Assembly (NCBI GenBank): GCA_030537735.1 | Contig: JAUNVG010000001.1 | Location: 238,160 to 302,159 of the forward strand | Direction: 5' to 3' | Length of the DNA stretch: 64,000 bases | Source of the DNA: Actinomycetaceae bacterium | GTDB lineage: Bacteria; Actinomycetota; Actinomycetes; Actinomycetales; Actinomycetaceae | In this document: positions 1 to 64,000 of the stretch, in pieces | Numbering within the stretch: the stretch's first letter is position 1 | Layout of the letters: each line of letters opens with the position of its first letter | Made by a program: the position numbers and the translations under genes | The notes under the pieces: generated by a model | The model's database searches: none | Told to the model about the DNA's origin: nothing | Seen by the model: the letters and a program-made list of their open reading frames with translations, nothing else

Positions 1-483
1 GCCACTGGTGCCCGCATCAGTGAAGTTATCGCACTCACCCCGGGCGATATTGAGTTCGCTGACCCCGCGCATGTGCGCCTGTTTGGCAAAGGACGCAAGG
101 AAAGACTGGTTCCCCTGGGTGATTACGCAGCGGCGGCACTGAAGGATTACCTCACGGCATCGCGGCCGGCACTGGCGGCTCGGAATCGCGGCGGCGCTAG
201 CGGTGGCAACGCGGTGTTCTTAAACCTGCGAGGACGGCCCCTGACCCGGCAAAGTGCCTGGGAGATTGTTACCCGGGCAGCGCAGGCAGCTGAGATTGAG
301 GTCAACGTCTCCCCGCACATGCTGCGGCACTCGTTTGCGACGCATCTACTGGAAGGGGGAGCGTCGATACGAGACGTGCAAGAACTGTTGGGACACGCCT
401 CGTTGACTACCACGCAGATATACACGCGGGTAACGATATCTACCCTTAGGGAGGTCCACGCCCTCACGCACCCACGTAGCTAG
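1..483 (+). CDS. xerD: Tyrosine recombinase XerD, C-terminal part (5' end outside window)
   Basis: Frame 1 is open from nt 1. Motifs [27 protein letters not shown] and [16 protein letters not shown] match the catalytic C-terminal box of Xer recombinases. Sits upstream of parA-scpAB as in other actinobacteria. Confidence 0.85.
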
Positions 484-529
484 GCGATGACTGCTCTTTT
501 GGCGCGCGGTTGAAGCGTGGAAACGAAAG

Positions 530-1414
530 ATGACATATCCTAAAAGGGTGAGTGATATTCAGCCTGGCCTTGTTCCTGTTCCCCCTGAAGGCGGACGTGA
601 TGATGCCTTCCCCACGCCTGCGCCGTTAGACAGTCATGGTCCGGCGCGGGTGATTGCGATGTGTAACCAAAAAGGTGGTGTAGGCAAGACCACAACCACC
701 ATAAACTTGGCTGCCTCCTTGGCTGAGTACGGTAGGCGCGTGCTGATTGTAGACTTCGACCCCCAAGGCGCTGCCTCCGCCGGATTGGGCGTTAACTCCG
801 CTTCCTTGGAGCTAACGATCTACAACTTACTTTTGAATCCGCGGCTACCTGTCACCGACGCTATTGTGCGCACCGAGGTGCCGGGCCTGGACATCATTCC
901 CGCCAACATCGACCTTTCCGCTGCCGAGGTCCAGCTTGTGAACGAAGTCGCAAGAGAACAAGCTCTCAGCCGCGTGCTGCGACCGATTATTGACGATTAC
1001 GACGTCATCATTATCGACTGTCAGCCTTCTTTGGGACTGCTAACGGTAAATGCCCTCACCGCCGCTCACGGGGTGATGATTCCCCTGGAGGCGGAGTTCT
1101 TCGCGCTGCGCGGGGTGGCCTTACTGGTCGACACCATCGATATGGTGCGCGACCGTTTGAACCCGCGCCTCACCATTGACGGTATTTTGCCCACCATGGT
1201 GGATCTGCGCACCCTGCACTCCAGGGAAGTGCTGGAGCGCGTGAAGGAAGCCTTTGGTGACAAGGTCTATGACACGGTGATTCGCCGGGCCATTAAGTTC
1301 GCTGACGCTACCGTAGCTACCGAACCGATAACGGTCTACGCCCCCACGCATCCAGGAGCGCACGCCTACCGGCGTTTGGCGCGTGAGGTGATTGCGCGTG
1401 GCGACGCTGCCTGA
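530..1414 (+). CDS. ParA/Soj-family partitioning ATPase
   Basis: Deviant Walker A KGGVGKTTTTINLA and DFDPQG motif. Position before scpA-scpB. Confidence 0.85.
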   Translation: MTYPKRVSDIQPGLVPVPPEGGRDDAFPTPAPLDSHGPARVIAMCNQKGGVGKTTTTINLAASLAEYGRRVLIVDFDPQGAASAGLGVNSASLELTIYNLLLNPRLPVTDAIVRTEVPGLDIIPANIDLSAAEVQLVNEVAREQALSRVLRPIIDDYDVIIIDCQPSLGLLTVNALTAAHGVMIPLEAEFFALRGVALLVDTIDMVRDRLNPRLTIDGILPTMVDLRTLHSREVLERVKEAFGDKVYDTVIRRAIKFADATVATEPITVYAPTHPGAHAYRRLAREVIARGDAA

Positions 1415-2216
1415 AACCCCCACCGATACGCAGCCGAAAACAAACAGCGGATTTCACGTCAATCTGGAAAACTTTTCCGGCCCCTTTGACCTGCTGTTAG
1501 GTCTGATATCTCAACGCCAGCTTGATATCACGGAAGTGGCTTTAGCTGAAGTCACCGACGAGTTCATTTCCTACATGCGCCAGGAACCCGATCTTTCCTC
1601 CACCAGTGAGTTCCTGGTGGTGGCGGCGACATTGCTTGATATGAAGGCGCACAGTCTGCTTCCGCGCAGTGAAGATGAAGAGCACGAGGATTTAGAGTAC
1701 CTCGAGACGCGCGACCTACTGTTTTCCCGGTTGCTGCAATACCGGGCGTTCAAGCAGGTGGCTGCGATATTTTCCGGCTTGTGGGCAGCGGGGGCACACA
1801 CCCATCCGCGCGCGGTGACGTTGGAACCTCAGTTCGAAAAGGTACTGCCCACCTTAAAGTGGACGCTAACCCCGCAGGAGCTTGCCCGCCTAGCTGCCAA
1901 CGCCCTCAGCCGTAAGCCGCCGCAGGTAGTGACCACCCATCTACACGACCCGCTGGTTCCAGTGCGTCCGCAAGCGGAGCTCATCTTGGCGCGAGTCAAG
2001 CTCTTAGGGCAAGCCTCCTTCGCCCAGCTGTGTGAGGACGCAGCTGACTTGAACACTGTCGTGTCAAGATTCCTGGCGATTTTAGACCTGTACCGGGAAG
2101 GCGCCATAGAGTTCCACCAGCCCCGCCCCTTGGAGGAACTGCTCATCCGTTGGAGTGGCCAGGAGACTAAGGTGGCGCAGATGACCATTGATGAAGAAGA
2201 ATCTTCCCCCGTTTAA
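1392..2216 (+). CDS. scpA: Segregation and condensation protein A
   Basis: N-terminal FSGPFDLLLGLI...LDITEVALAEVTDEF is typical of ScpA. Followed by scpB. Start overlaps the parA end by 23 nt, so the start is uncertain. Confidence 0.8.
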   Translation: MRVATLPETPTDTQPKTNSGFHVNLENFSGPFDLLLGLISQRQLDITEVALAEVTDEFISYMRQEPDLSSTSEFLVVAATLLDMKAHSLLPRSEDEEHEDLEYLETRDLLFSRLLQYRAFKQVAAIFSGLWAAGAHTHPRAVTLEPQFEKVLPTLKWTLTPQELARLAANALSRKPPQVVTTHLHDPLVPVRPQAELILARVKLLGQASFAQLCEDAADLNTVVSRFLAILDLYREGAIEFHQPRPLEELLIRWSGQETKVAQMTIDEEESSPV

Positions 2217-2258
2217 ACGGTACAATCAGGCAGGTAGAGATATTGACGGGAGGTCAAG

Positions 2259-2855
2259 ATGAGTGAAAAAGACGGCCAAGAAACGCAGCTACAGTGGCAC
2301 AGTGAGTCACAGCTACGTAGTCATCTTGAAGCCATTTTGATGGTGGTAGACGCTCCCGCAAGAGTTGAAGATCTAGCGCAAACCTTCCAACTTGAAGAAG
2401 GTTATCTCCAGCAGCTTTTACAGACCATGAGCCGCCAATACGAAGAAGAAGGCAGAGGCTTCCAACTGCGCGAAATCGCGCAAGGCTGGCGGTTCTATTC
2501 CCATCCCGATAGCGCCGACGCGGTGAAGGCTTTCATAGCTGGAAATCACACCCAAAAGTTGACGCAAGCTGCCCTGGAGACTCTGGCTGTCATTGCCTAC
2601 CGTCAGCCCATAACTCGGCAGCAAATATCTGCCATACGAGGCGTTAACGTTGATTCGGTGCTGCGCGGACTGGTGGTGCGAGGCCTGGTTGAAGAAGTCG
2701 GGCAGACCGCTACCGGGGCAGGCCTGTATCAGACGACTACCGAGTTTTTAGAGCGCATGGGACTGCGGTCACTGGAAGAACTAGCTCCTCTTGCCCCGTT
2801 CCTACCTAAAGCCGATGAGTTAGATGAGATTGCGAAGTTAGTGGAGGAAGCATGA
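2259..2855 (+). CDS. scpB: Segregation and condensation protein B
   Basis: Motifs LEAILMVVDAP and TLAVIAYRQPITRQQISAIRGVNVD (ScpB winged-helix repeats). 4-nt ATGA overlap with the next gene. Confidence 0.8.
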   Translation: MSEKDGQETQLQWHSESQLRSHLEAILMVVDAPARVEDLAQTFQLEEGYLQQLLQTMSRQYEEEGRGFQLREIAQGWRFYSHPDSADAVKAFIAGNHTQKLTQAALETLAVIAYRQPITRQQISAIRGVNVDSVLRGLVVRGLVEEVGQTATGAGLYQTTTEFLERMGLRSLEELAPLAPFLPKADELDEIAKLVEEA

Positions 2856-3598
2856 AAAACGACCCGCATGTAGCAGATGGCGTGAGGCTGCAAAAAGTAA
2901 TCGCGCAAAGTGGAGTTGCCTCCAGACGCAATGCCGAAAAACTCATGGAAGCTGGGCGCGTAAGCGTAGATGGCAAAGTGGTACGCCAACTGGGCACTCG
3001 CATCGACCCCAAGCGGCAAGTAGTGCACGTAGATGGGGAGCGACTGTTCTTAGAAGACTCCCCAGTAACCCTTGCGTTGAATAAACCGATGGGGGTCGTG
3101 TCCACTTTGGAAGATCCCGACGGGCGCCCCTGCCTGGCGGATTATGTTGAAGACTACCCGCAGCGACTGTTCCACGTCGGGCGGCTAGATATCGACACCG
3201 CTGGCCTGATCTTGCTCACCAATGACGGAGAGTTAGCCCACCGTCTAATGCACCCGTCCTGGGAAGTTCCGAAAACCTATGTCGCGACGGTTTCTGGGGA
3301 GGTTCCCCGCGGGCTTCGCCGCCACCTGCTACGTGGGATTGAACTGGAAGACGGGCCAGTACAGGTTGAAGACTTCCAGATCAACGACCACTACGGTGAC
3401 ATGACCATCGTGCAAATCCGACTACACGAAGGTCGCAACCGCATCGTGAGGCGCATTTTCGAACAAGTCGGGTTCCCGGTAGTGGAACTGGTTCGCACCG
3501 AGTTCGGCCCGGTTAAGATTGGGCGCCTACATCCTGGGGTGACGCGCCGCGTAACAGGCCCCGTGCTCAGTGCACTTTATTCCAGCGTAGGACTGTAG
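2852..3598 (+). CDS. rluB: RsuA/RluB-family rRNA pseudouridine synthase
   Basis: S4 domain (RLQKVIAQSGVASRRNAEKLMEAGRVSVDG) plus catalytic HVGRLDIDTAGLILLTNDGEL motif. Confidence 0.85.
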   Translation: MKNDPHVADGVRLQKVIAQSGVASRRNAEKLMEAGRVSVDGKVVRQLGTRIDPKRQVVHVDGERLFLEDSPVTLALNKPMGVVSTLEDPDGRPCLADYVEDYPQRLFHVGRLDIDTAGLILLTNDGELAHRLMHPSWEVPKTYVATVSGEVPRGLRRHLLRGIELEDGPVQVEDFQINDHYGDMTIVQIRLHEGRNRIVRRIFEQVGFPVVELVRTEFGPVKIGRLHPGVTRRVTGPVLSALYSSVGL

Positions 3599-3600
3599 CG

Positions 3601-4755
3601 ATGGCTCACCCTGTAGATTCCCAACCCATAGCTACCGCCGGACGTGTAGTCATTATCGGCTCCGGACTGCTGGGCACATCGATTGCGCTTCTGCTTCGCG
3701 CCAAGAATGTGGAAGTCTACCTTGAAGACGCATCCCCGGTATCCTTGGCGCTGGCTTGCGACCTAGGTGGCGGCCAGGCGGCAGCGAAGTACGCTGGTGA
3801 CTCTGACTGGCACCAAAGCATTGCGTTGGCTGTGATCGCGGTTCCCCCAGACGTCACCGCACCTGTCACCATTGATGCCTTAAAGCGTTTCCCCAATGCG
3901 GTAGTGACAGATGTTGCCTCGGTGAAGACCCCCATCCTCAATGCGGTTCTTGCCGCTGACGTGGATCATCACCGCTACGTGCCATCCCACCCCATGGCCG
4001 GTCGGGAACGCTCCGGCGCGAGCGCCGCCGATCAGGACTTGTTCCGCTCCCGCCCCTGGGTGGTTATAAACCACCCTAAGGCAAGTAAACATGCCTTACT
4101 GACCGTGCGGGACCTGGCATTAGACTGCGGGGCGAGCGTAGTTAACTTAGACGCTACCGAACACGATCGGGCGGTAGCGATCGTCTCCCACGTGCCCCAG
4201 CTGGTTTCCTCACTACTAGCTGCACGCCTCGTGGAAGCCCCCGAGGAGGCCCTCGGGCTAATAGGGCAGGGGCTGCGTGATACCACTCGCATCGCTAACT
4301 CCGACCCGCGTCTTTGGAACTCCATCATCTGCGGCAACCGCGGCCCCATCAGCTCAGTGCTGACAGCTTTCGCCAAAGACCTTAGCGATCTACTCTCTGG
4401 CCTGACGGTAGCGACCGACAGTGATTTCGGCGAAGCGATAGCCACCCCCGGCTGCGTGGGCGCGGTCAATAGCGCCATGCAGGCCGGCAACGAGGGCGCC
4501 GCTCGCATACCTGGAAAACACGGTGGTGCACCCAGACGGTGGTCGGTGGTGGCCGTCCTCGTGCCCGACAAACCCGGGGAACTCGGCAGGCTATTTACCG
4601 ACCTGGGGGCGGTGGGGATAAATATTGAAGATTTCTCCATGGATCACTCCGCCTACCAAAGGGTCGGAACAGCATACCTCAGCGTCGATCCGGCGCAAGC
4701 GGCTGAAGCTGAAGGCGAACTTGCCCAGCGCGGCTGGCGCATCGTGAAGCAATAA
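3601..4755 (+). CDS. tyrA: Prephenate dehydrogenase with C-terminal ACT-like domain
   Basis: Rossmann motif [23 protein letters not shown] motif, and a C-terminal ACT-like segment [14 protein letters not shown]. Confidence 0.8.
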
Positions 4756-4771
4756 GGAAGGAAACGTCCTC

Positions 4772-7009
4772 ATGAAGAAAGCCAACTGTTCGGCCCAAGA
4801 CGTCAAACCACTAATAAGTCCGCGCCGCCCCCTCACCGTAGCTATTGACGGCCCTTCCGGCTCTGGTAAGTCCACCATCGCCCGCAGCCTCGCGCGTGGA
4901 CTGGACCTAGACTACCTCGACACCGGCGCCATGTACCGGGCCTTGACTTGGTACTGTTTAGAAAACGACCTGCCCTTAGATGACCATGCGGCAGTCGCAG
5001 GTGCAGCGGATTCCTTCCCTCTGGAGCTGTCCACCGATCCTGACGACTTCAGGGTGCAGGTTGCAGGTGAGGACGTTACCTCCCAAATCCGGGAATCTTT
5101 CATCTCGCAACAGGTTTCAAAGGTCGCCACTAACCTGGATGTGCGCCAAGCCTTGGTGCGTCGCCAACGCGAAATAATCGACCAGTGCCAGGGGCAAGGC
5201 ACCGGCTTAAGCCTGTCCGAGTGGGCAGCTGGGGCTGAGCCTGAAGCCAAGCGCACAGGTAGGGGAGTAGTGGCTGAAGGGCGCGACATCACCACCGTGG
5301 TCGCCCCTGACGCTAATGTGCGCATACTGCTCACAGCCAGTGAGGAAGCGCGCCTACGCCGGCGCGCCCAGCAGTTACACGGGCAGGCAGATGAGGAAAA
5401 ACTCCAAGCTACCCGCGCCGAAGTGGTAGATCGCGACGCGCAGGACTCCACCGTTGTTAACTTCACTGAAGCTGCAGACGGGGTAGTGGAAATCGATTCT
5501 TCCGCGTGGAGCGTGGAAGAAACGCTCTCTTACCTGTACTGCCTGCTGCAGACCCTATTCGGCGAAGATGAAGAAGAGGAAGCCTGCGCGCGAGTAATGC
5601 GTGCTTCCTTGGAGCAATACGACCTAACCGCTGAAGATGCCGCGGTCCTAGAGCTGGAGCCCGACGATGCTGACAGCTCCACGCCGGCGGCGGGGCTACC
5701 CGTTTTAGCGATAATCGGCCGGCCCAACGTGGGTAAATCCACCATGGTAAACCGCATAATCCAAAGACGGGCGGCGGTAGTGCAAGACACTCCCGGAGTC
5801 ACCCGTGACCGCGTTTCCTACCAAGCCCACTGGGCGGGACGGGACTTCACCGTGGTGGACACCGGTGGCTGGGAGCTAGACACCCGCGGGTTGGATAAGT
5901 CCGTTGCCGAACAGGCGGAGATCGCCATTGAAATGGCTGACGCCGTGCTGCTGGTGGTGGATGCCACGGTGGGAGCAACCGCTACCGATGAGCACCTGGT
6001 AAAGGTCCTTCGCCGCAGTGGTAAACCGGTGGTGTTAGCTGCCAACAAGGTTGATTCCGCCGGACAAGAAGCAGATGTTGCCTACCTGTGGTCACTGGGA
6101 TTGGGCGAGCCCTACCCGGTTTCTGCCCTGCACGGGCGCGGCTCGGGGGACCTGCTTGACGCCATTATGGAGGTCTTGCCTCAAGAGTCGGCCCTTGCCC
6201 AAGCCCCACCGGAGGACGGCGTGCGCAGGATTGCTCTGCTGGGGCGACCCAACGTCGGTAAATCCTCATTACTGAATGCGCTCGCCAAAGGGGAGCGGGT
6301 GGTGGTTAACGACCTGGCGGGAACCACGCGCGACCCGGTAGATGAACTGGTTGAGATTGATGGCCGCCCCTGGTGGTTTGTGGACACCGCCGGGATCCGC
6401 CGGAAAATGCACAGGACGTCGGGGGCTGACTACTACGCCTCCCTGCGCACTCAGGCAGCGCTGGAAAAGTCCGAGGTCGCCCTCGTACTGTTGGACGCAT
6501 CGGTCCCGCTGACGGAACAAGACGTACGAATCGTGCAGCAAGCCGTTGATGCCGGGCGCGCACTGGTGATCATTAACAATAAATGGGACCTGGTGGATGA
6601 AGAACGCAGAGACCTGCTGCGCGGTGAACACGCACGCGACCTCGCGCACGTATCTTGGGCATCGACTATTAATATCTCCGCCAAAACCACCTGGCACACC
6701 AACCGGCTGGTGCGTGCCATCGACCAGGCTTTGGACGGGTGGCAGACCCGTATCTCCACAGGTAAGCTCAACTCTTTCCTAGGGGAGTTGGTAGCGGCGC
6801 ACCCGCACCCGGTTCGCGGAGGCAAACAGCCTCGCATACTTTTTGCCACCCAAGCGGGCACGCGCCCGCCGCGTTTCGTCATCTTCACCACCGGATTCCT
6901 TGATCCCGGTTACCGTAGGTTCATAGAACGTCGGTTGAGGGAAACCTTCGGATTCCACGGCACACCCATTCAAATCAGTGTTCGCGTGCGCGAAAAGCGT
7001 CGCAAGTAG
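4772..7009 (+). CDS. cmk-der: Fused cytidylate kinase / GTPase Der (EngA)
   Basis: N-terminal Cmk ([26 protein letters not shown]). An acidic linker follows. Then two Der GTPase domains (GRPNVGKST twice, DTGG/DTAG, NKVD/NKWD) and a KH-like C-terminus. Confidence 0.85.
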
Positions 7010-7020
7010 GAGAAGTCACC

Positions 7021-7980
7021 ATGGCAATTGCAAAGATTTTGCTTTACTACGGGATCACGCCCATATCGGATCCTGAGGCTATTCGCTTATGGCAGCGAGA
7101 ACTCGCTAACAGCCTGGGGTTGCGCGGACGCATAATAGTCTCCCACCAGGGGATTAACGGCACTGTCGGCGGTGACCTGGACGCGGTCAAGCTCTACCGG
7201 CGTCGCACCCGCGAATACCAGGCCTTTGCCGATATAGATTTCAAATGGTCGGAAGGAACCGGACTGGACGAGCACGGGTACTCCCTGGATTTTCCCCGCC
7301 TGTCCGTTAAGGTACGGCCCGAACTCGTATCCTTCGGGGTACCAGAAGCGGTACATGTGGGCGATCGCGGCGTAGTCGGGGGAGGGAAGCATCTTTCCCC
7401 GGAGGAAGTAAACGCCCTGGTAGCCGAACGCGGCGACGAAGTAGCTTTCTTTGACGGGCGCAATGCTTGGGAAGCGCGACTGGGGAAGTTCAAAGACGCC
7501 GTGGTTCCGCCGGTGGGTACCAGTCATGACTTCGCGGCGCAGATAAGTGGTGGGAAGTTCGACCACCTGAAGGATCGCCCGGTAATCACCTACTGCACCG
7601 GGGGAGTGCGCTGTGAGTTCCTCTCCGCCATGCTCCTTCAGCAGGGCTTCAAAGAGGTGTACCAAATTGATGGCGGAATCGTACGCTACGGGGAAAAGTA
7701 CGGTAACAACGGACTGTGGGAAGGGTCTCTAGCCGTTTTTGACGGGCGTGAACTGGTTGACTTTGGCCCGGATGTGAAGACGATTTCTACCTGCGATAGC
7801 TGCGGCCAGCCGACCTCGCTACTGGCTAACTGCGGTGACGACACCTGTGTGCGACGTTTTATTTGCTGCCCGCAGTGTCAGCAGGTGAAGTGCCCCGATC
7901 ACGGTTTGACGAAGGTACGACGCGCCGGCGAACCTTCGATCGCGGACGGCGCCGCCGCCTCCACGGGCGAGCCGCAATAA
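7021..7980 (+). CDS. trhO: Rhodanese-domain tRNA U34 hydroxylase TrhO (UPF0176/YceA family)
   Basis: Motifs GRIIVSHQGINGTVGG and rhodanese active-site loop YCTGGVRCE, with a Cys-rich C-terminus. Confidence 0.8.
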   Translation: MAIAKILLYYGITPISDPEAIRLWQRELANSLGLRGRIIVSHQGINGTVGGDLDAVKLYRRRTREYQAFADIDFKWSEGTGLDEHGYSLDFPRLSVKVRPELVSFGVPEAVHVGDRGVVGGGKHLSPEEVNALVAERGDEVAFFDGRNAWEARLGKFKDAVVPPVGTSHDFAAQISGGKFDHLKDRPVITYCTGGVRCEFLSAMLLQQGFKEVYQIDGGIVRYGEKYGNNGLWEGSLAVFDGRELVDFGPDVKTISTCDSCGQPTSLLANCGDDTCVRRFICCPQCQQVKCPDHGLTKVRRAGEPSIADGAAASTGEPQ

Positions 7981-8893
7981 CGGGGCTGCGACGGTGCCTG
8001 AGCACTGATACCAGCCCTTCCAGGCCAAGTATCGCCACGGCTGTCCACATCCCAATGTAGGTGCCCCACTGATTGCCGGTAATGCGCTCTCCGACGAGGA
8101 CGGCAACTACCGTCACCAAGGCGGGTTCAAGGTAGGAAAGCAGGCCGAAGATACCGTAGGGTAGTAGTTTTGCTGCCACCACGTAAAGCACTGTGCCGAT
8201 TACCGAAATACCGGCCATGAACACCAGTATTACCAGCACAATGGGACGCTCAGCTAAGAGCTCCAAGTCGGCGCGAGTGCCGATGTACCACAGCACTACC
8301 GGTAGGGAAAGGGACATCTCCCACACCAGTGCTCCCACGCCGTCGGTTTCAAACTTGCGGCGGATGACGAAGTAGGCGGGGTAGCCTAAGCACACCAGGG
8401 CGGTCACCCACGATAGGTAGCCGATGCGAGCTATTTCCCAGATCACGGCGAATGCCGCTACCGCGGTGGCGACGTGGGAGAGGAAGCTCAGGCGCTCGCC
8501 GTATAGGAACCTACCTAGCACTACCATTGCCAGCGGCAGCAGGAAATACCCCAAGGTTAGATCCAGGGTATAGCCACTTTGCGGCGCCCAGCCAAACAGC
8601 CACATTTGCATCGCTAGCATGGGGGCGGTGAAGGCGTATGCCAGGAGTTTTTTCGGCTGCGCCACCACCCGTTTTGCTTCCCCAGTTACCCAGAAGAAAC
8701 GTCCGGTCACTAGGAGCGCGATCGTTATGCCTGGGATCGTGAGCAGGATGCGCCAAGCCCACACGTCAATACTGTTAATGGGCGCGATCCAGGCGATCAG
8801 TGCCGCTAAGTAGCTGAAGAGGGCGAAGGCTAGTGAAGACACTACCGAGGCAAAAAGGCCGCGACGATTCATGGGGTGTTTTGTTCCTGGCAC
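7859..8893 (-). CDS. rarD: EamA/RarD-family (DMT superfamily) permease
   Basis: About 10 predicted TM helices and RarD-like sequence. Arg-rich C-terminal tail overlaps the 3' end of trhO. Confidence 0.7.
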   Translation of the reverse strand: MPGTKHPMNRRGLFASVVSSLAFALFSYLAALIAWIAPINSIDVWAWRILLTIPGITIALLVTGRFFWVTGEAKRVVAQPKKLLAYAFTAPMLAMQMWLFGWAPQSGYTLDLTLGYFLLPLAMVVLGRFLYGERLSFLSHVATAVAAFAVIWEIARIGYLSWVTALVCLGYPAYFVIRRKFETDGVGALVWEMSLSLPVVLWYIGTRADLELLAERPIVLVILVFMAGISVIGTVLYVVAAKLLPYGIFGLLSYLEPALVTVVAVLVGERITGNQWGTYIGMWTAVAILGLEGLVSVLRHRRSPVIAARPWRRRRRPRSKVRRRVVPSSNRDRGTSPADTAGSK

Positions 8894-9002
8894 GAGCTGG
8901 GATGGAATGAGTAGTGCAAACTCTACCCGATTTATTTGCTGTTATGCATCCCGTAATCAGCGCGTGAAAGTGACCTTTGTCGCTACCTATTTTGGGTGCC
9001 TG

Positions 9003-10367
9003 TTAGGGCTTGGAATCACTCCTCACGTCCCATCTAGGATCAGATTGCACGCCCTTTGCCACCAGCACAGGATCGGCAGCCACTGGGGTGCGCAGCTTGG
9101 GGTAGCGCTTATCTTCTTTACCCCACCATGGCATGCGAGTGACGAACCCATCCACCGGGGGAGTGGGGGATTGCGGTTCAAGTCCGAAGTCCTGCGGGGT
9201 CTGGGGCAGCATGTCTACCACCCAGTACTTGTCGGCATCGTTAAAGTGCTCTTTAGCGATGGTGCGGTATTCGCCAAGTTCTTGGAAGATGCCGCTGGTG
9301 ACGGGGTTGCGACGCTTAACGATGACGATGTAGAGCCAGTAGGCGAACAGTAAGACGTTGGAAATCAGCGCCAGGCCAGAGCAGACGATATTAGCTGTCG
9401 GGTTCATGGTGGCGAAGTTAGACTGCCCCGGTGCGATGAGGAACTCTGGTAGCAGGTTGTTCATCGCAATCCAGAACATGAGGGTGTAGCAGCGGAACCA
9501 CAGCCACTGGCCTTTGGCCCACCAAAACGCCGGAATAGTGGCGGCAAGTAGTAGCGCCAGGGTGCAGTACCAGGTGTAGTCAGCTAAAGCGTTGTACAAG
9601 AAGGCGTGGTTCCACAGGTCGTAGGCAATGACCCAGGGCCATACCATGTCGACCCAGATCAAGCCCTTGACCTTTTCCTTCGGGTTGGTGGTAACAGCGA
9701 TCTTCGCCCAGCCGGTCATGGTGATGATGTTCAAGCAGCCAGCGATGGCGGACATAATGTTCCAGTAGCCACCAATGGTGCGGAAACCAGTTTCAGGGTC
9801 GATACCAACGTTGGTGGCTGCGAAGTTAGCAGCCACTGCTTGGTACCAGGCATCGGAGTGCAGGGGCTCAGTGACTCCGCGCGTTTCCGGTAGGCCATTG
9901 ATCATGTCGAGGGCGTGGGTGGCGTTGATTTCTTTCAGGCACTGCCAGTTCGCGGCGCAAGTGTTGTAGGCATCGGTGTGGAAGTAGATCGCGATGTCGC
10001 GAATATTTGCTTCCATAATATTGGTGGCGATACCAAGCCAGATGATGAAACCAATAACCATGATGTTGCGTCGGAACTTGCGCGGATTATTGCGCCCCAT
10101 GTATAGGAATACGCCGTTGCAGATGGAGACGGTGACCATGATGACGTACTTGCCGAAGGGGAACCATCCCACCATTGGCACCGCATGGTAGGCAGCGTAT
10201 GGCATGAGGGCGATTCCTCCGACCATCCAGATGGCGAAGACTGTCCATAGCCAGCGCCGGTTGATTTCGGCTACCGCTACTTGCGCTAGGAAGACGACGA
10301 TCCAGATTAGGTACAGCTTTGGGGTGCCGATTTCCCAAAGACCGAGGAAGGTATTCAAGGTGGTCAC
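9003..10367 (-). CDS. Uncharacterised Trp-rich polytopic membrane protein (paralog of 11672..12664)
   Basis: Long ORF with many hydrophobic segments. Clear similarity to the 330-aa ORF, for example GGYWNIMSAIAGCLN / GGAWNIMNGVAGILN and VIAYDLWNHAFLYN / IIAYDLWNFAFVYN. Confidence 0.6.
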   Translation of the reverse strand: MTTLNTFLGLWEIGTPKLYLIWIVVFLAQVAVAEINRRWLWTVFAIWMVGGIALMPYAAYHAVPMVGWFPFGKYVIMVTVSICNGVFLYMGRNNPRKFRRNIMVIGFIIWLGIATNIMEANIRDIAIYFHTDAYNTCAANWQCLKEINATHALDMINGLPETRGVTEPLHSDAWYQAVAANFAATNVGIDPETGFRTIGGYWNIMSAIAGCLNIITMTGWAKIAVTTNPKEKVKGLIWVDMVWPWVIAYDLWNHAFLYNALADYTWYCTLALLLAATIPAFWWAKGQWLWFRCYTLMFWIAMNNLLPEFLIAPGQSNFATMNPTANIVCSGLALISNVLLFAYWLYIVIVKRRNPVTSGIFQELGEYRTIAKEHFNDADKYWVVDMLPQTPQDFGLEPQSPTPPVDGFVTRMPWWGKEDKRYPKLRTPVAADPVLVAKGVQSDPRWDVRSDSKP

Positions 10368-10588
10368 CTTTCTGGTTACGAAGAATTTTCACTATTGGTT
10401 AGAATTTAAAGCTTGCGTTCACAGCCGGGGGAAGGGTTCGTCCTCGCACTGTCAGATTGCACCGCGAATTTAGTTCACATATTCGAACATTCGGGTCTTT
10501 CGTCCACCCTTTTTGTGTCACAAGTCACGTAAACTTGAACTACTTATCTACCGGGGCAACGCCGCCCCCACCAACCTGAATCGAAAGT

Positions 10589-11653
10589 GTGATTAATAAA
10601 ATGACCGCACCTAAACCGTCCATTCTCAGCGGAAAGAACCTCGCCAAACTAGCTGCTGCCTCCACCGCAGCGATCTTTGGGGGGATGTACTACTACAGTC
10701 AGATGACCGGGCAAGCAACCCCGGAAGAAAAGGCTTTCACCTACCCCGGCGATGACCTCATCGACGCCAACTACAAGCACGCGTATTCTTCCACCTACGC
10801 CATCACCATCGACGCCCCCGCCTACGCTGTCTACCGCTATTTCAAGCAGATCGGCGCCCAGAAAGCAGGGTCCTACAGCTCCGAATTCTTAGAACGCATC
10901 TTCGCGCGATTGCCGTTCTACAACTACTACGAACTGCAAGAAGAATTCCAACAACCCGACTCCCTAGTAGCCGGAGACATCGCCGCCTTCGACTTCCACG
11001 GCATGTCCATGGAATGGGTCGACATCGTCCCCGGCAAATACGTGGTCTCTTGGGTAGACACCAAGATGCCGCCCGCCGCCCCCGGATCATTTGCCTTCCG
11101 CTTCCCCTTCATGGACCACTTCGCCGCTGCCTGGTGCTTCTACATGGTGCCCCTCAAAGGCGAACGCACCCGCCTCATCAACCACTGGCGCATCGGCTAC
11201 GAACCGGCGAATTTCCTCACCAAAGCCATCAACTGGCTCAACATCGAACTCGTCGGTGGCTGCATGACGAATATGCAAAACACCTACATGAAACGCACCG
11301 TGGAGTTTCGCAAGAAGGAACAGTGGACCGGCAAATTCATGCGCGGCGTACTGGGAGGAAAGTTCTTCTCCGGAGGCGCACCCGCCTCGCGCTGGAGTGA
11401 CACCCCACTATTCGAAGACACCTACACCCAGTGGTTCCGTTACGGGCGCCAAAACCCAGCCTCCAGCGAAATCCGCCCAGCCCGCACCGAAGACCCGAAC
11501 TGGCCACCCACAGCACCGGGAACCCCCTGGGCGGAGGAAGTCGACTCGGAGTACTTCGAAGGCTGGACCGAACCGGAGTTTTCCTGGGATGAACAGATCC
11601 GCCAGAAGATGGAACGCACCTACCTGCCCAACTGGGGCAAAGAAAACAAGTAG
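10589..11653 (+). CDS. Membrane-anchored SRPBCC/START-like protein with Trp/Pro-rich C-terminal tail
   Basis: N-terminal hydrophobic anchor LAKLAAASTAAIFGGMYYY. The pattern ITIDAPAYAVYRYFKQIG..GSYSSEFLE ... VAGDI ... CFYMVPLKGERTRLINHWR resembles actinobacterial SRPBCC proteins. Start may be GTG 10589 or ATG 10601. Confidence 0.5.
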   Translation: MINKMTAPKPSILSGKNLAKLAAASTAAIFGGMYYYSQMTGQATPEEKAFTYPGDDLIDANYKHAYSSTYAITIDAPAYAVYRYFKQIGAQKAGSYSSEFLERIFARLPFYNYYELQEEFQQPDSLVAGDIAAFDFHGMSMEWVDIVPGKYVVSWVDTKMPPAAPGSFAFRFPFMDHFAAAWCFYMVPLKGERTRLINHWRIGYEPANFLTKAINWLNIELVGGCMTNMQNTYMKRTVEFRKKEQWTGKFMRGVLGGKFFSGGAPASRWSDTPLFEDTYTQWFRYGRQNPASSEIRPARTEDPNWPPTAPGTPWAEEVDSEYFEGWTEPEFSWDEQIRQKMERTYLPNWGKENK

Positions 11654-11671
11654 GGAAAGGGCGATGCCACT

Positions 11672-12664
11672 ATGATCGCGCCACTGGTCACCGACCTTAC
11701 ACCGACCTATCCCACCCTATTCTTCTTCGAAGTGGGGGAGTGGGCGGACTACCTGGGGCTAATCCTGGTAACCGCCGGACTGGCCTTCGGAGCATGGCTG
11801 ATCAAGCGCTACAAATGGGCGGTATTGGTGTTCTTCATCGCAGCCCCACTACTGCTTACTATCTTCTGGTGGCCGTACTCCACCGAAGGCACAACCACCG
11901 CCGGGTGGTTCCCGGTGGTCAAGCACTACTCCGCGCTCTTGGGTTCGCTTTCATTAGTGGCATTGCAGTACTTCCCGAAGCTGCGCAACAAGTACTGGTA
12001 CCTATGCCTGCCTCCGCTGCTGCTAGCGGTCAATATCTTGGAGGCAGTGGTGCGCGACTTCCAATGCTTCTTCGTTTACGGACCCGACCCGAACCAAGGT
12101 GGCATGCTCACCCTGGGTGGGGCGTGGAACATCATGAACGGGGTAGCGGGGATCTTAAACCTGCTGGCCATCTCCGGCTGGGTGGGGATATACGTACTGA
12201 AGGGACGTTCCAAGGCGATCATTTGGGGTGACCTCACCATTTGGTGGATCATCGCCTACGACTTGTGGAACTTCGCTTTCGTCTACAACTGTATTTCCGA
12301 CCACGCTTGGTACTCGGGGCTGGCACTGCTGGCATCGTGCACCATTCCGGTACTGTTCAAACGCACTCGGGGATCGTGGATCCAATACCGGGCGTACACG
12401 CTGACGCTTTGGACAGCGTTCGTCCTCACCTTCCCCACGTTCACCAACGCCACCATCTTCGAACACCGCTCCTCCCACAACGAGGTAGCCCTGTTCCTGG
12501 TGTCGTTTGCCTCCCTGGCGGCTAATATCGCAGTATTTGCCTGGCATGTCTACCGCATTCGTCGCCACCGGCTCAACCCGTTCAAGGACGAGATCTACGC
12601 CGGAACCAAGGCCTACGAAACCCCGCGGATAGTTGGAGAGGAAGAACGCGTCCTCGCCGCCTAG
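11672..12664 (+). CDS. Uncharacterised Trp-rich polytopic membrane protein (paralog of 9003..10367)
   Basis: GGGAAAGGG Shine-Dalgarno 18 nt after the previous stop. Paralogous motifs GWFPVVK, NILEAVVRD, GGAWNIMNGVAGILN and IIAYDLWNFAFVYN. Confidence 0.6.
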   Translation: MIAPLVTDLTPTYPTLFFFEVGEWADYLGLILVTAGLAFGAWLIKRYKWAVLVFFIAAPLLLTIFWWPYSTEGTTTAGWFPVVKHYSALLGSLSLVALQYFPKLRNKYWYLCLPPLLLAVNILEAVVRDFQCFFVYGPDPNQGGMLTLGGAWNIMNGVAGILNLLAISGWVGIYVLKGRSKAIIWGDLTIWWIIAYDLWNFAFVYNCISDHAWYSGLALLASCTIPVLFKRTRGSWIQYRAYTLTLWTAFVLTFPTFTNATIFEHRSSHNEVALFLVSFASLAANIAVFAWHVYRIRRHRLNPFKDEIYAGTKAYETPRIVGEEERVLAA

Positions 12665-12685
12665 ACAGCGGGCGTGAGGTAAAGC

Positions 12686-12733
12686 AAAATCCCCGCGATA
12701 TCGACTTTTCGTTGACATCGCGGGGATTTTCTT
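12686..12733. terminator. Bidirectional intrinsic terminator hairpin
   Basis: AAAAT-CCCCGCGAT...ATCGCGGGG-ATTTT. A-tract and T-tract flank a GC stem between the membrane gene (+) and tRNA-Pro (-). Confidence 0.6.
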
Positions 12734-12737
12734 ACTG

Positions 12738-12811
<74 letters not shown>

Positions 12812-12935
12812 TGTCAATCATTCGTTGAATGCGACAGATTGATTCTAGCGCACCCAAACCTAACTTAGCCAATCCGCAAACCTTGACCCCGCTCACATTA
12901 CCTGCTTTGCGCCCTGACGCTGATAGCATCGAAAC

Positions 12936-14072
12936 ATGCAATGCCAGTACTTCGAAGCCAACCTATGCCGATCCTGTACCTGGTTGGAAAAACCCTACCC
13001 CCAGCAGCTCCAAGACAAGAACGCGCATTGCCAATCCTTACTGCCGCAAGTGCCTGAAAAGGCCTGGCTCCCCATCCAGCCCTCCCCGCAGACAGGGTTT
13101 CGAAATAAAGCCAAACTCGCCGCCGGTGGACGGGGCGGAGACCTCACTTTGGGGATAAACACCCTACACGGGCCGAACCAGGATCTACAGCACTGCCCGC
13201 TTTATTCACCGCCCATGCGCTCCCTCATTCGCGACCTGGCGCGCTGGCTGAATTTTCTGGGCATTTCCCCCTATGATCTGCAAACCCGCAACGGGGAGTT
13301 AAAGTACCTGATCGTCACCGAAGGAGCCGACCACCAGTTCCTGGTGCGCCTGGTGGTTCGCTCCCACTACTGGCTGGGAAGATTGCGAGCACAAGTGCCC
13401 ATGCTGCAACAGCAGTTTCCTGAGGTCGTGTCCTGGTCGGTAAATATTCACCCCGAACACGCCGCTACCTTGGCGGGGGAGGAAGAACACGTCCTCGCAG
13501 GCGGTTACGTACCCGTCAAATTCGGTGAGGTGACGGTATTATCCAACCCTGAAAGCTTCTTGCAGACCAATACTTTCGTCGCCACCGCACTGTACACTCA
13601 AGCCACTCGCTGGCTCGCAGCACTGGGAGTGAGTCGAGTACTGGATCTGTTTTGCGGAGTCGGCAGCTTCGCCCTCGCAGCAGCCAAAGCCGGCATCACG
13701 GCTCACGGCGTGGAAAGTGATCCCAGGGCAGTAGAAGCCGCGCAGATGAGCGCGCAGCAGGAAGCCTTAGCGGCTGCTTTCACCACTGCTGATGCCACTA
13801 ACACGCTCACCGAGGCATTGGAAAAGGCCAACAATCCGCAGGCCGTAATCGTCAATCCGCCCCGGCGCGGCATCGGGGCGGCACTGGCGACGGATATCAA
13901 CAACTCCGGCGTACCCTACGTGCTGTATTCTTCGTGTAATCCGCAGTCTTTCGCCCAGGATTTGACGCAGATGACGAACTACCGGGTGGTGCGTATTCGC
14001 CCATTTGACATGTTCCCCCACACCGCACATGTGGAGACGCTGTCTTTAATGACACGGACGAAAAACGGGTAA
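12936..14072 (+). CDS. rlmC: 23S rRNA (uracil-C5)-methyltransferase, RlmC/RumB-like
   Basis: N-terminal Fe-S Cys motif MQCQYFEANLCRSCTW. SAM motif DLFCGVGSFAL, NPPRRG, and catalytic YSSCNP. Confidence 0.75.
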   Translation: MQCQYFEANLCRSCTWLEKPYPQQLQDKNAHCQSLLPQVPEKAWLPIQPSPQTGFRNKAKLAAGGRGGDLTLGINTLHGPNQDLQHCPLYSPPMRSLIRDLARWLNFLGISPYDLQTRNGELKYLIVTEGADHQFLVRLVVRSHYWLGRLRAQVPMLQQQFPEVVSWSVNIHPEHAATLAGEEEHVLAGGYVPVKFGEVTVLSNPESFLQTNTFVATALYTQATRWLAALGVSRVLDLFCGVGSFALAAAKAGITAHGVESDPRAVEAAQMSAQQEALAAAFTTADATNTLTEALEKANNPQAVIVNPPRRGIGAALATDINNSGVPYVLYSSCNPQSFAQDLTQMTNYRVVRIRPFDMFPHTAHVETLSLMTRTKNG

Positions 14073-14108
14073 AACCCAACCGGGATTTACTAACAGAGGC
14101 GGACTTTT

Positions 14109-14867
14109 ATGAGAATTCACGAATTCGGGCCGGACAAGGCCCCGAAGGTCGTACTGCTGCACGTAGCTGGCGCCCGCTGGGACTACTTCGAATACGTGGT
14201 CGCGCTTTTGGAAAACGACTTCCACGTCCTCGTGCCGGCTATCCCCGGATATGACGAAACCGATCCAGAGCTAGACTTCACCAGCGTCGAAGACATAGCC
14301 ACCAACCTGGCTCGGCAGCTACAGGCAAGGGGGATCGAAACTATAGACCTACTTTTGGGATGTTCGATGGGTGGTTCCATTGCCTTAAAGATGGCAGCGG
14401 AGCACAAGGTAGGGGTTCGTAACTTAGTACTCGACGGCGCCATATTGCCCTACCAGTTACCTTGGCTCGCGACCCGCGCCATCGCCGTTAGGGACTTCCT
14501 CATGGTTTCGGCAGGAAAGTACGCGGCAGTGACAGTCTTGGAAAAGGCTTTCGCCACCGAGCAATACAGCCGCGAAGACGTTGAATACATCAAGGAAGTA
14601 CTAGGTTCGATGAGCGCTCGCACCATTTGGCGCACGTTCGAGTCATGCAATAACTACACATTGCCGCCGCGGCTCCCACACTCGGTCGGCTACGTCGAAT
14701 ACTGGTACGGCGATAGGGAAGCCAGAGCCAGGCGCAGCGACATTCGCTACCTTAAACAGGTCTGTGCGCAGGCAAAGATAATCCGCATCCAAGACCGTGG
14801 GCACTGCGCCACCGCCACTTTCTTCCCCCAGCAGATGGCTGCGCGTATACGCAAACTAGTGCCATAA
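14109..14867 (+). CDS. Alpha/beta-fold hydrolase
   Basis: Nucleophile elbow GCSMGG (GxSxG), late His (DRGH), and typical length. Confidence 0.7.
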   Translation: MRIHEFGPDKAPKVVLLHVAGARWDYFEYVVALLENDFHVLVPAIPGYDETDPELDFTSVEDIATNLARQLQARGIETIDLLLGCSMGGSIALKMAAEHKVGVRNLVLDGAILPYQLPWLATRAIAVRDFLMVSAGKYAAVTVLEKAFATEQYSREDVEYIKEVLGSMSARTIWRTFESCNNYTLPPRLPHSVGYVEYWYGDREARARRSDIRYLKQVCAQAKIIRIQDRGHCATATFFPQQMAARIRKLVP

Positions 14868-14907
14868 TTTCAATGTCGGCTAAGAACTTGAAGCTAGTAG
14901 GATCGCT

Positions 14908-15897
14908 ATGTGCACCACCTTTTGTTACCGCCCCCAGGCTGTTAAAGGCGCCTATTTCGGGCGCAGCATGGATATTGACTGCTCCTTCGGTGAACATCTT
15001 GTAGTGTCCCCACGCGCGGCTAAGCGCAGCTACAAGCACCTGGACAATCCTCCCACCACCCAAATGTCACTTATGGGGATGGCTTCAGTGGTGAACGAAA
15101 CCGCGCTTTATGCCGAGGCGATTAGCGAAAGTGGCCTGTACTGCGCGGGTTTGAATTTCCCCCGCACCGCCCACTACGGCAAGCCTATTTCCGGGGCCAT
15201 TAACCTGGCGCCCTATGAGCTAATTCCCTACCTGCTTACCCAGGCGCGCGACCTGAACCAGGCTCGTGAGATCTTGCGTCAAGTTAACCTGTGCGACACC
15301 GCATTCATGCCGGGGCTACCGGTTGCCCCCATGCATTTTTTCCTCTCCGACGGTGGCAATCACCTGATTATCGAACCGCAGGCCGATGGCATTCATATTT
15401 ACGAGGACGACCTGGGCGTCCTTACCAATAACCCGCCGTATCCGACGCATCGGGCGAATATTGAAAACTACCTGCACCTGTCGACAGCCAATCGCGGTGG
15501 GGGAGTGATCGAACCGACCGCCTACGGAGAAGGCCTTGGCTTAGTGGGGCTTCCCGGCGACTTTTCCCCCATGTCCCGGTATGTGCGGACCGCGATACTC
15601 AAGGCGGCGGCGCAGCAGGTGCCTGCACAGCACTCACCTGAGCCTGTTTTCGAAGTACTGCACCTGCTGCACGCTGTGGCCATGGTGCGCGGCAGTGTCG
15701 TGACCGCGGCAGGAAATTACGATATCACCCGCTACTTCGCTTGCTTCGGGCAAGAGGACTTAACCTGTACCTTCCACACCTACGACAACTTCCAACCGTA
15801 CGCGGTAAGGTTACGCGACCATGACCTCGACTCCAGTGACTTAGTGGTCTACCCACTGCCCGAGGCAGGTGAACTGCCGACACCGCCTCGTAAGTAG
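14908..15897 (+). CDS. Choloylglycine hydrolase family Ntn hydrolase (bile salt hydrolase / penicillin V acylase type)
   Basis: Starts MCTTF (Cys2 nucleophile) followed by FGRSMD, closely matching the MCTG...FGRNMD N-terminus of characterised BSHs. Confidence 0.8.
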   Translation: MCTTFCYRPQAVKGAYFGRSMDIDCSFGEHLVVSPRAAKRSYKHLDNPPTTQMSLMGMASVVNETALYAEAISESGLYCAGLNFPRTAHYGKPISGAINLAPYELIPYLLTQARDLNQAREILRQVNLCDTAFMPGLPVAPMHFFLSDGGNHLIIEPQADGIHIYEDDLGVLTNNPPYPTHRANIENYLHLSTANRGGGVIEPTAYGEGLGLVGLPGDFSPMSRYVRTAILKAAAQQVPAQHSPEPVFEVLHLLHAVAMVRGSVVTAAGNYDITRYFACFGQEDLTCTFHTYDNFQPYAVRLRDHDLDSSDLVVYPLPEAGELPTPPRK

Positions 15898-15908
15898 ACC
15901 CTAAATTT

Positions 15909-17897
15909 CTAGATCGCGCGGAACGAAAGCTGTTCGGCTTTCTTCGCCCTGCCTGCTTGGAACACGATTGCCACGGTAGCTATCGCCACTCCAATCAAGT
16001 CGGTCATGGTGTTAGGCGACATCATCGATAGCGCCGCGACGAAGAACAGGATGCGGATGCACCACGGGATCTGCACCATCAGGTGTCCTTCCACTGCCAC
16101 GGCCAGCATGAGCACCCCGAAGATCGCGGTCAAGGTCACGGAGATCACTTCAGTCCACGATCCTTGCATCAGCAAAGCTGGGTTCAGTACGAACATGAAG
16201 GGAATGATGTAACCAGCTAGTGCCAGGCGCATTGACTGCACTCCTGTGCGCATGGGGTCTGCTCCCGATAGTCCTGCGGCGGCGAAGGAAGCCAGCGCCA
16301 CCGGTGGGGTGATGTTCGCGAACAGGCCGAAGTAGAAGACGAACATGTGAGCAACCAGCGGTTCTACCCCCAGTTCACCTAAGGCTGGGGCCGCCATGGT
16401 GGCGGTAATGATGTAGGTGGGGATGGAAGGCAGTCCCATGCCCAGGATGATTGAGGCAATCATTGTTAGGAACAAGGAGAACACCAGGTTGCCGGCACCG
16501 AAGGCTACGATGGCGTGGGCTAGTTTCACGCCGAATCCGGTGAGGGTTACAACCCCAACGATAATCCCAACGGCCGCGCACGCTACCGCCACTGACACAG
16601 CTGTCTTCGCACCGTCTTCGAGGGAGTCCACAATGTCCTTTGGACTCATACGGGTGGCGGGCCGCAGTTCGGCGACCACCACGGTGAGAAGGATGGTGAG
16701 TAGCGCCGAGAATAAAATGGTGCGCCCGGAAAAGAACAGCATGTAAATCAAGAACGCCAGCGGGATAAGCAGGTGCCCGCGTTCACGCATTACTTCTTTC
16801 ACTGCCGGCAGGTTTTCGCGCGATATACCCTTCAGGCCGCGGCGAGTGGCACGCAAGTGCACTTGGGCAATGATTCCCAGGTAGTAAAGCAGCGCCGGGA
16901 TAATGGCGGCCAAGGCGATCTGGTTGTAGGGGATCCCCAGGGTTTCAGCCATAATGAACGCCGACGCGCCCATAATGGGTGGCAGGATTTGCCCACCTAC
17001 CGAGGCGGTGGATTCAACCGCGCCGGCAAATAGCGGTCGGTACCCTACGCGTTTCATCAGGGGGATGGTGAAGGCACCGGTAGTTACCACGTTGGCCACG
17101 GCCGCGCCGTTAATGGATCCTAAGAATCCGGAAGCCAGCACTGCCACTTTCGCCGGTCCGCCACGCGATTGTCCGGCGAGGGCGAGGGCGAAGTCGTTGA
17201 AGAACTGTCCCATACCTGACTTTTGTAGTACCGCCCCGAACAGTACGAATAGGAATATGTAGGAAGCTGACACGGCGATGGCGGTGCCGTAGACACCTTC
17301 GGCGGTGAGGTAGAGGAAGTTAATCATGTCCCCTAGTTCGTAGCCGCGGTGCCGGAAGGTGCCTGGCACCATTCGACCAAACAGGCCGTAGCCGAGGAAT
17401 ACTAGCGCCAAGATGGGAAGTGCCCAGCCGGTAAGACGCCTCGCTGCTTCGATGACGAGGACGATGAGGATGGCACCGAAGACAATGTCACTGGTGGTGG
17501 GTTCCCCGGCTCGGCGGACAATGTCGGAGTAGTTAGCCACTACATAAACCGCGGTTGATATGGATGCCACGATTAACACCAGGTCATACACGGGGATCTT
17601 GTAGCGGTTGGCGCTCTTATACGGCGGGTAAAGGGCGAAGCCGAGCGTCAAGATGGCGGCCACGTGAATGGCGCGGTGCTGCAGTATCGGTGGGGTTCCG
17701 AAGTAGGAGGTGTACATGTGGTAGAGCGAAAGCATGATAGCCACTATCGACACTGCGGTAGCTGCAGGCTTCCATTGGATTTCGCGCAGGCGGGATTCGC
17801 GATCGAACTTTGCCAGTACTTCCTTCGTATCTGGGGTGTGTTCTTCGCCTGGTTCTATTTCAACCTCAAGATCGCGTGGCGGGCGGTTTTCACGCAT
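15909..17897 (-). CDS. TRAP transporter fused permease (TAXI type)
   Basis: 662-aa polytopic protein adjacent to DUF1850 and a TAXI receptor. Sequence typical of fused DctQM-like permeases. Confidence 0.85.
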   Translation of the reverse strand: MRENRPPRDLEVEIEPGEEHTPDTKEVLAKFDRESRLREIQWKPAATAVSIVAIMLSLYHMYTSYFGTPPILQHRAIHVAAILTLGFALYPPYKSANRYKIPVYDLVLIVASISTAVYVVANYSDIVRRAGEPTTSDIVFGAILIVLVIEAARRLTGWALPILALVFLGYGLFGRMVPGTFRHRGYELGDMINFLYLTAEGVYGTAIAVSASYIFLFVLFGAVLQKSGMGQFFNDFALALAGQSRGGPAKVAVLASGFLGSINGAAVANVVTTGAFTIPLMKRVGYRPLFAGAVESTASVGGQILPPIMGASAFIMAETLGIPYNQIALAAIIPALLYYLGIIAQVHLRATRRGLKGISRENLPAVKEVMRERGHLLIPLAFLIYMLFFSGRTILFSALLTILLTVVVAELRPATRMSPKDIVDSLEDGAKTAVSVAVACAAVGIIVGVVTLTGFGVKLAHAIVAFGAGNLVFSLFLTMIASIILGMGLPSIPTYIITATMAAPALGELGVEPLVAHMFVFYFGLFANITPPVALASFAAAGLSGADPMRTGVQSMRLALAGYIIPFMFVLNPALLMQGSWTEVISVTLTAIFGVLMLAVAVEGHLMVQIPWCIRILFFVAALSMMSPNTMTDLIGVAIATVAIVFQAGRAKKAEQLSFRAI

Positions 17898-17899
17898 TC

Positions 17900-18370
17900 C
17901 TACTCCTTTACTGACAGCTCCACAAAGGCGTGGTGCTCAATATCTTCGCTGCGTATCAGGTGCTGTCCCACTCGCAGGCTGTGTTTGGTGTGGTGGGAAT
18001 GTATCCACCGAACCTGTGGCATGGGGCGGTGGATTTGGCGGACATGTATCACACCGTCCTCGATAGAGGTAACGCCACCGGGATCGGCGGGCACCCCGGC
18101 TCCGTATCCGCGTAAGGTGATTTCTTCAAGGTAGAGTTCACTGCCTCCAACCACGTAGGTTTCCGTCCATGGTTCGTGTTCGATGGAGTGGATCCATGAC
18201 AGTGTTGCGCTCAATCCATCTTCGGCCTTAACGCAGTAGTAGTCTTCCCCGGTGCGCTGGTTGGTTACGCATAGCTGCGGATGGGGCTGCCTCATTAAGG
18301 CAGTGAGGATCACCGCCACCGTGATGGCAACGGTGATCCCCACGATGGATAGGGTTTTACTTAAGCGCAC
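17900..18370 (-). CDS. DUF1850-domain protein (TAXI-TRAP associated)
   Basis: Small protein with an N-terminal TM helix, located between the TAXI receptor and the permease. WIHSIEHEPWTE motif resembles DUF1850. Confidence 0.65.
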   Translation of the reverse strand: MRLSKTLSIVGITVAITVAVILTALMRQPHPQLCVTNQRTGEDYYCVKAEDGLSATLSWIHSIEHEPWTETYVVGGSELYLEEITLRGYGAGVPADPGGVTSIEDGVIHVRQIHRPMPQVRWIHSHHTKHSLRVGQHLIRSEDIEHHAFVELSVKE

Positions 18371-19358
18371 CCTTTTCCTTGAAGTACTTCACTGCGCCGG
18401 GGTGCAAGTCCACGGCCAGACCATCTTCGATCGAATCCAAGGTGATCTTGGTGGCCGCCTTGTGCGCCTGGTGGATACTATCTAGGTTTTCGAACAGTGC
18501 CTTGGTGATGGCGTAAACCTGTTCGTCGCTGAGGTCGGGGGACACTAGCAGCTGGTTAGTGATGGAAGCGGTAGGCACGTCTTCTTCCTGGTCGTAGGTG
18601 CCACCGGGAATGGCGTCTTGTTTGAAGAAGGGGTACTTCTCAATCAAGGCTTTCATCCCATCACCTTCAATCGGCACGATAACGACGTCATGAGAAGTCA
18701 CTAGATCCATAACGGAGGAGTTCGGCAGCCCCGAGGTTACGAACGCCGCGTCAACTTGGCCGTTCTTCATCTGGTCAATGGAATCTGCGTAGGACAGGAA
18801 GTCTTCTTCAATGTCGTCGTATGACATGCCGTGGGCTTCTAGGATCATCTGCGCGTTCAGCTCCACCCCGGAGTTTTGGTCACCTACACCGATACGTTTG
18901 CCTTTCATGTCAGCTACTGACTTGATGCCTGACTGTTCGGTGGTGACGATTTGCACGAAGTTCGGGTAGAGCGCGGTGATGGCTTTGAGGTCTTTGAGCT
19001 GTTCCTTGCCTTCGAAGGGTCCGGTGCCTTCTACTGCTTGACGGGTGGCATCACCCATGGCGAAAGCGATTTCGGCCTTGCCACTGGTTATGAGGGTTAT
19101 GTTTTCCACCGAGGCTCCGGTTGCTTGCACGGAGGAGTCGGCTCCTAGTTGGTCTTTGAGTACTTGCGCCATGGTGGCGCCGATTTGGTAGTAGGGGCCG
19201 GAAGTGCCACCGGCTGCAATGGTTACGAAGTCAACTGAGGCTTGTGTTCCACCATCGGAGGATCCGCCGTTTCCAGATGAGGAGGGGGCGTCTGCTGAGC
19301 AGGCCGATAGGGTCACAGCCGCGCTGGCGGCGAGGGCTAGTAGTACGCGTCGTCGCAT
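18357..19358 (-). CDS. TAXI-family TRAP solute-binding lipoprotein
   Basis: Lipobox LALAASAAVTLSAC and motif AAGGTSGPYYQIG typical of TAXI receptors. Confidence 0.85.
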   Translation of the reverse strand: MRRRVLLALAASAAVTLSACSADAPSSSGNGGSSDGGTQASVDFVTIAAGGTSGPYYQIGATMAQVLKDQLGADSSVQATGASVENITLITSGKAEIAFAMGDATRQAVEGTGPFEGKEQLKDLKAITALYPNFVQIVTTEQSGIKSVADMKGKRIGVGDQNSGVELNAQMILEAHGMSYDDIEEDFLSYADSIDQMKNGQVDAAFVTSGLPNSSVMDLVTSHDVVIVPIEGDGMKALIEKYPFFKQDAIPGGTYDQEEDVPTASITNQLLVSPDLSDEQVYAITKALFENLDSIHQAHKAATKITLDSIEDGLAVDLHPGAVKYFKEKGALK

Positions 19359-19581
19359 AGCTATCTCCTTGTGGTCGTTGGCTAAGGGAATATGTCAAGT
19401 CACTGACACAAGGGGCCGAAACGGGACGTTCGACCTATGGCATTTACCATGAGCGCCAAACTAACAAGCATCGCCGACCTGGGCAAGAGATAGTCCAACT
19501 GGTGATATGCGATTTCCTATACTGTTACCAATTTGTTTGTTAAGACAACGATTTCAATGCGCTGATACCGGCGCAACCACT

Positions 19582-21510
19582 TCAGTTCAGCTGTTCAAAC
19601 TTACGCGCCCACGCCGAGCGAATCGGGTTGGCGTTGGCAAGCATAATGTTGAACCGGTCGTTAGCGATCTCAATCACTTCGGCTAGCGCCACCAAGTGTT
19701 CCTGAGCGGGGGAGTTCTCCAAGCGGCGCACTCCTTGATCGATAATCTGCTGGCGCGAGTCCATGGTGGTTAGGCAAGCCACGAAGGGGAACCCAAACTT
19801 CGCACGATACTGTTCACAAAGCTCACGCAGCTGTTCCTGTTCGGAATCGTTCATTTCCCCTAACGCCAGCGAACCAATATCACGGGAGATTTCTGCAGCT
19901 TCGCCTTCGTCAGAAAGAAGTAGCTGAGCCATATCGGGGTAGTCGTGTATCAACTTATCTTGACGCTCCACGCCGGCGGTCAGCACCGCTTCTTGAATGG
20001 TGTCACGCAACTGCTGGACGTCTTTGAAGGGACGCCCTTGCCAGGCTTGTTCAAGCGGCCATACTTGGTCGTTGAAAAGGGGCGCAAAAGTGCGTACGAA
20101 CTCGGTTTGATCCATGGCGTTAACCTGCTCTAAACCAATCGCCCGCCCGTCACTTCCGGCAGCTACATCTGGACCGGATTGGCGCCCTACGTGGAAGAAC
20201 AGCAGGTTCAGCACGATGGCGGTAATGGATCCCAGTGTCACCCCGGAGGCGAAGAAAATCTGAGCCCAAGATGGGAATACCGCCGCGATGCCTGGTTTGA
20301 ATGAAACCAGCATTGCCAGCCCAAGGGAAGTGGTAACAATGACTGCGTTGCGGGCATCATGCAGGTCCACTTTCGAAAGCATCTGAATGCCAACCAGCGC
20401 CACGTTGGCAAACAACGCTAGGGAGGCTCCGCCCAGCACTGGGCCGGGGATGGAAGCCACTATCGCTCCGGCCTTGGGGATCAGGCCAAGGATGATCATA
20501 ATGACCCCGGCGGCGGCCACTACCCAGCGTGATTTCACTCGAGTTAGGCGCACCAGTCCGACATTTTGCGCAAAGCAGGTGTAGGGGAAGGAGTTGAGCA
20601 CTCCTCCCAAAGCGGTTGATAGCCCGTCAGCTCGCAAGGCGGCAGCAATGTGTTCCTTCGTTATGCGCCGTCCCACGATTTCGCCGGCTGCAAAGACATC
20701 GCCGGTGGTTTCCACCATGGTTATGAGCATGACGATAATCATGGAGATGGCACCGCTGAGGGCAAACTTTGGCCACCCGAAGTAGAACGGGGTAGTTACC
20801 CCCACCCAGGAGGAGGTGCTGACCGCCCCGAATGAAGCATCCCCCAGTGCGATCGCCACCGCCGTGCCGATCACCAGGCCCAGCAATACGGAGATGGTTC
20901 CGAGGAAGCCTTTGAAGAACCGCTGCACCACGATGATGATTGCCAAGGTGCCGGCGGCGTAGGCCAGGGAGCGCATGCCTATGGGTTGGGGCGGGTTCAT
21001 CTCGTCGACGCGGTTGATGATGTCTCCGGCGCTCACGCCCAGCAGGGTGATGCCCATGGTGATTAGGACGGTGCCAATCACTACTTGGGGAAAGAACCTG
21101 ATAAAGCGAGCGAATAGGGGAGCGGCGAAGAAGGTGAACAGGCCGGCAATAATGATTGATCCGTAGATATAGGGAAGGCCCGCAACACCTCCGTCCGGTC
21201 CGGTGACTGCGAGCCCAATAGCAATGATGGGGGAGATAGCGGTGGTTGTGACACCTTGGATAATGGGTAGTCTTACGCCGACTTTCCAAAATCCAACGGA
21301 TTGGATCAAGGTGGCGATCCCGCAGGTGAATAGGTCGGCGTTAATAAGGTGGATGGTTTCTTCCGGCCCTAGTTTCAGCCCACCTGCGATTACCAGTGGC
21401 ACTACTACCGCGCCGGCGTAGAATGCCAAGACGTGCTGGACTGATAGCAGCGCGGTCTTTGGTAGGGGAGGGAGGGCGTCGACGGGGTGAATCTGGCTGG
21501 GATTGCGCAT
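19582..21510 (-). CDS. NCS2/NAT nucleobase (xanthine/uric acid-type) permease fused to a C-terminal OHCU-decarboxylase-like domain
   Basis: NAT signature QNVGLVRLTR. C-terminal 183 aa have RPF...FGFPFVAC...RRLENSPAQE typical of UraD. Start set at ATG 21510 (GAGGA Shine-Dalgarno) rather than ORF-track 21822, which would overlap the divergent gene. Confidence 0.75.
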   Translation of the reverse strand: MRNPSQIHPVDALPPLPKTALLSVQHVLAFYAGAVVVPLVIAGGLKLGPEETIHLINADLFTCGIATLIQSVGFWKVGVRLPIIQGVTTTAISPIIAIGLAVTGPDGGVAGLPYIYGSIIIAGLFTFFAAPLFARFIRFFPQVVIGTVLITMGITLLGVSAGDIINRVDEMNPPQPIGMRSLAYAAGTLAIIIVVQRFFKGFLGTISVLLGLVIGTAVAIALGDASFGAVSTSSWVGVTTPFYFGWPKFALSGAISMIIVMLITMVETTGDVFAAGEIVGRRITKEHIAAALRADGLSTALGGVLNSFPYTCFAQNVGLVRLTRVKSRWVVAAAGVIMIILGLIPKAGAIVASIPGPVLGGASLALFANVALVGIQMLSKVDLHDARNAVIVTTSLGLAMLVSFKPGIAAVFPSWAQIFFASGVTLGSITAIVLNLLFFHVGRQSGPDVAAGSDGRAIGLEQVNAMDQTEFVRTFAPLFNDQVWPLEQAWQGRPFKDVQQLRDTIQEAVLTAGVERQDKLIHDYPDMAQLLLSDEGEAAEISRDIGSLALGEMNDSEQEQLRELCEQYRAKFGFPFVACLTTMDSRQQIIDQGVRRLENSPAQEHLVALAEVIEIANDRFNIMLANANPIRSAWARKFEQLN

Positions 21511-21616
21511 AGTGATCCTCACATCGTGATGCTGGATATGTTCACTATAGAATGGCGCCAGGTAAACTCCTAAATTCTTCTCGACAGTTAGAACTACCAT
21601 CTGCAAGGACTGATTA

Positions 21617-23092
21617 TTGACTGAGTTCATTTCTCTGTTCACGATCGCGGTGATCGCCTTGCTGGCGCCGCTGATCTCCCACTTGATACCCCGGAACGCG
21701 ATTCCGGAGGTGGTGCTTTTGGTGGGTGCGGGCGTAGTGGTCGGCCCTAACGTTTTGGGGCTGGTGCACTTATCGGGCTCGCTCAGTTTGCTAAGTGAGC
21801 TTGGCCTGGCGTTCTTATTCATGTTGGCTGGCTATGAGATTGAGGTGGCTCAGGTTAAGGGGCCACGAGGACGTATCGCCCTGGGCGCGTGGATAGCTAG
21901 TTTCGCGTTGGCGGCGTTAGCCGTTTTCTTACTGCCTTTGGTGGAGTTCGATACTTTCCAGGGGGCGGCGATCGCGATTTCTTTAACAGCCACCGCCTTG
22001 GGAACCTTGATTCCGATTCTGAAAGAACGCGGGATTTTGCGTTCCCCAGTTGGGCTCATGGTTACCGCCCACGGGATAGTGGGGGAAATAGCACCTATCT
22101 TGGCAATGGCGTTGCTGCTGTCTTTTCGCTCCACCGCTGAGACTTTGGCTGTTATCGGCGCTTTCATTTTGATTTCGGTAGTGATCGCCACTGTCCCGGT
22201 CCAGGCACGCAAGTTCGGCTCACGCCTGCTGGCATTGATTCACATGAAGGCCCAAACCACCGCCCAAACTACGGTTCGCCTAACTGTGGTGGTGTTGGTT
22301 GGTTTGGTGACGCTGGCTGATATTTTTGCTCTTGACGTGGTGCTGGGGGCTTTCGCTGCGGGCTTCATTGTCCGCACCGCGGTGCCAGATGGGCGTGAGG
22401 AGTTGGAAGAAAAACTTGACGGCCTTGCCTACGGGTTCATGATTCCGCTTTTCTTCGTCACTTCCGGTGCCGCTATCGATCCTGCGGCGGTAGGTGAACA
22501 GCCCCTAGCTTTGGTTGGGTTCGTGGTCTTGCTGCTTGGGGTGCGTGCGATTCCGGTTTTCGTTTCCACCTATTTGCCTTCCATCCGCGACGATTTCACT
22601 TCGCGCGAGCGCGTCACGGTGGCGCTGTACGCCACTACGTCGCTACCGATTATCGTGGCGGTCACCCACGTCGCTACCGCTGCGGAGGCGATGTCTGAAA
22701 CAGTGGCGTCGATTTTGGTTTCCGCAGGTGCCCTTTCGGTACTGTTGATGCCGATGCTGGCGGCGATCAGCGGGGCGGCTGCAGATGCGCATCCGATTCA
22801 ACGTGCCCTTTCACAAATGCGGCGCCTGGGTGGCTCTCGCACCAGCGGGGTGTCGAAGACGGCAGCTAACACCATGCGTAAGCGCGGAAACACTAAGTCG
22901 ACTCGCACTGCTGAAGGATCTAAGAGCGCGCAGGCTTCTTCGCGGGTGCAGACCCAAAGCAGCACGCCAGGTACTAAAACCGGCAGCGCTTCAGGCACTA
23001 AGCCGCGTTCTTCCGCTGCTCCTAAGGTGTCCTCTCCACTGTCTCGAGGCAAACGCCCATCTAAGGATGTAAATGCCGATAAGTCTTCTTGA
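21617..23092 (+). CDS. Cation:proton antiporter (CPA2-like) with Ser/Thr/Lys-rich C-terminal tail
   Basis: TTG start. About 12 hydrophobic segments typical of Na+/H+ or K+/H+ exchanger family proteins. Low-complexity tail of about 90 aa. Confidence 0.7.
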   Translation: MTEFISLFTIAVIALLAPLISHLIPRNAIPEVVLLVGAGVVVGPNVLGLVHLSGSLSLLSELGLAFLFMLAGYEIEVAQVKGPRGRIALGAWIASFALAALAVFLLPLVEFDTFQGAAIAISLTATALGTLIPILKERGILRSPVGLMVTAHGIVGEIAPILAMALLLSFRSTAETLAVIGAFILISVVIATVPVQARKFGSRLLALIHMKAQTTAQTTVRLTVVVLVGLVTLADIFALDVVLGAFAAGFIVRTAVPDGREELEEKLDGLAYGFMIPLFFVTSGAAIDPAAVGEQPLALVGFVVLLLGVRAIPVFVSTYLPSIRDDFTSRERVTVALYATTSLPIIVAVTHVATAAEAMSETVASILVSAGALSVLLMPMLAAISGAAADAHPIQRALSQMRRLGGSRTSGVSKTAANTMRKRGNTKSTRTAEGSKSAQASSRVQTQSSTPGTKTGSASGTKPRSSAAPKVSSPLSRGKRPSKDVNADKSS

Positions 23093-23149
23093 CGCTTCCT
23101 TCCCGCGGGTAAGCGTATTGCTACCCGTTAGTTCGCTAGACTGACGTAT

Positions 23150-25777
23150 ATGCGAACTATTACTAAGGCTGAAGCCCTCCAACGCGCACAGGACATTACC
23201 TGGGTGGCGAACCGTGTGGAGTTGGATCTTACTAACGCTGAGGATCTGGAGGCTGCTACCTTCGGTTCCGTAACAGTTTTGGACTTCATTTCCCAATCTG
23301 AGACCACGTTCATTGACCTTATCGCCGATAGCGTTAGTGCCGTAACCGTAGACGGTGAGCCCGCCCAGTACCATTTCGATGGGGCGCGCATAACGTTAGA
23401 AGAGCTACCAACGGGCAGGGAACTTGAGGTTCGCATTGACGCCCGCTGCCGGTATTCACGCAGCGGTGAGGGCCTGCACCGCTACCGCGACCCCGAAGAT
23501 GGGCGCGTTTACCTCTACACCCAGTTTGAGCCCACTGACGCGCGGCGCGTCTACGCGTGCTTTGACCAGCCGGGAATGAAGGCTCGCTGGAGCATGCAGG
23601 TTAAAGCTTGTTCCGATTGGGTGGTCCTTTCTAATCAACCAGCCACGCAGACGAACACCACCCAAGATGGCTTCCAGTTGGTTTCTTTCGCCCCAACCCC
23701 GCCGCTTTCTGCATACATCACCGCGGTAGTGGCAGGGCCTTATAAGTACTTTGACGGGGGCACGTGGAGTGGGGGAGCCTCTGACGGGGGTCATGTTGAG
23801 ATTCCGCTCGGCCTGTACTGCCGCCAGGCGTTAGCGAAGTTTTGCGATGCCGAAGATATCTTCCACACCACTCGCACGGGTTTGGATTTTTATCACGATC
23901 GCTATGGCTTCACCTACCCGTGGGGTAAGTATGATCAGGTTTTCGTTCCCGAATACAACTTAGGGGCAATGGAAAACCCCGGGTGCGTTACCTTCACCGA
24001 GGACTACCTGTACCGTGATACGCCAACGCAAGCGCAAAAACAGTCGCGGGCGAATACGATTTTCCACGAAATGTGCCACATGTGGTTTGGTGACCTGGTT
24101 ACTCCCGCGTGGTGGGATGATCTGTGGTTGAAGGAGTCTTTTGCCGATAACCAAGGCTCTTGGGGCTTGGTTGAAACCGGTCTGTATCCGGGGGAGTGGG
24201 CTACTTTCGCTGCCGGCCGCAAAGAGTGGGCTTACCATCAAGATCAGCTTCCCACCACGCACCCGATTGCCGCTGACATTCCCGATGTGGAGGCCGCTAA
24301 ACACAACTTCGATGGCATTACCTACGCCAAAGGGGCGGCGGTTTTAAAGCAGCTGGTGGCTTACGTGGGGCCGGAGGCTTTCTTCGCGGGGGCGCGCACC
24401 TATTTCCAAGACCATGCTTTCGGCGCGACCTCGCTGCCTGATTTCCTTTCCGCCTTGCAAGATGCTTCCCACCGCGAGGACCTGGATCAGTGGCAGCAAG
24501 CGTGGCTGCACACCGCCAGTCCCTCTCGGCTGCGCTCTGACCTGCAGGCCTCGCCCGGTTCTCAGACCGCTATTTTGCACCTGGAACAGTCGTGTACCGA
24601 TGCTGTAACCGGGCAGGACGTGCTTCGCCCTCACGCGCTGCGGGTGGGCCTTTACAGTATGGGTTCGGGGCGAGGCCGTGTGGGTAGTGTCGATGTGACC
24701 TTGCGTGAGCGGCAACTGCAGGTGGAGTTGTCTGCGGCACAGTTGGATACGTCCGTTGACTTTTGCGATGTGGACCTGGTGGTCTGTAATGATGATGACC
24801 TCACCTACGCTGTGATGCAGTTCGACGAAGCCCAGCTAGCTACCGCTTTGGAGCATGTGGGAGATATTCCTCAGTCGGTTTCGCGCGCGGTGGTGTGGTC
24901 GGCGCTATGGGCCGCGGTGTTGGATGGACGCGTGGACCCGGCGCGTTACCTGCAGGCGGCGGCCCGTTTTGCTCCGCAGGAAACTGATGCTCCGCTGGCT
25001 CTAGATATTGCGAATCGGGCGCTAGAAGTGCTGGGACGCTACCTACCTGGGGGGAGGCGTCGGCAACTGGGAGCAGCTTTTGCTTCCACCGCTATTGCCC
25101 GCATTGCGCAGGCTGACAGGGACAGCGATGACGCGAAGTTGTGGGCCCAGGTCGCGGTTCGCACGCTGGCGTTACTCGATGACGACAATGCGGATTTCAC
25201 GGCCTTCTTGGAAGACCTAGCGGCGCTTCGTTCCCCCTTGTTGGAGGTGGGGCCGTCGCTGGCTTGGCGGGCTCGCACGGTGTTGGCGGCGCGCGGCCTG
25301 CTAACGGAAGAAGACATTAAGGCGGCTTTAGCTGCCGACCCGTCGGGGGAAGCACATGAGTCAGCGCTGGTTGCCCGCAGCGCCATGCCCACCCGTACCG
25401 CTCGCCTGCGGGCCTGGGATCAGGTGGTTTCCCAAGATCTAGCTAATGATGATTTGAGCGCCATCTTGTCCGGTTTGCACCTGGGTGCGGCGCGCGCCGG
25501 AGCGGTTGGGCTCACCACCCAGTTCTTCGCCAACGTGGATGAGTACTGGGACAACCACACCATTGGGATGGGTAGGCGTTTTCTTGCGGGTGCTTATCCG
25601 GCGCGGGTGGATCTGGATTTCCCCGAGGATGCGCAGGCTGTGCTGTCCCTAGCACAGGCCTGGTTAGAGGCGCGAGCGCACGCTCCCCACGCCCTCGTTC
25701 GTCTGATGCGTGAAGGCTACGATAATCTCCAACGTTCCTACCGATTGCAGAAACAATGGATGATTCCCAACGCTTAG
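23150..25777 (+). CDS. pepN: Aminopeptidase N (M1 family)
   Basis: GAMENPG exopeptidase motif and zinc motif HEMCHMWFGDLVT ... WLKESFA. Confidence 0.9.
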   Translation: MRTITKAEALQRAQDITWVANRVELDLTNAEDLEAATFGSVTVLDFISQSETTFIDLIADSVSAVTVDGEPAQYHFDGARITLEELPTGRELEVRIDARCRYSRSGEGLHRYRDPEDGRVYLYTQFEPTDARRVYACFDQPGMKARWSMQVKACSDWVVLSNQPATQTNTTQDGFQLVSFAPTPPLSAYITAVVAGPYKYFDGGTWSGGASDGGHVEIPLGLYCRQALAKFCDAEDIFHTTRTGLDFYHDRYGFTYPWGKYDQVFVPEYNLGAMENPGCVTFTEDYLYRDTPTQAQKQSRANTIFHEMCHMWFGDLVTPAWWDDLWLKESFADNQGSWGLVETGLYPGEWATFAAGRKEWAYHQDQLPTTHPIAADIPDVEAAKHNFDGITYAKGAAVLKQLVAYVGPEAFFAGARTYFQDHAFGATSLPDFLSALQDASHREDLDQWQQAWLHTASPSRLRSDLQASPGSQTAILHLEQSCTDAVTGQDVLRPHALRVGLYSMGSGRGRVGSVDVTLRERQLQVELSAAQLDTSVDFCDVDLVVCNDDDLTYAVMQFDEAQLATALEHVGDIPQSVSRAVVWSALWAAVLDGRVDPARYLQAAARFAPQETDAPLALDIANRALEVLGRYLPGGRRRQLGAAFASTAIARIAQADRDSDDAKLWAQVAVRTLALLDDDNADFTAFLEDLAALRSPLLEVGPSLAWRARTVLAARGLLTEEDIKAALAADPSGEAHESALVARSAMPTRTARLRAWDQVVSQDLANDDLSAILSGLHLGAARAGAVGLTTQFFANVDEYWDNHTIGMGRRFLAGAYPARVDLDFPEDAQAVLSLAQAWLEARAHAPHALVRLMREGYDNLQRSYRLQKQWMIPNA

Positions 25778-26637
25778 CACCGCCCACACTCGATAGCAGT
25801 GGGGCACAGGCACCGCCCCTTCGCCGGCGCGCGCAAAGGCATGAGGCTGAATCCTCCGCGGTGGAGGACGCCTCGCTTTCTTTGCTGCGTTCTTTGCTTG
25901 ACGACCCGTTGAGCTACTACGTTGCTTCGCGCCCCAAGGTTAACCCTCGGCGTTCTTTTGCTGAGCGCGTATTGATTGGCGTACTGACTTTGCTAATGGC
26001 CTTCATGATCACTTGGTCGGTGCGTGCGCTGGTTTCGATGGCGGATCCGCAGGAGGTGGTGCGTGATGGTTTGGTTAGCCAAGTTAGTTCCCAGCGTGCC
26101 CAGTTGGAAAGCCTGTCGGGCCAGGTCGATGAGCTGAAAGGGCAGTTGTCGTTACTTTCTGCAGCTAATCCAGTTGCCACTGAGGTTGACTCCCAAAGTG
26201 CGTTGTCAGCGCAGTTGGATGAGCTTGAGGGCGAGGGTGTGGTCGTTACCTTGAGTGAGTCTGATTCCCAGGATCGGCAAAAGCGGGTACAGGATACGGA
26301 TCTGCGCATTTTGGTTAATGCCCTGTGGTCTGCGGATGCGGAGGGTATCAGCATCAATGGGGAGCGGTTGGGGCCGAACACCGCGATCCGTAGCGCCGGT
26401 GGCACGATTTTAGTTAACTTCAATCCGATAGTTGCCCCCTATCAAGTTGGCGCTATCGGTGACCAGCGGGCCTTGGAGTTAGCGGTTCGCCGGGGGGAGG
26501 CTAGTAAGTATTTCGATGCTTTGTCTTCGCTTTATGGCATTTCGGTTAAGATTGTTCGCCAACCCGACATTCACTTGGATAAAGCCGCACTTAACAGCCC
26601 AAAGTTAGCTACTGTTATGAGCACGGAGGAGGAATAG
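25756..26637 (+). CDS. DUF881-domain membrane protein
   Basis: N-terminal TM helix, coiled-coil segment, and LVNALWSADAEGISINGERL motif. First gene of the conserved DUF881-sbp-DUF881 triad. Confidence 0.65.
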   Translation: MDDSQRLAPPTLDSSGAQAPPLRRRAQRHEAESSAVEDASLSLLRSLLDDPLSYYVASRPKVNPRRSFAERVLIGVLTLLMAFMITWSVRALVSMADPQEVVRDGLVSQVSSQRAQLESLSGQVDELKGQLSLLSAANPVATEVDSQSALSAQLDELEGEGVVVTLSESDSQDRQKRVQDTDLRILVNALWSADAEGISINGERLGPNTAIRSAGGTILVNFNPIVAPYQVGAIGDQRALELAVRRGEASKYFDALSSLYGISVKIVRQPDIHLDKAALNSPKLATVMSTEEE

Positions 26638-26640
26638 AAC

Positions 26641-26973
26641 GTGATCGCTATTTTCGGGCTCATCATCGGAGTGGTTCTGGGGATCTTGATTGACCCGGAG
26701 ATTCCTTACGTGTTGCAGCCCTTCTTGCCCGTAGCTGTAGTGGCAGCGATTGACGCTCTTTTCGGGGGGACGCGTTCTTATTTGGATGGCCGCTTCTCGG
26801 ATCGGGTTTTCATTGTTTCCTTCTTCTGGAACGTGTTAGTCGCAGCGCTGCTGGTGTTCCTCGGTGGACAGTTGGGCGTGGGTGGAGCGATGACCACTGC
26901 GATCGTGGTGGTTTTGGGGATCCGGATCTTCTCTAACGCGGCCGCTATTCGCCGGCATATTTTTGGAGCTTAG
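26641..26973 (+). CDS. Small basic membrane protein (DUF1290/Sbp)
   Basis: 110-aa, 3-4 TM protein between two DUF881 genes, as in the M. tuberculosis Rv1823-1825 region. Confidence 0.6.
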   Translation: MIAIFGLIIGVVLGILIDPEIPYVLQPFLPVAVVAAIDALFGGTRSYLDGRFSDRVFIVSFFWNVLVAALLVFLGGQLGVGGAMTTAIVVVLGIRIFSNAAAIRRHIFGA

Positions 26974-27894
26974 ATGAGCTTGCCTGTAGATGGTGACAAG
27001 AATTCGCCTGCGCCGGCTCCGCAGTGGGATCAGCCTCCCACCCAGATGCTACCTGCGGTTGCGAATGCTCCAGCGTCGAAGGATTCACCGCCTGAGCCTT
27101 CAACAGGCGCGGGTTCATCTTCTTCTTCTTTTTCTTCCACGGTTCGGGCCGCTGCCCACACTTCCAACCAGTTTGGAGCTTCAAGCAAGCAGTCGAGCCG
27201 TCGCCTGCGGGATTTACTGGTTGCCCCTATTCGCCCGATCCATGTGGTTATCGCACTGATGTGCTTGGTGCTGGGGTTTGCTTTGGTGACCCAGATTAAG
27301 ATCCAACGCGCTGACCCGTTGGATAACTTGCACGAGGACGAGTTGGTGGTTTTGCTTGACCAGCTGACCACTTCGGAAAGGCAGTTGCGTAAACAGCGCA
27401 ATGAGTTGGCCGTCCAGGTGCAAAGGTTGCAGTCGTCGCATTCTCAGTATGAGGCGGCGAAGGAGGCAGCGCAGAAGGATGCGGAGCGAGCGCAGATAAT
27501 GGCGGGCACGGTGGCGGTGCATGGTCCGGGTTTGACGATGACTTTGCAGGAAGGCAATGAACCGATCACGGCGCATAGTTTTGTCAATATCTTGGGCGAG
27601 TTGCGCAATGCCGGAGCGGAAGCGATTGACGTAAATGGGCAGCGCATTACGGCTTCGAGTTACGTAACGACGGTGCCGGGTGGGTTGAGTATTTCGGGGT
27701 TCACGATCACGCCGCCCTATAGGTGGAGTGTGATTGGGGATGCGGACACGATTTTGCCTGCTTTAGATATTCCGCGGGGGGCGATTTCCCGGGTTCGTGG
27801 TAGTGGTTCTACGGTGACGTTTGAGCGTCATGATGATCTTAAGATCGTCTCAGTGTCGCTGCCGCAGTCTTACCGTTACGCTGAAGTGAAATAA
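26974..27894 (+). CDS. DUF881-domain membrane protein
   Basis: ATG immediately after the preceding TAG. TM helix plus coiled coil plus LRNAGAEAIDVNGQRI motif. Confidence 0.65.
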   Translation: MSLPVDGDKNSPAPAPQWDQPPTQMLPAVANAPASKDSPPEPSTGAGSSSSSFSSTVRAAAHTSNQFGASSKQSSRRLRDLLVAPIRPIHVVIALMCLVLGFALVTQIKIQRADPLDNLHEDELVVLLDQLTTSERQLRKQRNELAVQVQRLQSSHSQYEAAKEAAQKDAERAQIMAGTVAVHGPGLTMTLQEGNEPITAHSFVNILGELRNAGAEAIDVNGQRITASSYVTTVPGGLSISGFTITPPYRWSVIGDADTILPALDIPRGAISRVRGSGSTVTFERHDDLKIVSVSLPQSYRYAEVK

Positions 27895-27966
27895 TGAAGA
27901 TGCTTTAGGGTAAATTAGTAGGTAGTCTGTTATCTTCGTGTGATCGAGTTCTGTGAAGGAGTTCCG

Positions 27967-28401
27967 ATGTCGATTCCGAACGTCCCGGATCCCTCTGAAA
28001 CTGCTGTTTTCGGAGCTGTCGGGGTTCCCGCTGAGGTTGAGGAACCTGCGGTTCAGGCTCCCTTATCTGCTCGTGATCAGGCAGCGGTTGAGGCTTTGCC
28101 GGTGGGTTCAGCGTTGCTGATCGTGCAGCGCGGCCCTAATTCTGGTGCGCGTTTCCTGCTGGATGCGAGCCACACTAGTGCTGGTCGCAGCCCGAAGGCA
28201 GACATCTTTTTGGATGATGTGACGGTGTCGCGTCGTCACTGTGAGTTCATTGCTAGCGAGGGCGGATTCGTCGTTCGCGATTCTGGTTCCTTGAATGGCA
28301 CCTATGTTAACCGTGAGCGTACTGAACAGGCTGCGCTCAAGGCGGGCGATGAGGTTCAGATCGGCAAGTACCGCTTGACCTACCACCCCTCTCAAAACTG
28401 A
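27967..28401 (+). CDS. garA: FHA-domain regulator GarA/OdhI
   Basis: Near-identical core to GarA: LPVGSALLIVQRGPNSGARFLLD, DIFLDDVTVSRRHCEF, SLNGTYVNRE. N-terminal ETAVF phospho-motif region. Start taken at the internal ATG. Confidence 0.85.
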   Translation: MSIPNVPDPSETAVFGAVGVPAEVEEPAVQAPLSARDQAAVEALPVGSALLIVQRGPNSGARFLLDASHTSAGRSPKADIFLDDVTVSRRHCEFIASEGGFVVRDSGSLNGTYVNRERTEQAALKAGDEVQIGKYRLTYHPSQN

Positions 28402-29162
28402 TGGATTCCTCTGCCAAGAAGTCCTCTCCTGTCGTTGTTACGTCACCGACTCCCTGGCCGCGTGATGTTTCCCACCGTGCCCATTTGCCGATTGGGCAGG
28501 TACTTTCCCTGGTGAAGCCGGAGTTTCCGGCGCTGACTCTTTCGAAGATTCGTTACCTGGAAAAGGAGGGGTTATTAACCCCGAAGCGTACGGCGGCGGG
28601 TTACCGGCAGTATTCTGATGCCGATGTCCAACGCCTGCGTTACATCCTTACTTTGCAGCGGGATTCTTACTGCCCGCTGGAGGTAATCGGCGATCACTTG
28701 GCGGCTTTGGATGCTGGGCATGAAGATGAGCTTGAACCTACCGTGAAGGTGGTTAGTGAGGCCGGTAAAACTAAGGTTCCGGTGGGGTCTTCGGTTAGTG
28801 TGCGCCAGCTTTGCGATCTGACTGGGATTACTCGTGAAGAGGTGGAAAGCTACGTGAAGTTGGGGATTTTGACCCCTGACTTGGCGGGTTATTTTCCGGT
28901 GCGTGCGATCCAGATTGTGCAGCTGGTGGCGCAGATAAATAAGCTTGGTATTCCTACGCGGATGTTGCGTACTTTGCGTAATAGTGCTGAACGGCAAGCT
29001 GACCTGATCGATCAAACGGTGGATCCGATGCGGGCGCGTGGACGTTCCGGTGATGTGGAGCGTGCTCACGCTAAGGCGCAGCAGCTTACGGAGCAGTGCG
29101 CGAACCTTCATCGGGAGTTTTTGCGTGGGGCGGTTGATCGCTTGATGGAAAGCGGTAGATAA
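28401..29162 (+). CDS. MerR-family regulator (Rv1828/FtsR-like)
   Basis: HTH motif IGQVLSLVKPEFPALTLSKIRYLEKEGLLTPKRTAAGYRQYS. Conserved position after garA. TGATG overlap. Confidence 0.75.
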   Translation: MDSSAKKSSPVVVTSPTPWPRDVSHRAHLPIGQVLSLVKPEFPALTLSKIRYLEKEGLLTPKRTAAGYRQYSDADVQRLRYILTLQRDSYCPLEVIGDHLAALDAGHEDELEPTVKVVSEAGKTKVPVGSSVSVRQLCDLTGITREEVESYVKLGILTPDLAGYFPVRAIQIVQLVAQINKLGIPTRMLRTLRNSAERQADLIDQTVDPMRARGRSGDVERAHAKAQQLTEQCANLHREFLRGAVDRLMESGR

Positions 29163-29172
29163 CAATTTCATC

Positions 29173-29226
29173 TCAAGTTAAACTTGAACTTGAAGGCTAG
29201 CCGTGTCGGCATTGACGAATCAAGTT
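29173..29226 (+). promoter_or_regulatory. Candidate MerR-type operator / promoter region
   Basis: 15-nt palindrome TCAAGTT-a-AACTTGA (29173-29187), tandem ACTTGA (29088 region excluded; 29088 not used) at 29188-29193, and a third TCAAGTT at 29220-29226 next to a TTGACG -35-like hexamer (29212-29217). Confidence 0.35.
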
Positions 29227-29289
29227 TGACGCAATAGCGTGAAATACATTAACGGCTACAAAGCCCTAACTAACATTCCAGGAGACACG

Positions 29290-29850
29290 GTGAACAACAC
29301 TGCGAGCGCCTCACAATCAGGCCACCAGGGCATGCTTTTTGGCGATGTCCTTGCCGATCTTGGCCCCGACACCGGCTATCGCGGGAAGGTTGCTTGCCAG
29401 GCGGTCGGCATCACCTACCGGCAGCTAGATTATTGGGCACGAACCGGCCTAGTTGAACCTTCAATCCGCTCGGCGCAGGGTTCTGGAAGTCAAAGGCTGT
29501 ATTCTTTCCGGGACATCTTGGTACTGAAGGTTGTTAAGCGCCTGCTTGACACTGGGGTTTCTTTGCAGCAGATACGCGAAGCTATCCAGCACTTGAAGGA
29601 TCGTGGGGTAGAGGACCTAGCTACCATCACCCTGATGAGCGATGGCGCGTCCGTTTACGAGTGCCGCTCGCGCGATGAAATGATTGACCTCATTGAAGGT
29701 GGCCAGGGCGTTTTCGGCATTGCGGTTGGCCGCGTGTGGCGTGAGGTTGAGGGCTCACTGGCGGAGCTACCCACGGAAGAAGCTGAGGAAATTCCCGTTA
29801 TGGTCGATGAGTTAGCTGCTCGCCGGCGGGCGCGTCGCTACGTTTCTTGA
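29290..29850 (+). CDS. MerR-family regulator (Rv1830-like)
   Basis: Motif GYRGKVACQAVGITYRQLDYWARTGLVEPSIRSAQGSGSQRLYSFRDILVLKVVKRLLDTG. Start set at GTG 29290 behind an AGGAGA Shine-Dalgarno; the ORF track gives 29239. Confidence 0.75.
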   Translation: MNNTASASQSGHQGMLFGDVLADLGPDTGYRGKVACQAVGITYRQLDYWARTGLVEPSIRSAQGSGSQRLYSFRDILVLKVVKRLLDTGVSLQQIREAIQHLKDRGVEDLATITLMSDGASVYECRSRDEMIDLIEGGQGVFGIAVGRVWREVEGSLAELPTEEAEEIPVMVDELAARRRARRYVS

Positions 29851-29864
29851 TCTAGATATTTCAG

Positions 29865-29896
29865 TTTTCGCCCCGGATTACTTTCCGGGGCGAAAA
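29865..29896. terminator. Bidirectional intrinsic terminator
   Basis: TTTTCGCCCCGGA-loop-TCCGGGGCGAAAA between convergent genes. Confidence 0.65.
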
Positions 29897-29936
29897 CTAT
29901 TTGCAGCCTAACCTAGACCCGCGCGGGTGCCTGCCT

Positions 29937-32471
29937 CTAGGTCAGGGCCTGCGCTTTATTTACTGATTCCAGTATCTTAGTGCCACTCATTTGGCGGGCT
30001 TTGGACGCTGCGATCACTGTCAGGATCACCGAGCTTACGCCCCAAAGCAGCAGTCGGAATATGACTGAGGTGAGGGAGATGATCTCTCCACCTAGGACGG
30101 TGTGCGACAGTCCCGAAGACAGGATCGACAGTGGCACCACGCCTTCAATGGCGTGGAAAGCTTCGGGGGCAGTTTCAATCGGGATGACCCCGCCCAGTGA
30201 CACCACTTGTATGACTAGGAATAGCAGTGCCAGTAGGCGACCCAACCGAGCTCCCGCCACCGCCAGCATGGCTTGGTTTACGGCGGCGAAGACCGCTACC
30301 CCTAGGGCCACTAGGAAGGTGGTGGCGATGAGGTTTACCGGTTTGACGCCCATGGCCGTTGCCACCACGATCACGCCTAGCGCTTGTAGCGCACCGATCG
30401 CGAGGGCGGGCCAGAGGGAACGCCACGCTACCTGCCAAGAGGTGTGGGTAGAGGCCAGCAGTCGCCTGCGCAGTCCGGGCATAACCAGGTAGGCCCCGAA
30501 TGCTCCTATCCACAATACGATGGCGGCCGCCCAGGGGAAGACCACGTTCGCTAGTGCGGTGGCCTGGTTTATACGGTCATCTTGTGCGCGCACCGGGATA
30601 GCGCCCATTTTGACGATGCGGGTGCGTTCTGCATCGGTGTATGAGGGCACTTGCTGGGCGCCGTCTTCCAGTTCACTGGCAAAACGGGTGGTTCCTTTGA
30701 TTAGTTCCATTACACCTGCGTCGAGGGCGGATGCTCCTTGCGCTAGGGTGCTGCCACCTTCGGTTAGCTGCCCAGCCCCGTCAGCTGCCTGCGAAATACC
30801 CCCTGCTAACTCATCGGCTCCCGATGAGAGGGCTTGAGTTCCAGCCATTAGTTGGTTGATGCCGGATGCGAGTTGGCGTGATCCTCCAACCAAGGAAGGG
30901 TTAGTTCCGTCTCCGTTCAACGCGGTGTTGACTGTGTTTATGCCGTCTTTGAGCTGGGAGATCCCCTGGGCTAGGCCGGGTGAATCAGGTTTACCGTTTA
31001 CTCCCAGGTTTAGTTCTTGGGCACCTGCGGCCAGTTGATTGGCGCCGTCGCGAAGCTCGGTGAGTTTAGCGTCTATACCTTTTATGCCTCCTGCGGCTTG
31101 CAGCCGGTCGGTGAACTCTTCGATCTGGCGGCTAATGCGCAGCAAGTCATCCTTTAACTGTTCAACTCCCAGATCGCTAAGAGCCTGGTTCAACCGTGCC
31201 AGCACTTGATCTATTTCGGGATTGGAAGTCGGCCATTGCGCTATCACTGATTCCACGGTGGCGATGGCTGCGCGCAGTTGCTGACAGTCCTCAGGGCCGG
31301 TGGCTAAGGCTTCACATTCAGTTAGCGCTGCCTGCAGCTGGGGCAGTAGGCCGACATTATTGGCGTCTCCTTCTAACTGTCCACGCAGGGCCAGCAGTAG
31401 GCCGTTGGAGTCAGCTAGCGCTGCTTCCAATCGTTCAAGATCGGCTTGGATCTGGGCAGTGCTGGGGATCTGCTCTAAGTAGTCTTCGGGCAGGAGTTGT
31501 TCTAGTTCCATCAGGACTTTGGTGACTTTTTGCAAGCTGGTGGTGAGTGTTCCCACGCCTTCGCCTAGCTGGGCGCTTCCTTCAGCCAGGGCTTTAGTGC
31601 CTTCGGCTAGTCCGCCCGGGCCGTTAACTCCGGCGTCGATAGCCGATACCCCGCCTACCAGGCCGGGTTGCTGTTTCGTTCCAGCTACCCCTTGACCCAG
31701 TTGTGCCAGGCCACCTGCTAGCCTGTTTGCCCCGGCTTGTAGTTGTCCTACACCAGAGTTAAGTTCTCCAGCGCCCCCCGCCAGCGCTTGAGCGCCGTCA
31801 CTGGCCTCACCTAATCCGGAGGACAGTTCAGTTAACCCTGATGATAGTTGCCATGCTCCCGACGATAAGGCGGAGGAGCCTTGCCCTAAGCGTTTGGCGC
31901 CGTCATCTAGCTGGGCGGCTCCGTCAGCTGCTTGACCGAGTTGATCTTTCATCTCGTTGAATCCCAGGTATATCTGGTCAAGCATTCTTTCGGTAAATTC
32001 TGACCCCATCGAGTGGGCGGCAGCGTCGGCAATCTGTTGGGAAATCATTCCCATGATTTCGGAAGACGCATCGTTGGAAGTCACTGTTATGAGGGCGGCC
32101 TTAGCGTCTGTAGTGCCAATGGTGACCAGGTTTTCGGAGAATTTTTCCGGGATGGTGATTACCGCTTGGTATTTACCTTCAGCCAGGCCGGTGCGAGCGT
32201 TTTCTTCCTTCACCAAATGCCAGTTAAGGTTGGTGCGCACATCTTCCTTGGGGTACATGAGGCCGGAGGCCAGTTGGCGTCCTAGGGGCACCATTTGTTT
32301 AGTGCCGTTTAGTTCCATTTCCACGCCTTTATCGAGGTTCACGATAGCGGCAGGTATCTGGTCGAAGCGGTCGGTGCGCCCGGAGGTTGACCAAATAGTT
32401 AAGGCTGCGGCAAGGACCGGTAGCAGTAATGTGGCGATAATGGCTCGCCAGTCACGTAGTGATAAGTTCAT
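29937..32471 (-). CDS. YhgE/Pip-domain membrane protein (ABC-2-type C-terminal membrane domain)
   Basis: N-terminal TM helix. About 450-aa extracellular Ala/Gly/Leu/Gln-rich repeat region (motifs such as GAxxLxxG). C-terminal bundle of about 5 TM helices. ATGA overlap with the upstream MMPL gene. Confidence 0.75.
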   Translation of the reverse strand: MNLSLRDWRAIIATLLLPVLAAALTIWSTSGRTDRFDQIPAAIVNLDKGVEMELNGTKQMVPLGRQLASGLMYPKEDVRTNLNWHLVKEENARTGLAEGKYQAVITIPEKFSENLVTIGTTDAKAALITVTSNDASSEIMGMISQQIADAAAHSMGSEFTERMLDQIYLGFNEMKDQLGQAADGAAQLDDGAKRLGQGSSALSSGAWQLSSGLTELSSGLGEASDGAQALAGGAGELNSGVGQLQAGANRLAGGLAQLGQGVAGTKQQPGLVGGVSAIDAGVNGPGGLAEGTKALAEGSAQLGEGVGTLTTSLQKVTKVLMELEQLLPEDYLEQIPSTAQIQADLERLEAALADSNGLLLALRGQLEGDANNVGLLPQLQAALTECEALATGPEDCQQLRAAIATVESVIAQWPTSNPEIDQVLARLNQALSDLGVEQLKDDLLRISRQIEEFTDRLQAAGGIKGIDAKLTELRDGANQLAAGAQELNLGVNGKPDSPGLAQGISQLKDGINTVNTALNGDGTNPSLVGGSRQLASGINQLMAGTQALSSGADELAGGISQAADGAGQLTEGGSTLAQGASALDAGVMELIKGTTRFASELEDGAQQVPSYTDAERTRIVKMGAIPVRAQDDRINQATALANVVFPWAAAIVLWIGAFGAYLVMPGLRRRLLASTHTSWQVAWRSLWPALAIGALQALGVIVVATAMGVKPVNLIATTFLVALGVAVFAAVNQAMLAVAGARLGRLLALLFLVIQVVSLGGVIPIETAPEAFHAIEGVVPLSILSSGLSHTVLGGEIISLTSVIFRLLLWGVSSVILTVIAASKARQMSGTKILESVNKAQALT

Positions 32472-35197
32472 CGGGCTGTCGCCTCCTGCGGTAGAGCTGA
32501 GGGCACAAAATATTCATCCTCAGGGGCGTCGAATTGCCAGCGGCATGCTGGTGTCAAGATTGCGGCGCTGCCGTTTCGCAATTCGCGTTCGATTAGTTCA
32601 GCTTCTTTACGGTTTATGGGCCTATCAATGAGGTATAGCTTTTGCTTGTTTTGCCGTTTTTTCCGTCCGCCAAGGGGTGTGTATGGAAGGTCTGCTCTTT
32701 GTTCCAGTAGGGGAGTGCGGGCTACTACACGGCCGCTTTCATCGGCCGTTGAGGTGTCGAAGACAAATAGGGTGCCTTCATCCAGGCGGGCACGCCCGCC
32801 GAATGCCAGCAGCAGTGCGCGAGTGGCTCCGCGTGCACCATCCAGGCGCAGTATCTGCCCGGGCCGCACCGCGACGGTGGCGTTATCAACTATCTTCGTT
32901 GCCCGGCCACCGATGGTGACCTCATGGGCACGTGCTACCACTTCGCCGTACTGTTTTTGCCAATCTAGATGCCTGAATCTTTCATCCATTCCCATACCTT
33001 CAACGTCAAAGGTAGGCAGCATCCGGTCGAGCCATGGCGGAATGTACCAGGCCCTATCGCCCAGGATTTGCAGCACCGCAGGCACCAGGGTCATGCGCAC
33101 TAAGAAGGCATCTACTGCCACACCGACGGCGAGGCCGAAGGCAATGGGTTGGACGTAGAAGGACCCGCCCGGGATAAAGCCGGAGAACACCGAAATCATG
33201 ATCAGTGCCGCCACCACTACCACGGTGGCTGAGGCGTTGAAACCGGTGTGGATGGATTCGCGGGCTTTACCTGAGTGCACGTAGTCTTCGCGAATGCGTG
33301 AAACTAGGAACACTTCGTAGTCCATCGCCAGGCCAAACAGCACGCCCATAAGAATGATGGGCATGAAGGAGATAACGGGCCCGACCTGGCCGATCAGTAG
33401 CGCATCATTAGCCCAGCCTTTGATGAACACTAGGGTAGTGGTACCAAAGGCCGCTCCCACCGAAAACAGGTAGCCAACGGTGGCTTTTATCGGCACCCAG
33501 AGGGAGCGGAAGACGATGGTGAGCAAAACTAGCGATAGCCCCACAACGATGATCCCGAAAGGCAGTAGGGCTTTAAACAGTTGTTCAGATACGTCGATGG
33601 CTACCGCTGCTGAACCGGTGACCATGGTGTTGGAGATTCCGTAGGTTTGTTCCCATTCGGGGGCGGCATTTCTGAGCGCATGCACGAGGTTTTCGGTGGA
33701 GGCAGCTTCGGGGCCTTCGCGTGGAATTATGGCAACTATCCCCAGGTCGGCTTTCCGGTTAGGAGTCGATAGTTGGATATGGTCCACATCTTTGATCTTG
33801 CTGATGTCATCAGCCAGGTCGTCCATAAGTTTCAGGGGATCTTCAGAGGTAATGATGTCGGTGATTACCAGCAGTGGACCGTTTGCGCCAGCTCCGAAGT
33901 TTTCTTCCACCAGGTCGTAGGTTTGGCGCCCCATGGTGGATTCGTCTTCTACGCCGTTATCTGGCAGTGCCAGGCGCAGGGCATAGGACGGCACTGTCAT
34001 AACCGCCACTAAGGCGGTTACCGCGAGGATCGTTAGCCACGGGTGGGAAGTGGTGACCGACACCCACCAGGCTGCCGGGGTGCGCCGGCGCGGTGCTTTT
34101 TCAGGTTGTTCCTGTAGGTCGGCAGATAGTATTTCTGCTTCCTCTTCGGGGGCGTCAGTTTGCTTCTTGCGTCGCGATTTTTTCGGTTTCGGGCGTAGCC
34201 TGTCACCCAGTACCGCCAGCAGCGCCGGGAGGCCGGTCACCGCGATAAGTGCGGCAATAGCGACGGCGAGTGCAGCGCACATACCCATAACCGACAGGAA
34301 GGGAATGTTGGCAACGATCAGAGCAAGGAGGGCGATCACTACCGTTGTGCCCGCAAATAGTACCGCGCCGCCAGAGGTGGCGATGGCGCGGGGAATGGAT
34401 TCTGCCACTGTGTATCCGTGTCGGAGCTGGTCGCGGTGGCGTGAAACTATGAATAGTGCGTAGTCGATTCCCACAGCCAGCCCCAGCATGATCGCCAGTG
34501 TCGGGGTGGTGGTGGAGATAGGAACGACTGCGGCGATTAGCATTACGATCACCATCGCTATTGCCACTCCGGTGATGGCGGAGATAATAGGTACAGAGGC
34601 GGCAATAAACGATCCGAAGGTGAGTGCCAGTACCACTAGAGCCAAGGCAACGCCGGCGGCTTCCGTGGCAGATAGGGGTACTTCCGTGGTTGACATGATG
34701 TTGCCACCCACGTGTACGTCCAGGCCTGCTTCACTGGCTTCGCTGGCTGTCTTTACGACCTCATCCACCACCTTTTGGTCGATGGAGTCCAGCCCGAATT
34801 CGAACTGTACTTGCCCCAGGGCGTAGCGTTGGTTGTCGGAAACCAGGGGGTCCATGAGGCTATCGTCAAAGGGATTGGAAGAAGTCAGTACGCTTTCAAT
34901 TTCGCCGACCTTCGACATGGTTTCTTCGATGGTTTGCTGGTAGTCGTAGATGTTCTTTCCCTCATCTACGCCGAAGACGATTTGTCCGGAAGTTCCGGAT
35001 AGTTCTTCGAAGCGTTCTTCCAGCACGTCCAGTCCTTCTTGGCCTTCGGTGCCGGGGATAGTGAAGTCGTTCGTGAGTTGCCCACCGACAGTAAACATGG
35101 CAACTACCGTGATTACGAGCATTCCTATCCAGGCAGCGAGGACGGCACGGGCGTGAGAGACCGTGTAGTTGGCTATACGGTAAAGAACAGATGACAC
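32468..35197 (-). CDS. MMPL-family (RND superfamily) transporter with extra C-terminal cytoplasmic domain
   Basis: Two 6-TM blocks, each with a periplasmic domain, and a basic linker KPKKSRRKKQ. The canonical MMPL end is ...WYIPPWLDRMLP, followed by 180 extra aa. Start set at GTG 35197 behind GGAGAA; the ORF track gives 35293. Confidence 0.8.
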   Translation of the reverse strand: MSSVLYRIANYTVSHARAVLAAWIGMLVITVVAMFTVGGQLTNDFTIPGTEGQEGLDVLEERFEELSGTSGQIVFGVDEGKNIYDYQQTIEETMSKVGEIESVLTSSNPFDDSLMDPLVSDNQRYALGQVQFEFGLDSIDQKVVDEVVKTASEASEAGLDVHVGGNIMSTTEVPLSATEAAGVALALVVLALTFGSFIAASVPIISAITGVAIAMVIVMLIAAVVPISTTTPTLAIMLGLAVGIDYALFIVSRHRDQLRHGYTVAESIPRAIATSGGAVLFAGTTVVIALLALIVANIPFLSVMGMCAALAVAIAALIAVTGLPALLAVLGDRLRPKPKKSRRKKQTDAPEEEAEILSADLQEQPEKAPRRRTPAAWWVSVTTSHPWLTILAVTALVAVMTVPSYALRLALPDNGVEDESTMGRQTYDLVEENFGAGANGPLLVITDIITSEDPLKLMDDLADDISKIKDVDHIQLSTPNRKADLGIVAIIPREGPEAASTENLVHALRNAAPEWEQTYGISNTMVTGSAAVAIDVSEQLFKALLPFGIIVVGLSLVLLTIVFRSLWVPIKATVGYLFSVGAAFGTTTLVFIKGWANDALLIGQVGPVISFMPIILMGVLFGLAMDYEVFLVSRIREDYVHSGKARESIHTGFNASATVVVVAALIMISVFSGFIPGGSFYVQPIAFGLAVGVAVDAFLVRMTLVPAVLQILGDRAWYIPPWLDRMLPTFDVEGMGMDERFRHLDWQKQYGEVVARAHEVTIGGRATKIVDNATVAVRPGQILRLDGARGATRALLLAFGGRARLDEGTLFVFDTSTADESGRVVARTPLLEQRADLPYTPLGGRKKRQNKQKLYLIDRPINRKEAELIERELRNGSAAILTPACRWQFDAPEDEYFVPSALPQEATAR

Positions 35198-35217
35198 GAG
35201 TTCTCCATAAACTTCTA

Positions 35218-35271
35218 ATACATAAGCGTATTCGATACTTCTATGTATCGTTCCAATACTATAATGTATCG
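35218..35271. promoter_or_regulatory. Divergent promoter with candidate TetR operator
   Basis: AT-rich island. Imperfect 31-nt palindrome ATACATAagcGTATtcgATACttcTATGTAT (35218-35248). Direct repeat ATGTATCG (35244 and 35264). Perfect TATAAT at 35260-35265, upstream of tetR. Confidence 0.4.
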
Positions 35272-35307
35272 AGGTAACTACAAACCCGTTCAACGAAGAG
35301 AGCCAAG

Positions 35308-35922
35308 ATGGACCTGAGACTTAAACGGCGGCGCGAACACACGCGCGAGCGGATTGTGGCAGCAGCCGCCAAAGTATTTGCCAATAAGGGTGTGGCAGGT
35401 GCAACAGTGGACGACTTGTCACAGGCCGCTGGCTTCACCCGCGGGGCGTTTTATTCGAATTTCGCCACTAAAGAAGAGGTCTTCACCGAAACCCTGACCA
35501 CCTTCACCCAGGAGTTGGTCACCAGGATCTATGACGAGATAGAAATTCTCGATAGGGAAGTGGCCCCCGAAACTGCCATGCGCGCAATCCTGCGAGCCAC
35601 CCGCCCCCAGGGGCAGCTGTGGGTGCTACTGGAAGCAGAAGGTATGCGCCAAGCCCTGGTGAACGATTCTATCCGGGATGTATATCTTAAGAATCGCGAT
35701 TACCTAGCGCGGGCGCTGGTGCACGTGCTGTCCACTTCGGCTACTGATTTTCATCACCAAAGCCTCACCTGGGAGCGCACCGCTGAAGAGTTGCAAAACC
35801 TAGCTGAACTAATCCTTGCAACTTACGCCCAGGTTTTGATGCTAGATCACCTGCAGGGAGAAGACTCCACCGAACGCCTGTTGGATCTACTGCAGACACT
35901 CATTTTTCCCTTGAACGATTAG
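35308..35922 (+). CDS. TetR/AcrR-family transcriptional regulator
   Basis: HTH motif RERIVAAAAKVFANKGVAGATVDDLSQAAGFTRGAFYSNFATKEE. Divergent from the MMPL operon. Confidence 0.85.
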   Translation: MDLRLKRRREHTRERIVAAAAKVFANKGVAGATVDDLSQAAGFTRGAFYSNFATKEEVFTETLTTFTQELVTRIYDEIEILDREVAPETAMRAILRATRPQGQLWVLLEAEGMRQALVNDSIRDVYLKNRDYLARALVHVLSTSATDFHHQSLTWERTAEELQNLAELILATYAQVLMLDHLQGEDSTERLLDLLQTLIFPLND

Positions 35923-35994
35923 GCAGGCTAAGACCTAGGGATGCGCCCCAGCAGCTAAGTACAAGCAAACCGTCCCGGCGGAAACAGCCGCGCC

Positions 35995-36103
35995 AACCGT
36001 TCCAACGCAAGAGCTCACCCAAATCGTCGCAGCAGCGAAGTGCGCATAAACCGTTCCAACGCAAGAGCTCACCCAAACCGTTCCATCGGCGGAGTGTGCG
36101 CGG
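35995..36103. repeat. Intergenic tandem repeat, 2 x about 54 bp (29-bp perfect core)
   Basis: AACCGTTCCAACGCAAGAGCTCACCCAAA occurs at 35995-36023 and 36049-36077. Partial AAACCGT(T/C)CC copies occur at 35967 and 36075. Confidence 0.85.
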
Positions 36104-36227
36104 TTGACACCAGCAGAAAAGTCCGCGTGGGCCGCCAGCACAAAAGCACGCCTGGGCCGCCAGGCGGGGAAGTGACCGCAAATCGCTAACCTTGCCCGCG
36201 GTGGCGAATCACCTCCCCGTATCTGAC

Positions 36228-36241
36228 ATAATGTACATTAT
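36228..36241. promoter_or_regulatory. Perfect 14-bp palindrome ATAATGTACATTAT upstream of rbpA (possible operator)
   Basis: The self-complementary sequence is seen directly. A TATAGT -10-like hexamer lies about 10 nt downstream. A regulatory role is inferred only. Confidence 0.3.
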
Positions 36242-36403
36242 CGGAACGTAGTATAGTTTTGGCATGAAACTCGAAGCCCAGCATTTGCGCAAGAACACAC
36301 AGTTTGTACGCCACCGGCAAGCTTTTGCAGCCAGTGCCACAATAACCCCTGCAGGTAAACTTGCACCGACACACAACGACCAACTTAAAGGATGTGATTC
36401 GCC

Positions 36404-36763
36404 GTGGCCGATCGCGCTTTACGTGGCATGCAGATTGGATCTAAGTCCCTCGAAACCGAAGACGGCATCGTTTTTGCTGAGCGCACTCAGCGTTACTACC
36501 AATGCGAAAACGGACACGACTTTTCGGTGTCGATGGCAGTTGACGCCGACGCTCCCGCAACCTGGGAATGTCGCTGTGGCGCCGCTGCCGAATACCTAGG
36601 CACCGCTGAGCCCGAAGAAACTAAACCCGCCAAACCCGTGCGCACCCACTGGGACATGCTTTTAGAACGTCGCAGCGAAGAAGAATTAGAAGTTCTGCTG
36701 GAAGAACAACTCGAAGTGCTTCGTCGCGGCGAGCTACGCGACGGCGTTGCCTACCAGCGCTAA
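36404..36763 (+). CDS. rbpA: RNA polymerase-binding protein RbpA
   Basis: Motifs MADRALRG..., the Cys/His zinc-ribbon-like core, and RTHWDMLLERRSEEELEVLLEE, nearly identical to the RbpA sigma-interaction region. GTG start behind AAAGGA. Confidence 0.9.
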   Translation: MADRALRGMQIGSKSLETEDGIVFAERTQRYYQCENGHDFSVSMAVDADAPATWECRCGAAAEYLGTAEPEETKPAKPVRTHWDMLLERRSEEELEVLLEEQLEVLRRGELRDGVAYQR

Positions 36764-36780
36764 CATAAGCCAACAAACAG

Positions 36781-36816
36781 GTTTGGGGACAAAATCTATT
36801 GATTTTGCCCCCAAAC
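36781..36816. terminator. Bidirectional terminator hairpin between rbpA and ppm1
   Basis: GTTTGGGGACAAAATC-tatt-GATTTTGCCCCCAAAC. Confidence 0.6.
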
Positions 36817-36818
36817 TA

Positions 36819-37586
36819 TTACTCCCCCGTAGCTCCACAAAGAATTGACTTTACCTTTTCTTTACGTTGCCAGAGTCCCCATTTAGTGACATTAATCAGT
36901 TCCTCTTTAATAATGTCCCCATCCATCTTGGACTCCCCTGCTCGTCGCTCCAGGAACACAATCGGAACTTCCACAATGCGAGCCCCGCGCCGCGCCGCAC
37001 GCCAGGTCATCTCTACTTGGAAACCATAGCCTCGTGACTGTACTTCCCCACTGTCGACTAACTCGCGCAAAATGGGATGGCGGTAAACCCGAAATCCGGC
37101 AGTGGCATCGGCCACCCCCAAACGTAACAGGGCTTGGATGTAGGCGTTACCTAAGCGAGATAGCGCAATACGATGGGCACCCCAACCTTGAGTGCCACCG
37201 TTTGGAACCCAACGCGATCCAATCACTAAATCAGGCTTATCACTTTGCTGCGCCCGCTCGATTAGCCGAGTTAAATCCACCACCCGGTGCGAGCCATCAG
37301 CATCCATTTGGATGAAATACTCGTATCCGCGTTCAAGCCCCCAGGCGAAACCATCCAAGTAGGCACTAGCCAAACCAGACTTGGCTGGCCGCTGCATCAA
37401 ATGGATCTGATCATTGGCTCTTTTCTCCACCCATTGGCCGGTGCCGTCGGGGCTGGAATCATCCACCACCAGCACATGCACCTGCGGAAGGTGGGTGAAC
37501 AGGGCTCCCAGTAAACCAGGCAAATTCTGTAGCTCGTTATAAGTGGGGATAACTACCAAAGTGGGGACCGAAATATTCATGGTCAT
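36819..37586 (-). CDS. ppm1: Polyprenol-phosphate mannose synthase (GT2), Ppm1 catalytic subunit
   Basis: Motifs VVIPTYNE, VVDDSSPDGT and MDADGSH. Convergent with rbpA and downstream of lnt, as in mycobacteria and corynebacteria. Start set at ATG 37586. Confidence 0.8.
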   Translation of the reverse strand: MTMNISVPTLVVIPTYNELQNLPGLLGALFTHLPQVHVLVVDDSSPDGTGQWVEKRANDQIHLMQRPAKSGLASAYLDGFAWGLERGYEYFIQMDADGSHRVVDLTRLIERAQQSDKPDLVIGSRWVPNGGTQGWGAHRIALSRLGNAYIQALLRLGVADATAGFRVYRHPILRELVDSGEVQSRGYGFQVEMTWRAARRGARIVEVPIVFLERRAGESKMDGDIIKEELINVTKWGLWQRKEKVKSILCGATGE

Positions 37587-37605
37587 AGTATATCCACGCG
37601 CTGAC

Positions 37606-39207
37606 TTAGCGTTTCCGCCTCCGTTTAGTCCGTCCTCGCTTGCTCTCAAGCACGTGCAAGTAGAGGGATGAAAACACGACTAGCCCCCACGCACTCATCG
37701 CGAAGGTGTCAACCACCGGTTTGAAGCGAGCGGAAAAAGTCACGGTATGTCGAAGCGGTAGGTTAGCTACTCGCCAACTAGGTTCAAATAGTTTAGTGTC
37801 GGCCAGCACCGAACCATCGGGGTAGATTAATGCAGATACGCCGTTAGTGGACACTTGCACAGCGCTTCTAGAAAGCGACATGGCCCGCAGGCGCACCATT
37901 TGCAGCTGCTGGGTTGATTCGGCGGAATACCCGAAGGAAGAGTTATTCGTAGGCACCACAATAAGCGCGCCTCCGTCCCGCACCGGGCCGGCAAAAATCC
38001 GTTCGTATGCGGCTTCAAAGCAAATACCAATCGCTATCGGCAGTTGCTTACCACCGGCCAATTCTAACGTCATTAGGCCCGGCTCCTTGCCGGGCAGCAT
38101 GTCCGCATGGATGCGCGCGGTTTCCTTCGAAAGGATAGACAGAAAATCCCGCATAGGGATGTATTCACCGAAAGGAACGGGCAACTGTTTAGTGTAGGTA
38201 GGTCCGACCTGACCGCCAGGTAGGATTGCCACCGCATCGTTATACCGATAACCATCTTCGTAGCGAACAGTGCCCACTAGCAGCGGTACCTTTACCAACT
38301 GTGATGCTTGCTTCACTCGCCTCATAGTTTCGGGGTTTGCAGATAAATCCCGATCTAGGGAGTTTTCTCCCCAAAGCACCAAGTCGGCATCCATTCCCTC
38401 GGAAACAGCTTTGCCAGTGGTGTTCAAATGATTGTCGGTAACCTTATGTTCTTGCGCAAAAGTAGCATCTGCGGGTAGCTCTACGTTTCCCTGTATTAGG
38501 CCGACTCGAACGGCTCCGTCTTCCTGCTGCGCTGGCAGGGGAAGCAGGATCGGTAAGATCGCCAAAGCTAAAGCTCCGATCCCCGCTATTGGGCGTGTCC
38601 ACCAGCGGGTTGGACGTTGCCACTCCACCAAGGAAAACACTCTTCGCAATGCCACCGATATCATCAGTAAAGCGACCGCGATAGTGACCTCACTACCCCA
38701 CGGCGCTAAATGCCCCAGCGGGGAATCCACTTGCGAATAGGACACTAGCGCCCAGGGGAAGCCTCCGAACGGTATCCGGCTGCGTACCTGTTCCATCCCC
38801 GCCCAGGTTAAGGCTATGAGTACGGCGTCAAACAAAATGGAGTTTAAACGTAAACGCAAAGGACGCATTAAAGCTATGGTTGCTGCCCACGCCCCGATGA
38901 AGAGTCCTTGGATTCCAGCTAGGACAGCCCACGGCAGGTAGGTTCCTACCGAAATAGTGGCCCACCAAATATGCGCCAGGAAGAAGCTCCAGCCAAAGAT
39001 GAATCCATACCAGGCTGCCCGCCCCGTCCTCACCCGATCGACTGCACTAATTACTAATGCCAAGGAAGGGGCAGCTAAATACCAGGCACCGATGTCTGGG
39101 AAAGTTGCCCACAGTCCCAGTGCGCCCAGCGCTAGTAAGATGTAGTCCCAGCCTCGCCGCGAACCGCGTGCGGCTTCAACACGTTTAGAGGCTAACTTAG
39201 CGCCCAT
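37606..39207 (-). CDS. lnt: Apolipoprotein N-acyltransferase (Lnt/Ppm2)
   Basis: N-terminal multi-TM region plus CN-hydrolase domain (VRVGLIQGNV, LVLWGENS, IGICFEAAYE). Start set at ATG 39207. The ORF-track N-terminal extension is the alternate frame of the helY tail. Confidence 0.8.
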   Translation of the reverse strand: MGAKLASKRVEAARGSRRGWDYILLALGALGLWATFPDIGAWYLAAPSLALVISAVDRVRTGRAAWYGFIFGWSFFLAHIWWATISVGTYLPWAVLAGIQGLFIGAWAATIALMRPLRLRLNSILFDAVLIALTWAGMEQVRSRIPFGGFPWALVSYSQVDSPLGHLAPWGSEVTIAVALLMISVALRRVFSLVEWQRPTRWWTRPIAGIGALALAILPILLPLPAQQEDGAVRVGLIQGNVELPADATFAQEHKVTDNHLNTTGKAVSEGMDADLVLWGENSLDRDLSANPETMRRVKQASQLVKVPLLVGTVRYEDGYRYNDAVAILPGGQVGPTYTKQLPVPFGEYIPMRDFLSILSKETARIHADMLPGKEPGLMTLELAGGKQLPIAIGICFEAAYERIFAGPVRDGGALIVVPTNNSSFGYSAESTQQLQMVRLRAMSLSRSAVQVSTNGVSALIYPDGSVLADTKLFEPSWRVANLPLRHTVTFSARFKPVVDTFAMSAWGLVVFSSLYLHVLESKRGRTKRRRKR

Positions 39208-42148
39208 TATTCGCTTCCGGCTCCCACTCGGGGATAGTTTCGTCTGCCGGCTCCCACTCGGGGATAGTTTCGTCTGCCGGCTGTTCCCACCAGGCTTCCT
39301 CCTCAGGCGCAGCATCGGATGATACGGCAACTATCGGGGCTGAACCGGGTTCGCTAACCGAAACCACCGACCGGCGGATCGATTGGATTGCCCACTGGGC
39401 GTTAGTAGCTACCTGTCCCCCAGCAATCACCTGTATCTGATGTAAAACATCCACAACCTGGCGACACCAGCGCACCCAGTCCCCGGCTTCCAGGTCAGCA
39501 GCCCGCACGGTAGTAGCCAGGTCATCTCCTTGCACCCACCAGTACATAGCTGAGACCAGCCCTGTTTCAAGCGGTGCCGAAGTCACGGTTCGAGCTTGCG
39601 CTTCAGCGCGCTGAATTGTGCCCATAATCTGCTGCGTGCGGTTCAACGCCTTACCCAGTTTGCCACTCACACCACCAGGTATCTCAGTGTCGGGCAAATG
39701 ATCTTTACGAGATTCAAAAACACATGCGCTCACAACCGCGGCGAGCTGCGCGGGGTCAAGCTCGTCCCAGATCCCCTGATCCAGTGCCAAAGCCAAAACC
39801 AGGTCACGTTCAGCGTAGATGCGGCGCAATAGTTGCCCGGTAGGGGTCAACTGTGTGCCCTCCATGCAGCCAACCTGCTGTAGGACTTGCACTACAGCAT
39901 CGAATCGGCGCCCCAGGGAGGAAGTACGCGAACGCACCTGCCCATTCAAAGCCTGATAGTCGCGCCTAGCATGCAACCATGACTTCGCCTCCCGCGCATG
40001 CATGTCCCTGTGTTCACACTGGTGAACCGGGTGTGAGCGGATAAGATTTTCTAACTTTTGAATCTGACTGCGCTGAGCTTGCGTCAACGGGTTCTTCATA
40101 CGCTTAGGACGCCTAAGCTTCTTCTGCCTACGCATGTAACGCAGATCTTTAGCTATTAGCCCCTTGTACTTACCCACCGCGCGCAGCCAGGTAGAGGGCA
40201 AACGCATGCGCCCCACGACCGCGAATCCTTCATCCAAAGCAGCCGGGCCAACAGCTCGCGCTCCCCCACCGTCATAGACAATCTGAATCGTGCCGCTACC
40301 GTTGTCAGCTCGAGTCACCACTGCATCGGTATATCCCCCGCCATCAGGGATGGAAATCACATCCCCCACACGCAAAGACAGTAGTTCTTGCGCCAGATAG
40401 TTCAGTTCAATCCGATTACGTGAACGCGCAGTTCGTTTTTGTAACAGTGCCAGTTCATCACGTGCTATAACGTATTCTTGCGCATCCCCCTTAGAGCACT
40501 CCCACTTCCTACCGACCGCTTCCATCTTCTCTTTAGCTTCTTTGGCTTGACGGGCAAGCTCCACCACCTGCCGGTCAGTTTGGAACTGCGCAAAAGACCT
40601 CTCAACCAGGGATCTAGCTTGTTCCAAACTTCCAGCCGCAGCTAGGTTAGCCACCATGTTGTAAGTCGGTGCAAAAGCAGAAATCAATGGGTATGAACGT
40701 TTAGATGCAAGGGCTGACACTAACGCGGGTTCTATCTCGTCACGGTAAACCACCACCGCATGACCTAAAGTATCAATACCGCGCCGCCCGGCTCGCCCAG
40801 TTAGCTGCGTGTACTCTCCCGCGGTCAGACCAACGTGGGAGTGCCCGTTGTATTTAGTCAACGACTCCAACACCACGCTACGTGCCGGCATGTTAATACC
40901 CAAAGCCAGGGTTTCCGTGGCGAAAACTAGCTTCACCAGGCCGGTACTGAAAAGCTTTTCAACGATTTCTTTGAAAAGGGGAAGCATCCCCGCGTGGTGG
41001 GCAGCAACACCCATCTCCAGCGCCTGGGCAAAAGAATACGCCCGCAGCACCTTCAACTCACTGGCAGGTAACGTCTCCAGCGCTGGCTCCACCAGCGCCC
41101 GGATTCGCCTGCGCTCATCTTCACTAGTTAGCTCAATACCGGCGCTTACCACCTGCTGCACCGCTTCATCGCAGCCGGCGCGGGAAAAAATGAAATAAAT
41201 GCCCGGAAGCAGATTCGACCGATCCAAAGTGATCGCCACTTCAGGACGGGAACTGCGAACGCTGCGTCGACGCACATTGCGCATGCGACGCCCTCCCGCT
41301 AACTGCCTTTCACGTTGGGCAGCCGAACGTGACTGCAGCCCACTGGCACGGGCAATAGCAGAACGCAACTGCGGATTTATCTGCGAAGAATGCCGACTCG
41401 GGCCCACACCGCCAGCTTGTTCTTCTTTTACATAAAGGTCATGTAGCGTTCGCCCCACCAACATGTGCTGACGCAAAGGTACCGGGCGGACTTCGGAAAT
41501 AATGACGTCGCAACCGTTTCGCACGTGCCCGATCCAGTCCCCGAACTCTTCGGCGTTAGATACGGTCGCTGACAATGCGATTGCACGCACATTTTCAGGC
41601 ATAAGGATAAGAACTTCTTCCCACACCGGGCCGCGGAACTTATCGGCAAGATAATGCACCTCATCCAACACCACAAAACCCAGGTCGCTCAAGTCCTTGC
41701 CCGCATAAATCATATTGCGAGCCACTTCGGTGGTCATGACAATCACCGGCGCCTGCGCGTTAATGGCTACATCCCCGGTGAGCAGGCCGACGTTTTCACT
41801 GCCGAAGCGTTCCCCTAGGTCACGGTACTTCTGGTTAGAAAGAGCCTTCATGGGGGTGGTGTAAAAGGCTCTCTCCCCGCGCTGCAAGGCCAGGTAGCAG
41901 GCAAACTCCCCCACCACGGTTTTACCTGCTCCCGTGGGCGCTGCGACAAGCACATTATGGCCATCTTCAACGCTAGCTAAAGCGGTTTGCTGGAAGTCAT
42001 CGAGGATGTAACTCAAGGTCTGCTGGTAGCGTCCCCGGTGGCTGCGCTCCGTAGCCGCACGGGCCTTAGCATCCCGGTAACGCTGTGCCGCGCTAAGGTT
42101 ATCTGAGTTAGCTTCCGACCCCCGACGGCGCCGACGGCGTGCACTCAC
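39197..42148 (-). CDS. helY: Ski2-like DEAD/DEAH-box helicase HelY
   Basis: Walker A AAPTGAGKTVVGE, DEVH box (VLDEVHYL), and a long C-terminal Ski2/DSHCT-like region. Position next to tatC-tatA-pafCB. Confidence 0.85.
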   Translation of the reverse strand: MSARRRRRRGSEANSDNLSAAQRYRDAKARAATERSHRGRYQQTLSYILDDFQQTALASVEDGHNVLVAAPTGAGKTVVGEFACYLALQRGERAFYTTPMKALSNQKYRDLGERFGSENVGLLTGDVAINAQAPVIVMTTEVARNMIYAGKDLSDLGFVVLDEVHYLADKFRGPVWEEVLILMPENVRAIALSATVSNAEEFGDWIGHVRNGCDVIISEVRPVPLRQHMLVGRTLHDLYVKEEQAGGVGPSRHSSQINPQLRSAIARASGLQSRSAAQRERQLAGGRRMRNVRRRSVRSSRPEVAITLDRSNLLPGIYFIFSRAGCDEAVQQVVSAGIELTSEDERRRIRALVEPALETLPASELKVLRAYSFAQALEMGVAAHHAGMLPLFKEIVEKLFSTGLVKLVFATETLALGINMPARSVVLESLTKYNGHSHVGLTAGEYTQLTGRAGRRGIDTLGHAVVVYRDEIEPALVSALASKRSYPLISAFAPTYNMVANLAAAGSLEQARSLVERSFAQFQTDRQVVELARQAKEAKEKMEAVGRKWECSKGDAQEYVIARDELALLQKRTARSRNRIELNYLAQELLSLRVGDVISIPDGGGYTDAVVTRADNGSGTIQIVYDGGGARAVGPAALDEGFAVVGRMRLPSTWLRAVGKYKGLIAKDLRYMRRQKKLRRPKRMKNPLTQAQRSQIQKLENLIRSHPVHQCEHRDMHAREAKSWLHARRDYQALNGQVRSRTSSLGRRFDAVVQVLQQVGCMEGTQLTPTGQLLRRIYAERDLVLALALDQGIWDELDPAQLAAVVSACVFESRKDHLPDTEIPGGVSGKLGKALNRTQQIMGTIQRAEAQARTVTSAPLETGLVSAMYWWVQGDDLATTVRAADLEAGDWVRWCRQVVDVLHQIQVIAGGQVATNAQWAIQSIRRSVVSVSEPGSAPIVAVSSDAAPEEEAWWEQPADETIPEWEPADETIPEWEPEANNGR
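39217..39282. repeat. 30-bp tandem duplication (2.2 copies) inside the helY 3' end
   Basis: CCGGCTCCCACTCGGGGATAGTTTCGTCTG occurs at 39217-39246 and 39247-39276, then CCGGCT. It encodes PADETIPEWE twice in HelY. Confidence 0.9.
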
Positions 42149-42963
42149 GACGCATCATCTTCATGCGTTGCCAAGGCGGCATCAAGTTCAGCCTCAATAC
42201 GAGCTTGTTTACGGTCCCACCGCTTATCGTGCAGAAAACACACTCCGATGGCAAGGAAATACAAGGCCACCAGGAATAGCGCTTGGAAAGTCATGGTCCA
42301 CGGATCAGGCAAAGGGTTAGCTATGGCAGCAAAGATGAAGGCCACGGCCACTGCCCACCGCCAGGTTTTCATCATGGTAGTAGCACGCAAGATGTTCAAC
42401 TGGTTTAGTCCCACCATCGCCAAAGGCACCAGCATGGAAATACCGAAGACAATCACCAACCGCATGTAGAAACTGAAATAGAGGTTGGCCTTCATCAGCA
42501 TCTCTGACTGGGAAGGGGCAAAGGAGGTAAGCACCTGCACGGCGTGAGGCATAATCAAAAGACCCATCCCCACCCCGATCGCGAATAGCACTATACCCGC
42601 GAAGGTGAAGATAAGTACGTAGGCTTTTTCCTTACGATGCAGGGCCGGAGCCAAATATGCCCAAGTTTGGTAAAGCCACCACGGGCTAGCCAAGATAAAG
42701 CCAGCGAACATGGTGATTCGCAGTTTCAAATCAAACGCGGCAGAAATCGTCTCGAAGTTGAGTTCAGCTTGTCTACCCTGCTCACGCAGATCCGCCAGTG
42801 GCTGCGCCATAAAAGTGAAGATAGGGTCGTAGAAAATCCACGCCACTACGGTTCCGATCAAAATCCCCAGCAAGGACCAAAGGATTCGGCTGCGCAGCTC
42901 CCTGATATGCTCCACCAGGGGCATGCGCCCTTCCGGGTCCTTCTTCTTTTTCAGTCGCGCCAT
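42145..42963 (-). CDS. tatC: Sec-independent protein translocase TatC
   Basis: MPLVEHIRELRSRI motif and 6 TM helices. Confidence 0.9.
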   Translation of the reverse strand: MARLKKKKDPEGRMPLVEHIRELRSRILWSLLGILIGTVVAWIFYDPIFTFMAQPLADLREQGRQAELNFETISAAFDLKLRITMFAGFILASPWWLYQTWAYLAPALHRKEKAYVLIFTFAGIVLFAIGVGMGLLIMPHAVQVLTSFAPSQSEMLMKANLYFSFYMRLVIVFGISMLVPLAMVGLNQLNILRATTMMKTWRWAVAVAFIFAAIANPLPDPWTMTFQALFLVALYFLAIGVCFLHDKRWDRKQARIEAELDAALATHEDDAS

Positions 42964-43013
42964 CTTCGAATACTGTTATCTCTACAGATAGAGTTTTAGC
43001 TTGCGAATGCTAC

Positions 43014-43298
43014 TTACTTATTGCCGTCGTTAGGATCGACAAAGGTAGTGGACTCAGGCTTTTCAGAGCGGGGGTTATTGGTCACCTCAGGATCAACCGA
43101 AGGCACTGCGGGCGGTACCACAGTTTCCTCAGCGGCCTTCGTATCATTTTGATCCTCGGTCAGCTCACGCATCTCTTTCTTCAGGACCTTCGCGGATTGG
43201 CCAACGTTCTTAGCGATGTTCGGCAGCCGATTAGCGCCAAATAGGATCACCAAGACGATGAGGACAATGACGATGTGCCACGGCTTGAAAGCGCCCAT
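43014..43298 (-). CDS. tatA: Sec-independent protein translocase TatA
   Basis: N-terminus PWHIVIVLIVLVILFGANRLPNIAKNVGQSAKVLKKE. Confidence 0.85.
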   Translation of the reverse strand: MGAFKPWHIVIVLIVLVILFGANRLPNIAKNVGQSAKVLKKEMRELTEDQNDTKAAEETVVPPAVPSVDPEVTNNPRSEKPESTTFVDPNDGNK

Positions 43299-43375
43299 TG
43301 TTTTCTATCTCCCTGTACTGGGACCGACATCAGAGCTAGTATCTGGCGGCCGGCCGATAACTGTAGTGACGTCGC

Positions 43376-44323
43376 CTAGTCTACCGTATTTATTGCACCT
43401 TCCACCCAGCGGTATGAATCCAACGCCTGCCTAGCGCGCGCAGCAGCACCATCCAAAAGCGTGCGATCGCTGCACTCCCGCAGCCCCTCCCCTAGCTTCA
43501 ACAGCTGATTTTCACCCCAAACGCGGTCATGAACTTCAACTGTGAAGGTTGCATCCTTACGGCCAGCTCGTCGCATCAGAGTCAAAGCCCACATCCACTG
43601 ACGATCCACTTCAAGCCTCACCTCACGCCCACTACTAGGACTGCTCTGCAGGTCCGCGCGGGTGCGAGAGTTAGGCGTTAACCTGAGTTCGCGCATGCGG
43701 TCACAGCGGAAGTTCCTATCGGCTTCAGCTTCGAAACAATAACCCTGCACCAGCCAATGCCCATCTAAGTATTGAACCTGGCGAGGCTGGACCTCACGCG
43801 AAGTTTCCTTACCCTTGATGTCAGTGTATTCGAACCCGATATTCATCCCCTGGTTCAAAGCCTTGAGACAAAGTAGCCGATTAGCAGCCTCCTGAGAATC
43901 AGCTTCCACCCACACCAAGGAGCTCTCTAAGTTCTCAAATCCTTCTAGTGGAGCCAATTTCGCAGACGTAGAAAGCAGTAACTGCACCGGCACCGCCGGC
44001 ACCAGCCGCGTGTAGAGCCAAAGCGCGATAAGCGCAGCTCGCCTTTGGGTCAACGTCAGATCTGAAGTTTGGTAGATGTCCTGATTCCCGACAGTTAACG
44101 CGATGACATCTTCTTCGAAATAGCGATGCCACTCCAACTGCACCTGCGTGTCGTAACAGTCACTGCCGTAGTAGGTCAAGTCAAGGTCGCCGATAATGGC
44201 TTCCACCTGAGCGCGCGTAAGACCAAAGTGGGAAGCAACCTCATCTACCGTAGCGCTACCACGCTCATCCACCCATTCCAGGATAGCTAAGGTGCGTTCC
44301 AGCCTGTCTGTAAGGTTAGCCAT
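43376..44323 (-). CDS. pafC: WYL-domain transcriptional regulator PafC
   Basis: N-terminal wHTH (LERTLAILEWVDERGSATVDEVASHFGLT) and a WYL-type C-terminal half. Start ATG lies 4 nt after the pafB stop. Confidence 0.75.
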   Translation of the reverse strand: MANLTDRLERTLAILEWVDERGSATVDEVASHFGLTRAQVEAIIGDLDLTYYGSDCYDTQVQLEWHRYFEEDVIALTVGNQDIYQTSDLTLTQRRAALIALWLYTRLVPAVPVQLLLSTSAKLAPLEGFENLESSLVWVEADSQEAANRLLCLKALNQGMNIGFEYTDIKGKETSREVQPRQVQYLDGHWLVQGYCFEAEADRNFRCDRMRELRLTPNSRTRADLQSSPSSGREVRLEVDRQWMWALTLMRRAGRKDATFTVEVHDRVWGENQLLKLGEGLRECSDRTLLDGAAARARQALDSYRWVEGAINTVD

Positions 44324-44327
44324 CACC

Positions 44328-45356
44328 CTACCCCCTGCCCTCAAGTGCACTCTGACGCCGTTTAGAAGTCGAAGTCTCAGCGTTACGGTTCTCGCCGCCC
44401 TCAGCGAGCTTAGCTACATGATCTAAAGCTGCCACAACGTTTTCTTTCAACTCCAGTGGGGAAAGCACTAAACAGTTCTCAGGATCTGACATAACCCGAT
44501 CCCACCACCGTTTATAAGAGTCAAAGTTACCCACCATCAGGTCCCACCCAGAGGCACTCAAATCGCGGTAGCGACGAAAAGCGGAATCTAACTCTTGCGC
44601 TGTCGCAGGTGTGCAACGCTCGCGGATCAGGTTCGCTCGACCAGCTTTTAACAACAGCAGGGGGCGGATCTTAGTTACTGAGGTGTCACTGGTGTCGGGA
44701 CGATCCTGAGTTGCCTCAGAGCCCAATATCTTGCAGCTGTTAGGTTTTATCCTGGTGATATTAAAATGCCTGGGTGCTTGCCTGTCACAATCCCAGCAAT
44801 GAAGCAGGATCTGTGAATCGTTAACAAGCATCCTCCACGGTTCTACCTTACGCAGTTGCCATTGCCCGTCAGCGCCGGGGTATTTGAAACTAATCTGCCT
44901 GCGGCCATTCATCGCTTCCCAAACAGTAGCTATCAAAGCCGGTTGGGTTAACCCAGAATGCACTATTTCCATGCCTCTAGGTAGCGTTTCTACTTCCCCC
45001 GCAGCGGCGCGGATTTTCTCTGCACCGCTTCCACTAGCATCCCCCCAAAGCTCCATCGCTTGGTTGATCAAGGCACATTCAGAGGACGTAAGTTCACTGT
45101 GCCAACGCTGTTTAGGCGGGAATATACGGTAGGTGTCTTCCCCTTCCACATTCACAGCTAACGTAATATCGCATCCGGCTCGCTCCAAGGAGCGTTTATC
45201 GCGGGAAAACTGCCGCTCCTTAGCTTCCTCGCTGGCATTGGTGTCGTAGCCCAGCACCAACTGGTAGATTTCCTTCTTCGTCAACGCATGGGGATGGTAA
45301 CTCAATGCTAAGAGTAAGGACAGTAGCCGTTGCCCCGATCCGTTCTTCGCGCTCAT
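44328..45356 (-). CDS. pafB: WYL-domain transcriptional regulator PafB
   Basis: wHTH (RLLSLLLALSYHPHALTKKEIY) plus WYL region. pafB-pafC-tatA-tatC-helY order as in M. tuberculosis Rv2096c-Rv2092c. Confidence 0.75.
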   Translation of the reverse strand: MSAKNGSGQRLLSLLLALSYHPHALTKKEIYQLVLGYDTNASEEAKERQFSRDKRSLERAGCDITLAVNVEGEDTYRIFPPKQRWHSELTSSECALINQAMELWGDASGSGAEKIRAAAGEVETLPRGMEIVHSGLTQPALIATVWEAMNGRRQISFKYPGADGQWQLRKVEPWRMLVNDSQILLHCWDCDRQAPRHFNITRIKPNSCKILGSEATQDRPDTSDTSVTKIRPLLLLKAGRANLIRERCTPATAQELDSAFRRYRDLSASGWDLMVGNFDSYKRWWDRVMSDPENCLVLSPLELKENVVAALDHVAKLAEGGENRNAETSTSKRRQSALEGRG

Positions 45357-45385
45357 ATCACCACCTTAACCGTTAAGCTAAAAGG

Positions 45386-46510
45386 GTGATGCAACGACAA
45401 GCGCGACTTATCCAAATCCAGCAGGAACGGGAAGGACTCATCGAAGGGCAATCCAAAATTATCGCCCACCCACCGAATGCTGAAACACTGCTCAGCGGTG
45501 AAGTAATCCCTGTCCTTGCCCTAACTGACCTAGTTGGCGAAATCAACGTCGGTGACAGCATCCGGATCGAGTGCTCCGCGCTAGCTAAATCCTTAGGAAC
45601 AGGAGGTTTCGCCACCGTCATCAGTAGCGCCACCCTACCTGGTGATAAAGTCCCCCAGCGCGGGCACATCATGAAGGCGCGCTACACGCCACACCAGACA
45701 ATGGTGCTATCGGTAGAAGAGCTTGACTCCCCCTACCGCAAGCAAATGGAACTAGCCGATGACCTGCATTCCATGCCGGTAGTGGTAGCTGACCTGCATT
45801 CGGCGTTAGCTCCCATACTGTTGGGTAGCAAAGCCACTCAAAGCAGCCTGCGCATAGCTTATATCCACGATGACAGTGCAGCTTTACCGGCCGCTTTTTC
45901 TAACCTAGTCTCAACCTTACGCAAAGAAGGCTACCTCAGTGCCACCATTACCTGCGGCCAAGCTTTTGGTGGGGATCTGGAGGCAGTGAGCCTACCGTCA
46001 GGTTTACTGGCAGCGCGCCACGTCGTCAATGCTGACGTGTGCATTGTGGCTCCCGGACCCGGGGTGGCCGGAACCGGGACGAAGTGGGGATTTTCAGGCA
46101 CCGCCACTGCCACTGCCTTAAACGTTGCCAGCGCCCTAGGTGGCATACCCATAGCTGCTGTAAGGGGCTCTAATGCGGATGCTCGAGGTAAACACCGCGG
46201 CATATCCCATCACAGCCTAAGCGTTCTTAGCCGCCTGGTGCTAGCTTCGGTAGACATACCGCTACCGAGAATCGAAAACGACTTGGCCAGTCAGGTCGGC
46301 ATCGATACGCAAATACTTCAACTTGTAGACCAGCAGCTAACTACCGTTTCTGGCAAGCACTCAATCATTCCCATACCTGCCAAACCACTGTGGCTCCACC
46401 TACAACAGCATTCGCACTTGCTTTCCACCATGGGCAGAGGACTAGAAACTGACCCCTTGGCGTTCCTGCTGGCAGCCGCCAGCGGCGCTTACGCCGCTAG
46501 TGCAATCTAG
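45386..46510 (+). CDS. DUF3866-like conserved hypothetical protein
   Basis: Pattern ...VGDSIRIECSALAKSLGTGGFATVI ... GHIMKARYTPHQ resembles actinobacterial DUF3866 proteins, from memory only. Start uncertain (29 nt from the pafB start). Confidence 0.5.
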   Translation: MMQRQARLIQIQQEREGLIEGQSKIIAHPPNAETLLSGEVIPVLALTDLVGEINVGDSIRIECSALAKSLGTGGFATVISSATLPGDKVPQRGHIMKARYTPHQTMVLSVEELDSPYRKQMELADDLHSMPVVVADLHSALAPILLGSKATQSSLRIAYIHDDSAALPAAFSNLVSTLRKEGYLSATITCGQAFGGDLEAVSLPSGLLAARHVVNADVCIVAPGPGVAGTGTKWGFSGTATATALNVASALGGIPIAAVRGSNADARGKHRGISHHSLSVLSRLVLASVDIPLPRIENDLASQVGIDTQILQLVDQQLTTVSGKHSIIPIPAKPLWLHLQQHSHLLSTMGRGLETDPLAFLLAAASGAYAASAI

Positions 46511-46555
46511 CAAGTTCGCGCACCAGCTGGCAGCGGTGAAAAAGGACCACCCCAG

Positions 46556-47401
46556 TTAGAGTCGGCTAGCTGTCAGCGCGGTGACAATAATGCCGCGGGC
46601 ACCTTCGGCGTGAAGCTGATCCATAACGTTGTTCACGTCCTCGGTCTTAACCATGGAACGCACAGCCATCCAGGTGGTATCGGCTAGTGGGGAAATGGTG
46701 GGCGAATCGAACCCTGGCGTTATACGCAAGGCGGCTTCTAGGTCGCGCTCATGAATGTTGTAGTCAACCACCATGTAAGAGCGAGCCACCATCACACCGT
46801 CAAGGCGCCTGCGGACAACGTCAACTCTTTCATCTTCAAGCATCTGCGGCCGGCAGATCAACACCGCTTCCGACTCAAGCAGTGTCGGTCCGAAAACATC
46901 CAGCCCGGCAGCGCGCAAGGTGGACCCGGTTTCAACCACGTCCGCGATCACATCTGCCACGCCCAGGCGAATGGAGGACTCCACCGCCCCATCCAGGTGC
47001 ACAACGGCGGCATCTACCTCATGGTCGGCAAGGTAGTCTTCAACTAAGCGATCATAAGAAGTCGCTACCCGTTTACCTGCAATGTCGGATAAGTCTTGGA
47101 ACTGCCCGGCCGACCCGGCGAAGCGGAAACGCGAACGCGCAAAACCTAGGCTCTTACATTCGACCGCGCCCGCACCGGAGTCAAGCAATAGATCCCTGCC
47201 CGTGATGCCTAAATGAATCGTGCCCTGCCCCACGTAGACAGCGATATCGCGTGGGCGCAGGAAGAAGATTTCCACGCCGCTGGATTCATCGCGAATCACC
47301 AGTTCACGTCCTCGTCGGCGAGCTTTATATCCCGCTTCGGTGAGCATAGCGATAGCTGGCTCAGATAGTGAACCCTTATTTGGTACAGCGATGCGTAACA
47401 T
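46556..47401 (-). CDS. hisG: ATP phosphoribosyltransferase (long form)
   Basis: MLRIAVPNKGSLSEPAIAMLTEAGY, the RPRDIAVYV region and the C-terminal regulatory domain. Confidence 0.9.
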   Translation of the reverse strand: MLRIAVPNKGSLSEPAIAMLTEAGYKARRRGRELVIRDESSGVEIFFLRPRDIAVYVGQGTIHLGITGRDLLLDSGAGAVECKSLGFARSRFRFAGSAGQFQDLSDIAGKRVATSYDRLVEDYLADHEVDAAVVHLDGAVESSIRLGVADVIADVVETGSTLRAAGLDVFGPTLLESEAVLICRPQMLEDERVDVVRRRLDGVMVARSYMVVDYNIHERDLEAALRITPGFDSPTISPLADTTWMAVRSMVKTEDVNNVMDQLHAEGARGIIVTALTASRL

Positions 47402-47517
47402 TCTTTTCCTTATTCCACCTACGTCTTAGCGGCTTTTGATTTGTGTAGTTACCTGCGTAAACCTGCTAAACGGCTAGCGTCGAAGTATCAACCACCGCCG
47501 GTAGCTTACGCTATTGG

Positions 47518-47781
47518 CTAGAGTTTCTTATAAATGTCTTCTAAGGTCAGCCCCTTCTTCACCATCATCACCTGTAGGTGGTAGAGCAGCTGAGAGATCT
47601 CCAAGGCCGCATCGTCATCGGATTCGTATTCGCACGCCATCCACACTTCCGCAGCTTCTTCAACGATCTTTTTCCCGATCGTATGCACTCCGCCATCGAG
47701 TTCCTTCACAGTCCCCGACCCTTCGGGGCGGGTGCGGGCGATGGTCTGCAGCTGGGAGAAAAGTTCTTCAAAAGTTTTCAC
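47518..47781 (-). CDS. hisE: Phosphoribosyl-ATP pyrophosphatase
   Basis: 87 aa. [10 protein letters not shown]...SGTVKEL..G...[15 protein letters not shown] is a typical HisE sequence. Confidence 0.85.
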
Positions 47782-47916
47782 CCTACCAGTGTAGAAGATA
47801 CTGTCAGGGCTATTTATTTTGACCGGATGTAGAGATTAACCCTACCGGTGAGCCGAGGACCGGGAGCTCCCCGACCCTCGACCCACCGCTGGTCACAAGC
47901 ACGCAGCTTTCCAGGC

Positions 47917-48963
47917 TTATTTCAAGTATTCGTTGGTCACGGTTTCATCGAGCTTAACGGGCGCCCCCATCAGCCCAGGCACAGTGGTGAGGAACTTGTC
48001 CATCTCTTCCCACAACTGCAGATCCTGAGTCACATCCGCTGTTCCGTTTGGCGCAATCAGCTTAGCGGTCGCATCTGCCGTGGCTTTCGCCGCCTGTCGA
48101 GCCTGGTCGGTAGACAGCGACGGGTCGCGTTTCTCCGTGGCTTTCACCGCCGCGTCAGTATCGTCAACGAAGGCTTGCATACCTTTTTGAATCGCCGCCA
48201 AAGCGGCGCGCACCTGCTGCGGATGGGTGCGAGCGTACTCCCCTGTGGTGACTATCGTGGCTCCCACCAGGGGAGTTTTATTCGCGGTCGTCAGCGGTAT
48301 TTGGCGGGCCTTAATGCCGGCTTGTTCCAGTTGCACCGCATCGTTGTTGACGAAACCAACGATGGCGTCCACCTGATCCGTTTGCAAGGCAGCCATCTGC
48401 GTATATCCAATCGCCATGACTTCGATATCGCTAGTTTCCATCTGCGCGTCTTTTAGGGCCGCCAACAGGCCGTACCAGTTGGATCCGAACTCTCCGGGAA
48501 GCCCAACTTTTTTGCCTTTCAAATCCGCAATGGTTTTAATGTCGGACTCATCTTTGACGATGACAACTACCGGGTAAGAGGCGTAGTACTGCCCCACCGA
48601 CACCAGGTCCATGCCCTGGGAGCGCGCCTGAATCATTTCGTCTCCGGTGGCGACCACCAGGTTTTCTTTGCCCGCCAGCAGTTGCGTGAACAGCCCTTCA
48701 TCCGCCCCGTGGTGCCGGATGGTGGCGTTTACTCCTTCAGCTTGGAAGAACTGGTTATCTTCCGCCAGGTAGGTGGGGGCGAACTGTACGTTCGGTATGT
48801 AGGTCAATCCCACGGTTACGTCATTGCTGTCTGCGTCTTCACTGGGAGCGCCCGAGTTGTTCGTCTGCGGTTGTACCGAGGACGTGCATGCGGTTAGGGC
48901 CATAGTGGCAGCAATGACGGTGGCCAGTATGCCCCGTCGTGACCATATTGAGGGGGTGGACAT
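47917..48963 (-). CDS. NMT1/THI5-like (ThiY/RibY-type) ABC substrate-binding lipoprotein
   Basis: Lipobox MALTAC. NitT/TauT-type SBP sequence (VGLTYIPNVQFAP). Under an FMN riboswitch. Start set at ATG 48963 behind GGAAGGAAA. Confidence 0.7.
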   Translation of the reverse strand: MSTPSIWSRRGILATVIAATMALTACTSSVQPQTNNSGAPSEDADSNDVTVGLTYIPNVQFAPTYLAEDNQFFQAEGVNATIRHHGADEGLFTQLLAGKENLVVATGDEMIQARSQGMDLVSVGQYYASYPVVVIVKDESDIKTIADLKGKKVGLPGEFGSNWYGLLAALKDAQMETSDIEVMAIGYTQMAALQTDQVDAIVGFVNNDAVQLEQAGIKARQIPLTTANKTPLVGATIVTTGEYARTHPQQVRAALAAIQKGMQAFVDDTDAAVKATEKRDPSLSTDQARQAAKATADATAKLIAPNGTADVTQDLQLWEEMDKFLTTVPGLMGAPVKLDETVTNEYLK

Positions 48964-49004
48964 GAGTTTCCTTCCGTTGGTTTTTACAAGGGGTTGCAGT
49001 CGTA

Positions 49005-49835
49005 TCAGTATTGGCGTACCCACCACCGCTCAAACAGGTATAAAGCGGTGTAGATAGTCATCGCTAAGACGCACAGTAAAGTGATGGTGACGAACATGCC
49101 GGTGGTGTCAACGGCGTGCCGCTGGGCGGTAAGCACCGTACCTAGGCCGGTACCACCCATCACCATTTCGCCCACTACTGCACCGGTAATGGAAAGCGTA
49201 AAACCATTGCGCAAGCCGGTGGTTATGGCATGTAGCGCCAGTGGGCCTTCGATACTTAACAGCAGGCGTAAACCGTGGGCCCCATCAAGGTTGGCTGCTT
49301 CCAGCACGTTGACGTCAAGTTGTCTCAAGCCCAGCGTGGCTCCAAGCAGAATCGGGAAAAACACCATCAGCGCACACAGCGCCACGATGGCGGCAGTGCC
49401 GTATCCAATCCATAGCACCAGCAGTGGAGCTAGCGCGATAGCCGGTATCGCTTGAGTGGCACCCAAGAAGGGCTCAATCGCAGCTGCAACTACTTTCGAG
49501 CGGTATATCAAGTAGGCCAACGGCAGGGCTATAGCTGCACCCACCAAACAGCCCAGTGCGGCTTCATAGGTGGTCCACGCAAAGGCGGTCCAGGTCTGGG
49601 AGCGCCAGATCTCTAGCAGCAGCCGGGAGGCGAACTGCGCCGGTGAGGGAAGCACCCACTGCGGTAGGGACTGGGTTTGAGTGGCAAGATGCCAAGCACT
49701 CACCGCTAGCAGAGCAAGCACGGCGGGAGCGGTGACGTTCATTACCGGAGACGACTTTGCCCGGCGGCGTCGCGCATAGTGCGACGAAGATGGTCTACCT
49801 ACCCGGTAATCGGCAACCGGATGAGGCTGTGCCAT
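49005..49835 (-). CDS. ABC transporter permease (ThiX/RibX-type, NitT/TauT family)
   Basis: 6-TM binding-protein-dependent permease. First gene after the FMN riboswitch. Confidence 0.75.
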   Translation of the reverse strand: MAQPHPVADYRVGRPSSSHYARRRRAKSSPVMNVTAPAVLALLAVSAWHLATQTQSLPQWVLPSPAQFASRLLLEIWRSQTWTAFAWTTYEAALGCLVGAAIALPLAYLIYRSKVVAAAIEPFLGATQAIPAIALAPLLVLWIGYGTAAIVALCALMVFFPILLGATLGLRQLDVNVLEAANLDGAHGLRLLLSIEGPLALHAITTGLRNGFTLSITGAVVGEMVMGGTGLGTVLTAQRHAVDTTGMFVTITLLCVLAMTIYTALYLFERWWVRQY

Positions 49836-49838
49836 AGT

Positions 49839-49874
49839 AAAACCCCCGTCTACTGCTGTCTAGCGCACCGGGGG
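49839..49874 (-). terminator. Riboswitch expression-platform hairpin (terminator / Shine-Dalgarno sequestor)
   Basis: On the minus strand, CCCCCG-20 nt-CGGGGG-TTTTACT-ATG. The 3' arm overlaps the only purine-rich Shine-Dalgarno candidate of the permease gene. Confidence 0.5.
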
Positions 49875-49964
49875 TGGTTAGGTGTCAGAGCCAATGCTTG
49901 CTCAGATACTTCGCGTTCAATGTCGCAATGCTTTTAGAACGCTAAGCACGCTGCCGCAGTGGCC

Positions 49965-50080
49965 TGTTGCTCCTCCCATCCGGACTTTAACCGTCGGTAC
50001 CGGAATTTCACCGGTTCAACCGCTTGCGCGGGTCGCGGACTATAACCGCCGGTTCGGAGTTTCACCGACCCCGGAGCTTT
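49965..50080 (-). promoter_or_regulatory. FMN riboswitch (RFN element)
   Basis: The minus strand reads GCUCCGGGGUCGGUGAAACUCCGAACCGGCGGUUAUAGUCCGCGACCCG...GAACCGGUGAAAUUCCGGUACCGACGGUUAAAGUCCGGAUGGGAGGAGC. This matches the conserved RFN core of the B. subtilis ribD leader almost block for block, with a closing P1 helix GCUCC/GGAGC. Confidence 0.85.
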
Positions 50081-50131
50081 TTCTCTTCTTCACCCTACCC
50101 TATCTTGAGCTGTCTTGGGTGATTTGTACGC

Positions 50132-50800
50132 TCAGTGTGCACACATGGCCGCTTTCGCAGCCGCTCGCAACGCCTCCACCTCACTGTAGGCATCTTCACT
50201 GCGGTAAACCGCGGAACCAGCCACGAACACGTCGGCCCCTGCTTCTGCCGCCAAGGTAATGGTCTGGCGGGAAACACCACCATCAACTTGAATCGCCAGC
50301 TCCAGGTCGCGCCTGTCAGCAGCCGCACGCACGCGCCGGATCTTTTCCAGTTGCGACTCTAAGAAAGGCTGCCCCCCGAAGCCGGGTTCCACCGTCATCA
50401 CTAGGATCATGTCGAAGGCATCTAGCACATCGAGGTAGTCGTGAATATCGGTAGTTGGTTTCAGTCCCAACCCCACCTTTGCACCCAGGCGCCGGATTTC
50501 GCGAGCTATACGCAAGGGGGCGCCAGCGGCCTCGGCGTGGAAGGTAACCGACGCGGCCCCGGCCTCGGCGTACTGGGGAGCCCACCTATCAGGGTCGTTA
50601 ATCATCAAATGGCAATCTAGAGGCAAGATATTTTTCGCAATCAGCGCCTCCACCACCGGCAACCCCCAGGTGAGGTTGGGTACGAAGTGGTTGTCCATAA
50701 CGTCGACGTGGGCGAAATCGGCATTGCGAATCTTATGCATCTCACCGACTAGGTCTGCCACGTCGCAGTTCAGGATCGACGGACTGATGGTGGGTTCCAC
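50132..50800 (-). CDS. rpe: Ribulose-phosphate 3-epimerase
   Basis: Motifs [22 protein letters not shown] and [13 protein letters not shown] start behind GGAGGAA. Confidence 0.9.
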
Positions 50801-50808
50801 GGTTCCTC

Positions 50809-52227
50809 CTAAGATTTCTTACGCATTAGGCTTAAAAACATGGCGTCGGTGCCATGTAGGTGTGGCCACATTTGTACCACATTGCCCTGCCCTACCGGGG
50901 TGCCTTCGACCTCGATGGGGTTCATAGCTACCTCATCTAGTAGCTGCGCAGCTGGCAATACTTCCAAATCCGGCAGTCCCTGTAGTTTCTGCACTTGCGC
51001 CAGGGTTTCTTCCACGTGCGGGGTACACGTTACGTACGCCAGTACACCCCCGGGAGCAAGGGCTTTCCAAGCGGAGCTAAGTAACTGGCTTTGCAGTTTC
51101 ACCAGCCCCGGTACGTCCTTAGCTTCGTGTCGCCACCGTGATTCCGGTCGCCTACGTAGCGATCCCAATCCGGAACAGGGGGCATCAAGAAGGATCCGAT
51201 CGAAGTGGTTTTCCCCCCCTAGCTCGCGACCGTCACCAACTTGCACGCTCACTCGGTCCAGTCCAGCCACGGTTTGTTCAACCAGCCGGGCGCGGTGGGG
51301 TGCGACTTCATTAGCCAGTAGTTGCGCGCCGCGTGCCTGTGCGAAGGCCCCCAGTAGGCCGGCTTTGCCTCCCGGGCCGGCGCACATGTCGAGCCAACGG
51401 CGGTCGATGCCATCGACCGGCACGTTCGCGAGTGCGGTGGTCACAAGTTGTGAGGCTTCGTCCTGCACGGCTGCTCGCCCATCGCGGATGGCGTTCAATC
51501 TTCCCGGGTCACCACCGCTGAGGATTACTGACCATTCGGAGAAATCTCCGGGCCGGGCAGTGGTGTGGAGGAAATATTCAGCGTCGTCTGCAAGGTCGGC
51601 GGGCAGAATCATTCCCGGTCGCGCACACAGGCTCACTTCAGGGTTGACGTTATTGGCAGCCAGTAGTTCTTCCAACTCCCGCGGGTCACGCCCGTGGGCC
51701 GACAGGGCGGCGGCAAATGCCCGCACGATCCACTGCGGGTGGGAGAACTCCACGCTAACGCGCTCAGCGTCCCTTTCGATGGCGTGAATCTTCTGTTCCC
51801 AATATTCGACGCCTTTTTCCACTAGGGAACGCGCCGTACCGTTGACGAATTTTTCTGCCCCGCGTTCGCAGTAGAGCTTAGCTAGCTCCACCCCTTCAGC
51901 TACCGCCGCGTGGTTGGGTACCCGCAGGTGCAGCAGCTGGTGGGCGGTAAGACGCAAGATCACTCTCACACTGGTGTCTAGGCGATGCAACGGGCGGTTA
52001 ACTAAGTGCCCTAGTACCCAGTCGATCCGCCCCTGGTTACGCAAGGTTCCATAGGTCAGTTCAGTGGCGAAGGCCGCGTCACGACGGTCAAGCCGGGCCC
52101 GCCAAATGGCACTGGGCAAGATGAGGTTGGCGTAAGCATCGTCGTCTTCAACGCGCACCAGGGTTTCGAAAGCTACCGTGCGCGCTGGCGATACTCGCCC
52201 ACGTCGCCGATTTGGAGCGGGTGTCAT
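50809..52227 (-). CDS. rsmB: 16S rRNA (cytosine967-C5)-methyltransferase RsmB/Sun
   Basis: NusB-like N-terminal domain, SAM motif [11 protein letters not shown], and catalytic [15 protein letters not shown]. Confidence 0.85.
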
Positions 52228-52259
52228 CTGTGGTTATTCCTTCTTCTAACGCGGTTACG

Positions 52260-53213
52260 CTACTCTTTGCTGTCTGCTTGCGGCTCGGTGGTGAAGATCT
52301 TTTCGCCCTCCCCGATGCGCGCTCCTCTAGCCCAATCGGCTGCTGCCATTTTCGACTTACCGGCAGGAGCTAAAGTGAGCAGTTCCAGGTCGCCTTCACC
52401 GGTACCCATAAAAACTTGTTTCTTGGTGGCGCGCAGTTGGCCCGGTTTAAGCTCCTTGGTGGCAGCGGGCTTAGTGGCAAGTATTTTCATGCGTTGTTGC
52501 CCATCCCAAAGGTATGCGCCAGGCTGCGGGCTGCGGGCGCGCACAAAGTTATGGATGACCGTGGCCGGGGCATGTACGTCAATGACTAGTTCTTCACGAG
52601 TGATTTTCGGGGCAATCGTCACCCCCTGTTCGGGTTGCGGCTGCGGATTAGCGGTTCCCGCCTCAATGGAGGACACCACGTCTACTAGCTGGCGGGCTCC
52701 GATTTCGGATAGCTCTTGCAGCAGGGTTCCAGCGTCGACGTCGGGTTCTATAGAGCGGATGCGGGTGTCGTAGATGGGGCCGGTGTCTAGCCCAGTTTCC
52801 AGTTGGAACACGGTGGTGGCGGTGGTTTCATCTGCGGCTTCAATCGCCCGTTGTACCGGGGCCGCGCCGCGCCAGCGAGGCAGCGCAGAAAAGTGCAGGT
52901 TGATGAAACCGTATTCGAAGGCTGCCAGCAGGCTTTCTGGTATGAGCGCCCCGTAGGCTACTACCACTCCCAGCTGGGCGCCACTGTCAATGAGTTGGCG
53001 CTGGATTTCTTCAGCGCGCAGGTTGTCTGCTTGCCAGGTTGGCAGGTTATGTTCTTCTGCCCATTTGCCCACGGCCGATGGAATTAGTTTGCGGCTGCGT
53101 CCACGCGCAGCCGGAGGGCGCGTGAGGACTCCTACTATTTCGTGTTCACTTTCAAGTAGTGCTTGAAACGGTTTCAGCGCAACGTCGGGGGTTCCTACTA
53201 GCAGTATCTTCAC
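52260..53213 (-). CDS. fmt: Methionyl-tRNA formyltransferase
   Basis: MKILLVGTP start and INLHFSALPRWRGAAPVQRAI motif. Confidence 0.9.
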   Translation of the reverse strand: MKILLVGTPDVALKPFQALLESEHEIVGVLTRPPAARGRSRKLIPSAVGKWAEEHNLPTWQADNLRAEEIQRQLIDSGAQLGVVVAYGALIPESLLAAFEYGFINLHFSALPRWRGAAPVQRAIEAADETTATTVFQLETGLDTGPIYDTRIRSIEPDVDAGTLLQELSEIGARQLVDVVSSIEAGTANPQPQPEQGVTIAPKITREELVIDVHAPATVIHNFVRARSPQPGAYLWDGQQRMKILATKPAATKELKPGQLRATKKQVFMGTGEGDLELLTLAPAGKSKMAAADWARGARIGEGEKIFTTEPQADSKE

Positions 53214-53866
53214 GGGGCTAGTCTACCGCTTTGTAGCCCTTTACTTACTTTCCTCACCTGGTCTGGTCCCAGTAGGCCGCGGCTGGCTAGTTCTTGTGCG
53301 AGTTGCTCAGCGTCAATGAACCTGATGCCTTCCATGCCAACTGCTTGTGCTGCGGCTATGTTGTCTTCCCTGTCATCGACCATAATCATGTCTTTTAGTG
53401 GGGTGTGGAAACGCTTCTGCGCAAGCTCAAAAATGGCTCTGTCCGGTTTCGCTATCCCTTCGTAGCCGGAAACTATGCGCGGACCCAGATCTTCAATAAA
53501 CGGATGGGCGGCGAGGGTGTGTTGGAAAAGCTCCACTCCCCAGTTGGACAGGACCGCGGTTTTCACCCGATTGGCATGCAGCTGTGAGATTAGCGTGCGC
53601 ATCCCGGGTACCACGCCGGTTAGGGACAGTCGATAGTTGCGGAAGAACCTTTCCCAAATGGCGATGTCGCCGCGGTGACGATCCTTTACGTATCGCATCA
53701 CTTCGCTGACGGAGCGGCCGCGGTCGAGGGCTTCGTTCAACTGCCAAAACTCGCTGCGCTCGGTGAAGTCTTCCCATTCTTTTTCGTTCAAGTGACCACT
53801 TTGGGTGGCAGCGGAATCTGAGAGGACAATGACTTGCCCCAGGTCGAATACTACGCGTTTACTCAT
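53210..53866 (-). CDS. HAD-superfamily hydrolase
   Basis: Motif I-like VFDLGQV, LSNW (motif II-like) and MVDDREDN (motif IV-like). Confidence 0.6.
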   Translation of the reverse strand: MSKRVVFDLGQVIVLSDSAATQSGHLNEKEWEDFTERSEFWQLNEALDRGRSVSEVMRYVKDRHRGDIAIWERFFRNYRLSLTGVVPGMRTLISQLHANRVKTAVLSNWGVELFQHTLAAHPFIEDLGPRIVSGYEGIAKPDRAIFELAQKRFHTPLKDMIMVDDREDNIAAAQAVGMEGIRFIDAEQLAQELASRGLLGPDQVRKVSKGLQSGRLAP

Positions 53867-53901
53867 TTTTTCGCCCGTTGTTTAGATGTGAATGTCCTGC
53901 G

Positions 53902-56163
53902 TCAGATCAACGCCGGTGGGTTTAGTCGCAAGGTTACAGTTCCTTGCCTCTTCGCGCTGCGGGTTTGCTGTAGTTGCCACAGTTCTTTCATCAAGTCGGT
54001 CACTTCCGGGTTGGGGGTGCGTATGAGGGCGCGGGTGGGATTGGGGTACATGTGCTTAGGTATGTCCCTTCCGTGGAGGGAGAGCACCCCAATGAGTTGC
54101 GCACTGCGCGGTAGCGGTATTTGCGCGATGAAGTCTTCGACGCTGTCTTTGTTTCCTTCCACTGCGATCATGGTGGAGGCGGGGTAGAAGTTTAGTTCGT
54201 GACGTTCCTCTAAGAGTCGTTGACCGTATCCCAGTGGGTCGCGTCTTACCAGAGCCTGGGCGAGGACGGTGTCTTCCAATCCCACGATCAGGAGTTTGCC
54301 TTGGGGGTGAACCAGGCTGTGTACCCGCATCCACCGTCGCAGTGCTTCTTCGGGGGCCCATAGTTCTGGCCGGCCCACAATGGCAGTGGGGTCGGTTACG
54401 ACTGCCAGCTGGAATCCGCCGGTGGTGATGGGTTCGGACCCGGGGGTAGCCACCACTATTTGGGTATCGGGTTCCACCGCGGTTTTAATGCCACTTTCTG
54501 CGTCAGATATGACTACCCTGGTTTCGGGGAAGGCACGTTTGAGGTCTTCCCCGGTGCGGGTGGAACCGACCCGGCGAGTTGTCCAGGTGGTGTTTGCGCA
54601 CTCTTGACACTTCCAGTGTTCGATCTTGGCGGCGCACCAAGAGCATAAAAGCTCCCCGTGCTGAGTCGCCCGTAAAGGCCCGGTGCAAGCTTGGCAGCGT
54701 GCCGCTTGCCGGCATTGGCTACAACTAATCAGCGAGCTCCACCCCCGGTGAGGTACGTGGATTAGCACCTGCCCGTGTTGGTCTACAACTTTACGAATCT
54801 GGCTTTGTACCTGCGCCGGGAGGCTGCCTTTACCGGCGTTGCCGTATCGTTGCCGCTCCATGTGGTCGAAGATCTCCACGGTTGCAGTTTGGCGTTGCAT
54901 TTGTATGCGATCTGGGACCAGTGGTTGAGCCCACGCGGTTGCGACTAAACCAAGCTGGGCTACTGTCATGGAAGGGCCGAGGACGGTGAGGGAGACTTCT
55001 TGAATATGGGAGCGTCTGGTGGCGACATCTAGCGCATTCCAATACGGAGTTTGAGGCTCCCACATGCGGTCATCACCGGGATCCGCTAACACGATGGTGG
55101 TGAGATTCTCTAAGGGGGCTAGCACCACTGAACGAGTGCCTATGAGTACGCGCGTTTGTGCGCTGCGTTGCTTGAGGAAGGAATCCCAACGTTTCGCGGG
55201 TTTATCTTCGGGTAAGTGAGTGTCTATTTCGGCAGCCGATACTACTTGGCGTTCAACCAACTGAAGCATTTGCCTATAGGTTGCTTCGACTTCGCTGGAG
55301 GTCGGTACAACTACGATCACGCTCCCGCCACCGCTAACGGCGGCGCTAACGATGTCAGTCAGTGCGCTTTGACGCTCTCCCCACGCCGGGTACATACCGG
55401 GCATCGTGAGGCACATTATTCTTTGGGGCTGGGTTCCTTTTTCCAGGTTCGCGAAAACGGTCGATGCTGCCCGGTAGGCTTCCCAGGTGGGCGCGTGCGC
55501 TGCGGGCGTTGCTTCCCGGTCAACTTCCGGTTTAGGCTCAGCGGACTTTTCCCAAGTTATCGAACTTCCCTTATTAGCGGTAATGAACTTCTTCTCCGCC
55601 CCCGCGTGTCGGGCCGGAAGCATAGTTTTAAGGAAAGTAACCCGGCTTACCGCATACCGGGTGGCAAGTTGAGTGGCCAACACAAGCATCTGTTTACTCA
55701 CCACCGGAAACGGACTTATTACCCGCTGAATGGAGGCGAGTTTGCCTTTAAAATCACTGTGGTTGACCGTTTCCACCACCCACGCATTGGTGAGGCGCCC
55801 GGCGAATCGCACTCGCACCATCATGCCGGGCTCAAGGGGCTGTAGTTCGGGGGGAACCTGGTAGTCGAACAGGCGGTCTAAGTGCGGTAGTTCGCTGTCA
55901 ACAATGACTCTGGCTACCCGGCTTGGCGTTCGCTGGCTGTCAGCCGCGCCCTGCGCACGACGGTGGGAAGACTGGGCCAAAGACGGCGAGAAATCAGCCG
56001 GCGTCTTACCTTGGGGCTTGAAGCTGGTGCTTTGCCCGGACGCCACAGGGCTTGAGTTGGAGCGCTCCGGCAGCGGGTGGCCGCCGACTTCCTCCCAGGA
56101 CAGGAGAGCATCATCGTCCGCTTCGCGGGCCTTGCCTCCTTCCCGGATACCAGTCACTGTCAA
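53902..56163 (-). CDS. priA: Primosomal protein N' (PriA) homolog with degenerate ATPase motifs
   Basis: N-terminal 3'-DNA-binding-like region (RLFDYQVP...GMMVRVRF), Cys-rich zinc region CSQC..C..C...C..C...C..C, and a C-terminal domain. The start and the roughly 85-aa N-terminal extension are uncertain. Confidence 0.75.
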   Translation of the reverse strand: MTVTGIREGGKAREADDDALLSWEEVGGHPLPERSNSSPVASGQSTSFKPQGKTPADFSPSLAQSSHRRAQGAADSQRTPSRVARVIVDSELPHLDRLFDYQVPPELQPLEPGMMVRVRFAGRLTNAWVVETVNHSDFKGKLASIQRVISPFPVVSKQMLVLATQLATRYAVSRVTFLKTMLPARHAGAEKKFITANKGSSITWEKSAEPKPEVDREATPAAHAPTWEAYRAASTVFANLEKGTQPQRIMCLTMPGMYPAWGERQSALTDIVSAAVSGGGSVIVVVPTSSEVEATYRQMLQLVERQVVSAAEIDTHLPEDKPAKRWDSFLKQRSAQTRVLIGTRSVVLAPLENLTTIVLADPGDDRMWEPQTPYWNALDVATRRSHIQEVSLTVLGPSMTVAQLGLVATAWAQPLVPDRIQMQRQTATVEIFDHMERQRYGNAGKGSLPAQVQSQIRKVVDQHGQVLIHVPHRGWSSLISCSQCRQAARCQACTGPLRATQHGELLCSWCAAKIEHWKCQECANTTWTTRRVGSTRTGEDLKRAFPETRVVISDAESGIKTAVEPDTQIVVATPGSEPITTGGFQLAVVTDPTAIVGRPELWAPEEALRRWMRVHSLVHPQGKLLIVGLEDTVLAQALVRRDPLGYGQRLLEERHELNFYPASTMIAVEGNKDSVEDFIAQIPLPRSAQLIGVLSLHGRDIPKHMYPNPTRALIRTPNPEVTDLMKELWQLQQTRSAKRQGTVTLRLNPPALI

Positions 56164-57344
56164 TCCCCTACTGCGCCCTGCAGGTCCTCAACCAGGTCGA
56201 GGTTTTCCCACGTGAAACCGGGACGACCAAAGTGGCCGTATGCGGCAGTGGGAGCAAACCCCGGTTCAGTGAGCCGCAACCGGTCGATGATGGCGCGTGG
56301 GCGTAAGTCAACCACCTGGCGCACTGCTGCCAGCAATCTGTCCTCCGGCACCGTGGCGGTGCCGTAAGTGTTTATCCACAGTCCCACCGGCTCTGCCCGG
56401 CCGATGGCGTAGGCCACCTGCAGTTCGCACTGCTTAGCCAGACCCGCAGCCACCAGGTTCTTCGCCACCCACCTCATCGCGTAAGAGGCGGACCGGTCCA
56501 CCTTAGTGGCGTCCTTACCGGAGAACGCTCCCCCACCGTGACGGGCAAACCCACCGTAAGTGTCGACGATGATTTTGCGCCCCGTCAACCCGGTGTCAGC
56601 GCTCGGCCCGCCGTGGACGAACCGTCCCGAAGGGTTGATTAGCAGCTGCACGTCCTCCCCCGCCAGGTGATAGTGCTCCAGCACCGGCGCAACCACCTCA
56701 CGTTCCACTATGGAACGGATCTGCGGCAGTTCCAGCTGCGGTGCATGCTGGGTGGATACCACCACGGTGTCCAAGCGTTTTGCTACCCCGTTTTCGTACT
56801 GCACAGTCACCTGGGTTTTCCCGTCGGGACGCAGTTGCGACTCGCTGTTGCAGCGCACGTCCTCAAGCTTTTGTGCCAAACTGTGCGCCAACGCAATGGG
56901 CAGGGGCATTAGCTGGGCCGTTTCATCGCAGGCGTAGCCGAACATGATTCCCTGATCGCCAGCGCCCTGAGCGGAGATCAGATCTTCACTGCCGAGCTCA
57001 CGGGCTTCGAAAGAACGATCCACGCTCTGGGCAATGTCGTTTGACTGCTGATCCAAAATGGAGCTAACTTCCAAGGTCTCACTACAAAACCCGGTATCAG
57101 CTTCGTTGTAACCAATATCGGCCACCGCGGCGCGAACCAGTTCCTCCACCGGGAGCTCATCCACGCCTGAGACTTCCCCCGCTACGATCACGCGGTTGGT
57201 GGTGACCATGGTTTCGATGGCGGCTCTCACCTGCGGGTTAGCTTTAAGGGCAGCGTCTAAAAGCGTGTCAGAAATGCGGTCAGCAACCTTATCGGGGTGA
57301 CCTGCCGTTACCGATTCGGAGGTAAATAGTTGACAGTTTTTCAC
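56160..57344 (-). CDS. metK: S-adenosylmethionine synthase
   Basis: Motifs GHPDKVADRISD, GAGDQGIMFGYA and GGGAFSGKDATKVDRS. Confidence 0.95.
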   Translation of the reverse strand: MKNCQLFTSESVTAGHPDKVADRISDTLLDAALKANPQVRAAIETMVTTNRVIVAGEVSGVDELPVEELVRAAVADIGYNEADTGFCSETLEVSSILDQQSNDIAQSVDRSFEARELGSEDLISAQGAGDQGIMFGYACDETAQLMPLPIALAHSLAQKLEDVRCNSESQLRPDGKTQVTVQYENGVAKRLDTVVVSTQHAPQLELPQIRSIVEREVVAPVLEHYHLAGEDVQLLINPSGRFVHGGPSADTGLTGRKIIVDTYGGFARHGGGAFSGKDATKVDRSASYAMRWVAKNLVAAGLAKQCELQVAYAIGRAEPVGLWINTYGTATVPEDRLLAAVRQVVDLRPRAIIDRLRLTEPGFAPTAAYGHFGRPGFTWENLDLVEDLQGAVGD

Positions 57345-57457
57345 GTTAACAGCCTTTCGCAGTTAGAGCCGCGGGATTGCCCCTAACTCTTTACTTGCTA
57401 TCGATTATAAAGTCGGGTACGGACACTGCGTTTGCCACCGCAGGTGAGCGCTAGGAG

Positions 57458-58711
57458 TTAGCGCGAGCGGGCGCCTAGATACTCGGTAAGTAGCTGCACT
57501 AAACCTTGCGCCACCTGCGCCTTAGTGCCAGCAAAAGACTCCACTTCATTGCCGTTCTTGTCGAGGACGCTCACCCGGTTGTCGACGTCACCGAAACCTT
57601 TGCCGTTGCCGACTTGGTTAACCGCTAAGAAAGTTGCCTTCTTACGCTTGGCTTTTTCTTTTCCGCGCTCTTGCACCGAAGCGTCCTTATCTCCGGTTTC
57701 AGCGGCGAATCCCAAGGTCGCTAGCTGCGGTTTCGCCCTTACCACGGAGGCCAAAATATCTGGATTGGGCACCAGTTCAAGCGTGAGATTGCCCGGATGG
57801 TCGCCCTTCTTCAGCTTCGATTCACTTACGTTTGCGGGACGGTAGTCAGCCACTGCAGCCACGCAGGCCACCACGTCAGCGTTATCTAGACGCTGCATCA
57901 CTGCCGCTTCCATATCGCGGGCGCTGACCACCTCGGTCACCTGCACGCCCGCGGGGATTAGCCGGGCATCCACATTGGCGGCGATCAGTTCCACCTGAGC
58001 ACCTTCAGCGGCTAGAGCCCGCGCCAGCTCACAACCTTGCCGGCCGGAGGAATGATTACCCAAATACCGCACTGGATCCAATGCTTCACGGGTTCCACCG
58101 GCGGTTACAATAGCGTTGATTCCGGCCAGCGCACCGGTAGAGCTTTGCTCAGGTGAGCGGCGAATCTGCCAAGCCCGTGCCGCTATTGCCTCTGGCTCTT
58201 CCATTCGCCCTAAACCGCTATCGCCACTGGACAGTGCCCCGCTAGCCGGACCAATGAAGTGGAAACCACGCTGGCGCAGGACCTGGATATTGTCCTGGGT
58301 GGCGTCAGCTTCCCACATGGCGGTGTGCATCGCAGGGGCTAACAGTACCGGGCAGGACGCAGCTAAAATCGTGTTCGTTAAAAGGTCACCGGCTAGACCG
58401 GCGCGGATCTTAGCCAGCAGGTCAGCGGTAGCGGGAGCAACCACGATCAGGTCAGTTTCACGCGCTGCCTCCACGTGCTCTACTCCCCCACCGCTTGAAA
58501 AAACCGTGGAGCTAACCGGCCGGCCCGTTAAGCCAGACCAGGTGGAAGAGCCAACGAAATGCTCACTGGCAGGAGTGGGTATCACTTCCACCTCAGCGCC
58601 GCCGCGCTGCAATTCGCGCAGCAACAAAGCCGACTTGTAAGCAGCGATACCGGCTCCCACGCCTAAAACAATGCGTGGTGCCTTCCCTGCGCTGCTAACT
58701 GAAGTTGTCAC
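57458..58711 (-). CDS. coaBC: Bifunctional phosphopantothenoylcysteine decarboxylase / phosphopantothenate-cysteine ligase
   Basis: Flavoprotein N-terminal domain ([12 protein letters not shown]) and DFP C-terminal domain ([22 protein letters not shown]). Confidence 0.9.
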
Positions 58712-58983
58712 TCCCCAGCCTGTGAGCCTGTCTCCTCCATTACCAGGAGGTCTTCGTTAATCTCACGCAGCGCGGTAGAAAGCGGTTTATCGTCGGGCTC
58801 AACCGGTACCACCGGGCCGACGAACTGAACGGTGTTGGACTCCAACTGCAAGTTGTAAGAGTTGATCTGGCGAGCGCGACGCGCAGCGTAGACCACCAGG
58901 GCGTATTTAGAATCCACCTTCTCCATCAAGTCATCAATCGGTGGGTAGGTGATTCCCTCCGGGTGGGCAACGATTCCCGTCAT
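58708..58983 (-). CDS. rpoZ: DNA-directed RNA polymerase subunit omega
   Basis: Motif [26 protein letters not shown]. Confidence 0.85.
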
Positions 58984-59028
58984 TTGACCATTCCTTAACT
59001 GTCGATGCTCTTAATACTCGCCCCTATC

Positions 59029-59625
59029 TTACGCCAGCTGCATAATGTGGGCTAGCTGCGAAACTGTGTCATCAACCTCGTCATTAACAATCACGTGATT
59101 AAACTCATCTTGCGCTGCCATTTCCGTACGAGCAGTAAGTAGCCGGCGCTCAATCTGCGCATCCGTTTCCGACCCACGCCCACGCAAACGCTTCTCCAGT
59201 TCTTCCCACGACGGCGGGGCAATGAAAATGAACAGTGCTTGCGGCATAGCCTTTCGCACCTGCCTGGCACCATCAAGGTCAATCTCCAACACCGGGGCTC
59301 TGCCCTTCTGCTGAGCGTTTTCCACCGTAGTGCGTAAAGTCCCATAAAAATGGTCACCGTGGACGGTGGCCCACTCCAGGAAATCACCGGCCGCAATGGC
59401 TTCTTCAAAAGCTTCCCGGCTGAGGAAATGGTAGTGAATACCGTTAATCTCCCCATCGCGCGGCGGACGAGTGGTAGCTGAGACACTCAAATCAATCTGC
59501 GGATACAACTGCACTAAACGCTTGAGCACAGTGCCCTTACCCACCCCTGACGGGCCCACTATCACTGTTAGAGGAAAACGGTCGGGGGCGGAACTGTGGT
59601 GCTGGTCGTCAATCATGACTCCCAT
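59029..59625 (-). CDS. gmk: Guanylate kinase
   Basis: P-loop VGPSGVGKGTV and SATTRPPRDGEINGIHYHF. Confidence 0.9.
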   Translation of the reverse strand: MGVMIDDQHHSSAPDRFPLTVIVGPSGVGKGTVLKRLVQLYPQIDLSVSATTRPPRDGEINGIHYHFLSREAFEEAIAAGDFLEWATVHGDHFYGTLRTTVENAQQKGRAPVLEIDLDGARQVRKAMPQALFIFIAPPSWEELEKRLRGRGSETDAQIERRLLTARTEMAAQDEFNHVIVNDEVDDTVSQLAHIMQLA

Positions 59626-59707
59626 GTTGCCACATCTTCCGCCCCCGCTGCCGAAGTGTCACCAAGGATGGTTCGTTAAACGCATCCGCCCACTGACACA
59701 AACGCCA

Positions 59708-61708
59708 CTAAGCGCTGATCTGCAAAAGCTCGCGACGCCCTCGTCCCATAATCCGATCCGGAGTTAAGGTAGCACGCAAAAGCAAGCCCACCGAAGCATC
59801 CCACACCCCTACCCGGCGGGCAGAAGGACGAGTACGGAAACGCTGAGTATTCAAGAAATTCAGCAACCGCACCAGCTGGGCGTAGTTAGCTTTCGAAAGC
59901 TCGTCATATAAGGCGAATACGAACGCAGTTTGAGGATCGGACTCGGCATACTCCAAACGCAAATTCACCGGTTCGAAATCGTTAAGAACCAAGGTGACCT
60001 TCTTGGCCTCAACCAGCGATTCCAAACGCGAAGACGGCAAAGAAAAACAGATCTTCTCAGTGTGGAGGGCCTCCACCTGCACCGGCATCTCCTGTCCGTC
60101 CACCTCCAAAGTGCCAGGAGCCTGGTAAGCCGACAAACGATGACGATGGCGCGGCTGATCCACCGCTGCCGCCAAAGCCCCAAGCAGACACAAAGTATTG
60201 AACAGCAACCAGCCCAGCGGAATCGCGATCGGTAACAGTGCCAGCCAACCATTGAGGTAAACGGTGTAACCGCTCCAAGCGAGCACGCCGAGCGAAGCCA
60301 GGAAAAGCAGTAACTGTGGCCAGGCCTTCTCCCACGCGAAACGCGCATGCCCCGCCTCGCGCCCCTTGCTGGTGACTTGGAAGCCGATATTGTTGCCAAA
60401 GATCGCCTCCTGGAGCACCGCTACCGCGATCTGGGGGGCTTGGGCCAGTTCGTAAATCGAAGTCCACACCGTCTTGAAACGGCCCTTAGTTACCGCGTCG
60501 TAAATGAAACGCGAGTACATGAACTGCGTTGCCCACAGCATCAGGAAGTGGGATAGCTCCCCGCGTAGCAGTTCGATTCCGGAGCTGAGGACAATCATCG
60601 GAAGCAAAAGGAAGGCCATGCGGTAGATGCCGAAGAACCAAAAATGTACCGAATCAAGTAGCAGCCACTTTTGAGCGAAAGACAAGTTACGCAGGCGACG
60701 CGGACCGTACTTCTTCGCCACCTGGATATTGCCCCGACCCCAGCGGATGCGCTGCTTTAAAAGATCAGCGTAGGTTTCCGCCGCTAGACCGGTAGCGAGG
60801 ACCTCATTGACATACACCGATTCAAAGCCGGCGTTTTGCAGCAGCAATCCCGTCGCCATATCTTCGGTGATCACATCAGTTACGAAACCACCCACCTGCG
60901 CCAGTGCGCTGCGGCGGAAAATAGCTCCCGAACCAATGTAGATGGTGGCGTTGAACTTATCGCGCTGCGGTTCGATGAAGCGCATGAAGAAATCCTGGTC
61001 ATTGCGCATGGTGTGTTCACCGAACAGGTTGTTTTGGAACACGTCCTCGTTGTGGAAAGCCTGCGGCACCTGCACGAAAGCCACATTGTGGTTTTGGAAG
61101 TGACCTAAAGTGCGACGCAGGAACTGTGGCTTCAACACCATGTCCGCATCCATGGTGACGATGAACTCCCCGCGGGTGTGCTGCAAGGCGTGGTTTAAGT
61201 TACCCGCCTTAGCGCCCTCGTGGTCATCACGGCGAATGTAACCAACCGACCACTTGCGGGCAAGTTCGCGCATGAACGGGCGGTCACCGTCATCACAGAT
61301 GTAAACGTTGAAGCGATCGCGAGGGTAATCCAGCTGGGTGGCAGCCACCACGGTGGCCTCCACAATGTCAACAGGCTCATTGTAGGTAGCAATGTAAACA
61401 TCAACCGTGGGTACTTCCTGGGCTGGGATCTCCGGAGCCCGCCGGGGCTCAGCAGTTTCCCAAAACAGCATTGCAAAGCCAACGGTTTGGATAATCGCGA
61501 TGATTTCCAGCAGCAAGAATCCCACTCCGAAAGCGATGTTCCAGGCACCGGAAGTAGGAATCGTGTAGGTGACACGCCAGGCTACGTAGAAGGTGGCAAG
61601 CACCAGGTATGCCACGATGAGGGGCTTGCGATAGCCTTCCTTAAAGCGCGCCACCATGCTTATGAGGAAACCCGTAGCTAAGACGGCTAGGAGAATTAAA
61701 AACCACAT
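59708..61708 (-). CDS. Family-2 processive glycosyltransferase, cellulose-synthase (BcsA)-like, with PilZ-like C-terminal region
   Basis: Motifs DDGDR, MDADM and QRIRWGRGN (QxxRW). TM helices lie before and after the GT domain. The C-terminal segment begins QPRHRHR (RxxxR-like). Confidence 0.75.
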   Translation of the reverse strand: MWFLILLAVLATGFLISMVARFKEGYRKPLIVAYLVLATFYVAWRVTYTIPTSGAWNIAFGVGFLLLEIIAIIQTVGFAMLFWETAEPRRAPEIPAQEVPTVDVYIATYNEPVDIVEATVVAATQLDYPRDRFNVYICDDGDRPFMRELARKWSVGYIRRDDHEGAKAGNLNHALQHTRGEFIVTMDADMVLKPQFLRRTLGHFQNHNVAFVQVPQAFHNEDVFQNNLFGEHTMRNDQDFFMRFIEPQRDKFNATIYIGSGAIFRRSALAQVGGFVTDVITEDMATGLLLQNAGFESVYVNEVLATGLAAETYADLLKQRIRWGRGNIQVAKKYGPRRLRNLSFAQKWLLLDSVHFWFFGIYRMAFLLLPMIVLSSGIELLRGELSHFLMLWATQFMYSRFIYDAVTKGRFKTVWTSIYELAQAPQIAVAVLQEAIFGNNIGFQVTSKGREAGHARFAWEKAWPQLLLFLASLGVLAWSGYTVYLNGWLALLPIAIPLGWLLFNTLCLLGALAAAVDQPRHRHRLSAYQAPGTLEVDGQEMPVQVEALHTEKICFSLPSSRLESLVEAKKVTLVLNDFEPVNLRLEYAESDPQTAFVFALYDELSKANYAQLVRLLNFLNTQRFRTRPSARRVGVWDASVGLLLRATLTPDRIMGRGRRELLQISA

Positions 61709-61960
61709 TGCGAACTTCCTTGCGTAGAGGGAATGTTAACGCTGCGATGGTGGAAAAGACCCTTCCGGGCGCGCCACAGAGCACCGGGAAATTACCTAAA
61801 ACCCGGTGGCTCCGTTGACCTTCTCTACCTGGGAACGTGGTTAGGGTTCCCGCGCAGGTTAAGCCGCCAGTTTTTAGGCAACTCCAGCCACCCTAGCACC
61901 GCCTAATCCACCTACCAAAGCTGGGCATAATCTATGCCTGGCCTTTACCTACGGGGGTAT

Positions 61961-61988
61961 TTCCGCCCCCTGTTACCAGGGGGCGGAA
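61961..61988 (-). terminator. Perfect 12-bp stem hairpin just downstream of pyrF
   Basis: TTCCGCCCCCTG-ttac-CAGGGGGCGGAA, 5 nt after the pyrF stop. No clear U-tract on the minus strand. Confidence 0.45.
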
Positions 61989-61992
61989 AGAT

Positions 61993-62880
61993 CTAGTCGG
62001 CTAAAGCCTGGCGCAGATGGGTTTGCAGCTGGTCGACCTGCACCCGCATGGACTGCGGGTCTGGGCCGGCCTGCAGCAAAGAGCGCGAAACGTTTACAAG
62101 CACCTGGCTGCGCACGGTGGCGAAACGCTGGCGAACCTGCTCGGCGGTGGCGCCCTGGGCGCCGAAACCGGGCGCCAGTATAGGTGCGCGAGTGGTGGTC
62201 AAATCTTCTCCTAGGACCTGGGTGGAGTCGGTCACGGTAGCGCCAACTACCACCCCCACCGATCCCAGTTCGACGCTTTCCGACGCACCGGAGGAATCGT
62301 TTGCCTCATTCACCCAACGCATTACCTGGCGAGCCACCGGAACTTCGCTGCCGCCCTCTTGCGACCAAACGCTACGCTGCAGAGCCTGCGCCTGCGGATT
62401 GGAAGTGAGCACCAAGGCGAACAGCCCCTTACCGTGACGCAACGCTAGCTGCACGGTAGCGTCAAACACCTGCGGCCCCAGATACGGCGAAACCGTGATC
62501 GCATCGCAGTCCAAAGCCGCCCCCACCGGTAGGTAGGCTTGGGCGTAGCCATCCATGGTGGAGCCAATGTCGCCACGTTTGACGTCAACCACGGTAAGAA
62601 CCCCGTCGCGGCGAGCCCACTGCAGCATCTGCTCCAAGACCGCCAGGCCAGCGGAGCCGAAACGCTCATAGAAGGCCATCTGCGGTTTCAAGATCGCAGC
62701 CCCAGATAAGCCCTCATAGGCGCGTTTGGTGAACTCAGACAAACCCCGAATGCTATCGTCCAGACCCCACTGCTGCAGCAGGAAAGGGTGCGGGTCGATC
62801 CCCGCACAAAGTGGCCCCAGCTCCCCCATCGCCTGCTGCAGGCGGGAGCCGAAAGGTTTCACACCTGAATCTGTGCTCAC
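61993..62880 (-). CDS. pyrF: Orotidine 5'-phosphate decarboxylase (type 2)
   Basis: Motifs LCAGIDPHP and [12 protein letters not shown]. Overlaps the carB stop. Confidence 0.85.
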
Positions 62881-64000
62881 TTCGCACCTGCCTTCTCATC
62901 CGCACCCAAGGCCGCATGTCGCTGCGCCCGGGCGGCGTCATACTCTTGCAGGGAACGGATCTCAAAACTGCCTAAACGCTGCGCCTCAATCGCCTGCACC
63001 GCGGCGCCGAAAGACTGCAAGGTGGTGATGATCGCGATCCCCGCGGAAGTCGCCGCCGTGCGAATCGCGTAACCATCGCGGCGAGTTGACTGACCCTGCG
63101 GGGTGTTGACCACCATGTTAATCTCCCCGCGGTGAATCAAATCCACCACCGTCGGAGCCCCGCTGCCACGTTCGGATTCCTTCGCCACCGACTTCACTTC
63201 AATCCCGTGACGACGCAAAACCGAGGCGGTACCGGAAGTTGCCAGCACCTCGAACCCAAGATCCACCAACCGCTGGACTGGGAACACCACCGCCCGCTTA
63301 TCGCTATCGGCAATCGAAACGAAAACTGTACCTTCACTGGGTAAACCACCGTACGCCGCTACCTGCGACTTATTGAAAGCCTGCGGGAAAGACATGTCGT
63401 GACCCATTACCTCCCCGGTAGAGCGCATCTCCGGGCCCAGTAAAGTATCGACCACGTTGCCTGTGCGATCACGGAAACGGTGGAAGGGCAATACCGCTTC
63501 CTTCACCGACACCGGCTCTTCCAAATCCGTGAACGAAGCATCCACCACCGGCAGATCCCCACTGGCACGCAACTGCGAAATACTGGCACCAAGCTGGATC
63601 TTCGCCGCCGCCCGCGCCAGGGAGGCTCCCAACGCCTTGGACGCAAACGGCACCGTACGAGAAGCACGCGGATTAGCCTCAATCACGTACAGCACGTCCG
63701 AAGCCAAAGCGAACTGGATATTCAACAGCCCGCGCACTCCCACGCCGGCGGCGATGGCCTTCGTGGAGTCACAAATGCGGCGAATCTGACGTTCCGACAG
63801 TGACATCGGCGGCATCACGCAAGCGGAGTCACCGGAGTGAATCCCCGCTTCCTCAATATGCTCCATAATCCCTCCCATGAACAGTTCCTCACCGTCATAG
63901 AGGGCATCGACGTCGATCTCCACCGCATCATCTAAGAAACGATCGATTAGCAGTGGCCCGGAAGCGAAACTGACCTCACCCAAACGCTGCAGGTACGATT
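62877..64000 (-). CDS. carB: Carbamoyl-phosphate synthase large subunit, C-terminal part (5' end outside window)
   Basis: Second ATP-grasp end ([17 protein letters not shown]), oligomerisation region and MGS-like allosteric domain. The ORF remains open to the window edge. Confidence 0.9.

Follow-up and report, generated by a model that had tools for sequence, protein, structure and literature searches.

In ABC importers with substrate-binding proteins, in TRAP/TTT systems and in the mycobacterial LprG-Rv1410 system, an extracytoplasmic binding protein is tethered or lipid-anchored and works with partners in the membrane. The SRPBCC superfamily provides another kind of pocket protein and includes START, Bet v 1 and PYR/PYL proteins, ARO/CYC proteins such as ZhuI and BexL, and CoxG. 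The membrane protein family DUF5692 (Pfam PF18948) has no solved structure and no assigned function, and the published literature on it consists of a co-occurrence statistic: in the neighbourhoods of IsrA, a putative isoprene reductase of anaerobes, DUF5692 co-occurs with IsrA homologs at 0.4, and IsrA homologs co-occur with HypA at 0.73 and with HypB at 0.56 (PMC10134865).

Here we describe a locus in a 64,000-nucleotide stretch of DNA (the window) in which two DUF5692 paralogs, A and B, accompany M, a protein with a predicted membrane anchor and SRPBCC fold. The module is a near-always linked trio built on a catalogued family that has no assigned function.

Results

The three genes lie between a rarD-like EamA gene on the left (TIGR00688, E = 1.5e-36, 126 bits vs. 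a cut-off of 130) and a tRNA-Pro(GGG) gene on the right (12737-12811, minus strand), as an earlier note made from the sequence had placed them; the three open reading frames of that note, 454, 354 and 330 aa long, are present in the ORF list at the coordinates of Table 1, and the database gene call for A is 451 aa. The true start of M is probably the ATG at 10601 (350 aa) and not the GTG at 10589, because the first residue of all M homologs aligns with Met5 of the ORF. Between the stop codon of M (11651-11653) and the ATG of B (11672) lies a spacer, GGAAAGGGCGATGCCACT, of exactly the 18 nt given earlier, and it carries a purine-rich stretch, GGAAAGGG, that resembles the Shine-Dalgarno (SD) sequence claimed for it. 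The divergent A/M intergenic region gave no Rfam match and no consensus promoters above background; orthologous A/M spacers are mostly 97-362 bp long, and 52 dereplicated orthologous regions have only SD-like words as common k-mers. A search through Rfam, k-mers and neighbour genes found no regulator, riboswitch or inducer signal common to triad loci.

Table 1. Features of the three-gene locus (positions in the window)
Feature	Coordinates	Strand	Description	Basis
Gene A	9003..10367	minus	long DUF5692 paralog, polytopic membrane protein	ORF list, Pfam
A-specific loop subdomain (~residues 125-200)	9768..9995	minus		conservation in 78 A orthologs, charge distribution
Divergent A/M intergenic region	10368..10588	none	two promoters presumed	
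Gene M	10589..11653	plus	membrane-anchored (predicted) SRPBCC-fold protein, 354-aa ORF	
M N-terminal anchor helix, predicted (residues 15-39)	10631..10705	plus		model, ortholog flank charges
M SRPBCC (helix-grip) core, predicted (~residues 50-240)	10736..11308	plus		secondary-structure order, Foldseek
M Trp/Pro-rich C-terminal extension (~residues 241-354)	11309..11650	plus		invariant columns in ortholog alignment
M-B spacer	11654..11671	plus	operon junction, 18 nt	sequence read directly
Gene B	11672..12664	plus	canonical DUF5692 protein, 330 aa	Pfam full-length match

A and B are true paralogs, with 39% identity over 197 aa (BLASTP, E = 4e-37) and a further N-terminal segment that aligns at E = 0.001; the shared motif pairs from which the earlier note had argued their paralogy were all found in the translations. 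That note had regarded these blocks as unplaceable in any characterised family. The blocks do define a family, DUF5692, which B matches over its full length (E = 2e-114) and A in a match split by its insert (E = 2e-58); it is the only family that either protein matches, and the earlier view stands in that its function is unassigned. Every one of the ~100 A ortholog clusters is labelled DUF5692.

Searches of the PDB with the A and B sequences returned no matches. The AlphaFold model of B (pLDDT 87.8, pTM 0.87) is a 9-helix membrane protein without a significant PDB neighbour in Foldseek (best E = 0.25, TM ≤ 0.24), so it resembles neither a known transporter fold nor a known membrane enzyme fold there; an internal repeat, as found in many transporters, was looked for in DUF5692 and none was seen. 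The helix list of the model and the loop charges suggest that B probably has about nine transmembrane (TM) helices, with its N-terminus outside and its C-terminus inside. A, as does B, retains every invariant residue of the DUF5692 core, a buried polar/aromatic set comprising (in B numbering) K84, N121, E124, R128, D129, W152, N153, D187, Y196, D197, W199, N200, R240 and N285. Many charged and polar positions within the predicted TM core are invariant in A, B and members from distant phyla; the conserved set is of the W/Y/F/N/D/K/R type, and no His, Cys or Met is invariant in the core.

Relative to B, A has an extra loop, containing HTDAYNTCAANWQC, and a C-terminal tail of ~100 aa that extends beyond B and that the earlier note had missed. 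The loop, described there as about 70 aa with two Cys, measures ~55-70 aa, and both cysteines (C137 and C143) are invariant in 78/78 orthologs. It is probably extracytoplasmic and disulfide-bonded: the insert is acidic (4 K/R, 9 D/E), whereas the preceding loop 84-101 is K/R-rich (5 K/R, no acidic residue).

M has no Pfam or NCBIfam match, SRPBCC models included. Its homologs form 88 clusters at 51-95% identity; aligned full-length orthologs from several actinobacterial orders are 63-83% identical to M, and ~25 polar residues are invariant in the alignment. In the AlphaFold model (pLDDT 71.7, pTM 0.74) the core is ordered as beta, alpha, alpha, six beta strands and a long alpha helix, and its top Foldseek matches are all PYR/PYL, Bet v 1, ARO/CYC or START-like proteins (probability 0.96-1.0, E about 1e-5, identity 8-15%). 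A profile of the distant M superfamily weakly matches the aromatase/cyclase BexL (E = 8e-4), its closest PDB sequence match, and M has weak sequence links to Polyketide_cyc2. Model and profile support an SRPBCC (Bet v 1/START-like, helix-grip) fold for the core of M, in agreement with the anchored SRPBCC-like protein proposed before. Within this core, residues 90-123 are highly conserved yet poorly modelled.

The anchor helix of M (model pLDDT 80-90) is Gly/Ala-rich, has a K/R-rich N-flank and precedes the invariant motifs FSQ and GKAT. In the protein of the window it is only weakly hydrophobic, with every 19-residue segment below a Kyte-Doolittle mean of 1.4; across orthologs, the highest 17-residue hydropathy has a median of 1.48, and distant M relatives have a clearly hydrophobic TM helix at this position. 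Charge bias around the anchor (net charge across orthologs ~ +2.4 in the N-flank and ~ -0.4 in the C-flank), the sole basis used for topology, predicts an N-in/C-out orientation with the SRPBCC domain facing outwards. The C-terminal extension, with the motifs TQWxRYGR, NPNWPPTGPGTPW, EPEFSWEEQIRQK and LPNWGK, is specific to the triad clade: P0209 and P0211, relatives with 33-39% identity, have only part of it, and it is missing from the ~230-aa distant relatives, which match only the SRPBCC core.

The linkage of the three genes is close to absolute. In all 80 genome loci that the M profile retrieved, an A-type gene lies beside M, and a B-type gene is present within the fetched flank in 77/80, which is the co-occurrence that the earlier note had named as a check on its grouping. 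A is divergent from M in 80/81 loci (window included). In 62 loci B is the next gene downstream of M, in the same orientation, and the estimated gap there is mostly -28 to +18 nt; judged by these gaps, B is usually translationally coupled to M. The carriers are ~80 host-associated actinobacterial species, with Actinomycetaceae, Corynebacterium, Austwickia and Propionibacteriaceae among their taxa; Corynebacterium kutscheri and C. ulcerans each carry the full triad. As no fourth gene cluster is common to triad loci across genera and the flanking genes are functionally heterogeneous, the triad is a self-contained unit. No biosynthetic genes, signalling domain, kinase, phosphatase or transcription factor in its vicinity are linked to it across loci, heme/metal-chelate ABC genes are not enriched (FecCD in 3/80 loci, HtaA in 1/80), and a MerR/TipAS-type regulator adjoins it in one Corynebacterium.

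Between the pairwise-distance matrices of 71 triads, the correlation (r) is 0.85 for A-M, 0.76 for M-B and 0.76 for A-B. In Boudabousia, which has two triads per genome, the second-triad copies of A, and likewise those of M, are mutual nearest neighbours between the two species. The A and M families are also about equal in size (~100 and 88 clusters), whereas generic DUF5692 is a far bigger group, with no fewer than 964 clusters of B homologs and at least 529 loci in metagenomes, and an M-like neighbour of DUF5692 was found in 0/85 loci outside the triad clade. The correlations and the Boudabousia pairs indicate that A co-evolves with M.

Outside the triad clade, DUF5692 is usually single-copy and has other neighbours: TetR is the commonest (~25/63 loci), followed by IsrA-like Fe-S flavoenzymes (12) and HypB (9). 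The adjacency of DUF5692, HypB, Fe-S flavoenzyme and TetR was recovered in Myxococcales and metagenome loci, and distant DUF5692 genes also belong to, or adjoin, OEP/MFP/ABC-2 efflux clusters under TetR control. Elsewhere, M-like domains have an HpnE/PPO/CrtI-like flavoprotein as their neighbour in a TetR-controlled operon or as their fusion partner; they are also fused to a 4-TM domain resembling ICMT/PEMT, and an Fe-S protein is among their enzyme partners. The fusion P0240 gives a further topology clue: a TM helix separates its flavoprotein from its M-like domain, and the K/R residues lie towards the flavoprotein. These partners are enzymes and not transporters, and they resemble enzymes that act on lipids.

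Discussion

Our preferred reading, to which we assign a probability of about 0.4, is that a DUF5692 heteromer translocates a hydrophobic ligand together with a tethered extracytoplasmic SRPBCC subunit. A, M and B would assemble in the membrane as a single complex, which at the cell surface transports or passes on a small hydrophobic molecule, with an isoprenoid-like or other unsaturated lipid as candidate ligand: A and B would be the two subunits of a heteromeric pathway through the membrane; and M, tethered by its N-in/C-out helix, would hold its pocket on the outer face, capture or receive the ligand there, and dock on the disulfide-stabilised outer loop specific to A. Because no ATPase belongs to the triad, transport would be facilitated or ion-coupled; and because the carriers are animal-associated, we lean slightly to uptake or scavenging of a host-derived lipid. 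The handling of lipids or hydrophobic molecules, which the earlier note had offered as a guess, is still a guess, and one for which the genomic context of remote relatives, both of DUF5692 and of M, has added independent support.

In the main rival reading, which we regard as somewhat unlikely, the triad would be an enzyme complex embedded in the membrane that modifies an envelope or acquired lipid and does not transport it. DUF5692 would then catalyse, within the membrane, a reaction on a lipid or isoprenoid substrate (for example as an isomerase, cyclase, transferase or hydrolase), and M would be the catalytic or substrate-presenting subunit, like polyketide cyclases/aromatases or norcoclaurine synthase. 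The many invariant polar residues of M and of the DUF5692 core would fit a catalyst no less well than a passive binder, and M, at its level of identity and with its ~25 invariant polar residues, shows a constraint unusual in a simple lipid carrier; the enzyme partners of M-like domains elsewhere, and the lack of a known transporter fold or internal repeat in DUF5692, count against transport; and the PDB protein closest in sequence to the M superfamily is an ARO/CYC protein, BexL. However, DUF5692 resembles no known membrane enzyme fold either, a signature of cofactor binding or catalysis is not recognised by Pfam or NCBIfam, the triad has no linked biosynthetic genes, and two paralogs with a tethered pocket protein alone are a more natural fit to a stand-alone transport unit. 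Isoprene and other small alkenes would need no transporter, so the IsrA-like link is no specific argument for transport.

Export or envelope delivery differs from the preferred reading in the direction of transport only. A and B would draw a lipid or glycolipid made by the cell, or a toxic hydrophobic compound, out of the membrane and pass it to outward-facing M, for the wall or for release, like LprG-Rv1410 or a detoxification module. We consider this unlikely: the efflux clusters around distant DUF5692 genes, the frequency of TetR neighbours, the predicted outward orientation of the M pocket domain and the single MerR/TipAS-type neighbour are in its favour, but the actinobacterial triad has neither a conserved regulator nor an energy-coupling component, and its hosts include bacteria with mycolates (Corynebacterium) and without them (Actinomycetaceae), which argues against a lineage-specific envelope lipid. 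A nickel/cobalt permease, with the triad as a metal-uptake unit, is highly improbable. A CobW/HypB GTPase and an IsrA-like enzyme do adjoin DUF5692 in 9-12 of ~63 environmental loci, and, as in the published co-occurrence values, HypA/HypB nickel chaperones and a putative Ni-dependent reductase are often near it; against this stand a core without invariant His, Cys or Met, neighbouring regulators that are of TetR type and not NikR, RcnR or ArsR, a hydrophobic-pocket SRPBCC protein as the actinobacterial partner, and the rarity of FecCD and HtaA beside triads. We give very little credence, finally, to a ligand-sensing receptor, in which M would bind a hydrophobic signal like PYR/PYL and A/B would transduce it or act as a gate. 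Abscisic-acid receptors of the PYR/PYL family are indeed the top Foldseek matches of M, and residues 90-123 look gate-like; yet PYR/PYL proteins rank among many SRPBCC proteins at 8-15% identity, which points to a common fold and not a common function, and no signalling or regulatory component is linked to the triad.

Compared with described systems, A and B are bona fide DUF5692 members in all family-invariant residues, and the A subtype, with its Cys-pair loop and long C-terminal tail, is confined to the triad; other DUF5692 loci usually have a single copy adjoining TetR/IsrA-like genes and never an M-like gene. The IsrA neighbourhoods of anaerobes, the only published DUF5692 context, have DUF5692 in common with the actinobacterial triad; they have no SRPBCC partner, and genes of the IsrA-like, HypA/B and TetR types are missing around the triad. 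M has the predicted helix-grip core of the SRPBCC superfamily, but differs from typical members in its N-terminal membrane anchor and its conserved Trp/Pro-rich C-terminal tail of ~110 aa, and is far more conserved than typical SRPBCC ligand binders. Transporters with a tethered binding protein differ from the triad in their parts: the triad is without an ABC ATPase, DctQM/TctABC, an MFS partner or a lipobox, its membrane subunits have a fold without PDB neighbour, and M would have an SRPBCC fold instead of the periplasmic-binding-protein or LprG fold of those systems. By analogy, the proposed logic would nevertheless be the same, with an outer pocket protein that passes a ligand to or from the membrane component and shares an operon with polytopic membrane subunits.

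Results

A conserved locus of three genes

Our reading of the ORFs gave exactly the coordinates and lengths that an earlier note, made from sequence alone, had assigned to three genes of the window: A, the long DUF5692 paralog; M, an anchored SRPBCC-like protein; and B, the canonical DUF5692 paralog (together, the A-M-B triad). The flanks also agree with that note, a rarD-like gene lying on one side and a tRNA-Pro on the other (table below). A and B are indeed paralogs, as BLASTP aligns them at 39% identity over 197 residues (E = 4e-37), with a second, weaker N-terminal segment; and the spacer reported between M and B is real, 18 nt separating the M stop from the B start, with a purine-rich, Shine-Dalgarno (SD)-like stretch. 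The GC content of the window shows no sharp break across the triad block. The longest M ORF begins with a GTG at 10589 (window 10589-10603); because the M homologs in the database all start at the position aligned with Met5 (ATG at 10601), the true start of M is probably this ATG, which would make the protein 350 aa rather than 354 aa.

Positions of the triad genes and of other features in the window
Feature	Position	Strand	Description
Gene A	9003-10367	minus	ORF, 454 aa (451 aa in the database call)
Gene M	10589-11653	plus	ORF, 354 aa
Gene B	11672-12664	plus	ORF, 330 aa
rarD-like EamA gene	7859-8893	minus	TIGR00688, E = 1.5e-36, slightly below cut-off
tRNA-Pro(GGG)	12737-12811	minus	
Cmk-Der fusion	4772-7009	plus	ORF, 745 aa; cytidylate kinase (Cmk) fused to double-GTPase Der/EngA with KH-like domain
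Four genes past the tRNA	14109-19358		alpha/beta hydrolase; choloylglycine-hydrolase-family (CBAH) amidase; 662-aa TRAP DctM-domain protein; NMT1_3-type substrate-binding protein
Xan_ur_permease-OHCU fusion	19582-21822	minus	ORF, 746 aa; xanthine/uracil-family permease with C-terminal OHCU decarboxylase domain

The window also encodes proteins of composite architecture: an acidic linker of ~60 residues joins the two parts of the Cmk-Der fusion, and the Xan_ur_permease-OHCU protein unites a purine/urate transporter and a urate-degradation enzyme in a single polypeptide.

A scan with an M profile, at one genome per species, yielded 89 relatives, and the best 80 of these 89 loci were kept, subjected to ORF calling and searched with the three window proteins by phmmer. 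An A-type gene stands beside M in 80 of 80 loci, and a B-type gene is present in the fetched flank in 77; at L074, one of the three loci lacking B, the sequence ends inside the M gene. The co-occurrence that the earlier note had proposed to look for is thus found in related genomes. Counting the window, 80 of 81 loci have A and M in divergent orientation; at 62 loci B comes directly after M on the same strand, and the estimated gap, mostly from -28 to +18 nt, is of a size typical of translational coupling. B is convergent or a few kb off in some genomes; in Corynebacterium kutscheri and the C. ulcerans/ramonii/silvaticum group, B comes first, followed by M on the opposite strand and finally by A. 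Intermediate M relatives (P0209 and P0211, 33-39% identity), considered as older triads, have no DUF5692 gene adjacent.

The triad stands alone as a unit, and its genomic surroundings vary. Clustering of all flanking ORFs at the 80 loci revealed no further gene common across genera, the clusters consisting only of shadow ORFs, lineage-specific synteny and generic ABC ATPases; the last form the sole cross-genus neighbour cluster, present at 21 of 80 loci and not in a fixed position. The 30 nearest neighbours in 15 genera have no functional theme in a Pfam scan (MFS, MprF, MCP, tRNA synthetases, UvrA, FKBP, CAMP factor, DNA methylase and others), and since neither approach shows a conserved fourth gene or regulator, that candidate was dropped. 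A riboswitch or leader RNA was likewise rejected, as an Rfam E-value scan of 8800-12900 returned the tRNA and sub-threshold noise only; so was a common operator in the divergent A/M region, where k-mers from 52 dereplicated intergenic regions did not rise above shuffled controls, SD-like words excepted. A consensus promoter/terminator scan remained at background.

Individual genomes place other functions nearby. In Arcanobacterium phocae (L088, 11770-18110), an HtaA protein (1118 aa, two HtaA domains and an LRR) and an HmuTUV-type heme ABC transporter adjoin the triad; this arrangement was seen in A. phocae only, and a heme or iron link was rejected as coincidence, with FecCD at 3 of 80 loci and HtaA at 1 of 80. 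None of the four genes past the tRNA in the window is conserved beside the triad in other genomes.

A and B belong to a family of unassigned function

The earlier note could fit the sequence blocks shared by A and B to no family. A family does exist, as Pfam DUF5692 (PF18948) matches both proteins, and A/B orthologs in the database already carry that annotation; what stands of the claim is that the family has no assigned function. B matches end to end (382.3 bits, E = 2e-114), and A, interrupted by an inserted loop, matches in two segments (198.3 bits, E = 2e-58); both whole-protein HMM scores are above the Pfam gathering threshold of 27 bits, by which membership was defined. No other Pfam family was reported for A or B at E <= 1, and no NCBIfam model matches either. 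The searchable literature holds no functional statement on DUF5692, PF18948 or IPR043747; the single mention is a neighbourhood statistic (PMC10134865).

Across A-type, B-type and distant members, alignment A2 contains 31 invariant columns, and the motifs invariant there are equally invariant in alignment A3, which is confined to distant members. This core of K, N, E, R, D, W and Y residues in predicted TM helices is kept whole in A and in B, and from their sequences neither looks like a degenerate subunit. The AlphaFold model of B (pLDDT 87.8, pTM 0.87) has ~9 TM helices and two short hairpins; for both A and B the predicted topology is 9 TM, N-out/C-in. Searched against the PDB with Foldseek, which is less sensitive for all-helical membrane proteins, it gave at best E = 0.25 (probability 0.18, TM <= 0.24), and a profile search matched no PDB sequence below E = 5; homology of A/B to solved structures was set aside, both the sequence and the fold searches being empty. 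HHalign of the N-terminal against the C-terminal half of DUF5692 returned no internal repeat (probability 0.3%). The membrane proteins thus match only DUF5692 by sequence, with no significant PDB neighbour for B, and the interpretation in the earlier note, which it had tied to the lack of a characterised family and to conserved co-occurrence, survives on both counts.

The insert specific to A (residues ~125-200) is itself conserved, and none of 78 orthologs departs from C137 or C143. Five K/R and zero acidic residues are found in the loop ahead of the preceding helix, and the insert has a net acidic charge; the positive-inside rule would then place the insert outside, where a disulfide is plausible. 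Exported Cys pairs in Actinobacteria are commonly oxidised by MdbA-type systems. A "WGKE" motif common to the A tail and the M C-terminus was dropped, as it is not conserved among A orthologs.

M is an anchored protein with a predicted SRPBCC fold

The SRPBCC-like core proposed for M is supported by its AlphaFold model (pLDDT 71.7, pTM 0.74), in which an N-terminal helix (15-39) is followed by a beta-alpha-alpha-beta6-alpha domain, an order that fits SRPBCC, and by a mostly non-regular C-terminal tail. Foldseek returned 160 PDB matches at E <= 0.001, of which the best 50 are all SRPBCC (probability 0.96-1.0, E 1e-5 to 2e-4); the matches include PYR/PYL receptors, Bet v 1, the aromatase/cyclases ZhuI and BexL, and rhizobial START-like proteins. 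The TM-scores, normalised to target, are modest (0.27-0.51) because 62 residues of the model are of low confidence. M itself matches no Pfam or NCBIfam entry at E <= 1; Polyketide_cyc2 appears below threshold in 3 of 28 M orthologs (best E = 0.006), and a profile of the M superfamily finds BexL among PDB sequences (E = 8e-4). The model therefore supports an SRPBCC fold, and a place for M in any curated SRPBCC sequence family is not supported.

The M anchor is Gly/Ala-rich and moderately hydrophobic, with a net charge across orthologs of about +2.4 in the N-flank and -0.4 in the C-flank; this bias favours an N-in/C-out anchor that would put the SRPBCC domain outside. Such an orientation agrees with the unmistakably hydrophobic TM helix at the anchor position of distant, ~230-aa M relatives, and with the layout of P0240, a fusion of a flavoprotein and an M-like domain in which a TM helix is kept between the domains with K/R on the flavoprotein side. 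Residues 90-123 of M are near-invariant yet poorly modelled, and it is possible that they form a gate or a partner interface. The Trp/Pro-rich C-terminal tail (~110 aa) occurs only in the triad clade.

Distant relatives of DUF5692 and of M

Distant DUF5692 members, used to scan metagenomes, retrieved at least 529 relatives, and at the 85 non-actinobacterial loci examined no M-like gene stands beside DUF5692. Of 63 informative loci, ~25 have a TetR regulator directly upstream of, and divergent from, DUF5692; an ~894-aa Fer4/Fer4_20/Pyr_redox_2 enzyme of the type of IsrA, a putative isoprene reductase, is adjacent at 12 loci (among L090-L169) and a CobW/HypB GTPase at 9, all three kinds of gene adjoining DUF5692 in Myxococcales (L083/L084). 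At L081 and on a JGI contig, DUF5692 stands beside OEP/MFP/ABC-2 efflux modules under TetR control. The anchored SRPBCC family that shares the M core is Pfam-unassigned and comprises 404 relatives of ~230 aa with an N-terminal anchor. Its M-like domains (examples are P0240, P0270, P0291 and P0302, and L173 992-3879) occur within an operon under TetR control, flanked by the genes for an amine-oxidase-type flavoprotein and a 4Fe-4S protein, fused to an amine-oxidase-type flavoprotein weakly like HpnE and protoporphyrinogen oxidase, or joined to a 4-TM domain whose similarity to ICMT/PEMT is sub-threshold.

TetR regulators commonly sense small hydrophobic ligands. Relatives of both DUF5692 and M are accompanied by TetR or by enzymes whose recognisable relatives use hydrophobic substrates; this circumstantial hint, reached from two independent directions, is the only functional signal. 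A published co-occurrence of 0.4 between DUF5692 and putative isoprene reductase homologs matches the recurrent neighbours seen here (PMC10134865).

Distribution and evolution of the triad

At 90% identity the A family (~100 clusters) and the M family (88 clusters) are of similar size, and B-like DUF5692 proteins are far more numerous (at least 964 clusters). Pairwise-distance matrices of 71 complete triads correlate at r = 0.85 for A-M and 0.76 for both M-B and A-B. The triad occurs in Actinomycetaceae, Corynebacterium, Austwickia and Propionibacteriaceae, yet mean pairwise divergence of the triad proteins is only 25-30% (mean identity ~70-75%), which implies that the triad is under strong constraint, has spread horizontally among animal-associated Actinobacteria, or both.

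Two complete, diverged triads are present in Boudabousia liubingyangii (L001, L058) and in Actinomycetaceae bacterium TAE3-ERU4 (L003, L023), and B. marimammalium appears likewise to have two (L054 and proteins P0020, P0092 and P0358). For each of its three proteins, the window triad clusters with one of the two triads in B. liubingyangii and in TAE3-ERU4. A and M of the second Boudabousia triads (L058, L054) are mutual nearest neighbours, and B is not; hence the whole triad, or at minimum A together with M, was apparently duplicated or gained en bloc, and twin triads possibly differ in ligand specificity. Loci L018 (titled Xylanimonas cellulosilytica 352_XCEL) and L022 (Sanguibacter keddieii 250_SKED) share with the Schaalia/Pauljensenia group both the triad and lineage-specific flanking clusters, and may be mislabelled assemblies or reflect recent transfer of the region. 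Plasmid-borne triads were dropped as a candidate, since the only two plasmid records, both from Firmicutes, each hold a solo DUF5692.

Discussion

We tentatively propose, at a probability of about 40%, that A, B and M form one membrane complex that handles a hydrophobic ligand. A heteromer of the two DUF5692 proteins would provide the pathway through the membrane, and M, tethered with its SRPBCC domain outward, would capture or receive the ligand. M would probably dock on the outward loop found only in A, which would explain why A and M are always together and co-evolve. Transport would be facilitated or ion-coupled, given that no ATPase is associated with the triad, and could run in either direction.

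The main rival, a membrane enzyme complex, draws on the many invariant polar residues and on the partnership of M-like domains with enzymes elsewhere; we regard it as unlikely, if a serious contender. The same complex could also run in reverse, for export or delivery to the envelope, and to this we give a somewhat lower chance. Two further readings are very improbable. A nickel permease was rejected because no His, Cys or Met is invariant among the A2/A3 columns and because the regulators are of the TetR type; a receptor role would call for a signalling partner, and none is linked to the triad.

The proposal of a ligand-handling complex can be carried further, to a point where we consider it doubtful: DUF5692 would be a new fold and family of translocators for isoprenoid-like hydrophobics, and the triad would represent a new class of secondary transporter assisted by a binding protein, with a START-like domain tethered at the surface to load or unload the heteromeric channel made of DUF5692 subunits. 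Lipid exchange with the animal host would be its use in host-associated Actinobacteria, among them Corynebacterium ulcerans, Schaalia, Mobiluncus and Arcanobacterium.

If the triad is a functional unit, it represents a new type of membrane system whose membrane components lack a characterised homolog and a PDB structural neighbour. Among its carriers are commensals and opportunists of the mouth and urogenital tract (Schaalia, Actinomyces, Mobiluncus, Varibaculum, Gleimia), pathogens of animals (Arcanobacterium, Trueperella, Austwickia) and zoonotic species of the diphtheria group (C. ulcerans, C. ramonii, C. silvaticum); such strong conservation across animal-associated Actinobacteria of several orders suggests that the triad serves lipid or hydrophobic-metabolite physiology linked to the host. 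A function for the triad would annotate both DUF5692, with hundreds of environmental members that often stand beside IsrA-like reductases, and the widespread, Pfam-unassigned family of anchored SRPBCC proteins. Conserved DUF modules are nevertheless common, and no long-standing question hinges on this one.

The triad differs from several known systems. Binding-protein transporters of the ABC, TRAP and TTT types are marked by a conserved ABC ATPase and permease, or by DctQM or TctABC linkage; none of these is a conserved feature of the triad loci. The LprG-Rv1410 pair couples an MFS protein to a lipobox lipoprotein, whereas A and B are not MFS proteins and M has no Cys near its anchor for a lipobox and adopts a predicted SRPBCC fold. 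The His-containing TM metal-binding signatures of NiCoT, HupE/UreJ and CbiM are absent from the invariant columns of DUF5692, and A and B have no Pfam match to these families. TspO/MBR proteins have 5 TM helices, in contrast to the ~9 predicted for B, which has no TspO_MBR match, DUF5692 being its sole Pfam family at E <= 1. The pairing of a membrane component with a surface-tethered START-like domain is not described in bacteria in the searchable literature. We rate the three-part architecture, whose function we infer, as unlike any described system and new in kind.

Follow-up and report, generated by a model that had tools for sequence, protein, structure and literature searches.

An MMPL transporter tail of ABC nucleotide-binding domain descent and its linkage to a YhgE/Pip-family permease gene in Actinomycetota

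Background

RND-superfamily transporters, the MMPL proteins among them, draw on the proton gradient and ABC transporters on ATP, and the two are regarded as separate machines. What, then, is the role of a domain resembling an ABC ATPase at the C terminus of a lipid/drug exporter of the MMPL type? The question is raised by a gene in the window, by which we mean the whole 64,000-nucleotide stretch of DNA that was analysed. A preliminary description had read the end of its product as a degenerate, shortened ABC nucleotide-binding domain (NBD) without helical subdomain or catalytic residues, and the analysis reported here supports this core reading. In an actinobacterial MMPL family the pump ends in what is left of an ABC ATPase, and its gene is tied to that of an ABC-2-type YhgE/Pip protein. 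Together, the tail and this linkage point to an RND-ABC hybrid export machine.

Results and discussion

The MMPL gene and its transporter core

The MMPL ORF comprises 941 codons (32468..35293, minus strand) when it is mechanically extended to a TTG at 35293. By family consensus a GTG at 35197 is the more likely start codon, and the 909-amino-acid product predicted from it is identical to a database protein (P0001). The choice of start leaves the tail unaffected. The core is that of an MmpL3-like, RND-superfamily transporter (33014..35197, minus strand; PF03176, E-value 1.4e-83) and ends with WYIPPWLDRMLP (residues 749-760, window positions 33014-33049). PF03176 matches in two stretches with 281 bits against a cut-off of 20.5, which places the protein in the MMPL family, and MmpL3 structures in the PDB align with it across residues 206-774 (E-value 2e-44). 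Both Asp-Tyr pairs of the proton relay, in GIDYALF and AMDYEVF at the equivalents of TM4 and TM10, are invariant in alignment A2. The protein is no MmpL3 orthologue, as the MmpL3 equivalog model NF052608 gives 191 bits against a cut-off of 1400. A structure model of the full-length protein has a pTM of 0.78.

A folded domain related to ABC NBDs

The core is followed by a tail of 181 residues (32471..33013, minus strand). The preliminary description was right about the presence of this tail and slightly short on its extent (180 residues, 32471-33010). The sequence strings that it cited are all found (VTIGG...GARGATRA...AFGG, LLEQ, PLGGRKKRQ, KLYLIDRP and AAILT), and the overall resemblance to an ABC NBD that it proposed is borne out by searches with profiles and with predicted structure, both of which matched ABC NBDs.

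The tail is an unannotated domain, and the copy in the window has no significant match in Pfam or NCBIfam. A Pfam scan assigned it to no family, and among NCBIfam models it matched ABC ATPase families only, weakly and below threshold (E-values 0.007-0.2). Searched singly against the PDB, it matched YheS (E-value 0.002). Even a Pfam scan of all 45 aligned tails lacked ABC_tran and gave scattered weak noise only. Homology to NBDs is detectable by profiles, although the window tail alone lies under Pfam detection. Nearly all PDB matches of a profile of the 45 tails (A1) are ABC NBDs, the best being ABCA4 (E-value 5.7e-7), with ABCA3, TM0544 (9e-7), MRP4, CbiO, FtsE and CcmA among the others. The match is split into two pieces that lie on either side of the missing helical subdomain.

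An AF2 model of the tail is confident (pLDDT 90, pTM 0.83), and the tail has a pLDDT of 80-93 in the full-length model. Foldseek returned 539 PDB matches to the tail model at E<=1e-3 (best E-value 1.3e-8); the top 50 are without exception ABC NBDs, with TM scores of 0.5-0.57, and the NBDs of FtsE and MacB are among the structural matches. The model contains both parts that define the ABC NBD fold, a RecA-like core and the ABC antiparallel beta subdomain. The likeness to ABC NBDs, as judged by sequence profiles and a predicted structure, is far above chance. The tail is a folded domain of ABC-transporter NBD descent that still has its RecA-like core and ABC beta subdomain.

Elements retained and lost in the tail

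A linker helix after TM12 (TFDVEGMGMDERFRHLDWQKQYG; 32945..33013, minus strand; helix 19-34 in the tail model) is the best-conserved stretch of the tail. It carries a DVEG motif whose D, E and G are 99% conserved, with a W at 88%, and this motif is also present at the end of tail-less Streptomyces MMPLs. The first half of the RecA-like core, through the Q-loop position (32699..32944, minus strand; pLDDT 91-98), consists in order of the antiparallel beta subdomain, an RPG turn, a helix at the P-loop position, a GR..G strand and LLEQ. In the profile alignment, positions 35-145 of the tail profile cover the opening ~100 residues of ABC NBDs, and conservation is high at G52 (86%), G73 (90%), R74 (96%) and G80 (98%). 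Within this half lies a Walker A remnant, GARGATRA (32816..32839, minus strand), that lacks GK[ST] and corresponds to a clade consensus of (G)D.xARRA. Profile alignment confirms that GARGATRA belongs to the P-loop region, as had been proposed, but its register relative to GxxGxGK[ST] is ambiguous by one residue. Neither G-x4-G-K-[ST] nor LSGGQ was found in any of 180 tails of the window clade. LLEQ, previously called Q-loop-like, is placed opposite the Q-loop Gln of ABCA4 by the profile alignment, yet the Gln position is variable in the family (tail position 105: A 20%, D 14%, L 11%, R 11%).

Where the helical subdomain and its signature motif would be expected, the tail has a variable basic linker of ~19 residues (RADLPYTPLGGRKKRQNKQ; 32642..32698, minus strand), modelled with low confidence (pLDDT about 62 for the tail alone and under 50 within the full-length protein). 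Linkers differ even between tails that are 60-65% identical (PRRRGRSDKS, SRWRGRFTKP, NSASAKRKSY). The earlier assignment of PLGGRKKRQ as a remnant of LSGGQ fails, since that string sits in this Arg/Lys-rich, low-confidence, variable segment. The true signature position, visible in relatives with longer tails as L..L(P/G)..R, is deleted in the window tail. The disordered linker and the profile match split around the gap agree with the loss of the helical subdomain suggested in the preliminary description.

The second half of the core (32546..32641, minus strand) comprises LYLIDRP, a helix and AAILTPA, and in the profile (positions 132-179) it matches ABCA4 and ABCA3 from Walker B to the H-loop. 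In the profile alignment KLYLIDRP is Walker B with its Asp retained and the catalytic Glu changed to Arg, and AAILT (AAILTPA) is the H-loop strand with Ala instead of His; both had been recognized before. Across the family the Walker B Asp position is D in 57%, E in 18% and N in 8%, the catalytic Glu position is G in 20%, R in 19% and D in 18%, and the H-loop His position is R in 18%, A in 13% and P in 13%, with S also seen at the latter two. A C-terminal strand (177-181 in the tail model) and a short, weakly conserved end complete the tail (32471..32545, minus strand), and pLDDT drops to about 60 at this end in the tail model.

Key catalytic residues are therefore missing, as previously noted: Gly/Lys of the P-loop, the catalytic Glu and the His of the H-loop. 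With the helical subdomain and signature lost as well, the window tail is not expected to be a canonical ATPase. As read from its sequence, these motif losses argue against both ATP binding and hydrolysis, and the tail is most likely a non-hydrolysing scaffold.

Related tails and a series of decay

A word-index search with the tail as query came back blank, its own protein included, which reflects a sensitivity limit for short queries; homologues were gathered with the full-length MMPL protein as query, and related loci with a full-length alignment. Among the best 120 homologues, all 110 with a locatable end motif carry a tail, of 129-284 residues and nearly always 160-225, so the tail is not peculiar to the window genome. 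An ABC domain is on record for none of these 120. At E<=1e-3 the tail profile finds 4139 cluster representatives, and at E<=1e-10 it finds 219; these counts are upper bounds because they include some genuine ABC proteins. Tail length is similar and the frame intact across Actinomycetales, Micrococcales, Propionibacteriales and Pseudonocardiales, and in the same protein pairs tails are 25-30% identical versus about 47% for cores.

Some relatives have lost less. Long tails in Microbacteriaceae keep the helical subdomain, with 60-80 residues at the linker site in long-tail relatives, and are degenerate at the signature position. A profile of ten such tails aligns end to end with EcfA (E-value 3.5e-10), whereas one long-tail sequence alone gives marginal PDB matches (E-values 0.2-0.5). 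Matches of the short-tail profile favour ABCA and TM0544, and those of the long-tail profile EcfA and CbiO. A sister clade of MMPL-fused tails, in long (such as Aeromicrobium P0304) and short (such as Fodinicola P0313) forms, has a canonical Walker A (GPSGSGKS) and hhhhDD, and Pfam ABC_tran (PF00005) is on record for these tails. Two stand-alone ABC_tran proteins, P0257 and P0259 (35.9 and 36.2 bits), in which the Walker A Lys is replaced by Arg, also match the tail profile, at about 6e-15. In both cases the gene lies directly upstream of a YhgE-like ABC2_membrane_3 gene, and no MMPL gene is present there.

Two ORFs that might have been natural fusions, a single MMPL-tail-YhgE ORF (P0233) and an ORF of 1686 amino acids (L032), proved to be frameshift artefacts with Arg-rich, out-of-frame stretches.

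Linkage to a YhgE/Pip-family gene

The gene downstream of the MMPL gene encodes a YhgE/Pip-family membrane protein (29937..32471, minus strand; TIGR03061, TIGR03057, PF12698). The protein has one N-terminal TM, a ~600-residue extracytoplasmic coiled-coil of xxxLxxG repeats, and five C-terminal TMs of ABC-2 type. TIGR03061 scores 113.1 bits (cut-off 96.15), the TIGR03057 repeat occurs 11 times, and the PF12698 ABC2_membrane_3 domain is found at an E-value of 5.2e-13 (49.2 bits against 31.6). TIGR03062 falls marginally under its cut-off (101.5 versus 102.2 bits); the N- and C-terminal domains, repeats and ABC-2-type domain of the family are thus present, the TIGR03062 match being marginal. We found no solved YhgE/Pip structure by sequence. 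The preliminary description overlooked this translationally coupled permease gene, which is decisive context for the tail.

The sequence itself shows an ATGA (32468..32471, minus strand) in which the TGA stop of the MMPL gene overlaps the ATG start of the YhgE/Pip gene. A YhgE/Pip gene lies immediately downstream of the tail-bearing MMPL gene in all 65 evaluable loci, with a 4-nt overlap in 52 and a 1-nt overlap in 7 more, and a P-loop-intact member (L085, L086) has the same linkage. No YhgE/Pip gene was found within 6 kb of 18 tail-less MMPL relatives, but the tail-less genes all belong to one clade, so the co-occurrence is phylogenetically clustered and reflects few independent events. Most related loci have a TetR gene no more than 600 nt from the start of the MMPL gene. 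The TetR, MMPL-NBD tail and YhgE/Pip genes are a conserved three-gene module across Actinomycetota. In Saccharopolyspora hirsuta, adjacent YhgE/Pip and MMPL genes are co-induced by cholesterol, 3.8- and 3.3-fold (PMC9782250).

Possible roles of the tail

We consider it probable that the NBD-derived tail, fused onto the MMPL protein, tethers MMPL and YhgE/Pip in one complex without ATP. On this view the tail would have begun as the ATPase subunit of the ABC-2-type YhgE/Pip permease and would have been joined to a proton-driven MMPL pump when the genes fused. It would now dock, independently of ATP, on the cytoplasmic face of YhgE/Pip, in a complex that is probably 2:2. With the proton gradient as its energy source, tapped by the intact Asp-Tyr relay, MMPL would extract a hydrophobic substrate, and the long extracytoplasmic coiled-coil of YhgE/Pip would work with it in the cell envelope. 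With energy supplied by the proton-driven partner, selection on ATP hydrolysis might have relaxed, and we propose that the graded decay among relatives is a consequence. The groove that receives the coupling helix in canonical ABC transporters is partly formed by the helical subdomain, which is missing here, and docking, if it occurs, can therefore not be fully canonical. In YhgE/Pip, the cytoplasmic loop between TM2 and TM3, which we checked as a candidate coupling helix, is unremarkable in its conservation.

A more elaborate form of this idea, which we regard as doubtful though conceivable, is an RND-ABC chimera in which the PMF-driven MMPL motor has replaced ATP hydrolysis, and the DVEG helix and vestigial NBD relay its motion to YhgE/Pip. 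The coiled-coil would then serve in mechanotransmission or as an envelope-spanning conduit, and its motion could carry lipids or hydrophobic compounds through the thick wall of the Gram-positive cell. Full NBDs with an intact P-loop, degenerate full NBDs and truncated dead NBDs might represent successive stages of the energy hand-over.

The tail could instead be a self-contained regulatory or oligomerisation module of the pump, such as an NBD-like homodimer without nucleotide or an autoinhibitory plug, with YhgE/Pip merely co-regulated and never touched. Dimerisation is natural to NBDs, the tail is modelled confidently within the full-length protein (pTM 0.78), and the helical subdomain required for canonical coupling to TMDs is absent. 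We nevertheless think this unlikely: YhgE/Pip co-occurs strictly, in 65 of 65 loci and mostly with start/stop overlap, outside the MMPL proteins the tail is closest to NBDs whose genes are paired with those of YhgE-like permeases, and a canonical head-to-tail NBD dimer requires ATP, Walker A and the signature, the two motifs being missing here. That the tail has no function at all, and is what persists of a fused gene decaying within the MMPL ORF, seems improbable. The lost catalytic motifs, the deleted subdomain and faster evolution than the core (25-30% versus about 47% identity) would suit such a relic. However, its similar length and unbroken frame in four orders, the 86-98% conservation of the structural residues G52, G73, R74 and G80, and a fold predicted confidently from sequences only about 27% identical would not, and a useless appendage of 180 residues would be expected to vanish, as in the tail-less clade.

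Non-canonical nucleotide binding by the window tail, through which it would sense ATP/ADP and switch the pump, is very improbable. In favour of such a switch, the sister clade has a perfect Walker A (GPSGSGKS) and hhhhDD, and the window tail does retain two Gly and an Arg near the P-loop position as well as the Walker B Asp. Against this, the window clade lacks GK[ST], its P-loop is one residue short of canonical and varies freely (GPRTAARA, GAPLATEA, GSPIAQEA, GDPAACKA), and the signature, Q-loop conservation and His are all absent. Finally, the missing Pfam match and weak single-sequence E-values might suggest that the NBD likeness is a coincidence and the tail some other alpha/beta fold, but this is scarcely credible given that profile search, structure search, long-tail intermediates and a Pfam-positive sister clade converge on ABC NBDs.

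Comparison with known systems

The tail shares with ABC NBDs, including degenerate ones (TM287/288, TAP1, CFTR), the RecA-like core and beta subdomain and the order of elements: beta1-beta2, P-loop position and helix, Q-loop position, Walker B strand and H-loop strand. Known degenerate NBDs retain the helical subdomain, Walker A and ATP binding, whereas the window tail lacks the helical subdomain, signature and P-loop. It is also fused to an RND-superfamily pump and not to an ABC permease.

MmpL3 and other mycobacterial MmpLs have the same 12-TM core and two Asp-Tyr pairs as the window MMPL. MmpL3 also has a C-terminal cytoplasmic extension, but its match ends at query residue about 761-774, and the extension has no sequence similarity to the tail. 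Mycobacterial MmpLs have partners of the MmpS, TtfA and AcpM types, unlike the putative YhgE/Pip partner of the window MMPL. Lactococcus Pip and B. subtilis YueB/EsaA are phage receptors or T7SSb components, and we know of no characterised YhgE/Pip member that is a partner of an MMPL pump or an NBD. The downstream gene shares its domains, repeats and ABC-2 part with the YhgE/Pip / EsaA / YueB family (phage infection protein; TC 9.B.74, relatives of the ABC-2 superfamily; PMC3924187).

Both the MmpL7 pump and the ABC-2-type DrrABC, which has its own ATPase, DrrA, are implicated in export of PDIM in M. tuberculosis (PMC11539658). MmpL7 and DrrABC are a precedent for cooperation of MMPL and ABC-2 proteins on one lipid, with the difference that the window NBD is fused to the MMPL protein and, from its motif losses, is predicted to be inactive. 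We also liken the locus to Type VII mechanotransmission systems (MacB, FtsEX, LolCDE), in which large extracytoplasmic domains are driven from the cytoplasmic side via an NBD; these rely on ATP hydrolysis by intact NBDs, and their permease fold differs from ABC-2. In literature searches on MMPL with YhgE/Pip, degenerate C-terminal NBDs on MmpL and pseudo-ATPases without a helical subdomain, this architecture was not found described.

If MMPL and YhgE/Pip do form one complex, YhgE/Pip proteins, which have been known chiefly for their part in phage reception and the T7SS, would gain a physiological role, and MMPL pumps a new kind of accessory partner. The tail would then also show that nature can convert an NBD into an adaptor that works without nucleotide, along an evolutionary path that can be tested on intermediates still in existence.

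Other elements of the locus

No ABC ATPase gene was found within the 64-kb window. A TetR-family regulator gene (35308..35922, plus strand; PF00440, E-value 3.1e-12) is divergent from the MMPL gene. The two genes start at 35308 (TetR) and probably at 35197 (MMPL), and the intergenic region contains an imperfect palindrome (35218..35248), with two 14-nt arms that are 79% complementary and separated by a 3-nt gap, which is a candidate TetR operator.

MMPL gene and C-terminal tail

An MMPL-family transporter ORF on the minus strand of the window (32468..35293) comprises 941 codons when counted from the first TTG and has two repeats of Pfam PF03176 (E 1.4e-83). The consensus N-terminus of the family (MSSxLYR...) and the database copy P0001, which is 909 aa long and 100% identical to the window protein, both indicate the GTG at 35197 as the true start codon. 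The MMPL core is closed by WYIPPWLDRMLP (residues 749-760), and beyond it lie the extra residues that the preliminary description had noticed, with all the strings that it quoted. This C-terminal tail amounts to 181 residues (32471-33013, minus strand).

The TGA of the MMPL gene shares bases (ATGA, 32468-32471) with the ATG of the adjacent downstream gene, which encodes an 844-residue YhgE/Pip-family protein (29937..32471, minus strand). This protein scores 113 bits with TIGR03061 and 101.5 bits with TIGR03062, and has 11 xxxLxxG repeats and an ABC2_membrane_3 match (E 5e-13). A TetR-family gene (35308..35922, plus strand) is oriented divergently to the MMPL gene, and the AT-rich gap between them contains an imperfect palindrome, ATACATAAGCGTAT-tcg-ATACTTCTATGTAT (35218-35248), that is a candidate operator. 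No genuine ABC ATPase gene is present anywhere in the 64-kb window, where the sole canonical P-loop ORF besides the present finding is a cmk-der fusion.

Homology and fold of the tail

The tail is descended from an ABC nucleotide-binding domain (NBD) and has the NBD fold, and we are nearly certain that it is a vestigial, non-catalytic form. Searched alone, it matches no Pfam family, and its NCBIfam matches are exclusively ABC ATPases, weakly (E 0.007-0.2) and over the first ~90 residues of these; its best PDB sequence match is the ABC-F protein YheS (E 0.002). A profile of 45 non-redundant MMPL tails (A1) retrieves almost exclusively ABC NBDs from PDB, including ABCA4 NBD2 (5.7e-7), TM0544 (9e-7), ABCA3, MRP4, CbiO, FtsE, CcmA, MsbA and others. 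The match is in two pieces. Positions 35-145 align with the NBD N-terminus up to and including the Q-loop, and positions 132-179 with the stretch from Walker B to the H-loop; the helical subdomain in between is skipped, and a linker takes its place in the window.

An AlphaFold2 model of the tail with A1 as input (pLDDT 90, pTM 0.83) is uncertain only at residues 121-137. Foldseek returned 539 PDB matches at E<=1e-3 (TM 0.5-0.57), and the best 50 are ABC NBDs throughout, among them CcmA, FtsE, CbiO, LivF-like 1ji0, ABCA7, MlaF, LptB and MacB. In a full-length MMPL model (pLDDT 82.9, pTM 0.78) the tail is still confident except at the linker. The profile and structural comparisons thus confirm the observation, made from sequence alone, of a degenerate ABC ATPase shortened by loss of its helical subdomain, and that interpretation is largely right.

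Although its MMPL core is MmpL3-like, the protein is no orthologue of MmpL3. Similarity to MmpL3 in PDB ends at about residue 761-774 of the query, so the tail does not resemble the C-terminal extension of MmpL3 in sequence.

State of the NBD motifs

Although the tail descends from an ABC NBD and is likened to one in manner of working, the defining functional features fail, namely Walker A, the signature, the catalytic Glu and the H-loop. Both the helical subdomain and the catalytic motifs have been lost. Neither G-x4-G-K-[ST] nor LSGGQ occurs in any of 180 tails aligned to the profile. The P-loop position reads roughly (G)D.xARRA in the family and, as had been recognized, a degraded GARGATRA in the window. 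The Walker-B Asp is moderately retained (D 57%, E 18%, N 8%). At the catalytic-Glu position the family has G, R, D or S and the window has Arg, such that KLYLIDRP, aligned as LYLIDR, was correctly read as Walker B with Glu replaced. The H-loop position (R, A, P or S in the family) is Ala in the window, in agreement with the reported lack of His.

LLEQ, proposed to be Q-loop-like, indeed lies opposite the Q-loop Gln in the alignment, in a column that is unconserved across the 180 tails. PLGGRKKRQ is rejected as the signature motif, as it falls inside a disordered, Arg/Lys-rich linker that diverges even between relatives with 60-65% tail identity. The conserved positions are structural ones: the linker helix DVEG...H..W (99% and 88%), the Gly of an RPG turn (86%), a GR pair (90% and 96%) and the next Gly (98%).

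Distribution and intermediate forms

The tail is not confined to this genome. Among the 120 best full-length homologues the end motif could be located in 110, and in every one of these the tail measures 129-284 residues (160-225 in nearly all cases); they derive from Actinomycetaceae, Bowdeniella, Nocardioides, Brachybacterium, Georgenia and Devriesea. An exhaustive HMMER search with A1 over 1.84 billion cluster representatives matched 4139 proteins at E<=1e-3, of which 219 reach E<=1e-10. Within the best 150 matches, 148 were newly returned; 122 of these have the MMPL end motif, and the remainder are mostly fragments. Scanning one genome from each species yielded 80 related loci.

Long tails (247-275 residues) are found in Microbacteriaceae, including Agromyces, Cryobacterium, Clavibacter, Pseudoclavibacter, Microcella, Agrococcus, Herbiconiux and Salinibacterium among others, and carry a 60-80 residue insertion at the exact site of the window's linker. 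Against EcfA, a profile of ten long tails (A3) gives an end-to-end alignment (3.5e-10; profile 24-245, chain 3-216); its signature position is degenerate, L..L(P/G)..R, with hhhhD after it. In Herbiconiux, two systems of MMPL plus YhgE/Pip lie in tandem (L051:453-5254 and L051:6001-11000), one with a short tail (202 aa) and the other with a long tail (258 aa).

Tails of a sister clade, also fused to MMPL (P0269-P0274, P0288, P0304, P0309, P0313, P0320, P0356, P0364, P0372; loci L085, L086), have a canonical Walker A (GPSGSGKS/T or the like) and a recorded PF00005 match. The long form of this clade (262 residues, e.g. Aeromicrobium) contains the helical subdomain and its short form (190-200 residues, e.g. 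Fodinicola) lacks it. In both, Walker B reads hhhhDD rather than hhhhDE, the signature is degenerate and the H-loop position is Gln. The proteins of this clade may bind ATP without hydrolyzing it. YhgE/Pip is the next gene after MMPL in L085 and L086. Given these intermediates, the family spans four states: full NBD with intact P-loop, full degenerate, truncated with intact P-loop, and truncated degenerate, the last being that of the window.

Two of the best A1 matches, P0257 and P0259, are complete stand-alone ABC_tran proteins (35.9 and 36.2 bits) in which the Walker A Lys is Arg (GPARSGRT, GAQGEGRT). Each gene lies immediately 5' of a YhgE-like ABC2_membrane_3 gene, without an MMPL gene (L083:1006-4028, L084:1240-3235). 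NBDs associated with YhgE/Pip may be atypical as a class.

Association with YhgE/Pip

Linkage was assessed in 84 MMPL genes (82 fetched loci plus the window, as counted; L001 and L002 are one species). A tail is present in 66, including L032, where a frameshift puts it in another frame, and L061, whose long tail was overlooked by the short-tail HMM. The next gene is YhgE/Pip, a partner that the preliminary description missed, in 65 of 65 tail-bearing loci with downstream sequence; the one left out, L077, is at a contig end. MMPL stop and YhgE start overlap by 4 nt in 52 of these loci and by 1 nt in 7. YhgE/Pip is absent within 6 kb of all 18 tail-less relatives (Streptomyces, Nocardia, Kineosporia, Amycolatopsis albidoflavus). 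Tail-bearing MMPL and YhgE/Pip genes are linked in operons. Because the tail-less genes are one clade, the association reflects few independent events; it is maintained across several orders. In a rough neighbor-joining tree of MMPL cores, tail-less, long-tail and short-tail genes form separate clades. A TetR gene usually adjoins related loci, and genuine ABC ATPase genes are as a rule lacking beside these operons.

Tail-less L056, L068 and L072 (Streptomyces, Nocardia) end in LP-x-(L/V)-D-(V/I)-E-G-E, the motif that opens the tail's linker helix. This ending hints that the tail may have been lost secondarily along with YhgE/Pip. L072 has a different C-terminal extension of 334 residues in place of the tail. 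Giant single MMPL-YhgE ORFs (L032:5785-10845 of Leucobacter sp. HNU; P0233) were rejected as frameshift read-throughs with Arg-rich out-of-frame stretches, the tail being readable in another frame, and similar fusion proteins in databases call for caution.

Possible function

The MMPL Asp-Tyr pairs are invariant; in MmpL3, as its crystal structures established, such pairs constitute the proton relay. The tail probably derives from an ATPase subunit that served a YhgE/Pip ABC-2-type system, comparable to the stand-alone pairs of L083 and L084; upon fusion to a proton-driven pump, it would have retained a docking role only. Today it would tether MMPL to YhgE/Pip, plausibly in a 2:2 complex, since ABC-2 permeases function as dimers. 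We incline modestly toward such a coupling role. Weak points of docking are that half of the canonical coupling groove is missing from the tail and that conservation of the YhgE/Pip cytoplasmic loop is not notable.

The stop/start overlap would be compatible with equimolar production, and TetR control is compatible with an inducible exporter of hydrophobic compounds. So is a finding in S. hirsuta, where cholesterol co-induces a YhgE/Pip gene and the MMPL gene next to it (PMC9782250). MmpL7 and DrrABC in PDIM export offer a precedent for MMPL/ABC-2 cooperation (PMC11539658). Our literature search found no description of an MMPL-NBD fusion, of degenerate or truncated forms, or of an obligatory YhgE/Pip partner; automatic Pfam annotation records MMPL plus ABC_tran for some sister-clade proteins.

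Other features of the window

Directly beyond the 3' end of the YhgE/Pip gene, in a stretch encoded on the other strand (25756-29850, plus strand), two DUF881 paralogues are followed by two MerR-family regulator genes. A single 745-codon ORF (4772-7009, plus strand) joins cytidylate kinase (Cmk) to GTPase Der/EngA, the latter with two MMR_HSR1 domains and a KH-like domain. An apolipoprotein N-acyltransferase gene (Lnt_N and CN_hydrolase) overlaps a family-2 glycosyltransferase gene (36819-39330, minus strand), reminiscent of the mycobacterial Lnt-Ppm1 arrangement; adjoining them are a gene for a HelY-like DEAD/DSHCT helicase, and tatC (39197-42963). The sole tRNA gene is tRNA-Pro (GGG) (12737-12811, minus strand), and an FMN riboswitch (RF00050, 100 bits) lies at 49964-50082 (minus strand).

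Follow-up and report, generated by a model that had tools for sequence, protein, structure and literature searches.

In this Gleimia genome, a divergently transcribed TetR gene faces an operon in which the gene for an MMPL transporter of the RND superfamily overlaps a downstream gene for a YhgE/Pip protein, and the cytoplasmic tail of the MMPL descends from the nucleotide-binding domain (NBD) of an ABC transporter. We consider it rather probable that the three genes make up one conserved functional module, in which the tail docks the MMPL on Pip. The tail has lost the catalytic motifs of its ancestor, both proton-relay pairs of the pump are intact, the linkage of the MMPL and Pip genes is conserved among actinobacteria, and the fusion belongs to a single clade of Pips. 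There is good support for the MMPL and Pip working as a single physical machine: the genes are conserved as neighbours and the presence of a tail predicts a Pip downstream, as a tail-mediated MMPL-Pip complex would predict.

Gene structure of the locus

The operon lies on the minus strand, with the MMPL gene (909 aa) at 32468-35197 followed by the YhgE/Pip gene (844 aa) at 29937-32471. The stop codon of the former and the start codon of the latter share the sequence ATGA at 32468-32471 (minus strand), which the initial annotation had reported and which is read directly from the sequence, and an AGGAGG Shine-Dalgarno sequence for Pip is located within the end of the MMPL coding region (32482-32487, minus strand). 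The MMPL start codon is GTG, with GGAG just before it. A longer MMPL ORF beginning with TTG at 35293 was rejected, since it enters the AT-rich control region and disagrees with the lengths of the homologues. The TetR-family regulator (PF00440, E 3e-12) is encoded on the plus strand at 35308-35922, divergent from the operon. Between them, the control region (35198-35307) holds imperfect palindromes, which an inverted-repeat search placed at 35218-35231/35235-35248 and 35218-35235/35252-35269, with arms of 14 nt and 18 nt and a complementarity of 78-79%. These repeats are the probable operator of TetR.

Proteins were assigned to the MMPL family when two half-domains (12 TM helices and two extracytoplasmic loops) exceeded the Pfam gathering threshold. 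The MMPL matched PF03176 with 281 bits (cut-off, 20.5; E 1.2e-83) in two stretches that correspond to the two halves, and it is the sole MMPL in the genome. In MMPL/RND transporters, the Asp-Tyr pairs of the proton relay are located in TM4 and TM10. Both pairs are intact here, D245/Y246 in GIDYALF and D626/Y627 in MDYEVF, and the motifs are retained in 63 of 64 full-length MMPL orthologues. The closest NCBIfam models, MmpL3 and actII, both scored far under their cut-offs; identity as an MmpL3 orthologue (NF052608) was rejected (191 bits; cut-off, 1400). The Actinomycetaceae are not known to produce mycolates.

The N-terminal domain of Pip matched TIGR03061 with 113.1 bits (cut-off, 96.15), and its C-terminal domain, for which the TIGR03062 cut-off is 102.2, reached 105.7 bits when the genome was scanned and 101.5 bits by hmmscan. 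The xxxLxxG heptads occupy 11 stretches (TIGR03057, E 6e-25), and the ABC-2 family PF12698 was matched at E 5e-13. The AF2 model (pLDDT 79) consists of an N-terminal TM helix, a membrane-proximal alpha/beta domain, a long helical stalk with single helices of 103 residues (138-240) and 70 residues (538-607), and a C-terminal TM bundle. In Foldseek superpositions at 3.5-6 Å, about 200-225 columns of the bundle could be aligned with ABCG25, ABCG5/8, ABCH, KpsM, and Wzm, although the E-values for the whole model are weak. The match for the membrane-proximal domain is 3cni, which comes from an ABC-2 transporter. PF12698, TIGR03057, and the model thus bear out an ABC-2-like C-terminal membrane domain and a repeat-rich extracellular region, both of which the initial annotation had named as features of YhgE/Pip proteins. 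Of the two components of a functional ABC-2 exporter, Pip has the ABC-2-fold TM domain and lacks a competent, dedicated NBD.

The MMPL tail as a degenerate NBD

The final 175 residues of the MMPL (735-909; 32471-32995, minus strand) are a real but degenerate ABC NBD. The homology is significant only in profile and fold searches. When the single tail sequence was used as the query, Pfam gave no match at E<=10, PF00005 included; NCBIfam gave ABC matches at sub-threshold values (E 0.007-0.17); phmmer against 1.84 billion representatives gave six matches, all of them fragments or MMPLs; and a word-index search gave five proteins. PF00005 does match 11 of 64 orthologous tails at E<=0.01. Against PDB, a profile of 11 Gleimia tails found ABC NBDs in 35 of its 36 matches (best E 0.003), and a profile of 64 tails found 299 sequences at E<=0.01, the best 60 of which are all ABC NBDs. 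The best match of the larger profile is ABCA3 (E 1.2e-15), and its top matches include further NBDs of the ABC-2/type V class, namely ABCA4, ABCA7, and 1vpl (TM0544; E 1.4e-9). The membrane domain of Pip belongs to the same transporter class.

The tail is a folded and conserved domain. Its AF2 model has a pLDDT of 73, with a core above 90, and 24 positions are invariant across the 11 Gleimia tails. Searching PDB with this model (Foldseek) yielded 117 matches at E<=1e-3 with a TMq of about 0.5; the best 50 of the 117 are ABC NBDs or entries that contain an ABC ATPase, and the mechanotransmission ATPases FtsE, MacB, and LolD are among the matches.

The motifs of catalysis have been lost. The Walker A region reads GARGATRAL, without the lysine and one residue shorter than GxxGxGK[ST]; the Walker B region reads LYLIDRP and lacks the catalytic glutamate of hhhhDE; the switch region lacks the histidine of the H-loop. 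The region of the signature motif (LSGGQ) is deleted together with the helical subdomain, and in the longest orthologous tails the signature is already degenerate (LSRLQ, LSSLL). Across 66 fused tails, the GK[ST] of Walker A is retained in 12, none of them from Gleimia. From its motifs, the Gleimia tail can presumably no longer bind or hydrolyze ATP. In genuine ABC transporters, the helical subdomain contributes to the groove that receives the coupling helix; since this subdomain is deleted in the tail, docking in the canonical NBD-TMD manner is uncertain here.

A genome profile scan found no PF00005 match in the window (the whole 64-kb stretch analyzed, 238160-302159 on contig C10) and 69 matches elsewhere in the genome. 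With the NBD of the tail dead, the view that the locus is devoid of a functional ABC ATPase gene holds, and so does its corollary that the degenerate tail, whose best profile and Foldseek matches in PDB are ABC NBDs or entries containing an ABC ATPase, is the sole ABC-like module there.

Conservation and origin of the linkage

Orthologous loci were gathered with a 7-sequence alignment. An MMPL gene lies directly upstream of Pip at 67 of 80 loci, in at least nine actinobacterial families, and stop and start codons overlap at 55 of these 67 (by 4 nt in 50 and by 1 nt in 5). The overlap was seen in the Actinomycetaceae, Dermabacteraceae, Microbacteriaceae, Promicromonosporaceae, Brevibacteriaceae, Dermatophilaceae, Propionibacteriaceae, Nocardioidaceae, and others, and all 12 Gleimia loci have the ATGA form. 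A TetR homologue occupies the same divergent position at about 57 of the 67 loci. As a converse test, MMPLs were taken as the starting point in 150 evenly sampled genomes, in which Pip was found downstream of 47 of 50 tail-bearing MMPLs compared with 2 of 38 tail-less ones (Fisher p = 9e-19); in-frame stops are present in the three tail-bearing cases without a downstream Pip. The comparative-genomics check suggested with the initial annotation has therefore come out in favor of the pairing: the adjacency is far above chance and is no mere coincidence of this locus. Pairing does not strictly depend on the tail, because one overlapping MMPL-Pip pair (L043) has no detectable tail, and the module is dispensable, because 3 of 15 Gleimia genomes are without the tail. 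A natural read-through ORF was observed in one genome (G162, locus L093).

Pips also occur without an MMPL. Of 20 MMPL-less Pip paralogues, 13 are immediately preceded by a gene for a free-standing tail homologue, and these proteins score 1e-19 to 1e-27 on the tail profile, better than on a genuine ABC profile. These homologues have no adjoining MMPL and lack the signature motif, the catalytic glutamate, and the histidine of the H-loop; they share with the long fused tails the motifs GPxGSGKTSLLL.LAGRM, VAERL, hhhhD[DN].D.LR, and TV.A.C. The corresponding modules of other Actinomycetales (L096-L115) resemble the present one in the NBD-like family, its position directly upstream of Pip, and often a TetR nearby, and differ in that the domain is unfused and in most cases still has its Walker A motif and helical subdomain. 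No partner gene was found for the two further Pip paralogues of the same genome (contig C8) or at the Pip loci of the Micrococcaceae. An ABC gene upstream of an MMPL-less Pip in Citricoccus was considered as the ATPase of that Pip and rejected, as it is MetN (with a NIL domain) beside MetI and is unrelated.

In a tree of the Pips, those linked to an MMPL group in a single clade (SH-aLRT 94), and those linked to a free NBD group in a second one (92). Tails are longest and least degenerate at the base of the MMPL-linked clade, in members from the Dermatophilaceae and Nocardioidaceae. Since paralogous Pips carry a free-standing, non-catalytic homologue, the tail appears to be Pip's own pseudo-ATPase partner, which was fused once to the MMPL and then reduced; and since these homologues are themselves coupled to Pips, the domain family is tied to Pip rather than to the MMPL. 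The homologues are already non-catalytic without any MMPL, indicating that the loss of ATP hydrolysis predates the fusion or is independent of it. The loss of nucleotide binding was late and not linked to the fusion, as the fused tails that retain GK[ST] indicate.

Taken as a pseudoenzyme series, this runs from a free, non-catalytic ABC-like subunit to its fusion with a member of another transporter superfamily, after which the helical subdomain and the P-loop were lost in steps. Throughout the series, the domain has evidently been retained for a structural reason.

Proposed mechanism and alternatives

We propose that the MMPL is a working RND-type exporter, driven by the proton-motive force, which would extract a substrate, presumably lipophilic, from the membrane. 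The ancestor of the tail was probably an ABC-type nucleotide-binding subunit that served the ABC-2-like membrane domain of Pip as its cognate partner in the cytoplasm, and a single ancestral event would have joined it to the C-terminus of the MMPL encoded just upstream. Reduction would have been stepwise, with the helical subdomain lost first and Walker A next, and the role left to the tail is most likely structural, namely docking the MMPL to the cytoplasmic face of Pip. Translational coupling would provide the MMPL and Pip in the fixed proportion of one complex, with the Pip stalk, about 15 nm by helix length, as its putative wall-spanning extracytoplasmic part. The divergent TetR probably represses the operon until a hydrophobic inducer arrives.

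The initial annotation went further and had the proton-motive force replace ATP as the energy source of the complex: the proton-driven cycle of the MMPL would be passed through the dead NBD to the membrane domain and stalk of Pip. The complex itself agrees with the coupling, the conserved adjacency, and the dead tail as the only NBD-like module, whereas the replacement of ATP appears doubtful. It would fit an NBD that is dead while the proton relay is intact, the strict linkage of tail and Pip, and the Foldseek matches of the tail to the mechanotransmission ATPases. It would also fit one reciprocal case, that of Agilicoccus (L049), in which both D-Y pairs are gone from the MMPL, and the tail is the most ABC-like of all and retains GPEGSGKT; however, this is a single case. 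Against it, signature motif, catalytic glutamate, and H-loop are already missing from the unfused partners of paralogous Pips, which have no MMPL, and Walker A persists in 12 of the 66 fused tails. Many Pips, moreover, have no partner at all, so that a need of Pip for an energizer is not demonstrable. We hold it equally doubtful that the locus represents a hitherto unrecognized class of hybrid envelope machine, in which a proton-driven RND pump is firmly joined to an ABC-2-type partner via the former ATPase of the latter, and the cycle of the pump is relayed, in the manner of mechanotransmission, to a wall-spanning coiled-coil stalk of about 15 nm. If that were true, the long-sought cellular role of YhgE/Pip would be to export lipophilic molecules, or hand them over, across the wall of Gram-positive bacteria.

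Somewhat less likely still is that the MMPL and Pip act independently and are merely co-regulated, as members of an envelope-stress or efflux regulon, with the tail serving as an NBD-derived domain for regulation or oligomerization of the MMPL. The C-terminal cytoplasmic domain of MmpL3 has regulatory or localization roles, the L043 pair does without a tail, and Pips elsewhere work without a partner, all of which would suit such an arrangement. It accounts poorly for a nearly perfect association between tail and Pip (p about 1e-18), for stop/start overlap at 55 of 67 loci, and for free-standing NBD-like homologues that are coupled to Pips.

YhgE/Pip proteins are common across Gram-positive bacteria; the relatives Pip, PIP_EF, and YueB are phage receptors, EsaA is a subunit of the type VIIb secretion system (T7SSb), and we know of no physiological role for members beyond phage adsorption and T7SSb. 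These relatives, and a weak match to the EsaA model TIGR03929 (E 2e-12), would speak for Pip being here chiefly a phage receptor or an EsaA/YueB-like T7SSb component beside an incidental MMPL. This is very improbable, since the TIGR03929 match reaches 47 bits (cut-off, 122), the WXG100 genes of the genome are found only on contigs C26 and C19 and the locus has no T7SS context, the adjacency is kept across at least nine families, and use by phages is an exploitation of Pip rather than its cellular function. Identity as EsaA was accordingly rejected.

The docking module that we favor has partial counterparts among known systems. With MmpL3/MmpL11-type MMPLs (HAE2) and with Gram-positive MMPL pumps controlled by a divergent TetR, such as FarE/FarR of S. 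aureus, it shares the two PF03176 halves, Asp-Tyr pairs in both TM4 and TM10, a C-terminal extension in the cytoplasm, a divergent TetR, and a presumed export of lipids or lipophiles. In contrast, the tail of MmpL3 is disordered or unrelated to the NBD-derived extension described here, and the present MMPL is paired with a YhgE/Pip gene. Pip has the N-terminal TM helix, xxxLxxG helical ectodomain, and C-terminal ABC-2-like bundle of the YhgE/Pip/YueB/EsaA family (the PIP family, TCDB 9.B.74), and differs in its non-T7SS locus and in belonging to an actinobacterial clade preceded by a pseudo-NBD MMPL. The ABC-2/type V exporters (ABCA, ABCG, Wzm-Wzt, DrrAB, TM0544) have the fold of its TM bundle, their NBDs are the class closest to the MMPL tail, and ABCA transporters likewise carry a large ectodomain between TM1 and TM2; unlike them, the present system has no catalytic NBD, and the remnant of one is fused to a different transporter. 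In the export of mycobacterial PDIM, MmpL7 and DrrABC are encoded together and both are needed to bring the lipid to the surface. There too an MMPL pump is co-encoded with an ABC-2-type system, but as separate proteins and with DrrA as an ordinary ATPase, whereas here the NBD is dead and covalently attached to the MMPL.

For the cellular function of YhgE/Pip, its strictly conserved coupling to a proton-driven pump for lipids or drugs offers a concrete and testable handle. In host-associated bacteria of the Actinomycetaceae and Dermabacteraceae, such a module, presumably under TetR control, may contribute to phage susceptibility and to the tolerance of host lipids, bile, or fatty acids.

The architecture of an MMPL-pseudo-NBD with Pip is new relative to the searchable full-text literature, in which neither the MMPL-YhgE/Pip pairing nor an MMPL-NBD fusion was found described. 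The sole trace of the pairing in that literature is a co-induction table for Saccharopolyspora hirsuta, in which cholesterol induces adjacent YhgE/Pip and MMPL genes 3.8- and 3.3-fold (PMC9782250), as would suit a joint module.

The mmpL-pip locus and its gene content

Two long open reading frames (ORFs) were read on the minus strand of the window. The best start of the first is the GTG at 35197, with GGAG 6 nt before it, giving a 909-aa MMPL/RND-type transporter (PF03176 in two halves, E 1.2e-83). The TTG at 35293 chosen by a mechanical ORF call was rejected, since it would cross the AT-rich divergent control region and the closest homologues are 897-939 aa long. The second ORF (29937-32471, minus strand) encodes an 844-aa YhgE/Pip protein (hereafter Pip), which matches TIGR03061, TIGR03062 and PF12698 (ABC2_membrane_3). 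The overlap of the MMPL stop with the Pip start described in the initial annotation was seen as ATGA at 32468-32471 on the minus strand, with AGGAGG placed 10 nt before the Pip ATG. Because a convergent MerR gene stands downstream of Pip, the operon consists of two genes. A TetR gene (35308-35922) is divergent from MMPL, and the AT-rich 110-nt spacer between them contains imperfect palindromes, ATACATAAGCGTAT / ATACTTCTATGTAT (35218-35269), which are likely, as predicted from their sequence, to be the TetR operator overlapping both promoters.

A profile scan of the 2.2-Mb genome gave 69 PF00005 matches, none of them within the 64-kb window (C10:238160-302159), and the proposed lack of an ABC ATPase gene at the locus was thereby upheld. 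The genome has only one MMPL gene. Two more YhgE/Pip paralogues, of 903 aa and about 700 aa, stand in tandem outside the window at G000:C8:26430-31290; their neighbours were checked for an MMPL, an ABC ATPase and an NBD-like or tail-like gene, and none was adjacent. In the Pip tree both are placed well away from the MMPL-linked clade.

The pump belongs to the MMPL family without being an orthologue of MmpL3, the nearest NCBIfam models, MmpL3 and actII, both being far below cut-offs. Likewise, Pip is a bona fide YhgE/Pip rather than EsaA (TIGR03929 below cut-off), and the WXG100 genes of the genome are on other contigs than the window. The nearest functional analogies to the MMPL and Pip pair are mycobacterial PDIM export, which requires MmpL7 and the ABC-2 system DrrABC jointly, and MMPL pumps controlled by TetR, for example FarE/FarR. 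A full-text literature search found no account of MMPL-YhgE/Pip pairing or of an MMPL-NBD fusion.

Conservation of the pairing in actinobacteria

In Gleimia (Actinomycetaceae), the genus to which the names carried by close homologues assign this genome, the C-terminal tail of MMPL was found in 12/15 genomes, and in 12/12 of these Pip is the next gene, with stop and start overlapping or abutting. A Pip-side survey was then made of 80 loci from named genomes, collected from Pip. MMPL was directly upstream of Pip in 67/80 loci, with a detectable tail in 66 of the 67; the two genes overlap by 4 nt in 50 of these loci and by 1 nt in 5, and a homologous TetR gene was divergent upstream in about 57. 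The carriers belong to Actinomycetaceae, Dermabacteraceae, Microbacteriaceae, Promicromonosporaceae, Brevibacteriaceae, Dermatophilaceae, Propionibacteriaceae and Nocardioidaceae. Pip loci without MMPL were mostly from Micrococcaceae (Rothia, Citricoccus, Galactobacter), where Pip has only a co-directional TetR gene before it. A Citricoccus ABC gene upstream of Pip was considered as Pip's ATPase and rejected, as it is MetN. In Dermabacteraceae bacterium TAE3-ERU5 (L043:5483-8029), an 848-aa MMPL without a detectable tail overlaps Pip by 17 nt; here the tail is wholly lost and the MMPL-Pip pair is kept.

For the MMPL-side survey, 150 genomes were sampled evenly across the order. Pip was downstream of 47/50 MMPL matches reaching into the tail, the other three having in-frame stops, and of only 2/38 tail-less matches (Fisher p = 9e-19). 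In a class-wide sample, tail-bearing matches outside the order occurred in one further family only, which is consistent with the Propionibacteriales names among the Pip-side loci; families in both of these samples are coded, and the family names come from the Pip-side survey. The comparison of adjacency and tail presence thus showed that the pairing is conserved and that the tail predicts Pip. That tetR, MMPL and Pip form one conserved three-gene module is firmly supported.

Nature and origin of the MMPL tail

The tail comprises residues 735-909, C-terminal to the last TM helix. Searched alone, the window's tail had no match in Pfam and only sub-threshold ABC models in NCBIfam. When a profile of 11 Gleimia tails was compared with the PDB, ABC nucleotide-binding domains (NBDs) accounted for 35/36 matches, all in register (best 1vpl, E 0.003). 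The wider profile, built on 64 tails of many families, matched 299 PDB sequences at E<=0.01, of which the best 60 were all ABC NBDs, led by ABCA3 (1.2e-15) and including 1vpl (1.4e-9), then ABCA4, ABCA7, MlaF and CFTR; the alignments span the Walker A half and the Walker B/switch half, with a gap at the expected helical subdomain. The AF2 model of the tail (pLDDT 73, core >90) gave 117 Foldseek matches to the PDB at E<=1e-3, the best 50 being ABC NBDs or entries with an ABC ATPase. In the motif alignment, Walker A is GARGATRAL, without Lys and short by one residue; the Q-loop, helical subdomain, LSGGQ signature and H-loop His are absent; and Walker B is LYLIDRP, without the catalytic Glu. The tail therefore has an ABC fold, yet it fails in every catalytic respect. 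Both its NBD ancestry and the complete loss of catalytic motifs in the window's tail are firmly supported, and its designation as a fused, dead NBD was correct.

As a comparison set, 20 Pip paralogue loci without MMPL were taken. In 13/20, a free-standing ORF of 220-350 aa lies directly upstream on the same strand. The tail profile matched ten of the 13 with E 1e-19 to 1e-27 and two with 1e-12 and 1e-4; one matched the ABC profile only. Wherever both profiles matched, that of the tail always outscored the genuine ABC ATPase profile. The free ORFs and the longest fused tails have in common the motifs GPxGSGKTSLLL.LAGRM, VAERL, QPW..PW, hhhhD[DN].D.LR, DR..AW and TV.A.C. Most free proteins have Walker A, and all lack the SGG signature, catalytic Glu and H-loop His; judged by these motifs, they would be nucleotide-binding pseudo-ATPases at best.

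Maximum-likelihood phylogeny of the Pip N-terminal domain places every MMPL-linked Pip in one clade (SH-aLRT 94), whose single unlabelled member is a contig-edge case, and the Pips linked to a free NBD in another, distinct one (SH-aLRT 92). In basal MMPL-linked members (Dermatophilaceae, Nocardioidaceae) the tail measures roughly 270-320 aa and includes both Walker A and the helical subdomain; in Propionibacteriaceae the helical subdomain is gone and GK[ST] is often retained; in most other lineages, including all Gleimia, both are gone. The simplest history is that Pip's own pseudo-NBD was fused once to the upstream MMPL and then progressively reduced. A specific evolutionary tie between the NBD-like family and YhgE/Pip is firmly supported. 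Five genomes of one family (f10: G058, G079, G134, G151, G168) have both the MMPL-fused pseudo-NBD with Pip and a free pseudo-NBD with a Pip paralogue, and the two versions therefore coexist rather than replace each other.

Transport modules and their possible coupling

Both Asp-Tyr relay pairs of the window MMPL are intact (D245/Y246, D626/Y627), and the pairs are kept in 63/64 orthologues; judging from these residues, the protein should work as a proton-driven pump. Pip contains eleven xxxLxxG heptad stretches, and its model (66-sequence alignment, pLDDT 79) comprises one N-terminal TM helix, a membrane-proximal alpha/beta domain, a helical stalk and a C-terminal TM bundle. Single stalk helices are 103 and 70 residues long, roughly 15 nm and 10 nm at the standard 0.15 nm per residue, and owing to the stalk, E-values of whole-model fold searches are weak. 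The TM bundle can be superposed, over about 200-225 columns at 3.5-6 A, on those of ABCG25, ABCG5/8, ABCH-9C, KpsM and Wzm; for the proximal domain the match is 3cni, a domain from a Thermotoga ABC-2 transporter. PF12698, the heptad stretches and the modelled bundle agree with the initial description of an ABC-2-like C-terminal membrane domain and a large repeat-rich ectodomain. The only cysteines of Pip, C386 and C396 (31284-31316, TECEALATGPEDCQQL), are 10 residues apart in the distal ectodomain; this C-x9-C pair is present in the consensus across orthologues and probably closes a loop there by a disulfide.

By topology, the MMPL C-terminus, the short Pip N-terminus and the Pip loops are all cytoplasmic, so contact between tail and Pip would be geometrically possible. 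We consider it reasonably probable that the tail is retained as a docking piece joining MMPL and Pip into one complex, which would be controlled by TetR and handle a lipophilic substrate. Neighbouring YhgE/Pip and MMPL genes of Saccharopolyspora hirsuta are induced together by cholesterol (PMC9782250). The further proposal, that Pip came to be powered by proton-motive force instead of ATP, may hold but is weakened, given that the unfused partners of Pip paralogues are already non-catalytic without any MMPL and that many Pips have no partner whatever. Two single cases hint at an energetic or physical link between MMPL and Pip. The Agilicoccus flavus MMPL (L049:4612-7929) has lost both relay pairs (TM4 GLGASL, TM10 AVAAQL) and bears the most ABC-like tail of all (GPEGSGKT, E 2e-14 against the genuine ABC profile), the reciprocal of the Gleimia state. 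At L093:5881-8310 (G162:C2), the MMPL tail continues into Pip in a single open frame uninterrupted by a stop, possibly a natural fusion; the same MMPL is frameshifted near its 5' end, sequencing error or a pseudogene being the alternatives.
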